32,456 bases of DNA from a virus (taxonomy: Duplodnaviria; Caudoviricetes): positions 1 to 32,456 of the IMG/VR virus record IMGVR_UViG_3300047546_000217. One strand, written 5' to 3'. How positions within the stretch are numbered: the stretch's first letter is position 1; each line of letters opens with the position of its first letter. Positions 1 through 32,456 of this stretch are shown here, one piece after another. A program made the translations under genes and the position numbers. The notes beneath the pieces were generated by a model, which saw only the letters and a list, made by a program, of their open reading frames with translations, did no database searches and was not told the origin of the DNA.

Positions 1-286
1 CTCCCCATGTGAACATGTGGTAAATCTCTTTTTCCATGTCGGCGAGTTTTTGTTTGGCAGCCATCTTGTCGAAAGCCTCTTTCGTCTCAGAGGTGTCGAA
101 CTTGATGGGCTTCCAGATGCTGGGCTTGGTGTCTTTGCCGAGCCAATGATTGAGATCGTCGACAGCTTCTGCCCACTTGGTGAGTTGCTTAAAGACGTCT
201 TCGACTTCGCGCCCCGTCTTGACAACGGCCTTCACGCCATTGAAGGCGGCATTGAGCGCTGAGAATGCGGCGATCAGTTCTACCAC
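1..286 (-). CDS. Conserved phage hypothetical protein, truncated at the window edge
   Basis: Not in the ORF track. GTG at 284-286 follows AAGGAG, and the frame is open to base 1: MVELIAAFSALNAAFNGVKAVVKTGREVEDVFKQLTKWAEAV... It resembles a small-protein family I recall from aquatic phages. Confidence 0.75.
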   Translation of the reverse strand, partial: MVELIAAFSALNAAFNGVKAVVKTGREVEDVFKQLTKWAEAVDDLNHWLGKDTKPSIWKPIKFDTSETKEAFDKMAAKQKLADMEKEIYHMFTWG

Positions 287-309
287 TAGGCTTGCTCCTT
301 GATGAGCCT

Positions 310-341
310 AGTTTGCGAGCGCAGTAGATAGTTCGTCGTCC
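310..341 (-). promoter_or_regulatory. Candidate late promoter GGACGAC-N19-CAAACT
   Basis: Intergenic, just downstream of a terminator and upstream of the RBS of the 1-286 gene. The same heptamer occurs in two other intergenic gaps. Confidence 0.5.
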
Positions 342-351
342 TCGTTTTTAT

Positions 352-383
352 AAGACAAACGGGCCACGCGAGAGCGTGACCCG
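352..383 (-). terminator. Intrinsic terminator
   Basis: Minus strand CGGGTCACGC-TCTC-GCGTGGCCCG (one G-U pair) followed by TTTGTCTT, just after the stop at 392. Confidence 0.65.
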
Positions 384-391
384 ACAAAACG

Positions 392-529
392 TCAGCGCTT
401 TTTCTTGGGCGCTGGTTTCTTTTCCGACATCTTTTCCGAGCGCTCCTTGCGAGGCGACTCGGCTTTCTCGTGCTTCTTCATTGCGGTGGTGGACTTGTAG
501 GTCTCCTTGCCGCCGTATTCCTTTTTCAT
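392..529 (-). CDS. Small Lys-rich hypothetical protein (45 aa)
   Basis: ATG at 527-529 with AAGGAAAG upstream and an ATGA overlap with the upstream stop. MKKEYGGKETYKSTTAMKKHEKAESPRKERSEKMSEKKPAPKKKR. The ORF-track start at 655 looks too long. Confidence 0.7.
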   Translation of the reverse strand: MKKEYGGKETYKSTTAMKKHEKAESPRKERSEKMSEKKPAPKKKR

Positions 530-693
530 TTGAGCTTTCCTTTCACGGGCTTCTTGGTGGGACGTTTGGTGACCACGGGGATCACCTTCTCTTTGATGAC
601 CGCGACCTTGACGACCGCCTTCACCACATTGGCGGCGCAACCAAGCGACGCGCAAATGTTCGGGGACTTACAGCTTGAGCAGAGTGCATTCAT
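526..693 (-). CDS. Small Cys- and Lys-rich hypothetical protein (55 aa; alternative start at 705)
   Basis: Not in the ORF track. MNALCSSCKSPNICASLGCAANVVKAVVKVAVIKEKVIPVVTKRPTKKPVKGKLK fills the gap exactly and is coupled to the next gene by ATGA. Confidence 0.6.
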   Translation of the reverse strand: MNALCSSCKSPNICASLGCAANVVKAVVKVAVIKEKVIPVVTKRPTKKPVKGKLK

Positions 694-698
694 GGGCT

Positions 699-974
699 TC
701 ACCATTTAACTTTGTTTGACCAGTAGCGGGCACTGAAGATGTCAGGGCTTGAGTCTTGTGCGTTGTGGCGGGCGTAGTAGGACTTGCGTCGAGCCTTGTC
801 CTTTGCGGACTTGGGGTTCTTGCCTGCGCCGGTAACGCCTTGCTGACCAAAGCGCACAATTTTCTCTTTGCCATCTTTGCATGCCTTGACGACGTGAGAC
901 TTCGTCTTATGACCCGGAGTCTTCTGTGGTTTGTTGCAAGCCATCTTCGACTTGCTTGCTGGTTTCGTTGCCAT
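699..974 (-). CDS. Conserved basic phage protein (91 aa)
   Basis: ATG at 972-974 after GAGGAG. The motifs KIVRFGQQG, ARRKSYYARH and SARYWS..W match a widespread uncharacterised viral family that I recognise from memory. Confidence 0.8.
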   Translation of the reverse strand: MATKPASKSKMACNKPQKTPGHKTKSHVVKACKDGKEKIVRFGQQGVTGAGKNPKSAKDKARRKSYYARHNAQDSSPDIFSARYWSNKVKW

Positions 975-1380
975 GTTGTTTCTCCTCAATGCGGAAGCCG
1001 ACCTGCGAAAGCAGGGCGGCGTATAGGTCAAGCCAATCATCGAGACGCATGACCACGAGGCTGTCGCCTGTCGCAACTCTGCTACGTCTCGATATTACAA
1101 CGGGTTTCTCTGGTGCGCGTTTGCCACGGATGCCAGTCTCGGCCTGCTCCATGGCGGCATAGGGTTGGAATTTTTCTGTTCGCTTGGCTTCGACCCAGAC
1201 TTCTGGGGTTCCAATGAGGTCGGCGCTGCCGCCGCCTGAGACGAACTGTCGACCGCCGCCTGAGAGGGGAGCGCGGTAGACCTGCTCTCGACCGCCGAAG
1301 AGTCGATCATTCATGTAGTGGGCAATCTCGCGCTCGTAAGCGTCGCCTTTTGCTTTTGCGCCTTTCGGGCTTAGTCCCAT
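907..1380 (-). CDS. Holliday junction resolvase-like PD-(D/E)XK nuclease
   Basis: KGDAYERE...ADL...WVEAKR catalytic pattern and a C-terminal LVVMRLDDW, as in Hjc-type phage resolvases. Confidence 0.8.
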   Translation of the reverse strand: MGLSPKGAKAKGDAYEREIAHYMNDRLFGGREQVYRAPLSGGGRQFVSGGGSADLIGTPEVWVEAKRTEKFQPYAAMEQAETGIRGKRAPEKPVVISRRSRVATGDSLVVMRLDDWLDLYAALLSQVGFRIEEKQHGNETSKQVEDGLQQTTEDSGS

Positions 1381-1694
1381 AAACGGTACTCCGTGTCATC
1401 GTCGTCAAGTGTAGAGCGGCATTTGTCGCAGAAATATTGCCACTTAGGACGAGGTCGGTCGTCCTTACACTTCATGCACGGGCGAACCCATACGTTCTTC
1501 TTGTTCGAGCGCGTCATTGAGACGGCATACTTTGCCCCCTCGAACTCCGCCAGACCCTCTCTTTGTAATATTCGTTTCAGCGTGTCGACGCACACCCCAA
1601 GTGACGTCGCCATGCTTGTGTAATGTTCACCGTTCTCGACGGCCTGCCGGAGGAACGCTCTCTCCATCTGAGAGAGAACCCTCGGCTTTGTCAT
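1371..1694 (-). CDS. HTH plus C4 zinc-finger protein, putative transcription regulator
   Basis: YTSMATSLGVCVDTLKRIL (HTH-like) and CMKC...CDKC. AGGAAAGGAG lies upstream. Confidence 0.7.
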   Translation of the reverse strand: MTKPRVLSQMERAFLRQAVENGEHYTSMATSLGVCVDTLKRILQREGLAEFEGAKYAVSMTRSNKKNVWVRPCMKCKDDRPRPKWQYFCDKCRSTLDDDDTEYRLWD

Positions 1695-1875
1695 TCACGA
1701 CTCCTTTCCTCAACCCCATTCCGACCCCGCAACTGACGCAATACTTGCCGCCCGCAGTGCCGGTGAGAAAGGTGCGGATATTCCTTGCACACCGTAGGCA
1801 CTTGAACCACTTAAACTTTTGTCCAGCTTGTGTCGCATTCTGCTCTTGACAAGATTCTTTCACGCTCGCTACCAT
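1627..1875 (-). CDS. Small zinc-ribbon hypothetical protein
   Basis: CLRC...CVSC pair. It fills the gap between co-oriented genes. The start is uncertain (GTG at 1863 is possible) and it overlaps the next gene by 68 nt. Confidence 0.5.
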   Translation of the reverse strand: MVASVKESCQEQNATQAGQKFKWFKCLRCARNIRTFLTGTAGGKYCVSCGVGMGLRKGVVNDKAEGSLSDGESVPPAGRRER

Positions 1876-1882
1876 CCCTATT

Positions 1883-1948
1883 AAGAACTAACACACTGAT
1901 AGAAACCACCCTTCGGGTGGTTTTTCAGTAATAAGTGTAGTAGTTCTT
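1883..1948. other. Long imperfect intergenic hairpin (terminator or processing site)
   Basis: Core AAACCACCC-TTC-GGGTGGTTT (1903-1923), extended by ACTGA/TCAGT, ACAC/GTGT and AAGAACTA/TAGTTCTT. Confidence 0.7.
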
Positions 1949-2281
1949 TTAGGGCTTGACCTCCTTGGACACGAAAGCCTCGACATCACGGTAGACCTGT
2001 TGCCTCGCCACGTTGTCCGTCACCGCCTCCTTCCATCCCGCATAACGCATCTCGGTCTCGCACCGCTCAAGCAAGTCGAGCGCGTCACTCATGTCATTTG
2101 CCAAGTCCCAGTCAGGGTTGAACTCGTTCTCACCTTCAGGATCGAAGCGCTCTGGGTACGTCTCGATGTACTCCTTGACCGCCTCTGCCATTGGCGCGGC
2201 GTTGGATGTTGAGCCAACCGGCATTACGCCGGGGCGGGTTGTCAGCCACCCGGCGAAGTCATAAATGTCTTGCTGTCTCAT
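1949..2281 (-). CDS. Hypothetical protein
   Basis: ATG at 2279-2281 overlaps the upstream TGA (ATGA). Acidic, globular-looking protein. The ORF track gives a GTG start at 2290. Confidence 0.7.
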   Translation of the reverse strand: MRQQDIYDFAGWLTTRPGVMPVGSTSNAAPMAEAVKEYIETYPERFDPEGENEFNPDWDLANDMSDALDLLERCETEMRYAGWKEAVTDNVARQQVYRDVEAFVSKEVKP

Positions 2282-2646
2282 TTCTGCCACCCCCTCATAA
2301 GTCGAGCGATCAGTTGGTGTTCTGCGCCAACGACCAGTTCATGATGCGTGTCGCCCAGCTTGGCAGCCGTCTCGCAGAAGTCGGCGACCAGCAGATGAAG
2401 TACCTCGTGAAGCGCCAGCCTCTCGACGTCGTCCTCTATTCCGAAGTCGGCTTCGCACTGCTCGGTCAGTCGGATCGAAGCGTTCTTTGAGACGGAGTTG
2501 TACTGCGTCTGAGCCACCACGTTCCCGCCAATCTGCTCGTGAACAATCATGAGGTTCCACTCGACCAAGCCGAAGAGCGCAACGAGTTCCTCGACGGACT
2601 CCTTGAACAGCTTGAAGTCGCACTCATCAAAACGAAATGTCTTCAT
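2278..2646 (-). CDS. Small HExxH metallopeptidase-like protein
   Basis: LALHEVLHLL motif plus downstream AEHQ. TGATG coupling with the upstream gene and GGAGG upstream. Confidence 0.7.
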   Translation of the reverse strand: MKTFRFDECDFKLFKESVEELVALFGLVEWNLMIVHEQIGGNVVAQTQYNSVSKNASIRLTEQCEADFGIEDDVERLALHEVLHLLVADFCETAAKLGDTHHELVVGAEHQLIARLMRGWQK

Positions 2647-2984
2647 CAGACCTCCAACCTGTCTCGGATTTGGCACATCCTTGTGATGAGCATGTCGATT
2701 TGCATGTTGCTCTCCCTCAAGCTGAGTACCAACATGGAGTTCCCGCGCACATCCTTCGACACCCTGCCAGTAGCTGGCACTTCGTTCTGAGACATGATGG
2801 GTCGCAGACGCATCTCCACCTGAGACACCATTTCTTCGAGAGTGGAAATACGGTTTCTGAGACCACCAAGTTCGTCTTCAGTTGCCGACTCTTGTCTTGG
2901 GACTTCAGGCCCAAGCCCAAGCGTAGGGTTCAGAGTCGAGCCGAGTTGAGCGCCAATGCCCATGTGTGATTGACCGATGTTCAT
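2646..2984 (-). CDS. Hypothetical coiled-coil protein
   Basis: AAGGAG RBS and ATGA overlap with the primase stop. Heptad-like segments (LRNRISTLEEMVSQVEMRL). Confidence 0.7.
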   Translation of the reverse strand: MNIGQSHMGIGAQLGSTLNPTLGLGPEVPRQESATEDELGGLRNRISTLEEMVSQVEMRLRPIMSQNEVPATGRVSKDVRGNSMLVLSLRESNMQIDMLITRMCQIRDRLEV

Positions 2985-4984
2985 GAGTTCTCCTTTATGC
3001 CCAGCCATCTACGAACTTCGTAGGCCGGGACTTTCATACGCATTGAAATCTCCACGGGTGTGGAGCCTTGGGTGTGGAGCAGGTGCATGGCCTGCTGCTT
3101 CTTGGATTTGGTTGAGACGATGAACTTCTCGCTGCTGCCCAACTTTTCGGCCCAGCCGATGTAGTGGGTGTCGTGAAGCTCAGTCTGCTGCCGGACTTTT
3201 CCGTAGGTGATTTGTGTCACCATGGTGAGACGGGTGTCGTCACCAGCTTGCTTTTCGAGGTATCCCCATGGGGTGAACTCGCGTCCGTCTATCGCATACA
3301 CGGATAGGTCGCCGTCCCACAGACCGGCCTTTGACTTGGCGTCGTTCTTCTCGCGGAAGACCTGAGTGACAAAAACCTGCGTGTCGATGTCGGTCAACTG
3401 CGCGGTCGAGCCAGCCTCGCGCCCCAGCCCAGCTTCGCCCGGTTTGTTGCGGTGGTGCACCATGACCACGCTGGCTTGGTATCGGTTGCGGATTGCCTTG
3501 GCGACATGATTGACCTTCGCCCACTCACTTGCTGATGCTTCTTCGAGACCACGGAATGCGTTGCGGATGGTGTCGATCACAACAATGTCGGGCTGAACCA
3601 CGTCGAGCCACTGACCAAGCATGCGAAAACCGCTCTCCTCCATCAGGTTCATCTCGCCGCCATCCTCTGGTGCAATCAAGGTGGGAGACCAGATACCAAG
3701 GTGGTGGCCCGTGTCGCCAAACATCTTGTTGAACTCTTTGAGACGACGCAGCACCGTGCGGCGCGGGTTGTCGTAGTCCATGTAGAAAATCTTGGCTGGC
3801 TTCCCGAGTTGGTACGGGCCAAACCATTCGTGCCCAGAAGCAAGGGCGGCGAGCATGGCTGAGAGGAAGTAGGATTTGCCGTGACCGTTGTAGCCTGCGA
3901 TTTGGGTGATGGTTCCGGCGGGGATGATGGGGTCTGACCAGTAGACTTCGTCCTTCATTTCCGCCAAAAGGCGGTCGACTGCGTCTGAATAGATGGGGAT
4001 CAGCGATCCAGTTGCGTTTTTGGGTGACTCTTTTTTGCGTCGGCTACCGTCTTCTGCGTAATCCTCGGGGTAGTTTCTGCGATCCATCTCCTGTGCGCTG
4101 CGTAGGGTGACCTCTACTTCGCGTCGATCAAGATGCTGATCGAAGAAGTCATCCATGAAGGCTTCGCACACCACCCTCAAGTCATCGCCAACCACGCCCT
4201 GTCTGATCTTCTGTCCCGCGAATCGGACAAGCCAGTTGTTCCTGCCGTCTCCGTCGGTCATCTTGCGACCAAGGTGCGCCACCCTCTGCGCGGCTTGCTC
4301 GTAGACGCTCATGGAGTCCGCCTCTGACGCCACACGGTAGTCGGACAGGTTCAAGGCGTCGAAGCTGAACTCCCCGTCAAGCTGTGTCTCAACCTCGGTT
4401 GGCTTGCCAGCCCATACCCATTCCCCCAGATCGTCAACAGAGGTCTCGTAGCCGCAGTCGAACTCATACTGGTGCGAGACGACACCGTTCTCGTCGAGCT
4501 TGATGGATGGCGGCATGACCACATAGCCACCGTCGCCACGGAAGTCCAAGCCCTCGACCTTGGGCCAGTCTCGGGCCACGCCGCCAACCTTGTTGGCGAA
4601 GCGCTTGCCGTGCCCCGGGTGGGCAAAATAAAAGTGCTTGCCACGGGTGGTGTTCACCGTGATGGGCGAAGTCATTCCGTTCTTCTTGGCGTAATCGACA
4701 GCCGCTTGGTTGTCGCAATCCAAGACGAGCACCCCGCTGATGACTCCCGTCACCAAGGCGAGGTTGAAGACTTCCACGCGACCACCTTCCTTGGTAGGCG
4801 CTCCATTCTCAAACCAGTCGTCTACCTCTTCTTGGGTAGTCGCTTGGGTCTGGTATTTCTTCCACTCGTTGAGCGGCTTCTTGCTGGAGATCGAGAGAGG
4901 GATGACCGTCCATCCCCTCTCAATCGCCATTGATGCTGCGTCATACAGCGTTTGTTTCAGGTCTTGCTTGGTCGGCGCTGTCAT
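2981..4984 (-). CDS. Bifunctional primase-polymerase (Prim-Pol) fused to a RecA-like AAA_25/RepA helicase
   Basis: N-terminal GWTVIPL...KKP, NLALVTG, VLDCD, TTRGKHFYF and DFRGDGGYVVMPPS. PriCT-like GRNNWL. Walker A GYNGHGKS, Walker B VVIDT, and VHHRNK. ATG at 4982-4984 after GAGG. Confidence 0.92.
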   Translation of the reverse strand: MTAPTKQDLKQTLYDAASMAIERGWTVIPLSISSKKPLNEWKKYQTQATTQEEVDDWFENGAPTKEGGRVEVFNLALVTGVISGVLVLDCDNQAAVDYAKKNGMTSPITVNTTRGKHFYFAHPGHGKRFANKVGGVARDWPKVEGLDFRGDGGYVVMPPSIKLDENGVVSHQYEFDCGYETSVDDLGEWVWAGKPTEVETQLDGEFSFDALNLSDYRVASEADSMSVYEQAAQRVAHLGRKMTDGDGRNNWLVRFAGQKIRQGVVGDDLRVVCEAFMDDFFDQHLDRREVEVTLRSAQEMDRRNYPEDYAEDGSRRKKESPKNATGSLIPIYSDAVDRLLAEMKDEVYWSDPIIPAGTITQIAGYNGHGKSYFLSAMLAALASGHEWFGPYQLGKPAKIFYMDYDNPRRTVLRRLKEFNKMFGDTGHHLGIWSPTLIAPEDGGEMNLMEESGFRMLGQWLDVVQPDIVVIDTIRNAFRGLEEASASEWAKVNHVAKAIRNRYQASVVMVHHRNKPGEAGLGREAGSTAQLTDIDTQVFVTQVFREKNDAKSKAGLWDGDLSVYAIDGREFTPWGYLEKQAGDDTRLTMVTQITYGKVRQQTELHDTHYIGWAEKLGSSEKFIVSTKSKKQQAMHLLHTQGSTPVEISMRMKVPAYEVRRWLGIKENS

Positions 4985-5174
4985 TTGCTTCCTCAAAGTA
5001 ATGGTTCAAGTTAAGGTCAGGGTTAGAAGCGAGGAGCTTTTCAAACTGGCGGGTGTTCATCAGGCCAGTGGCGATCATCCGGTAGGGCGCAGTGCGCGTC
5101 TTGCCGAGAATCGTCGCGACACGCCTGATCCCACCGCAATCGTCGATGAGTTTCTTGGCGTTGAAATTTCTCAC
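4941..5174 (-). CDS. Cro-like HTH regulator
   Basis: GTG after AAGGAG. LIDDCGGIRRVATILGKTRTAPYRM pattern. First gene of the leftward unit. Confidence 0.7.
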   Translation of the reverse strand: MRNFNAKKLIDDCGGIRRVATILGKTRTAPYRMIATGLMNTRQFEKLLASNPDLNLNHYFEEANDSADQARPETNAV

Positions 5175-5351
5175 GGTCTCTCCTTGTTTGCAGGGCGGTA
5201 TGCCCAGCCCCAACTGTGCCAGAATTCAGACAGGTAGTCCATGACGTGTCACGTTACTGAGACACATTCTGGACAAAACTGTATGGCACACCTGTCCCGA
5301 TGATGATACAGTGTCCTCACCCTTAACCATAACCATGAGGTAACCATCACT
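5175..5351. promoter_or_regulatory. Divergent promoter/operator region
   Basis: Gap between divergent units. TACAGT (-10-like) occurs on both strands: 5278-5283 on minus, and 5307-5312 on plus with an extended TGn. Several TGTC/GACA half-sites and three TAACCAT copies. Confidence 0.6.
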
Positions 5352-5762
5352 ATGAGCGATTGGGATAAATTCGAGACGGCCTCTGCCGCCGCACCAAAGA
5401 CAGCGCTTGCAGATGCGCTCGTCGCAGCCAAAGAAAAACTCGACGCAGCCGAGGCGGAGTACAAGAGGCTCTGCGATGAGGCCATCAGTCGAGTGTCAGA
5501 CGACTTCGGTGACCACGTCATTGACGCACCTGAAGCAATCATCACCGTGTCTCGCGGTTGCAAGTACGAATGGGATCAGAAAATTTTGACCGCCCTTTTT
5601 GAGAGTGGAGTCAAGATGCCCGACTTCGTCAAGAAACATCTCGCCGTAGACAAGCGCAAGTTCGACCGCATGTCGGAAGAAGACCGCGCACCACTTCTCC
5701 CCGCCCTCACACGCAAGCCCGGAAACGTGACTGTCAAAGTCACGAGGAAGGGCGAGGCGTGA
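5352..5762 (+). CDS. Hypothetical protein at the head of the recombination module
   Basis: GAGG RBS. N-terminal coiled coil and KYEWDQKIL. The position upstream of an AAA_24 ATPase and SSB is typical for this kind of gene. Confidence 0.8.
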   Translation: MSDWDKFETASAAAPKTALADALVAAKEKLDAAEAEYKRLCDEAISRVSDDFGDHVIDAPEAIITVSRGCKYEWDQKILTALFESGVKMPDFVKKHLAVDKRKFDRMSEEDRAPLLPALTRKPGNVTVKVTRKGEA

Positions 5763-5763
5763 C

Positions 5764-6078
5764 ATGGCAAACAAAAGAAAGTGGACAGACGAACAAAAGG
5801 AACAACAAAGCCAGCGCCTCAAGAGGTACTGGAGTCAGAGACAGGCTCGTGAGCATCACTCGCAAGCCATGAAAGAGCATTGGGCAGAGCGTAAAAAAAG
5901 GCGAAGCCCTGCACCCACGCTGACAAAGCAACAAAGACTCGACAACCAAGCCGCGCTTGTTGCCATCGCCAGCATCAAGGAGTTCGTGGAACGCGACGTC
6001 GGCACATCGCTGACAGTCGCGCAAGTCGCGAACATCATTTGTTCAAACTATGCAAGGAACCACAATGTTCAATCCTAA
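5764..6078 (+). CDS. Hypothetical basic protein, possibly DNA-binding
   Basis: Starts 1 nt after the previous stop. Two similar helices (QSQRLKRYW and HSQAMKEHW) are reminiscent of NUMOD3-type motifs. Confidence 0.65.
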   Translation: MANKRKWTDEQKEQQSQRLKRYWSQRQAREHHSQAMKEHWAERKKRRSPAPTLTKQQRLDNQAALVAIASIKEFVERDVGTSLTVAQVANIICSNYARNHNVQS

Positions 6079-6877
6079 AAACACGGCGGACGATGCGACT
6101 GCCAAGCGCAAGGTCTTGCTCTACGGTCATCACGGCTGGGGCAAGACAACGCAGATGAAGTATTTCCAAGATGCCTACGGCAAGGGATTCATCATCAGCG
6201 GAGAGAGCGGCTTGTCTTCCATCCGATCAGCCAACATCGACTACCTCCCATTCACCTCGTGGGGCGGCAAGAGTGACCCAGCCAAGGATGAGTATTCGTT
6301 CATCGACATCTTCAAGTGGACACGCACCGAAGACTTCAAGAAGCGCGGCTACACATGGATTGGCATCGACTCCCTGACCGAGCTATCCGACATGTCGTTC
6401 AAGCATGCGGAAGCAGAGGCAGAAGAGGTTGCCAAACGTGCTGGCAAGAAGAACGCCGATGGCTTTGCAGTGTGGGGCAACCATGCTGCACAGTTGATCG
6501 GAGCATGTAAGGCAGTACGCGACATGGACATGCACGTCATCGTTACATGCCTCGCAAAAGAAACCACAGACGAAAACGGTGAGACGGAGTTCTGGCCCAT
6601 GGTTGCTGGCAAGGCGACCATGCAACAACTACCGGGCATCTTCGATTGTGTATTCTGCGGTGTCCGTGTGACGAAAGAGGTGGACGGTAAACAGCGCGTC
6701 ATGCGCTACACCATCACCGATGAAGTGCGCGGCTGGCACGGCAAGGTTCGAGATGAGAAGCGTCGTCTCAAGCCGGTCGAAACCAGCGGCAACATCGTCG
6801 AGCTTCTTCAGCGCCTTGACATGGATGACAACGAGTGGGCGCGTATTTCTCAATCAACCCAGTCCAAGGAGGACTAA
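6065..6877 (+). CDS. Sak4-like / AAA_24 ATPase (ssDNA-annealing recombinase)
   Basis: LLYGHHGWGKTT Walker A, IGIDSLTE Walker B and LPGIFD. Directly followed by SSB. ATG at 6065 after AAGGA. Confidence 0.88.
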   Translation: MFNPKNTADDATAKRKVLLYGHHGWGKTTQMKYFQDAYGKGFIISGESGLSSIRSANIDYLPFTSWGGKSDPAKDEYSFIDIFKWTRTEDFKKRGYTWIGIDSLTELSDMSFKHAEAEAEEVAKRAGKKNADGFAVWGNHAAQLIGACKAVRDMDMHVIVTCLAKETTDENGETEFWPMVAGKATMQQLPGIFDCVFCGVRVTKEVDGKQRVMRYTITDEVRGWHGKVRDEKRRLKPVETSGNIVELLQRLDMDDNEWARISQSTQSKED

Positions 6878-6880
6878 ATC

Positions 6881-7375
6881 ATGGCATTCAGTTTCAAAGA
6901 CCTCAACCTGTCTGGCGTAGAAGCAGCAAGCGCTGGCTCAGTTCTCAAGCCCGGTCGTCATGTTGTGACCGTGGCAGAAGCACAGATCAAGACGAGCCGT
7001 TCCAACGGCGCGATCTTGGAGTTGAAGTTGACCAATCAAGAGGGCGCAATTCGCCACTGGATCAATGTGCATGTACCAAACTCCGAGCAAGCAACACGCA
7101 TTGGTCGCGAGCAACTCAAGGCATTGCTTGTGCACGGCGGTCACCCGAACCCCGATAACCCGGGCGGCGTGGAAAAGATTCGTGGTCTGACAGTTGGTGT
7201 GAGCGTTGGCTCAGACACATACACCGACAAGGATGGCAACGAGCGCACCGGAAGCAAGGTCAAGGGCTTCTTTGACCCATCGGAGGTCACCGGCAAGTCG
7301 AGCAAGCAAGCACCATCGTCTTCGCAAGGCGGCGGCGATGGGTTTGACGACATGAAGGACGACATCCCATTTTGA
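6881..7375 (+). CDS. Single-stranded DNA-binding protein (DUF669-like)
   Basis: VLKPGRH beta-rich body, a flexible tail and the C-terminus DDMKDDIPF. AAGGAGG RBS. Confidence 0.85.
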   Translation: MAFSFKDLNLSGVEAASAGSVLKPGRHVVTVAEAQIKTSRSNGAILELKLTNQEGAIRHWINVHVPNSEQATRIGREQLKALLVHGGHPNPDNPGGVEKIRGLTVGVSVGSDTYTDKDGNERTGSKVKGFFDPSEVTGKSSKQAPSSSQGGGDGFDDMKDDIPF

Positions 7376-7384
7376 TGACAGCAC

Positions 7385-7414
7385 AAAAGGGGGGTGCTTC
7401 ACCCCCCTTTTTTT
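7385..7414 (+). terminator. Intrinsic terminator or attenuator after the SSB gene
   Basis: AAAA-GGGGGGTG-CTT-CACCCCCC-TTTTTTT. Confidence 0.8.
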
Positions 7415-7425
7415 AGGAACGAGAT

Positions 7426-8229
7426 ATGTTGAACGTCAGACAACTTGTGGATCAAGCCTATGAACGAGAGCAACGAAAAGAAAAACCCAGAACCTACATC
7501 GGTGCGTCGGCGGTCGGTGGTTCGTGCGAAGCCGCTATCGCTTACGGTTTTCGGGGCTACCCAGACACAGCCCCAGAACCAAGGCTCAAGCGAATCTTCC
7601 GAGACGGACACCGAATCGAAGAAACAGTTGTCTACGACCTCAAGAAAGCCGGACTCCATGTAATGGAGGTTGACCCAATGACTGGAGAACAGTGGACGTT
7701 CTCGTCTTACGAAGGCCACGCCATTGGGCATGCAGATGGATTGATTGAGTGCGACGGAGACACGATCCTTCTTGAGATCAAGTCGATGAACGACTCGAAG
7801 TTCAAGGAGTGCGAGAAGTCTGGCGTCAAGTTTTCGCATCGCCACTACTACGGACAGATTCAGTTCATGCTCGGCATGGCAAAGATCGAGAAGTGCTTGT
7901 TTGTGGCCTACAACAAAAACAATTCGGACTACCTATCAGAAGAGGTTTTGTTTGATGAGTTTGAATACGAGAACCTCAAGTCAAGAGTTGAGACGATCCT
8001 TTCCGGGAGAGCCAGAAAGGTGAGTCAAGACGAAGCTGACTGGAGATGTCGAGGGTGCTTCAAGTTTGATGCTTGCTGGAAAGGCAAAGAGCCTGAAGTG
8101 AAATCTAAACGAACATGCGCAAACGCAAAGCCGTCAAAGCACGGAGAGTGGGTGTGCGATAAGGGATGTCAAGAATCATGTACCAACTGGACGAGATACG
8201 AACCACTGGCAAAGGATTCTTCTATCTAG
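7426..8229 (+). CDS. Cas4-like PD-(D/E)XK exonuclease with Cys cluster
   Basis: IGAS...C, GHRIE, GHADG, LEIKS, YYGQIQ and CRGCFKFDAC, followed by extra C-terminal cysteines. Confidence 0.85.
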   Translation: MLNVRQLVDQAYEREQRKEKPRTYIGASAVGGSCEAAIAYGFRGYPDTAPEPRLKRIFRDGHRIEETVVYDLKKAGLHVMEVDPMTGEQWTFSSYEGHAIGHADGLIECDGDTILLEIKSMNDSKFKECEKSGVKFSHRHYYGQIQFMLGMAKIEKCLFVAYNKNNSDYLSEEVLFDEFEYENLKSRVETILSGRARKVSQDEADWRCRGCFKFDACWKGKEPEVKSKRTCANAKPSKHGEWVCDKGCQESCTNWTRYEPLAKDSSI

Positions 8230-8567
8230 CATCCCCGTATTCGCTTGACGGGGTCGCTACTGAAGAAGCCAAAGAACGTCGATTTGCGTCGGCGGTGAAG
8301 TGCCAAGCCTATTTGATGGAGAGCGGCGTTGATGTTTACTCTCCGATTGCGCACTGGCACGAGGCTCAAAAGACGATGAAGAAGCACGACACCAAATGGT
8401 GGCTTGCCAAGTGCCTGCCATTCTTGCGTGACTCAGAAGGTCTGATTGTTCTGATGTTGCCACTATGGGAAGTCAGTGCTGGCGTGAAGTGGGAAATTGA
8501 ATTCGCGCAAGCAAATGGAATGTCGATCTCGTACCTTCCAGACAATGTGTGGGAGGAGTCAAAGTGA
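8166..8567 (+). CDS. DUF1937 / nucleoside deoxyribosyltransferase-like protein
   Basis: FYLASPYS, VYSPIAH and W..SAGVKWEIEFA motifs. Start at 8166 or 8178. Confidence 0.78.
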   Translation: MSRIMYQLDEIRTTGKGFFYLASPYSLDGVATEEAKERRFASAVKCQAYLMESGVDVYSPIAHWHEAQKTMKKHDTKWWLAKCLPFLRDSEGLIVLMLPLWEVSAGVKWEIEFAQANGMSISYLPDNVWEESK

Positions 8568-8788
8568 ACGAACGAAAGAGAGTAGACCTTGTTCTTGAGG
8601 TCGTTGAACTTGAGCACGAAATTGACAGCGTGAAAGAGCGCATTCGAGACATCGAGTGGCGCATCGACCGTGGTGACACAACCGTCTCACACGATCATCG
8701 TCAGAAGGCGATTGATAAACACAGATGGCTGAGTCGTGAATTGGCTGAAAAACGTAAGGAGTTAATCAAATGCGAGTCATCGGTTTAA
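8564..8788 (+). CDS. Hypothetical coiled-coil protein
   Basis: GGAGGAG RBS and GTGA overlap with the upstream stop. Confidence 0.7.
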   Translation: MNERKRVDLVLEVVELEHEIDSVKERIRDIEWRIDRGDTTVSHDHRQKAIDKHRWLSRELAEKRKELIKCESSV

Positions 8789-9354
8789 CAGGCCCAATGG
8801 GCTGCGGCAAATCAACTGTTGCTGCACATCTTGAGACGAAGGGGTACACCAGAATCAAGATGGCTGGCGTATTGAAAGAGATGATGCGAGCCATGGGCCT
8901 TGGCTACGAGCACATCGAGGGGAGCCTAAAAGAGGTTCCGTCTCCCTTGTTGTGTGGCAAGACTCCGCGCTTCGCCATGCAAACCATCGGAACCGAGTGG
9001 GGCAGGAACACTATTGGAGAAAACCTTTGGTGCAACATCTGGGTTGCTCAAGCTCTTCAGGCTTTGCGAACGCACTCGTTCGGAGTTGTGTGCGACGACA
9101 TCAGGTTCCCGAATGAAGCTGACGCGCTCAAGTCTGTGGGCGGCGTACTCATTGAGGTCGTTCGCCCCGGTCATGAAAAAAGCGCGTCTCACGAATCGGA
9201 AACCTTTGACGTAGTCCCAGAGATCAAACTGCTTAATGACCGCTCAATCGAGCATCTCATTTTTTCTGTTGACGCTTTGCTGGGCGTGATGCCTTCGGCT
9301 CAACCGAGTCTTTTTTCGCAGGATGACGACGGGGTTTCTGGTCACCCTGTGTAG
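8770..9354 (+). CDS. Deoxynucleoside monophosphate kinase
   Basis: IGLTGPMGCGKST, TPRFAMQTIGTEWGR, DDIRFPNE and HESE, the T4 gp1-like signature. Confidence 0.92.
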   Translation: MRVIGLTGPMGCGKSTVAAHLETKGYTRIKMAGVLKEMMRAMGLGYEHIEGSLKEVPSPLLCGKTPRFAMQTIGTEWGRNTIGENLWCNIWVAQALQALRTHSFGVVCDDIRFPNEADALKSVGGVLIEVVRPGHEKSASHESETFDVVPEIKLLNDRSIEHLIFSVDALLGVMPSAQPSLFSQDDDGVSGHPV

Positions 9355-9526
9355 AATCATTGGCATCAGTTGCCACTGAGTTCGGCGTCCCAACGGACGC
9401 CGTTTTTTTTGCCTCGTCTCCGCCGAATGCAGCAAGTCGTTTTCCCCATGAGTACATGGAGAAAGCTCGGCGCACATCGTTCCAGAACTTCACAATGTAT
9501 GCCGTCATGATTGACCAGTAAATCAT
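9257..9526 (-). CDS. Hypothetical protein (hydrophobic N-terminus, basic tail)
   Basis: ATGA coupling with the upstream gene. It spans the plus-strand terminator and overlaps the kinase 3' end in antisense by 98 nt, so the call is uncertain. Confidence 0.45.
   Translation of the reverse strand: MIYWSIMTAYIVKFWNDVRRAFSMYSWGKRLAAFGGDEAKKTASVGTPNSVATDANDSTQGDQKPRRHPAKKDSVEPKASRPAKRQQKK
9383..9410 (+). terminator. Intrinsic terminator ending the plus-strand unit
   Basis: CGGCGTCC-CAAC-GGACGCCG followed by T8, 28 nt after the kinase stop. Confidence 0.88.
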
Positions 9527-9690
9527 CTCTTCCCCCTTGGTTTCTTTGCAGTCTTCGCCGCATTGCGGAAGTCTGCATTAGTCGGAGCAGACTTCGAGCC
9601 AACCGGATTCATTTTCTCGCCGGAGCCTGCGGCTATTCGTCTTTGTTTTGCGTGGATGTTGGCATAAAGACCTTGTTTTGGCTTGCTCAT
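9523..9690 (-). CDS. Conserved small basic phage protein (55 aa)
   Basis: Not in the ORF track. MSKPKQGLYANIHAKQRRIAAGSGEKMNPVGSKSAPTNADFRNAAKTAKKPRGKR carries the GLYANIHAK motif I recognise from aquatic phages. ATGA overlaps at both ends. Confidence 0.85.
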   Translation of the reverse strand: MSKPKQGLYANIHAKQRRIAAGSGEKMNPVGSKSAPTNADFRNAAKTAKKPRGKR

Positions 9691-10235
9691 TTGAGTCCCC
9701 TTTCCATGGCGTTCTGCATGGCCTCTGTCTTCTTGTCAGAGCCAGCGCTGGAGCCGAAGTAGTAGCTGACAACTTGGTCTGCTTTGGCGCTGACGTAGCC
9801 GATCAGTGTGCCGACAATGCCAGACATCACTGGGTCTTTGAGACCCTCGACCAATCCCGCAAGAACCATATAGACCGATGTCAGGAAGCCGCCAATGATG
9901 AGCGCAGCAAGAATGCGAGGAGTCCAGTCTTTGATCGCAGCCTCTCTGTCTCGGGCGGACTTCCTGTCATCCATCTCGATGCGCTTGATGTCGACCTCAA
10001 GCTCTCGCATCTTGACCTCAAAGTCGAGGTTGGCTTTCTTCAACAGCAAGAGTTGGTCTGGCGTTGCACCAGCAACTGCTGCCGCAATTTTCGACTCGTC
10101 TGCTGCCTCGTCTCCGAGAAGGATGGTTGCAATCGTCTTGGCTGCAATGCCACCCATAGGGCCGCCTAGCGCGGCCCCCAGTGTTGGAGCAACTGCTCCG
10201 AGAATTCCTTTTGCTGCTCCCCATAGGTCTGCCAT
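9687..10235 (-). CDS. Holin, 3TM (GTA-holin-like) family
   Basis: Gly-rich hydrophobic N-terminus, DRKSARDRE, two further TM segments and YYFGSSAGS. Adjacent to the endolysin. ATG at 10233-10235 after AAGGAG. Confidence 0.82.
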   Translation of the reverse strand: MADLWGAAKGILGAVAPTLGAALGGPMGGIAAKTIATILLGDEAADESKIAAAVAGATPDQLLLLKKANLDFEVKMRELEVDIKRIEMDDRKSARDREAAIKDWTPRILAALIIGGFLTSVYMVLAGLVEGLKDPVMSGIVGTLIGYVSAKADQVVSYYFGSSAGSDKKTEAMQNAMERGLK

Positions 10236-10245
10236 GATCTTCTCC

Positions 10246-10695
10246 TTATGAAAGTTCAAAGTGCGGTGCGTCGATGAATGGACGCTTGTTTTCTCTGCGG
10301 CAGAAGTCGATGTAGTACATCATCGCCTCCTCCATTGTTCCTCTCCACATGCGGATGTCAGGAACATTCCACGCAGCGCCCCACCTGATCGCCACGTTCT
10401 TCTCGATTGCAGCCTGCTTCATCGCATCTGCAATGTCGTCATAGAGGTTATGTTCCCAACTGAGACGACCATCAATGTAGGCAGCCAAGTCCACTGCCTT
10501 GCCGGTGATGTGCTTCGAGTTCATCGTCTGACTTGCGCCAGACTCGACGAGTTTCTTTTGCTCTTCCGGCGTTCTCAATCCCTGCGTCACACCAAAGTCG
10601 ATCTTTGTGTACTCAATCGCCAGCTTGACGACATCGACAAGGTTTTTGTCGACGCCCTCAAGCCTTTGTTTGCTTCGTTCAGATAGTGCGAACAT
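10246..10695 (-). CDS. Endolysin, peptidase M15 family (L-Ala-D-Glu peptidase-like)
   Basis: GLRT, SKHITGKAVD, RWG and DAPHFEL zinc-binding motifs. Confidence 0.92.
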   Translation of the reverse strand: MFALSERSKQRLEGVDKNLVDVVKLAIEYTKIDFGVTQGLRTPEEQKKLVESGASQTMNSKHITGKAVDLAAYIDGRLSWEHNLYDDIADAMKQAAIEKNVAIRWGAAWNVPDIRMWRGTMEEAMMYYIDFCRRENKRPFIDAPHFELS

Positions 10696-10704
10696 GGCTG
10701 CTCC

Positions 10705-13700
10705 TTACTTGAATGGATCACCGCCGAATGGGTCTTTGCCTCCACCGAACGGATCGTTGGACATACCGTCAAAGTACGCTTTCTTCTTGCCGCCCTTACT
10801 TGGTTGACCCATCAGGTCTGCGGCTGACTCTCTGAAGTCTCGGCTTCCACCAAGGACAGGGATGCGCGACGCAACCACTCGTGCTGCTTCACGTTTCTGA
10901 CCATTGGTGTCTGCGCCAGCAATCATGTCTTGCACGCCGCCAGCTACCTTGAAGCCACCGTAGGCAACATCGTAAGACGGGCCGAGGATTGTGCCCATCA
11001 TGCGGTTGAAGCCGTAGTTGCCGTTGTCGATCTGAGCGGCTGAGTTGAAGAACAGTTCGCCAACAAAGCCAAGACCGCCCATCGCCATCAAGCCCTCAAC
11101 ATACCAAGCGACCGCTTCGTACTTGTCCTTGATGTCTTCCTTGTCGACCAAGCCAAAACCGACAGCAGCCTTACCGATAACCGTCTTGTCGAGCGAGCGT
11201 GCACGCAGTTCTGGGCTGCGCTCGTCTTGACCGCCACGAGACTGGACAATGTCTTTGACAGCTAGGGCGGAAGCGCCGAGAGCAGAGCCTGCCGTCAGCA
11301 TGTAGATCAGCGGCTTGGCATTGCCTTGCTTGGCTTCGTCCATGACGTAGCTGGTGAGACGACCCATCATTACTGGGTACGACTTCAACTGGTAGACCAT
11401 TGCGCCCCAAGGAGTTTGTGCCCACAACGGAACATCGTTGGGGTCAGGGGTGAAGATCGCTTCGTTCGTGAACTTCATGACGGCGTAGCGCACCTGCGGG
11501 TTTTGCGCATAGGTGCGGATGTCGTCAACGCGAGGAGCACTCGGGCTTGCAAAGTTGATGTGACCGTCTGGCAGGTCTCGACCAGCCATGCCGTAGCGCT
11601 CCAAGAAGCGAACGGCTGTCTTGTAGCGTGCGCTGTCTACCGCGCCATTGTTGGCGTACTTGCGAGCAATCTCGATCTCAGACTTGAGGGCGTTGAAGCC
11701 AACAAGCGCTGCCACCTCACGCTGCATGTTCGTCCAAGGAGTCAACAGTGTCAGGTTGAAGAAAGAGTTGCTGAAACGCTGAGAGCCATCGCCAGCCATA
11801 TTGACCATGCGGTCGTGGATCAGGTTCTCGATGCCCACGCCAATGTCGCGAGCGGCGTTTCGGTAGGAAGGCTCTGCCCTGTACCACTGGCTCATACCCT
11901 TTGCCCACGCTTGGAAGTTGCCAGAGCGAACAAGCGGCAAGACTGCATCAGGGATAGACGACAGAGTCGTAAAGCCCAGCAGAGAGACGGAGTTGAATGC
12001 ACGCAGTTTGCGGCTTGCTTGGTAGATCAAGCCAGTGCCGTCAGTGCCGTCGATTGGGCGCTGGTTCAGCACGTTGACCATGTTGTCCATGAAGCGCAGA
12101 TCAGAAGCCGGGACAGGCTTCTTGAAGTCAGACAAGGCGTTGACCACCGCGTCGATTCTGAGACGAAGGTTTGACGCCATCGCCTCATCCATGTTACCGA
12201 AATCGTAGTTGCTCAGAAGCTCCATCTTGGCGCGGTGCTTCATCTGCGCAGACGATGCGTTGGTGTCGCCCAGCATGTTGGTGACCTTCTTCACCAAGTC
12301 TCTGGTCTCCTCTTCGCCCAGCTTGATTGCGGGGACGATTAGGTTCTCAACGTCAGCAGAGTGGAAATATTCGCGGCGGTTGACGAAGATGTTCTTGTTG
12401 GAGCGCAACACGTTGACGGCTGCATCAACACCCATCTCTGCAACAGCACGGTATGCGTTGTACGCATGACCGCCAGCGCCGAACTCTTTTGCGAGTGTCA
12501 GCTTGCGAGTTGTCTTGTTGTAGTAGCGGGCCAAGATTCCCTCAAGGTCATTGACCATGAAGGGAGTGAAGGCGGGCATGTCGCTTGCCTTCAAGTTGAT
12601 GAACCGCTGGTAGAACGGATTCGAGAACTCGCGGTGAATGACGGAGTCAGCCGCCAAGTGACCGTCGTTGTCCAGAATCTTGTTGAATATTTTGGTAGCC
12701 AACTCGTCTGCATCACGAGGGTCAAATGTGTCTCCATTCATGCGGTGATCCCGCATGATGTAAGAGCGCAACTCTTTCAGGAACGAGTTGGGGTTCTCGC
12801 GAATTGCCTCCGCATCCCACATCTGCGGCACATAGGTGTCGGTGTAGCCGCGCATCGTTGCATCGCCGACAGGGATGCCAGCAGAACGCAGGCGCTCAAG
12901 CTCCGAGCGGAACGTAGTTTGAATGCGCTCTGCGATCATGCGCTCTTGCGGGCTGAGACGAGCCATTGCCTGACGTCCTTGGCGCATTGCATCCAAGATT
13001 CTGGTGTGCGACGCAGGCTGACGAATCTTGACGTGAGAGCCAGCGGCTCCGCCAGCAATCATTCCACCAAGACCACCAAGCACAGTTCCCACTCCGGGAA
13101 GTATGGCGCTGCCAGCGGCTGCACCGCTCAGAGTACCGCCAACCAGAGGCATGGAGATCAGGCTCTTCTTGAACCAGCGACCAACAGCATTGCCTGAATC
13201 TGGCAGAGCGCGAAGCTCAGACAGTAGAGGCTGCAAACGAGCAGACAGGTCTGAGTTGTGACGGTCGTAGATGCTGCTGCCGGTCTGCCCTTTGATTCGG
13301 TTTGCAAACCAGTGAGCGCCGAGACGACGGAGCACGGAAGAGTTCTCGCGGAGCACGTTGCCAACAGTGTTGGCGTGCACCACTTTCACGTCTTCAAGAT
13401 CAAGCTCTTGCTTGCGAGTCATCTTCTTGACAACGCCTTGCAGCGCATCTGGGATGCCGAGTCGCTGAATCTCGTGACCAATGCCAACGTAGTCTTGGCT
13501 GGTGATGACGCGGTTGAACGACTCCATCTCGTCTGCAAGACGATGGGTGACGCCCATGAGTTCATCGCCAACTGTGCTGTTGTAGATTCCAGCACGCTCG
13601 TAATCGTATGTGTCTGCGTCGATGTGCTTGACTTGGTTGCTGTCAAACAAGACCATCGCATCATGCTGACCAAGGCCATCAGGAGAAGGCTCGCTCACAT

Positions 13701-16700
13701 GGTATGAGTCATAGCCAAGCTCGCGCATTGCAGATTGAAGTTTCGCTTTGGCCTCGGCAGAGTTGACCGCCAATCCATCACGAACCATTGCGCTCTCTGT
13801 CAGCATCTCGAACAGGTCGGAGCCGCTGAACTGAGACGGAGCCTTGTTCACAATATCCTTGAACGCAGAGTCGGTCATGTAGTTGTGGTTGACCAAGTAG
13901 TCGCCGAGCCACATGATGTTGTTGCCCTCTCCATTGAAGGAGTAGAACACGCCATCCCTGAAGTCGAATGATTCAGCCGCATGAACAAACAGCGGCATGA
14001 CCTTCGGGTTGTATTTCAGGCCGGTTGCGTTTTGCAATGTAGACCACAGCGCGTGCTCTTCGGCGATTGCGTTTTGCAGAGCCTTCTGTTTGTTCAGAAG
14101 CCCAAGCGCAGAGTCATCTGGATGCAAGTCTGCGATTGACTCGTTGTCCATGGATGTCTGAGCGCGACGCTTTGTTTGCTCAGAGTACCCAGACAAAGTC
14201 ATCTCTCGACTCATCTCGTCGATCTGATTGCGTTTCTCAACAATCATCTGCGCAAGCTCGTAGCCTTCGCGTCGTTTTGCGTCTAGCGGAGTTGCGTCGT
14301 CGATCATTCTGCGTATTGACGCAAGATGACCTGCCTCCGAGTAATGTTTGCCCAGAGCCTGCGATTTGCTGACGTAGACCCCGGGGCCGAACAATGCGTC
14401 TGGAGCAGACGGTTCGAGGATCGGATCGAGTAAGCTGCCACGCTCCATGGCTGAACCGTTGGGCGTGCCATGGTAGTAGATGAAGTCCATCAGGTCTTCA
14501 TTTGGCGAAGCCATGGTGAACTCGCGAGCCATCGCTTTCTTGGTGGCATCCATGGATGTCACGACATCGCGGGCGTAGTGTGGCGCAATCGACGCCATCA
14601 CAGAGTAGTTGTTGGTGTTGTCGACGGCAGCCTTGAACGGAACCTTCGTCTTGTTCATGGAGAACATGTCTCCGTAGAAGGTCAGACGACGGAACTGTTG
14701 ACGAACAGTGTTTTTCTTGAGTAGGCCGTTGACGATGTAAGCAACATACTCAATCAAGCGATCAGCCAGTGCGCTCAGTTGACCGCGCAAACGCAGAGGC
14801 TGCTCTCCGTTGCGAACTGCAAACATGTCGCCCTTTGCGACTCGCTCGCCGAGGTACTTCGCCCAACCTTCAACAAACCACTCTTGAGCAGAACGATGAA
14901 TGTCGCCAGCGCCGTACTTTGCTGCGATTTGCATTGCTTCGCGATTGCCCTTGATGAGGGCTTCGCTGTATTGCTTGGCAATCGTTTCCAACTGATCTTG
15001 ATCGAACGTGGCGCGAACTACCATGTGACCGATCTCGTGCATCAGGTCAAATGGATCGCCAGTACCGGAGCGCAGGCCAATGGCATAGCGGCGCATGTCT
15101 TTGCGCAGCAAGTTGAAGCCTTCTCCATCGAGTTGAGACATTTCCTTGAATGCTCCCCTCACGTCTTCAGGAGCAGTCAGGCCAGCCATGCGGTACACGT
15201 CCTCCACAGTCATGAAGGTTGCGTTGTTGTTGACCAAGCCTTTCTCGGTGCGACCCATCAAGTTCAACATGCGGTAAGCCATGGTGCGCATGGTGTACTC
15301 GGCTGCTTTGTCGCGATGAGTCAGCTTCATCAACGCTTCGCGAATGGCGACAGGCGCTGCTGGCGGGATGCCGTTGTCTTTGTAGACACCGATGTGCTGC
15401 TTCGTCTCAGTGTGCAGCGCACCGCCAACCCGGCTGTCTTGTGGCAGCAGGAACGGATCAGACTTGTCGCCAAGTCGCATCTGGCGTGCGCGTAGTTCAA
15501 CCGCAATCATGTCGACGCGAGCAGGGTCTGCTTTCTCAAATGCGGCAATCAGACCGTTGACCAACGACTTGTTGGAGCGATCAGCCAGTTGTGAGAACTG
15601 CGCTGGGTCGTAAGCCTGCGCTGCTTTCGTGATCTCTGGCGAAGAGTTGATCTTGCGCATGAGTTCAGCAGAGAAGCCTTTGAAGCGAGAGTCTTGCGTG
15701 CCCATCTCAGCCATGGCTTTGACAAGCTGATTGACCGACATCTCGCGGATAGAGCTTGTGGACGCAGAGTCAAACGTCGCGTTGTTTGTGACCGCTGCGT
15801 TCTCCATGATGGTGTCGGCAGCATTGATGAGCGCATTGACGTTGGCCTCTGCATTTGCGCTCGTGATTGCCTTACGACGTTGAGCACGCTTGCGGTAGAT
15901 GTTTCCAACTGCGCTGTCTCGTGTGCTGGTGATGACGCCATTGGCAAGAATAGCCAGCCCGTCGCCAACATCCGTCTTGGGGAATGAGCGGCGGAACTGC
16001 TGACGCAGCGCTGTCTGGGCTTCATTCAAAACTTCGACTGCCGCATTGCCAAGCAACTGAAGATCAACTGGGTCGCCAGTGAAGTTGCTCAGAGCCATCT
16101 CTTCCATTGAGCGGTTCTGACCAAATACTTCTGGGCCAAATGTGTCGTCTGCCTCTTGCGAAGCGATCAGTCGATCAAGCTCGGCCTTGGCAGCATCGTC
16201 ATCGAGACTGAGTTGGCGCTTGCGCATGTCCGCTGTTGCACGCTGAATGTCGTACATGAGACGAAGCATCTTGCCGCGAACAAAGTATCCATTGGGGTCG
16301 GCAGCCACATCAACCATGTCACCATTGGCGAGCGCCTTTTGACCGATGGTCTCTCCGCCGTCGAACAGACGAACACGACCGCCGCCGCCAGTGCCGTCGG
16401 CCTTCTTTGGCAGGCGCATTGATCCGCGCTTGCCTGAGACAGCGAAGACCTCTGAGACGAAGTTGGCGCTACCGGAGCCGTCTCCAGCCAACACTGCAAG
16501 CAACTCTTCTGGCGTGCCAGAACGAATGGCATTCTCGATCTTTGCCTTGAGCAATTCGTAGTCGTCGAGCTTTTTGGCAATGAAGCCGGGACGACCACCA
16601 AGAGGTGCGAACTTCTTTGCCACCTTCTGGTACTTGAGGCCGCTCGTCTCCTCGTCGGGCATGATGCGCTCGAAAAGCGGGATCAAGTCCCTGTCGATCA

Positions 16701-19700
16701 GGTCGTACTCAGAACCCAAGAAGAACTTCTTGAGCACCTCGGTGACCTTCTTGGAGACACGCGCCCAAAGAGCGGCAAGACCTTCCTTCTCACCAGCGCG
16801 ACCACTTGAGATGACCCACTGAGCAAACTGATTTGCAAAAAACTCAGCAGCAGACTCAAGCTCATTGGTGGCGGAGCCGGGGAGACGGCGACGCAGAGAT
16901 GCGATGTCCACTCCGTCTTGCTTGACGTACTTGCCCATCGCCTGCCAGAACTGCATGCGCTCTTCTGGAGACAAAATGTTGAAGTAGGCCCAGTGCCCGA
17001 TCTCGTGAGTGGCCTTTGCAAAAGACGGTTGCAGTCTATTGCTGTTGCCATCCATGGTGATGACGTTTCGATCCTTGGTGTCGAGCGACGTGTGCCAAGG
17101 AGCAAACGTAGGTTCGCCATTGTTTCCGCCGTTGGCGAAGCGAGGCATAGAGCCACTGTCGCCAGACAGGCCGCGCAACACGTTGAATATGGCGGTGGCG
17201 TTCTCTCTGTTCTCGCTGCCAAGGATGGCGGAGATTTGATTCATGGCGGAACGGCGAGTGCCGTTCGGATACTTGATTCCGTGAGGAGCGTACTTAGCCA
17301 AGGTGGCGTAGTAGCCAGACAGAATCTCCATGAACTTGCCATAGCTGGCAGTGTCTTTGAATGCTGGGTTCTTCCAGTTTGCAATTTCAAGCTGGACGAT
17401 CAGGTTGTGCAGGTCAGCAACCGTCTTGATTCCGCTCTTGCGTGCGTATTCAGGCAGGTCATTTTCATCAATCGCACGCTCGGCGATCTCGCCGATAGGG
17501 ATTGGCTGCTTGCTTCCGTCGGTGACGTCTGCGTCTTTTGCGTAAGCATGAGAAGACTTGTCGACAACGACTGCGTCTGCCTTGATGAAGGATGCGTCTG
17601 GGTCAATGGGTTGGAAGGTGCGTGCGGCAGACAGCTTCGACGTACCCGGAACAACATGACCAATGACGTAGGTCTGCTCTGCTTGGCGACCAAGGACTGA
17701 GCGCAGGCTGACGTCTTTGGCACGCTCCGCAGGCACGACGCGCACTGTTCCAGCCAACGGGCCAGAGGTGATCTGCACTGCAAACGAGCGGCCTTCGGGG
17801 ATGTCGTGAGACGAAACTCGCGCATCCAAAATGGCATCTGCTTTGCCAGCAGCAATGTCGTCTGCGGTTGGTGCGTCGAGACCTTCTTCCTTTGCGCCCT
17901 TGTATGTCTCAGTGTTCTTCCAGTTCTTCTGAACATGCGGCACGCCAGTCGGCGCAGTGGTTGTGACCAGTTTGCCTTGGCGCGAAGCCAGCTTCACCTG
18001 CTCCTCGAACAAGTCGGGGAGGCCACGCAAAGCATGCTCCAGCGAGCCGTATGAAACCTGAACTTCTGCGTAGTCGCCAGTCATTGGCTCGATCACAAAC
18101 TCGCCAGACTTTGCGCCCTTGCGAAGACGAGCTACCGGGTCTCCCAAGAAGTTGACTTGGAACGAGCCGTCTTGGTTGGCTGACATGCGGAAGTTGTTTT
18201 TGACGTCAACCTCAATACCGTCACGGGTGACGACAACCATTGGCTCATTCTTGCCAACAGGTTTGGTGTCTGGGGCAACCTCGGAAAGAGAGTGCTTCTT
18301 GCGAATGTCAGTGATCTCATTTGCAAGACGAGCCTTGTCTCCATGGCTCATGAAGCGGGCCATGGCGTCAGCAATCTCGTTTTGCATGGATGCTGCATTA
18401 GCGATCTTGCGACCGGCAGTGTCAGCGATGACCGTTGCTACCTCGATGTCTTTGGGTTCAATGACAACGCCGGTTGCATTGGAAACCTCGTGAGCAAGCT
18501 GGGCGTCGGTCTTCGGATTCTCGGAGCGAGCGTTTGCCACCTTGCTCTCAGCAAGCGCCTTGCGTGCTGCTCGCTTGGCTGCCTTGTCTTCAAAGAATGT
18601 TGGGTCTGCCTGACGAACGGCATCCTTGACCTTCTTCACCTCGGCGTTGATTTGCGCGTATGCGGGAGAGTCACGACCAGCGGACTTCTCAATCTCTGTG
18701 CGCTTGCGAACAAGCTCAGAGTAGCGTGCATACAGACGCTCTGCCTTGCGACGAGGGTCGGTGCGGTCAGCCTCAACTTCGCGACCACGAATGGCCTTGT
18801 CTGTTTCTTGCGTCATCATCTTGCGCTCTGCGTTCAGAGCCTCGATGACTTGCGCGGTGGTCTTGACCTCTGCCTTACCTGCTGAGTCGCCAGCTTCTGG
18901 GACGAAGTCTTCTGCTTTCTTCCCTGCCTTTGTCCACTCAAGCAGCTTGGCATCGTTGCGAGCCTTGCGGTCGTTGTACGCACGCAGGGTTTCGCCAGTG
19001 GGAGCTTCGCCAGTCACCGAACCAGTGATGGTCTTTTCGCCAACCATCCTCTTGTACAGAGCAACCGCTTGGTCGTCCGGCATGGTGTAGACGAGCTTGC
19101 CGTTCTGGTTGACTGAGACGTTCTGGAAGAATTCGTCGTCTGCCGCAGACGCAGCGTTCGGGTTGTTCTGCCACTCGGCGTAACGCTCCGACTCCTTTTT
19201 GGTGAGGCGGCGTGTCAGTTCCTTTTTGGCTGTGTCAATGGCATCGACTTGCTCTTGGTTCTGAGTTGTCAGAGCTTCGCTCTTGCGCATGCGCTCAGTG
19301 CCGCCAGCAATCTTGGCTTCCTCCATTGCGCGACGAGATGTTTCGTCGACGGAGAACACGAGGTTGTTGCCAGCCTCGTCTTTGCCACGGGCTGCCTTAA
19401 ACAGGCGATCCATGAACGGGCTGTCTTTCGGGCCAAAGCGGGCTGGCTTGAGAATGCTCTGGATGCCGCCTACTGCGTTGGCCTTGATGATCTCGCCGTT
19501 CTTGCTGTATGTGAGACCCGGTTGCTGGCGACCAATGTAGTCACCGGAATGCAGCGGGTTCATGTTCTGGTCATCGACCAAGCGCTTCTTGCCGTTGCCA
19601 AGATCGACGATCTTCACGTTGTCGCGCAAGCGAGCAACGTACATGTTGAGCGCCATTTGGACAAACTCGGGCGACATGCCGCGAGCCTCTGCCTCGGCGA

Positions 19701-22317
19701 TCATCTTTTTCTTGACGGCTTGGAATGCAGCCTGCGCCTCGGGGCCAAGGTCTACAACCTTTGGCAGGCGAATCTTGTCAAACTTGGTTCCAATGCGGAG
19801 ACGAACATCTGCATCACCGGAGACGCGGTTGATGATCTCAACCATCTCGGTTCCAAACTCTCGCGAGATTTGATCCATGACGGCGTCAAGCGGAGCGTTC
19901 TCGCCAAGACGAGTCATCATGGCTGCGACGATGCCGGGAGCCTGACCCTCAAGCCAAGCCGTGTAAACGGCGTTGACGGTGGCAATGCGGTCTGCCGGAA
20001 TGTCGATCAAGTCGAACAGGGCACGCATAGCCAGTGGTTGGTAGGCTGCTGGAGCGGAGTCGCCACCAACAATGTCGATGGCACGCATCAGGTCTTGCGC
20101 GGCAATCGCCTCACGCATCTTGCGTGCAAGGAAGTTGGCTCGCTCAGTCTTCAGAGCTTCGCCCTTGAGGTTGCGAGTCAGGTTGCGCAGGTCTGCGATC
20201 TCTGCATCACCGAAGCCCATCTCGCGCAGCGCAGCAATCGTGTCTGCTTGGCTCTGCGAGTTGTTGATGGCGAGCGTCTCGATGCTTTCGGTGGCTGCTG
20301 GAGTTGCGTCAACGGCATCAGGAGCGTCAGCCATGATGGCCTCGGCTTCGCTCTGAACAGTGTCCGTGCGAGCGGCAGCGGTCGCCGCGTCTTCGGCTGG
20401 TGTGGCAGTGTGAGTGACGGTTGTTGCAACCTCGCCACCATCAGTCACCGATGCTGCTGCGGAAGTCTGGGTTTGCGCCTCTGCTTCGCGAACGACCTTG
20501 CGTTGGGCCTTCTTCTGCTCGTTGATCTGGTCACGCTTTGCACGCAAGTCAGCAAGTTCGGCTGCATCAGACTCACTGATGTTGCCGGATTTCTCTTTGC
20601 GGGTCAGGTTGTCGAGACGATTTTTGAAGGAGCGGGACTCTTCGTCCAAGCGGGTAAGTTCTGCGCGTGCTGCATCCAACGTCTGAGGCGTGACCGCAGT
20701 GTTGGTGGCGGTTGGAGCGGCAGCAGGATCGACCGCTGCTGGCGCAGCGGGCGCTGTCGTCTCAGCGGAAGCTGGTGCTGGAGCGGCCCCGTCAACCGCT
20801 CCAGCCGTGCCTGCCTCTTGGCCCGGTGCGGGAGGAGCACCTTCGCCTTGAGCGGCACGTTGCATCGTGAAGTTGCCTTCCCCGCCGGGGCCACGAACAG
20901 GGGCGTTCGGGTCGAGGGGAAGCTGCGGAGCTTTCCCATCTGGGCCGGGGAGTTGGTCGACTTGTCTCAGAATGGCGTCGCCATCGTTCAGGGCTTTGGC
21001 AGCGCCGTCGTAGTCGCCAGCCAAAACGTGGTTCTTGAGTCTGCTGTATGTGGCTTCAAGGGCGGCAGCGTGCGCCCGAATCTTTCCAGCCTTGATGGGG
21101 TCTGTTGCAAGAATCGCGTCAGCCTCGGCCTTCATCGTCGAGATGCGAACCGGCATCTGACGGAATGCCTGCATGGCTCCGCGAACCTTGATGAGGTTGT
21201 CTGCCTCAACGATGCCGGTTCCCTGACCGGATGCTGACAGTGCGTTGATGCCAGCGATCTGCTCGTCTGTCGCCCCGTCTGGAAGACCACGGTCTACCGC
21301 GTCGTTGATCTCGCGCTCAAGGTTTCGGTCAAAGTCATTGAACGCCGTGTTGAGGGCGCTGTCCTCGAAGGTGGCTGGATTGGATGGGTCGGGTTTACCC
21401 TTGGGTGCGTTGATGGCAGCTTGCTCGTCGGCGATTCGCTGCGCCTCTGCTTCAGCCAGCGAGCGGTCGAATGTGGCGTTTCCGTCTGCAATACCGCGCT
21501 CAATGGCGTTTGTTGCGCCCTCTTTGAATGGGTTGCGAAGCAAAGCGCCGCCAACACCAAAACCAGCGCCCAGCGTGCCTCCAAGGACACCACCAGCACC
21601 AGCAGAAAGCGCGGTGCGACCGAGGCTAACCTCGTCTTGGATGCCGACTTGCACATTGCGGTTCTGGATGCCGAGGTCGAAGCCGCCCTCGATGACGGCA
21701 TTGGTCAAGCCTTCTGAGACAAGACCCTGCTTGGCGGCTGCCTCTACGCCTGCTCGTGTTGCAGACTTCCCAGCGTAGGCCACGCCCTGTTCGGCGGCCT
21801 CTCGGGCCGCAATCTGCACACCCTTTGCGGCAGCATGGGCGGCTGCGGAGCCGGAGCCAAAGCCAACCAAGTTGACAGGATCAAGAACGGCGGCTTTTGC
21901 GTTTTCGGCAAAGCCGGAGAAGCCGCGACCGCCTTCTTCGTAGAAGTTGGGGAGGGCATCAAAAACCGTCTGAAGGCGACCAAGGCGCTGGGCCTGCTCC
22001 GTGTTGGACGTGTAAGCGTCATACAGGTCTTTGCCCATGGAGATCGAGTTCTGATTGCTCCAGACGCGATCCTTGTAAAAGTGGTCGATTGCGTCCTCGA
22101 CGGTCGCAAAGGTCTGACCTTGAGCGCCGTAATAATCGACGACGTCTTGAATAAATCGGGGGTCTTTGAGAAGGTCTTGCGCCTTCTGTTTGTCTAGGTT
22201 GGCTGCGTAGCCAAGGGGGGTCGACTTGTTGCCACCGGCGGTGGGGCTGACAATGCCGTCAGCACTCATTTGCGACCATACGGACGCACCAATGTCGTTT
22301 ACTTTCTCATTTGCCAT
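10705..22317 (-). CDS. Giant (3870 aa) polyvalent virion/ejection protein with two zincin metallopeptidase modules and an ADP-ribosyltransferase domain
   Basis: GGAG RBS. HEIGH...EFFA (16993-17007) and HEIGH...EWFV (15025-15039). YYHGT...FGPGVYVS...LGYDS...VLFDSNQVK (about 14478-13620). Gly/Ala-rich N-terminus and a helical C-terminal region like podovirus large ejection proteins. Last structural gene before lysis. Confidence 0.85.
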   Translation of the reverse strand: MANEKVNDIGASVWSQMSADGIVSPTAGGNKSTPLGYAANLDKQKAQDLLKDPRFIQDVVDYYGAQGQTFATVEDAIDHFYKDRVWSNQNSISMGKDLYDAYTSNTEQAQRLGRLQTVFDALPNFYEEGGRGFSGFAENAKAAVLDPVNLVGFGSGSAAAHAAAKGVQIAAREAAEQGVAYAGKSATRAGVEAAAKQGLVSEGLTNAVIEGGFDLGIQNRNVQVGIQDEVSLGRTALSAGAGGVLGGTLGAGFGVGGALLRNPFKEGATNAIERGIADGNATFDRSLAEAEAQRIADEQAAINAPKGKPDPSNPATFEDSALNTAFNDFDRNLEREINDAVDRGLPDGATDEQIAGINALSASGQGTGIVEADNLIKVRGAMQAFRQMPVRISTMKAEADAILATDPIKAGKIRAHAAALEATYSRLKNHVLAGDYDGAAKALNDGDAILRQVDQLPGPDGKAPQLPLDPNAPVRGPGGEGNFTMQRAAQGEGAPPAPGQEAGTAGAVDGAAPAPASAETTAPAAPAAVDPAAAPTATNTAVTPQTLDAARAELTRLDEESRSFKNRLDNLTRKEKSGNISESDAAELADLRAKRDQINEQKKAQRKVVREAEAQTQTSAAASVTDGGEVATTVTHTATPAEDAATAAARTDTVQSEAEAIMADAPDAVDATPAATESIETLAINNSQSQADTIAALREMGFGDAEIADLRNLTRNLKGEALKTERANFLARKMREAIAAQDLMRAIDIVGGDSAPAAYQPLAMRALFDLIDIPADRIATVNAVYTAWLEGQAPGIVAAMMTRLGENAPLDAVMDQISREFGTEMVEIINRVSGDADVRLRIGTKFDKIRLPKVVDLGPEAQAAFQAVKKKMIAEAEARGMSPEFVQMALNMYVARLRDNVKIVDLGNGKKRLVDDQNMNPLHSGDYIGRQQPGLTYSKNGEIIKANAVGGIQSILKPARFGPKDSPFMDRLFKAARGKDEAGNNLVFSVDETSRRAMEEAKIAGGTERMRKSEALTTQNQEQVDAIDTAKKELTRRLTKKESERYAEWQNNPNAASAADDEFFQNVSVNQNGKLVYTMPDDQAVALYKRMVGEKTITGSVTGEAPTGETLRAYNDRKARNDAKLLEWTKAGKKAEDFVPEAGDSAGKAEVKTTAQVIEALNAERKMMTQETDKAIRGREVEADRTDPRRKAERLYARYSELVRKRTEIEKSAGRDSPAYAQINAEVKKVKDAVRQADPTFFEDKAAKRAARKALAESKVANARSENPKTDAQLAHEVSNATGVVIEPKDIEVATVIADTAGRKIANAASMQNEIADAMARFMSHGDKARLANEITDIRKKHSLSEVAPDTKPVGKNEPMVVVTRDGIEVDVKNNFRMSANQDGSFQVNFLGDPVARLRKGAKSGEFVIEPMTGDYAEVQVSYGSLEHALRGLPDLFEEQVKLASRQGKLVTTTAPTGVPHVQKNWKNTETYKGAKEEGLDAPTADDIAAGKADAILDARVSSHDIPEGRSFAVQITSGPLAGTVRVVPAERAKDVSLRSVLGRQAEQTYVIGHVVPGTSKLSAARTFQPIDPDASFIKADAVVVDKSSHAYAKDADVTDGSKQPIPIGEIAERAIDENDLPEYARKSGIKTVADLHNLIVQLEIANWKNPAFKDTASYGKFMEILSGYYATLAKYAPHGIKYPNGTRRSAMNQISAILGSENRENATAIFNVLRGLSGDSGSMPRFANGGNNGEPTFAPWHTSLDTKDRNVITMDGNSNRLQPSFAKATHEIGHWAYFNILSPEERMQFWQAMGKYVKQDGVDIASLRRRLPGSATNELESAAEFFANQFAQWVISSGRAGEKEGLAALWARVSKKVTEVLKKFFLGSEYDLIDRDLIPLFERIMPDEETSGLKYQKVAKKFAPLGGRPGFIAKKLDDYELLKAKIENAIRSGTPEELLAVLAGDGSGSANFVSEVFAVSGKRGSMRLPKKADGTGGGGRVRLFDGGETIGQKALANGDMVDVAADPNGYFVRGKMLRLMYDIQRATADMRKRQLSLDDDAAKAELDRLIASQEADDTFGPEVFGQNRSMEEMALSNFTGDPVDLQLLGNAAVEVLNEAQTALRQQFRRSFPKTDVGDGLAILANGVITSTRDSAVGNIYRKRAQRRKAITSANAEANVNALINAADTIMENAAVTNNATFDSASTSSIREMSVNQLVKAMAEMGTQDSRFKGFSAELMRKINSSPEITKAAQAYDPAQFSQLADRSNKSLVNGLIAAFEKADPARVDMIAVELRARQMRLGDKSDPFLLPQDSRVGGALHTETKQHIGVYKDNGIPPAAPVAIREALMKLTHRDKAAEYTMRTMAYRMLNLMGRTEKGLVNNNATFMTVEDVYRMAGLTAPEDVRGAFKEMSQLDGEGFNLLRKDMRRYAIGLRSGTGDPFDLMHEIGHMVVRATFDQDQLETIAKQYSEALIKGNREAMQIAAKYGAGDIHRSAQEWFVEGWAKYLGERVAKGDMFAVRNGEQPLRLRGQLSALADRLIEYVAYIVNGLLKKNTVRQQFRRLTFYGDMFSMNKTKVPFKAAVDNTNNYSVMASIAPHYARDVVTSMDATKKAMAREFTMASPNEDLMDFIYYHGTPNGSAMERGSLLDPILEPSAPDALFGPGVYVSKSQALGKHYSEAGHLASIRRMIDDATPLDAKRREGYELAQMIVEKRNQIDEMSREMTLSGYSEQTKRRAQTSMDNESIADLHPDDSALGLLNKQKALQNAIAEEHALWSTLQNATGLKYNPKVMPLFVHAAESFDFRDGVFYSFNGEGNNIMWLGDYLVNHNYMTDSAFKDIVNKAPSQFSGSDLFEMLTESAMVRDGLAVNSAEAKAKLQSAMRELGYDSYHVSEPSPDGLGQHDAMVLFDSNQVKHIDADTYDYERAGIYNSTVGDELMGVTHRLADEMESFNRVITSQDYVGIGHEIQRLGIPDALQGVVKKMTRKQELDLEDVKVVHANTVGNVLRENSSVLRRLGAHWFANRIKGQTGSSIYDRHNSDLSARLQPLLSELRALPDSGNAVGRWFKKSLISMPLVGGTLSGAAAGSAILPGVGTVLGGLGGMIAGGAAGSHVKIRQPASHTRILDAMRQGRQAMARLSPQERMIAERIQTTFRSELERLRSAGIPVGDATMRGYTDTYVPQMWDAEAIRENPNSFLKELRSYIMRDHRMNGDTFDPRDADELATKIFNKILDNDGHLAADSVIHREFSNPFYQRFINLKASDMPAFTPFMVNDLEGILARYYNKTTRKLTLAKEFGAGGHAYNAYRAVAEMGVDAAVNVLRSNKNIFVNRREYFHSADVENLIVPAIKLGEEETRDLVKKVTNMLGDTNASSAQMKHRAKMELLSNYDFGNMDEAMASNLRLRIDAVVNALSDFKKPVPASDLRFMDNMVNVLNQRPIDGTDGTGLIYQASRKLRAFNSVSLLGFTTLSSIPDAVLPLVRSGNFQAWAKGMSQWYRAEPSYRNAARDIGVGIENLIHDRMVNMAGDGSQRFSNSFFNLTLLTPWTNMQREVAALVGFNALKSEIEIARKYANNGAVDSARYKTAVRFLERYGMAGRDLPDGHINFASPSAPRVDDIRTYAQNPQVRYAVMKFTNEAIFTPDPNDVPLWAQTPWGAMVYQLKSYPVMMGRLTSYVMDEAKQGNAKPLIYMLTAGSALGASALAVKDIVQSRGGQDERSPELRARSLDKTVIGKAAVGFGLVDKEDIKDKYEAVAWYVEGLMAMGGLGFVGELFFNSAAQIDNGNYGFNRMMGTILGPSYDVAYGGFKVAGGVQDMIAGADTNGQKREAARVVASRIPVLGGSRDFRESAADLMGQPSKGGKKKAYFDGMSNDPFGGGKDPFGGDPFK

Positions 22318-22348
22318 TTACGGTTCTCCAGTTTCCGTTAATGTACCC

Positions 22349-22379
22349 ATCTTATGGGCGACTGATCTAAATGTCGTCC
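22349..22379 (-). promoter_or_regulatory. Candidate late promoter GGACGAC-N18-TAAGAT
   Basis: Lies in the 65-nt gap directly upstream of the giant gene. Confidence 0.6.
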
Positions 22380-22382
22380 CAG

Positions 22383-23612
22383 CTACTTCTGCGCATACTT
22401 GGACAGTGGCGAGTTGGGGAACATTTCTCTAAATCGTTTTGCGGCTGCCGCGCTCGTGAACTCAAAGTGTAGGTGCGGGGCAGTTGCGTTGCTGCTTGGA
22501 TTGTTTGCCTCGTCTTGAACATAGTAGTCGCTGGCAGGGATTTGGAGCTTGTTCATGTATTGGATCAAGGCGACCTTCGCCGCTGCATAGTCCTTGCGTC
22601 CGCCATCTATGGCGAGGTCAAGTGCTAGTCCGTAGCGGTGCTGACTGTCCTGACCCTTTTGCTTGTAGAGATTGTGGTGGAACTTGTCGTCAAAGGACGA
22701 GTAATACTGGAATCCCGGGATAACCCGAGTCAACTGTTGAGCCAAGACGTCAACCCCCGGAGAGTGAGGGCGGTAAATCACGTCGCCACTCTGGCGGATA
22801 AACGGGTCTAGGTCAAAGCTGCCAGTAATTGGGTTGCGCTGTTGTGTTGGTTTCGCAGCCTCTTCCCTGAACACCTGATCCCACGTCTTCTTGTTCGTCT
22901 TGCTGATGGGTGCGTTGATGTCAAAGTTGAGACCCCAAGGGTTTTGCATGCCAGAGCCTGCTTGACCCACATTCTCGCGAACCACCTTCCAGTATTGATC
23001 CTGAGACAAGCCGTAGCGCTTCCATGGCTCATTGCCATTCATCGAGACAATAGAGTTGTTCTGCACCGAGACAGAGCCGGTCTGCGTGCGACGCGCCTCG
23101 CGTGCTTGCCTGTCGGCCTCATACCTTCTCCACTGTTCGGCGTACTCCGGCGTGTTCTGCGCTGGAGGCCGTTGCGATTGCAACGCTTGTTGTTGCTGAA
23201 AGTACAGAGGAGCCGTGACGTTGAACGGCACGTTGTTGTTGATTGAAGAAGGCCCAAACGCGGGTGATCGACCCACGTTCTCTCTGGCTCTTGCCTGTCT
23301 TGCTTGCTCAACGGCTGCGTTCCATCTTTCGCCCGCAGTCATTGATCCACCTTGCTGCTGATTTCTGGCATCAAAGTCACGGCGCAGTTCTGCGTATGAC
23401 GGGTAAACGATTGTCTCGTTTGGCCCGAGTGACAGACGTGGGTCGAGCGGAGCAGGCTCGATACGACCAGAAGCCTCGCGTGAGGAGGCGCGGTTTATGG
23501 TTGATGCTGCCGGAGGAGGTGGCGAGCTATTGTTTACTGCTGCTGCTGGGGGTGCGTTGTTATTTGCGCTAACCGCCCCCGGGAGGGAGACTCCCGGGGG
23601 CAACTCCTCCAC
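22383..23612 (-). CDS. Pro/Ala/Asn linker plus C-terminal M15-like peptidoglycan peptidase; probably a recoded C-terminal extension of the upstream gene
   Basis: SQHRYGLALD (22617-22646) and PHLHFEF (about 22458-22478). The GTG start has no well-spaced SD, and the frame opens only about 60 nt before the upstream stop. Confidence 0.75.
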   Translation of the reverse strand: MEELPPGVSLPGAVSANNNAPPAAAVNNSSPPPPAASTINRASSREASGRIEPAPLDPRLSLGPNETIVYPSYAELRRDFDARNQQQGGSMTAGERWNAAVEQARQARARENVGRSPAFGPSSINNNVPFNVTAPLYFQQQQALQSQRPPAQNTPEYAEQWRRYEADRQAREARRTQTGSVSVQNNSIVSMNGNEPWKRYGLSQDQYWKVVRENVGQAGSGMQNPWGLNFDINAPISKTNKKTWDQVFREEAAKPTQQRNPITGSFDLDPFIRQSGDVIYRPHSPGVDVLAQQLTRVIPGFQYYSSFDDKFHHNLYKQKGQDSQHRYGLALDLAIDGGRKDYAAAKVALIQYMNKLQIPASDYYVQDEANNPSSNATAPHLHFEFTSAAAAKRFREMFPNSPLSKYAQK

Positions 23613-25836
23613 CTGTCCTGACAGCTTCTTCTATCAGGCGCAGGCGATCAGTGATTGGGCGAAGGTCTCCAGTCTCACGAGCTTTGGCTGCAAGCGCTTC
23701 AAGGTTTCTTGCCTCGTCTGGGTGTGCAGCCAGATACTCGGTCATGTGTTGGTTGTTGTACCCGGCAGATGAGCCAACCGCACCAGTGCCACCCATCCTC
23801 TCGACCCACGCATCAAACTCTTGAAAGTTTCTGAAGCCCAATTTTTGAACGTCTGCCTCTTTGCGCATGAGCCTGTCGTATGGGCCAAAGAACCCAGAGT
23901 ACACACCCATGGCTGAGTTAAGAGACTGACTAGCTTTTCCAGTGCGGTCGGCTCTATCAAGGTAGTTTCCAACCGCCGTCTTATTTGGATCGGAGGCTGG
24001 AACTGGTTCGCTGAGTGCGTTATTCCTTGCGGCCTGCTCATTTGTTGGCAAGCTCGACCTTGGTGCTGCCTTGCTGTGGTCGATGCGGCTGATCTGCGAG
24101 TCGATGTTGTTCACCATCTTGTCGTACTCAGCAAGCTGCTGGTTCAGGTAATCCTGAACACTGCCAGAGCCAGCTCTTGTGCTGCCGTCTGCGTTCTTAA
24201 TGGTGAACTGAATTTGCGTCCCATACTCTTGGAAGTTGGCGACCTCACCAGAAGTCCACTTGACACGCATGTTGCTGACAATGGTTCTGATGTTTTGCTT
24301 GTTGGCCTCGATCTCTGCCGCAAAGTCTTTTGTGTATGCGGAACCGTTCCAGTTTGCTGGGCCATCATTGGTAACCTTAGTCATGAGGTTGCCAATGAGT
24401 TTGTTCAAGAGATCGGCGGACTCGGTGACATGACGGCTGATCGACTCGCCCGGACGAACCGCCACACCTTTGGCAGCCATGTGCTCAGACGAAAACTTGA
24501 TTGCAAGCTCGGGCTTAGTGCGCCATTGGTACTTTCTCTGAAGTCCAGCCAAGACGGTCTCAGCGTTGTCTGCACCCTTCTCAAGGGCAGCAGCAGTTTT
24601 GACGACGTCGTCTAGCGGAGCGTCAGTGGATAGGCCACGCTCGACCAAGTTGATTAAGGCCAAGTACGCTGGGCCTTCTTTTTTCAGCGAGCCTGTTGCA
24701 ACGGCGCTGTTGACGCTCGTCTTGATGTTGACCTTGAAGTTGTCGAAATACGAGTCAGCTTGCGACTGACCGTATGCAGTTGCAGCAGCCTGACTTTGTT
24801 GGAAGTCAAAGCGAGCACGCATACGAGTGAACGTCTGCTCAAAGTCTGTTCCAAGAACTTTTCTTGCTTCGTCGATGCTGGCAAAGCGCTGCATGCCAAC
24901 ACGCGCTGACGCATTGTTGATGATGTCAAGCATCATGTCTGGAGTCATCGCTTGACCTCGATAGGTCTCAAGCAAAGATTTCAGTTCACCGTCTGGCGCT
25001 GTCAAAAGATTGTTGAGTTCTTTGACCTTGCGAGAATTTTCCGCAGAGGTCGTTACGTCTCTACGATTCTTCAAAGAGTCGATGAGTTGAGTGATCTCTT
25101 TGTCTGTTGGATTGACAAGGCCGTGTGCAGAAGCAATACCCATGACGCGCTTTTTGAGAGCGGTGTCATCCATGTAGATCATGGTGGGATCATTCAGCGT
25201 CTCAATCGCTTGGAAAGCGTTTTGCATGCTTGCCTTACGCTGAGTTTCAAGGCGATCAGTCATTGACTGACGCAGCATTTGCCTGACGATTGCTGGCTCT
25301 TTCTCGAACAGTGCGTCAATGTCCTTTGGGTCATTGGCGTTCGTGAAGCGAGGTGTTGTGATGAGTTCAGCAACTCGCGTGTTGAGCTTCTTCGTCTGAA
25401 TTGTTTCTAGGCTTCCGCTGTGCTTTGACCACCATGTTGCGCCAGCATCAGGGCCAAAAGCCTTGATAATTTTTTGTTGGGCGATTTCTGGTGTGTCAGC
25501 AATGTCGATGAATGCAGAGCCAGTGTCGAGTTGCTTTTGGTTGTTCTCGAAGTCTCTTGTTGTGCGGTCGAGGATGTTTGAGACGACACGCTGGTTCTGG
25601 TTGCCAGCAATCGTCTTCATCATGGACTGAGCAGGAAGCGCATCAGAGAAGTAGGGATCGCCGCCAGTAATTGACTGGCGGAAATTGTCCAACGCCTCTG
25701 CGGTGAGAGGCGTGTCATTCTTTGTGGCTTCGTCGATAAACATCTGCCACGCCTTGGCGTTCTCAGAGCGTTGCTCGCGAAGGAACTTCTTTCCTTCCTC
25801 CCAACCCTCTATGTAGCCAGCATAGTTGCGTGCCAT
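23569..25836 (-). CDS. Putative internal virion/ejection protein (755 aa)
   Basis: Long, helical-looking, Cys-free protein in the position of the middle ejection gene. GGGGGA RBS. Confidence 0.7.
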   Translation of the reverse strand: MARNYAGYIEGWEEGKKFLREQRSENAKAWQMFIDEATKNDTPLTAEALDNFRQSITGGDPYFSDALPAQSMMKTIAGNQNQRVVSNILDRTTRDFENNQKQLDTGSAFIDIADTPEIAQQKIIKAFGPDAGATWWSKHSGSLETIQTKKLNTRVAELITTPRFTNANDPKDIDALFEKEPAIVRQMLRQSMTDRLETQRKASMQNAFQAIETLNDPTMIYMDDTALKKRVMGIASAHGLVNPTDKEITQLIDSLKNRRDVTTSAENSRKVKELNNLLTAPDGELKSLLETYRGQAMTPDMMLDIINNASARVGMQRFASIDEARKVLGTDFEQTFTRMRARFDFQQSQAAATAYGQSQADSYFDNFKVNIKTSVNSAVATGSLKKEGPAYLALINLVERGLSTDAPLDDVVKTAAALEKGADNAETVLAGLQRKYQWRTKPELAIKFSSEHMAAKGVAVRPGESISRHVTESADLLNKLIGNLMTKVTNDGPANWNGSAYTKDFAAEIEANKQNIRTIVSNMRVKWTSGEVANFQEYGTQIQFTIKNADGSTRAGSGSVQDYLNQQLAEYDKMVNNIDSQISRIDHSKAAPRSSLPTNEQAARNNALSEPVPASDPNKTAVGNYLDRADRTGKASQSLNSAMGVYSGFFGPYDRLMRKEADVQKLGFRNFQEFDAWVERMGGTGAVGSSAGYNNQHMTEYLAAHPDEARNLEALAAKARETGDLRPITDRLRLIEEAVRTGGGVAPGSLPPGGG
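23575..23601. repeat. Perfect 11-bp GC-rich inverted repeat in the gene overlap
   Basis: Minus strand GCCCCCGGGAG-TCTCC-CTCCCGGGGGC, flanked by GTT (23604-23602) and G-GTT (23573-23571). Confidence 0.92.
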
Positions 25837-25847
25837 TGTTTCCCCCG

Positions 25848-26660
25848 TTACTTAGTAGTGCCGCTGGCAGTGCCCATCTGGCGCAAGATCGAGCCAATCT
25901 TTTCATCAAGACTTGCAGTTGTCCAACCAGCGTACTTGTTGGCGTCTGTGGAAGCCGTTGTGTAACTCTTGGACAAGTCTGCGTACCCCTGATTGACGCT
26001 TTGCGCGAGCGCACTGTTTTGCTGTGGCAAAAGATTTCTCTCTGCGTTGAACTGGGTTCCGTACACAGTGCCCATCTCGTTGAGCAAGTTTGACCGACCC
26101 TTTTGGATGGTGTCCTGCATGGAAGATGAGCGCTGAATGGCCTGATCGTATGCAGCCTGATCTGCTTTCATGAACTCTGGCGCAAACTTTGCCACGATCT
26201 CTGCTTGCTGATCGTTGTTGAGCGTGCTTTCGCCCATACCTTTTGCGATGTTGCCAGCCCAAGTGCGGCTTGAGACTAGGTTGACTGCCTTGTTGATGTC
26301 GCCGAAGTTCTGCTCGCGCAGAGTCAAGTAGTCTTTTTGAATCTGAGACGGATTGACTGTGTAGGGCGTGCCCAAGTAGGCGTATGCCTGCTGCATTGCT
26401 GCGCCCAAGTTCGACGACTCCTGAAGCAGTCGATCACGCAGTGCAAGATAATCAGCCCGATTCTGAGAATCGGTCTCCATCATGTACTGAAGATATTTAG
26501 CCTGATTGGCTAGGGCAACTTGGCGCTCTGCATCAGCTTGGCGTGCGTTCGCATCAGCTTGAAAGACATCTACACCTTGACCGATAAGCTGCGCCCATCC
26601 GCCAGCCTCTCCGCCAAGGAGCTTGTTGCCTACGTTGCCAAGGAAAGAGCCGATAGCCAT
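25848..26660 (-). CDS. Putative small ejection/DNA-transfer protein
   Basis: Gly-rich amphipathic N-terminus followed by Q/A-rich helices. AAGGAG RBS. Confidence 0.65.
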   Translation of the reverse strand: MAIGSFLGNVGNKLLGGEAGGWAQLIGQGVDVFQADANARQADAERQVALANQAKYLQYMMETDSQNRADYLALRDRLLQESSNLGAAMQQAYAYLGTPYTVNPSQIQKDYLTLREQNFGDINKAVNLVSSRTWAGNIAKGMGESTLNNDQQAEIVAKFAPEFMKADQAAYDQAIQRSSSMQDTIQKGRSNLLNEMGTVYGTQFNAERNLLPQQNSALAQSVNQGYADLSKSYTTASTDANKYAGWTTASLDEKIGSILRQMGTASGTTK

Positions 26661-26672
26661 ATCGAGTGCTCC

Positions 26673-27431
26673 TTAGACGTTCATCATTCGAGCGCCAAAG
26701 CCGCGAGCCATGCGTGGGTTTTGCAGATACCGAGAGAAAGGCCCAGTTGCAACTTGCATTGCGAGCTTTGATCCGGGTACGAAACCGACGCCCTGCTGGC
26801 CTTGCTGAGACAGAAGAACGTAGTTTACATCTGGAGCAACAGCTTGGTTTGGGGTAGGCGGAGTCCCCACTGGTACGACGTCGCCAGACGGAGCAACCAC
26901 TGGCGTCTCAGTCTGCTGCACGGTATCGGCTGGAAGAGCCTGCGTCACAACCTGACCTTCGCTGCCCATCAAAGCGCGACGACCAAAGCCTTCGCCACCG
27001 GGTGGGTTGCCAGCAAAGTTTTGAGGTGCGACCGCATAGGTTGCGGGCGGCAAGCCTTCGGCTGAAGGGATTTGCGTGCCGGGGTCTGCGCTCACCATGG
27101 AACGCAAGTCAGCACGTCTGTCCACCATCATCCCGGGCTGCTGACCCGTAGACGGCTGGCGCGTGCCTCCCATGAACTCAAACATGCGCTCGTCTTTTCT
27201 CTTCGCGCCTTGCAGGTAGGCGTCTCCGGCTGGCGCTTGCGCCATGGGAGACGTTGCCAACGCTTGGCGCAAGAAATCGAGCGGCTGTGCCGTTTGAGTT
27301 GTAGGTGTAGATACGCCCTGACCACCAAGGAACGCAGTGTTGACTGGTTGAGGTGTAGTGGCCTTGGGTTGTGTGGGTTGTTGGACTACGGGTGCTGGTG
27401 ACCCGCCGCCGCCTCCGCCGCCTAGACTCAT
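26673..27431 (-). CDS. Low-complexity (P/Q/G/A/T) hypothetical virion protein
   Basis: AAGGAG RBS. Starts MSLGGGGGGGSPAP and fills the space between co-oriented genes. Confidence 0.7.
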   Translation of the reverse strand: MSLGGGGGGGSPAPVVQQPTQPKATTPQPVNTAFLGGQGVSTPTTQTAQPLDFLRQALATSPMAQAPAGDAYLQGAKRKDERMFEFMGGTRQPSTGQQPGMMVDRRADLRSMVSADPGTQIPSAEGLPPATYAVAPQNFAGNPPGGEGFGRRALMGSEGQVVTQALPADTVQQTETPVVAPSGDVVPVGTPPTPNQAVAPDVNYVLLSQQGQQGVGFVPGSKLAMQVATGPFSRYLQNPRMARGFGARMMNV

Positions 27432-27459
27432 GATGGTTCTCCTTTACAAGATTGTCTCA

Positions 27460-27490
27460 ACGATACTACTAAGACGATTGTTGGTCGTCC
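27460..27490 (-). promoter_or_regulatory. Candidate late promoter GGACGAC-N18-TATCGT
   Basis: Lies in the 58-nt gap upstream of the 27431 start. Confidence 0.58.
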
Positions 27491-27939
27491 TAGCCCAAAA
27501 GAACTTTTGAACCCCATCCGCTTTGTGGCTGACCAGCAAGCGAAGACGAAAACGTCCCAGCGCCGCCGCCCTGAACGGGATTCATTGACGGCGCAAAGTT
27601 GCTCAGTGTTGGAGTCCTGCCCGCCCCACCAGTTTGGGCTGGCTGCCGGAATGCGGCTGGGGCTGTGTTTTGCATTTGCATTTGCATGGGGGTCACCGCT
27701 GGGCCAGCCTGAACATTAGGGTTCATGTATGGTCTTGCGTCATCAAGAAAAATCATTTTTTGGTCTATGGCCTGCTGTTGCTTTTGAGCAAGAGCCTGCT
27801 TTGCAAGAGCTTGCATGACCAGAGGGATGATGGCCCCAAACGCTCCACCGCTGGCGGCAGGAGGTGGGGCTTCTTGCGGCTGGGCAAGGCCAGCACCAGC
27901 GACTGCCCTTGCGATCAATTCACTCATGTTTTGAAACAT
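27490..27939 (-). CDS. Low-complexity (Q/A/G/P) hypothetical protein
   Basis: TAATG coupling with the GNAT stop and AAGGA upstream. Confidence 0.68.
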   Translation of the reverse strand: MFQNMSELIARAVAGAGLAQPQEAPPPAASGGAFGAIIPLVMQALAKQALAQKQQQAIDQKMIFLDDARPYMNPNVQAGPAVTPMQMQMQNTAPAAFRQPAQTGGAGRTPTLSNFAPSMNPVQGGGAGTFSSSLAGQPQSGWGSKVLLG

Positions 27940-28388
27940 TACATTTCCTTTCTGAAGTAGAGGCCGGTTTTCTCAAAGCCAAGATGGTTGGCAAACGACT
28001 CCCATCGTGGGTCAAGCCCCATGCCAGACGGAACAAAAGTGGCGATCACCGCGCCATTTTCCTTTGCCCAATGATCGTAAACCCTCATCAACTGTATGCC
28101 AGCCATGTGCCCACGGTCGTCTTTGTTGACAAACAGAAAGTCGTGGACAGCCATGATGTCGTTGCTGAAGGCTGGATTCTCCAAGTGAGCAATGACGAAG
28201 CCAATGACTCCGCTACCATCTTCAGCCACCCAGAACAACGACCAAGGGTTTTCAATCACGTTCCTTCCATAGGCCACCGACTTATCAGCATCGAACGAGA
28301 CCATCTTGTAGATGCTTTCGTGCCAAAACTGCTCGGCAAGACGAAGGCATGGCTGGATGTCTGTCTCAGTCGCTGGCCTGACTTTCAT
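27939..28388 (-). CDS. GNAT-family acetyltransferase
   Basis: MKVRPATETDI start, VIGFV, LFVNKDDRGHMAGIQLM (motif A) and HLGFEKTG. Confidence 0.88.
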   Translation of the reverse strand: MKVRPATETDIQPCLRLAEQFWHESIYKMVSFDADKSVAYGRNVIENPWSLFWVAEDGSGVIGFVIAHLENPAFSNDIMAVHDFLFVNKDDRGHMAGIQLMRVYDHWAKENGAVIATFVPSGMGLDPRWESFANHLGFEKTGLYFRKEM

Positions 28389-28397
28389 GGTTTACCC

Positions 28398-29501
28398 TTA
28401 TGCGTAGACCACGTTTTGTCCCCATCCGGTGCGGCGACCACGAGAGAGGGAGTTTGCAAATGAGCCTGAATCATAGGGTGCGCTGTTGTACGAGATTGCG
28501 CCGGTGTCCCGGTTCTTGACCTCGTTGAGCATGTTCACACCGGGTATACCCGTGATACTGGCTCCGCTCGCGTATGGCGCAGCACCACCCATGACGCCAC
28601 CTGCGGATGTGCTGTTGATGGCTTCCGAGAAAGGCAGGAAGCTCATTTGTGTAGCAGTCGGCATCTGTTTTGCAGTGGCGGAACCCGGCAATGTCACCTG
28701 ATTTTTCATGGCGGCCTCGTACTGCTTGGCTGCCTCTTCTGCACCCAGCATTCCCGAGTAAGCTGCAATGCCGCCAGCAAGTTGTGTATTGAGAGCAACA
28801 CTTCCTAGCTGACCGATGTTTGTTGCCATGACGTTTTTGACGGCAGCATCTGGGAGCCAGTTGATGACATTGGTTGCGCCCTTGGCAAGAGTGGCGGTCA
28901 AGCCTTCCTTGGCGGCTGCGTCTGCAAGACCCTGCCCAACGCTTTGCTGCGCAAGAGTTTTGGTGGCTTCTGTTGCGACAGTGTTTGTGGCGGATGAAGA
29001 ACCGGCTGCGAGAGCACCTGCGGCTGTCGACGTGTCTGCCACAGCGCCAGCAGCAGAGCTTGTGCCACCAGTCGATGGAGTGCTCATGGATGCGCCAATG
29101 TAGGACACGCCAGCAGAAAGCGCCGCTTCTTCCCACGAACCGCCAGTTGCTTTGGTTGCTGCGGCGGAAGCTGCGGCAGCACCGGCTGGGCCACCCAGAG
29201 CAAAGCCGACAATGGGCGCGGCAATGCGCACAAGGCTGCTCCAGAAGCCAAAGTTCTGTTCGCCCGTGTAGGGGTTGTACATGCCGTTCGGGTCGCCCGC
29301 AATGTAGTTGCTTGGCAGGCCGCCGCTCTGAAGAATCGCGACTTTCGCCAAGTTGGCGATGTCGGGGTTCTGCTCCATGACTTGCCTTGGGATGACCAAG
29401 TCACCGGGCTGAGTTTTGGATGGAATGATGTCACCCTTGACGGCGTGCCAAGGGAAGGACGCGATCTCCTTTTGTCCGGGGATGTCAGGTAGGTATGCCA
29501 T
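28398..29501 (-). CDS. Putative ejection/pilot-like virion protein
   Basis: PGDLVIP and YNPYTGEQNFGF motifs followed by a hydrophobic Gly/Ala-rich stretch (IAAPIVGFALGGPAGAAA). Confidence 0.65.
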   Translation of the reverse strand: MAYLPDIPGQKEIASFPWHAVKGDIIPSKTQPGDLVIPRQVMEQNPDIANLAKVAILQSGGLPSNYIAGDPNGMYNPYTGEQNFGFWSSLVRIAAPIVGFALGGPAGAAAASAAATKATGGSWEEAALSAGVSYIGASMSTPSTGGTSSAAGAVADTSTAAGALAAGSSSATNTVATEATKTLAQQSVGQGLADAAAKEGLTATLAKGATNVINWLPDAAVKNVMATNIGQLGSVALNTQLAGGIAAYSGMLGAEEAAKQYEAAMKNQVTLPGSATAKQMPTATQMSFLPFSEAINSTSAGGVMGGAAPYASGASITGIPGVNMLNEVKNRDTGAISYNSAPYDSGSFANSLSRGRRTGWGQNVVYA

Positions 29502-29511
29502 TCAACACTCC

Positions 29512-31353
29512 TTAGATGTTCAGTGTTGCCACTGAGACGCCCACCTCCAAGGTGTTTGCGCTGGTGGCAGAAGTGACGACCAATTCCAGACGGCGACCAG
29601 ACGACGTTCCGTCTACTTCCAGAACCGTTGGCATGTCTTGAGACAAGCGAGAGTTCGTTACGGCGAAAGTCGTGCCAATGGTTGAACCATCGACCGCCAA
29701 CTGAATCGTGCAAGTTCCTGAGACGAGCTTCGCTGTGATGCCGTCAATGCGGATTTTTTGCTTGTAGACCACGCCAAGGAAGTAGGTCTTGTTGGTCACA
29801 GTGGCTGCGCTGTCTTCGTGAGGAGAGAAGAAGTCGAGCGTGTAGGTGGCGAAGGTGTCTGGCAACTGGTTGACAGGCATCTTGCCGCCAGAGCCGAGCG
29901 TAGCAACACCGTTCGCAGCGCCCATGTAGGTCTTGGGAATAACGGCTGAGAAGTCGATGTTGCCGTATTCGAGCGCAGTACCAGTGCCGTTCACGCGAAC
30001 GTACTGACCAGCGTTTGATTGCAAGAACGTGGGCAGAGACGAGTCGGGCGAGGTTTGCAGCCACTGAGTGCCGTCGTAGAACTTCAAAACAACGGGCGTC
30101 TTAGAAGTGTCGAGCCATAAGTCCGACGTTGCTGCACCCTGCGGAGTGCTCGATGCAATGGTCATGTTGGCCTTTGCAGCAAGCGTTGTTGCGAGGGAAG
30201 CAACCTTGCTTTGTGGAATCTCGTTAGCGGCAACTGCTAACTTGTTCCATAAGATGTAGCCTTGATCGTTCGTGTAGTTGTCCTCGAACATGAGACCAGC
30301 TACCGTCTTGAGTGATGTGTTCTCAACGGTCAACACGGTGATCTTGTCGCCAGTTGTCAGGCCAGCAGGATCGAGGAACGTGATAGTGTCTGCTGCGGCG
30401 GACGCCAAATAGTCGGCAGCACCGCCTTCTTCTTGAAGAACACCGTTTCGCCATACCAAGATTTTTTCATCTTCGGTGTGGACAAATGGAATGACAGTCG
30501 TAGAACCTTGCACGTCGGTGTCTTGACGGCGGAAGTTCGTAACAGCTTGTGACCGGATCGAATAAATCGTGATCTTGTCTCCAAGCACAACACCATTGGC
30601 GAGTGTAACTGTGTTCGCCGATGTGTTGTATGTGAACTGCGAAGGAATGCCAGTGTTGGTTGCGCCAACCAAAAGCAAGCCGTTTTGATACACCACAATA
30701 TTTGAGACGGCTGGGTCAAACGAATACGACACCGTCGCAGCCGCAGAGGTCAGTGCGGCGAGCGTAGCAGTAGCTGTTGCCTGAACACCGCCCGCTGTCT
30801 GAGGAGCCTGAATTGTGATGGTAGGAGCCTGCGTATAGCCGGAACCTTGGCTGGTAATCGCGATTCCTGTCACAGCACCAGAACCGTTGATCGTCGCCAC
30901 GGCTACTGGTCGCGTACCATTGCCGTCTTGCGGAGCAGAGAACGAAACAGTTGGTGCGGTTGTGTAGCCAGAACCAGCAGTGCCAACGGCAGCGCTTGCT
31001 ACGCCAGTGGTGATGAGCTTGTCTTGACGGTTGTAGAAGAACGGGCCTTCCACGTTACCGACAGACGAGCCGGATGGGCCGCGAAGCGACGCAATGTCGT
31101 AGAGCGTGATCCAGCCAGACTCAGAGCTTGCGTACTGACCGACTCGGTATTGCAGCCCAGAGACGGTGTCGACGCGGAACTCGATAGGGCCACGGAACTC
31201 ACCGGCCTCGTTGAAGAGGATAGAAAGAAGCTCGGCGACCGTCTTGTTGCCAAGCTCTGCCGTGTTGAGGTATCGAATTACGTTCTCAAAATCCGTGTGG
31301 ATGTTGCCTGAGTTGACGTAGTTCTGAGGGTGTTGCTGTCGTAGTCGAGCCAT
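29512..31353 (-). CDS. Tail fibre / tail-associated structural protein
   Basis: Thr/Ser/Gly-rich beta protein with two GSGYTxAPT(V/I) repeats, two V(Y/W)xNGxL...GDKIT repeats and a GAANGVATL fibre motif. Confidence 0.72.
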
Positions 31354-31365
31354 TTTTTAAGTCCT

Positions 31366-32454
31366 TCAAGAAGTTCTTACCGTGACGGCAAAGCCAATGA
31401 TTTTCAGCAGCCCCTTACCACGGGTAGTGAACCGGAACTGTACACCGCGATAGCGGTGCTCAAACTTCCGTTCATACTGACGTGATAGCGGAACATCGGG
31501 GAATTTGTCGTCCGCGCCGCCGTCTTCGATCAGGAACTGCATCGAAGTCAAATAGCGACCACGCTCGTCAAAAGCCTCTACCTGAAGTTCGCCTTTGCCC
31601 GTTGCCTGCAAGATGAAGGAGAACGACTCTTTGATGTCGTTCAACGCACCCTGCCACAAAATTGGTGTAGTGACGATCATTTCCGGGCTGAAGTCAGCCG
31701 TCTCGTCTTCAATGTATTTGCGCTCCCACACACCACCCGGAGTGCCAAAAACAGTCACTCCGCCAAGTTGGCGACCACACATGGCGTTTAGGAAGTCTCC
31801 GGTAGACCACTTTGATTCGCCGCCCTGCATCGGGTTTAGAGTGAGGGTAAGCCGCTTGCAGATGAGGTCTGAGATGGGGAAGAAGACGTGATACTGGCCC
31901 TCGTCTTGATCGAAGTAGGCAGAGATTTGCTCTGGGTCTTGAACCATCTTGACCATGCTTCGGTAAAGCGAGTCGATCTTGTTCGACATTGGGATCGAGA
32001 AGATCGTGATACCGTTTGTGTCAGAGCGACGCAATGAGTGAACGCCATCGCGAGAGCAGAACATCAAGTCTGATCCGGCGGTGACGATGGAGTTGTGGCT
32101 GATGGTTCCAACCTTGACGTTAGCTTTGTCGTCAATGGCCCACTGTGTGTAGTCTGGGTGCAACTGGTAGACCAGAGTCTGGTCATTCGTGAACACGGCA
32201 AGACGGTTGTTTTCAAACACGCCAAGGCCGCGAATTTCGTCAGCGGTTCCAATGATGTTTGCAACGTCAATCTTGGCAGCCTTGGTTACGTCGGTGGAGC
32301 GTGCGTCTTCGTCTTCGGTGAAGACATCTTCGTTGTCGACTCGGCTGATGTCGATGATGGTGCGTTTGTCTGGAGCACCAGCGATTGCAAGACGGCGCTG
32401 AATAGCGACGCCGTATGCTGGGCGAGCATTGTTCTTTGTCTTGATCTTCTCGAA
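31366..32454 (-). CDS. Tail tubular B / stabilisation (nozzle)-like protein, 5' end outside the window
   Basis: The frame stays open from 32220 to the window edge (FEKIKTKNNARPAYGVAIQRRLAIAG...). Beta-propeller-like pattern (LAVFTNDQTLVY, LMFCSRDGVHSL). Sits upstream of the fibre and ejection genes. Confidence 0.68.
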   Translation of the reverse strand, partial: FEKIKTKNNARPAYGVAIQRRLAIAGAPDKRTIIDISRVDNEDVFTEDEDARSTDVTKAAKIDVANIIGTADEIRGLGVFENNRLAVFTNDQTLVYQLHPDYTQWAIDDKANVKVGTISHNSIVTAGSDLMFCSRDGVHSLRRSDTNGITIFSIPMSNKIDSLYRSMVKMVQDPEQISAYFDQDEGQYHVFFPISDLICKRLTLTLNPMQGGESKWSTGDFLNAMCGRQLGGVTVFGTPGGVWERKYIEDETADFSPEMIVTTPILWQGALNDIKESFSFILQATGKGELQVEAFDERGRYLTSMQFLIEDGGADDKFPDVPLSRQYERKFEHRYRGVQFRFTTRGKGLLKIIGFAVTVRTS

Positions 32455-32456
32455 GA

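Follow-up and report, generated by a model that had tools for sequence, protein, structure and literature searches.

Among the systems closest to the one described here, take-off in T4 gene 60 is attributed to a refolding 5' stem-loop together with a stop codon after the take-off Gly codon, and in gene 60 homologues the take-off has shifted by one codon and wobble pairs are used (bioRxiv 10.1101/2022.08.31.505936). Stem-loops are described as able to dock in the A site (PMC7282821), and the byps of Magnusiomyces have a mean size of 37-39 nt (PMC13461519). Known shifty stops re-pair well in the new frame, as with CUU to UUU or with CCC before the stop, according to PMC5009743. In a 70S system, placing a 12-bp GC hairpin beside the E site promoted a +1 shift at a stop codon with about 60% of the effect of an internal SD, an effect that PMC6321510 reports only without release factor and on CUU-UGA.

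Here we compare these systems with a junction in a 32,456-nt stretch of viral DNA (Caudoviricetes; IMG/VR record IMGVR_UViG_3300047546_000217, positions 1 to 32,456; hereafter the window). The record is estimated to be 56% complete, and no tRNA genes were found in it. All features below lie on the minus strand.

The frame break and the genes around it

A 755-aa ORF (23569..25836, frame 0), which ends in Gly-Gly-Gly-stop, overlaps an ORF in the +1 frame (22383..23630) that has 409 aa from GTG 23612. The last sense codon, the stop and the next base of the 755-aa ORF, GGT-TAG-C (23568..23574), are invariant in all four DNA haplotypes. They hold two +1-frame codons, GTT at 23573-23571, which overlaps the TAG at 23571-23569, and AGC at 23570-23568. 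Codons -4 and -3 before the stop are CCC GGG, and a second frame-0 stop, TAA, lies past the TAG at 23562-23560. The initial annotation had proposed that ribosomes hop from another GTT, codon 745 of the 755-aa ORF (Val745, 23602..23604, present in three of four haplotypes), to the GTT at the stop and read on for 395 codons. Its junction coordinates, codon placements and downstream length are all correct, as are the perfect 11-bp stem, the GGAGGA by the first GTT and the closure of the +1 frame upstream by TGA TAG (23636-23631). Its claim of other 40-70 nt overlaps fails in the late module, where the genes at the other 10 junctions are either 9-65 nt apart or overlap by 1 and 14 nt.

The frame break is not an artefact. 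It is the same in all seven related contigs that span the junction, and the contigs of all four sequencing runs contain no indel or joint there, one of them at depth 425; that run is a possible source of the window, and contigs lose rare variants. Because these contigs agree, the break is not an assembly error. Neither a DNA-level fusion nor a deletion was seen in the contigs spanning the junction, and the fused form is absent among the six protein clusters found within 415-1322 aa. An assembly indel or a DNA deletion as the main form, both raised earlier as alternatives, were rejected on these grounds. A -1 frameshift is ruled out as well, since the +2 frame closes 11 codons past the stop in 8/8 records.

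The 755-aa gene is flanked on one side by GNAT/270-aa genes and on the other by a match to an annotated internal virion protein D. No library names its product, which has no match among annotated phages, and our label of a putative gp15-like (internal virion or ejection) protein is drawn from synteny. An iterated profile gathered a family of 39 distinct syntenic ORFs. In one relative this gene includes an SLT domain in frame, which favours a fusion. The motif GGACGAC occurs near the stop in 28 of these 39 ORFs. In relatives it is 3' of the gp15-like stop, and in the window it is 3' of the peptidase ORF (22373..22379), a placement that speaks for a fusion. Late-gene order is shared with phages of the Roseobacter phage CRP-810 type; gp37 of CRP-810 matches the family profile (E 6e-10), after hhalign had failed, and its gp36 matches the giant gene. 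Neither the hairpin nor the peptidase ORF is present in CRP-810 or at the 38 further distinct ORFs of the family, and among these sequences only this freshwater clade has the add-on.

The +1-frame ORF holds an M15-fold zinc peptidase domain (22386..22805) with the putative ligands His325, Asp332 and His380/His382 (409-aa numbering). These fit the His-x6-Asp and downstream His-x-His pattern of M15 / LAS enzymes, and the His, the Asp and the first His of the pair are invariant across 50 aligned relatives. The structure model of the domain has a pLDDT of 94, and a single-sequence structure model has a pLDDT of 54 and no clear fold. The best 13 Foldseek rows listed are M15-type peptidases or a related zinc-binding domain, with ChiX, LdcB, VanXY and LysECD7 as the best rows (best E 4.3e-3, none reaching 0.001); the Pfam M15_4 match is weak and below cut-off. 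By its ligands and modelled fold, the module, first annotated as a peptidase, is an M15-fold peptidase and is predicted to cleave peptidoglycan. The domain starts past residue 300 in 120 of 149 relatives, several of which are tape measure proteins, and this supports its being tethered elsewhere inside long virion proteins. The relatives that phmmer gathered for the domain do not resemble the 755-aa protein, and a peptidase profile search for in-frame fusions in relatives returned clade loci only. In the protein collection, the peptidase ORF is called at 275-407 aa.

Hairpins, codons and linker at the junction

The main hairpin, HP2 (23575..23601, about -25 kcal/mol), has 11 Watson-Crick pairs between arms 23601-23591 and 23585-23575 and a 5-nt loop. 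The initial annotation had proposed looking in homologous loci for a conserved, covarying hairpin, and they contain one. L012, at 82% protein identity, keeps 11/11 pairs with three changed on both sides (G-C>U-A, A-U>C-G and G-C>A-U). Its 5' arm has moved by 1 nt and its 3' foot has not, and the foot lies directly against GGT-TAG-C in both stem variants, the only two for which DNA exists. The change deduced for P0191 would break the closing pair. Upstream lies HP1 (23609..23647), two stacked helices predicted in all four haplotypes at -13 to -23 kcal/mol. Of its 15 pairs, one is compensatory, two are one-sided and four have breaks, and its covariation is not above that of shuffles (135/500). 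Between HP1 and HP2 is an SD-like GGAGGA (23605..23610), invariant in all four haplotypes, which doubles as Gly-Gly codons. A weak HP3 (23559..23573, -1 to -3.5 kcal/mol), predicted with low confidence, has the stop in its 5' arm; 19 of 20 cells are paired, without covariation.

The junction is unusually stable. Its 121-nt region folds with z = -4.16, and 0 of 200 shuffles were equally stable; any perfect 11-bp stem arose in 5% of 200 whole-window shuffles. Among 319 ORF ends of related loci, a Watson-Crick stem of at least 8 bp ending at most 9 nt from the stop was found once, and that sole match was this same junction, in L027. Motif scans returned the two-ORF layout in 3/7 and 3/34 matches, all of this clade. 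An intrinsic terminator was also considered, and no U-tract terminator was called at the hairpin on either strand.

The codons around HP2 are conserved to different degrees. The take-off GTT is replaced by GCA in the haplotype of L002, L012 and L013, which has GTC, read by the same tRNA-Val, one codon later. The exact GTT/GTT match of the initial annotation is therefore not conserved. A Val pair read by one tRNA is kept in all four haplotypes, which lends the proposed hop some support; the site, the hairpin and the coding stretch of that proposal stand. The GUU joins HP2 by G-U pairs only, the GUC of L012 lies inside the arm, and GGU-UAG falls within HP3. All 25 protein sequences listed end in Gly-Gly-Gly. 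Like all listed homologues, P0006 (42% identity) combines this end with a stem-compatible peptide, its stem being deduced from protein alone, and Val is absent from its last 26 residues. The P0006 locus was not found in viral contigs, and a search of genome contigs for further DNA of the locus returned nothing. Synonymous changes between the window and L012 are lowest in the whole gene just upstream of the junction (2/21 vs 46%, p 3e-4); between L011 and L012 the same test gave 5/18 (p 0.07, not significant). Recombination within the clade is evident, as the window and L012 have identical peptidase ends.

A Pro/Ala/Asn/Ser linker (23343..23570) directly follows the hairpin and is coding in the +1 frame, in agreement with the initial annotation. 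This frame is open in all four haplotypes and the other two hold stops. The stop-to-ATG lengths of 229, 190, 217 and 196 are all in frame. Synonymous and non-synonymous codon changes number 10:9 between the window and L012 (p 0.014) and 5:7 between the window and L003 (p 0.18). At its end, an SD and ATG 23342 (23340..23353) form a possible nested start that would give a 319-aa free peptidase. The earlier statement that the downstream frame lacks a well-spaced SD is mistaken here: the SD duplex of this ATG, at -9.6 kcal/mol, is on par with those of neighbouring genes. The position has a good SD in the window and L011, GTG without SD in L003 and ATG without SD in L012. The overlap itself offers GTG at -41, TTG at -32 and ATG at -53, with some canonical start in every haplotype and none common to all four.

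Ways of reaching the peptidase frame

Since the site is real and conserved, its hairpin covaries, the linker codes, the overlap holds no start common to the four haplotypes, the peptidase is of a tethered kind and no DNA fusion was seen, we consider it likely that recoding, by whatever route, yields two products and fuses the 755-aa ejection protein with the M15-fold peptidase. Against recoding, ATG 23342 could supply the peptidase on its own. Our leading candidate for the route, possible though short of probable, is a forward shift at the stop codon, pushed by refolding of HP2. One mRNA would then give the full 755-aa ejection protein and a minority fusion of about 1150 aa with linker and peptidase. 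The ribosome would unwind HP2 and arrive with GGU in the P site, UAG-C in the A site and, as its E-site codon, the 3' foot of HP2. HP2 would refold behind the ribosome and push it forward, peptidyl-tRNA-Gly would re-pair imperfectly in the +1 frame, with GUU (+1) or AGC (+4, 2/3 match), and translation would run on into the linker. We infer that the fusion is made, where the shift lies and how efficient it is, and that the peptidase would travel in the virion and cut the wall at injection. The 3' foot of HP2, fixed against GGT-TAG-C though the 5' arm moved, argues for this shift, as do the Gly-Gly-Gly-stop ends of all listed homologues; the conserved letters suit it no less well than the hop. 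Its weak point is the re-pairing, as GGU to GUU has a middle mismatch, GGU to AGC has a first-position mismatch, and GGU finds no exact, wobble or family match forward within 8 codons. L012 also regains a Val codon at the foot of its stem, for which this shift has no need.

We slightly prefer this stop-site shift to a hop between the Val codons, which we regard as unlikely. Here peptidyl-tRNA-Val would leave GUU (GUC in L012), slide over HP2 across a gap of 28 or 25 nt and land on the GUU before AGC, giving an 1140-aa fusion; HP1 would serve as the 5' stem-loop. A Val pair readable by one tRNA is available in 4/4 DNA haplotypes, L012 having gained GTC where GTT was lost, HP1 stops 4-8 nt short of the take-off codon, and in length the gap comes near the byps. 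However, the A-site codon, GCC (33 per 1000 late-gene codons) or CCC (9.8), is neither a stop nor hungry, and the gap is GC-rich and contains an earlier GTC. It is a GC stem without the mini-SD 5-7 nt ahead of landing and the AU-rich, landing-free 3' gap of gene 60, the G run ending 2 nt ahead of GUU. HP1 covariation is not significant, and since P0006 has no Val, a hop there would need another matched pair. The initial annotation's caution that a 3-nt match can be chance is justified, as matched take-off and landing pairs are plentiful in the region. We find it doubtful that tandem hairpins alone would carry the ribosome from one matched Val codon to the other, across a GC hairpin, with an ordinary, well-decoded codon in the A site. 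An independent start of the peptidase ORF, by coupled re-initiation at an overlap start masked by the hairpins or at ATG 23342, with the hairpin controlling coupling or mRNA stability, is a real rival that the initial annotation named while underrating ATG 23342, and is somewhat unlikely. It would draw on the canonical starts present in each overlap, on TTG 23603 at the stem foot with an SD-like run upstream, and on the ATG or GTG at the 23342 position in 4/4 haplotypes, two of which have a strong SD. Similar GC hairpins are also common in intergenic DNA of unrelated phages (31/34 pattern matches lack the two-ORF layout), and an open frame of this length is by itself not rare (10-32% of shuffles). 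Yet the overlap starts differ among haplotypes, L012 keeps its stem by compensatory pairs though it has no start there and its ATG has no SD, and ATG 23342 alone does not explain why indels in the linker keep the frame and why its codon changes favour synonymous ones. GUU is a very poor start codon, and a start there with a hairpin-bridged SD would depend on it. Such bridging of an SD to the start is described for T4 genes 25 and 38 (PMC3014915).

The remaining routes are less probable. Quite unlikely is a frame change within the stem arms, whether the ribosome slips by +1 (from GGG to GGG in CCC GGG G, or from CCC to CCN) or peptidyl-tRNA-Gly hops from GGA to the GGG of the 3' arm. All three are available at the same register in 4/4 haplotypes, they are compatible with the P0006 peptide, and late genes seldom use GGG (3.9 per 1000). 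Nothing is placed to stimulate them, be it a stop, a hungry codon, an SD at 3 nt or a structure downstream, and they do not explain the conservation of the stem because it cannot fold while its arms are decoded. It is highly improbable that the DNA itself supplies the answer, as an assembly error, a decayed gene or a palindrome deletion creating an in-frame subpopulation. Loss of 31 nt from between the GTTs would put the two ORFs in frame, and palindromes between short repeats are deletion-prone, but the break recurs in every contig and run, the protein clusters hold no fused form and the catalytic residues are intact. Just as improbable is slippage of RNA polymerase, stimulated by the nascent hairpin and dropping one G or C. 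Roseiflexus IS630 loses one C at T5C5 in this manner, with the same net change (PMC5009743). Here the runs are part of the stem instead of lying immediately 3' of it, they are not preceded by an A/T run, and the contigs of three RNA-library runs, which may hold DNA and hide minority forms, show no indel. Two further candidates were rejected. A long hop of the gene 60 kind, leaving GGU and landing 64-103 nt further on at the Ser-Gly GGT, which has GAG 6 nt before it in 3/4 haplotypes, fails because the interval is coding and holds earlier GGY triplets and because L012 has GGG. A take-off at the GTC that precedes the rare AGG (codon -17) fails on L011, which has ATT at that place.

Comparison with known systems

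Like T4 gene 60, the junction has two out-of-frame ORFs, stem-loops and a Gly codon followed by UAG, with a strong stem-loop 5' of Gly-UAG (HP2, which would be the 5' stem-loop of a Gly take-off) and wobble-matched Val codons flanking the stem. Take-off and landing by one tRNA would apply to the Val route and not to the Gly route. Unlike in gene 60, the matched pair and the stop do not coincide: a Val take-off would have no stop or hungry codon, and a Gly take-off no nearby matched landing. The gap is GC-rich, and no homing-endonuclease context was seen. Because the short product is the full native protein, recoding here would add a domain and not repair an insert. The Magnusiomyces byps are alike in being short GC hairpin inserts of similar size between matched codons. 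They differ in that the ribosome here is bacterial, no A-site codon is unassigned (GCC and CCC are used normally) and the site is single where the byps number dozens.

The stop-site shift is closest to prfB-type shifty stops and to the synthetic upstream-hairpin stimulators (PMC6321510, PMC3639245). As in those systems, a stop, here in the GGT-TAG-C of 4/4 haplotypes, would occupy the A site while a duplex lies immediately 5' of the P-site codon, and the hairpin is of similar size and GC content. In contrast to them, GGU has no cognate +1 re-pairing, and the duplex is intramolecular and natural; the SD 3 nt 5' of the prfB shift codon is replaced by CCC GGG, not AGG GGG, at the hairpin foot. 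No natural phage example of upstream-hairpin +1 stimulation was found in the literature searched. Either leading route, if true, would be a recoding signal without natural precedent in that literature. The stop-site shift would be a case of a refolding upstream hairpin forcing a poorly pairing shift, so far known on synthetic mRNAs. The hop would be a bypass that needs no stop, hungry or unassigned A-site codon and adds an enzyme to some ejection-protein copies. The junction cassette spans about 110 nt, and natural compensatory variants of it exist. The locus suggests how podophages can set the count of wall-cutting enzymes when an ejection protein is present in a few copies, and that fusions of this kind are hidden by gene callers, given the shorter calls of the peptidase ORF.

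Other known signals place their parts differently. The Roseiflexus IS630-type stem-loop stands directly 5' of a T5C5-like motif, whereas the runs here are within the stem. The +1 shift of the Listeria PSA/A118 type has CCC before the stop; here CCC is four codons before it. The general arrangement, in which a minority of the copies of a virion protein are extended C-terminally by a domain read in another frame, is shared with gene 10B of T7 and T3, Listeria PSA, A118 and A500, Lactobacillus A2 and the predicted Alteromonas H4/4 endolysin-internal virion protein. Those extensions use -1 slips, or +1 shifts at CCC before a stop or pseudoknot, and mostly add Ig-like domains to the capsid or tail; here, instead, an ejection protein would gain a peptidase at a hairpin 5' of a Gly-stop.

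The junction and its hairpin

The junction between the 755-aa gp15-like ejection-protein gene and the 409-aa +1-frame peptidase ORF, on the minus strand, is real and conserved. Coordinate and ORF checks and alignment to related contigs bore out everything that the initial annotation had read from the sequence there. Seven further contigs (L001-L003, L010-L013) span the junction and, with the window, comprise four distinct haplotypes. The stop position is identical in all four, and the +1 frame is open from 59 nt upstream of it. Gly-Gly-Gly forms the C-terminus of all 25 listed proteins. No indel or deletion of the kind that the initial annotation had allowed for, nor any joint, appeared in contigs assembled from four runs (one DNA, three RNA-library), although contigs are blind to rare forms and the window itself may derive from the DNA run. 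Searching proteins across the fusion length returned six clusters, none fused. Together with the agreement of the seven contigs, this makes a DNA-level change or artefact very improbable.

The junction region is far more stable than its shuffles (z -4.16). A perfect 11-bp stem arises by chance in 5% of shuffled windows, and this junction alone, among 319 ORF ends from related loci, sets such a stem against a stop. In the relative L012 (82% identity at the protein level) the stem retains all 11 pairs, three through changes on both sides; there the 5' arm is displaced by one base, with the 3' arm and GGT-TAG-C unmoved. This single comparison of two stem variants indicates that the hairpin is under selection. 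Of the variants available only as proteins, P0210 implies a changed loop and P0191 a disrupted closing stem pair, and the terminal peptide of the more distant protein P0006 (42%) is compatible with the stem. The conserved overlap and hairpin covariation that the initial annotation proposed to look for were recovered, but its Val pair holds in L012 only through wobble, and P0006 has no Val there.

Synonymous change between the window and L012 is lowest in the gene at codons -35 to -10 (2/21 versus 46%, p 3e-4); the suppression was not significant between L011 and L012 (p 0.07). Upstream, each of the four haplotypes is predicted to form a second hairpin (23647-23609); its changes, one of them compensatory and two one-sided, do not exceed shuffles.

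The linker and the peptidase domain

Between the stop and the ATG at 23342, all four haplotypes have an open +1 frame, the remaining frames being closed, and every length difference among the four stretches is a multiple of three. An open frame alone is weak evidence, as 10-32% of shuffles are equally open. Over the 26 alignable codons, excluding gapped and poorly aligned columns, window and L012 differ by 10 synonymous and 9 non-synonymous codon changes (p 0.014); against L003 the counts are 5 and 7 (p 0.18). Together with the in-frame lengths, these substitutions indicate that the linker is coding, so ribosomes must have entered the +1 frame by the first codons past the stop at the latest.

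The motifs His-x6-Asp and His-x-His lie within residues 270-409 and are conserved across 50 aligned relatives. An alignment-based structure model of the domain is confident; structurally it comes closest to M15-type wall peptidases (ChiX, E 4.3e-3; LdcB; VanXY; LysECD7), none reaching E 0.001. A domain start past residue 300 is seen in 120 of 149 relatives, whose long proteins include tape measures; the domain normally comes tethered. Its closest relatives, P0010-P0019, lie within 300-870-aa proteins, not named by any library, that we take to resemble baseplate-hub proteins of T4-like phages, a possible donor. Over the last ~105 residues of the peptidase (22386-22700), the window matches the otherwise 82% identical L012 without a single difference but diverges from L003 and L011, which are closer to it elsewhere, indicating that the catalytic end has recombined.

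Routes into the +1 frame

The junction is probably recoded, and enumeration of take-off and landing pairs leaves several routes possible. We tentatively favor a forward shift at Gly-UAG-C, in which the hairpin foot beside the E site would act as stimulator. UAG-C would be a weak terminator, and the stem foot against Gly-UAG-C is the element fixed across variants; poor re-pairing of GGU speaks against this route. On 70S ribosomes, +1 shifting at a stop was stimulated by a 12-bp GC hairpin next to the E site, provided that release factor was absent (PMC6321510; PMC3639245). The geometry at the junction matches this arrangement.

The initial annotation had proposed a GUU-to-GUU bypass over the hairpin. 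Such a hop is feasible in all four haplotypes, through wobble in L012, and comparable shifts or wobble of take-off are described for gene 60 homologues in bioRxiv 10.1101/2022.08.31.505936. Two features given there as conserved, a hungry or stop codon following take-off and a gap rich in A and U, are missing here, and P0006 has no Val at the site, leaving the bypass unlikely. The mechanism would lie between these two unusual routes. The mundane rival, separate initiation of the peptidase ORF, is also unlikely but carries appreciable weight: each haplotype has some start codon in the overlap, and the ATG at 23342 has a strong SD in two of four, yet no overlap start is common to all haplotypes. 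A free 319-aa form from this ATG may be made in addition. Slips or a Gly hop inside the stem are improbable, and polymerase slippage can hardly be credited.

Gene neighborhood and known systems

The downstream 3870-aa gene (10705-22317; 16 relatives of 2799-3980 aa) has no Pfam match; among annotated genes it matches internal virion protein D from pelagiphages and from Roseobacter phage CRP-810. The late gene order is that of CRP-810 (PMC11288001). In the CRP-810 record (OR671924; L021:6570-6610, 9960-10100, 15980-16100), frames break near the gp37 start and between gp36, gp35 and gp34 where relatives carry single ORFs; these are probably sequencing errors, which would leave the gp37 annotation ~110 codons short. 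The clade comes from freshwater and river samples, and two of its proteins (P0004, P0211) lie in a metagenome bin labelled Ilumatobacteraceae, which may reflect a host link or binning contamination.

Iterated profiles gathered 39 distinct ORFs (617-1009 aa) of the 755-aa family. Outside the clade the member is always a single ORF, directly before the giant gene in 37 of 38 cases; the exception, L094, has an in-frame SLT domain on its gp15-like gene and, ahead of the giant gene, an additional gene for a GDSL hydrolase (L094:2082-4409 and 4665-6827). GGACGAC, conserved before the giant gene in this CRP-810-like family, stands at the stop in 28 of 39 ORFs, and in the window follows the peptidase ORF instead. 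With the single-ORF state elsewhere, this placement marks the peptidase module as an addition specific to this clade, within a unit that is otherwise one gene. The pattern fits an extended 755-aa gene, and also an inserted gene.

GGACGAC occurs nine times in the window against 5.2 expected (nine reached in 7 of 100 shuffles), including 22373-22379, 27484-27490, 1458-1464, 335-341 (minus) and 7357-7363 (plus). Several copies lie at gene ends and directly precede a short inverted repeat; a promoter, operator or RNA-processing signal is possible. Two stem-loops between A and T runs (1903-1923, 7385-7411) are likely bidirectional terminators.

Motif scans found the exact motif with the two-ORF layout only within this clade, and a literature search, with subscription papers largely and supplements wholly outside its reach, found no publication on the junction. 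Compared with gene 60 cassettes, byps, prfB and PSA-type sites, the junction misses at least one defining feature of each. It would work in the manner of the extensions that phage virion proteins gain by frameshifting (PMC5009743; PMC5658483).
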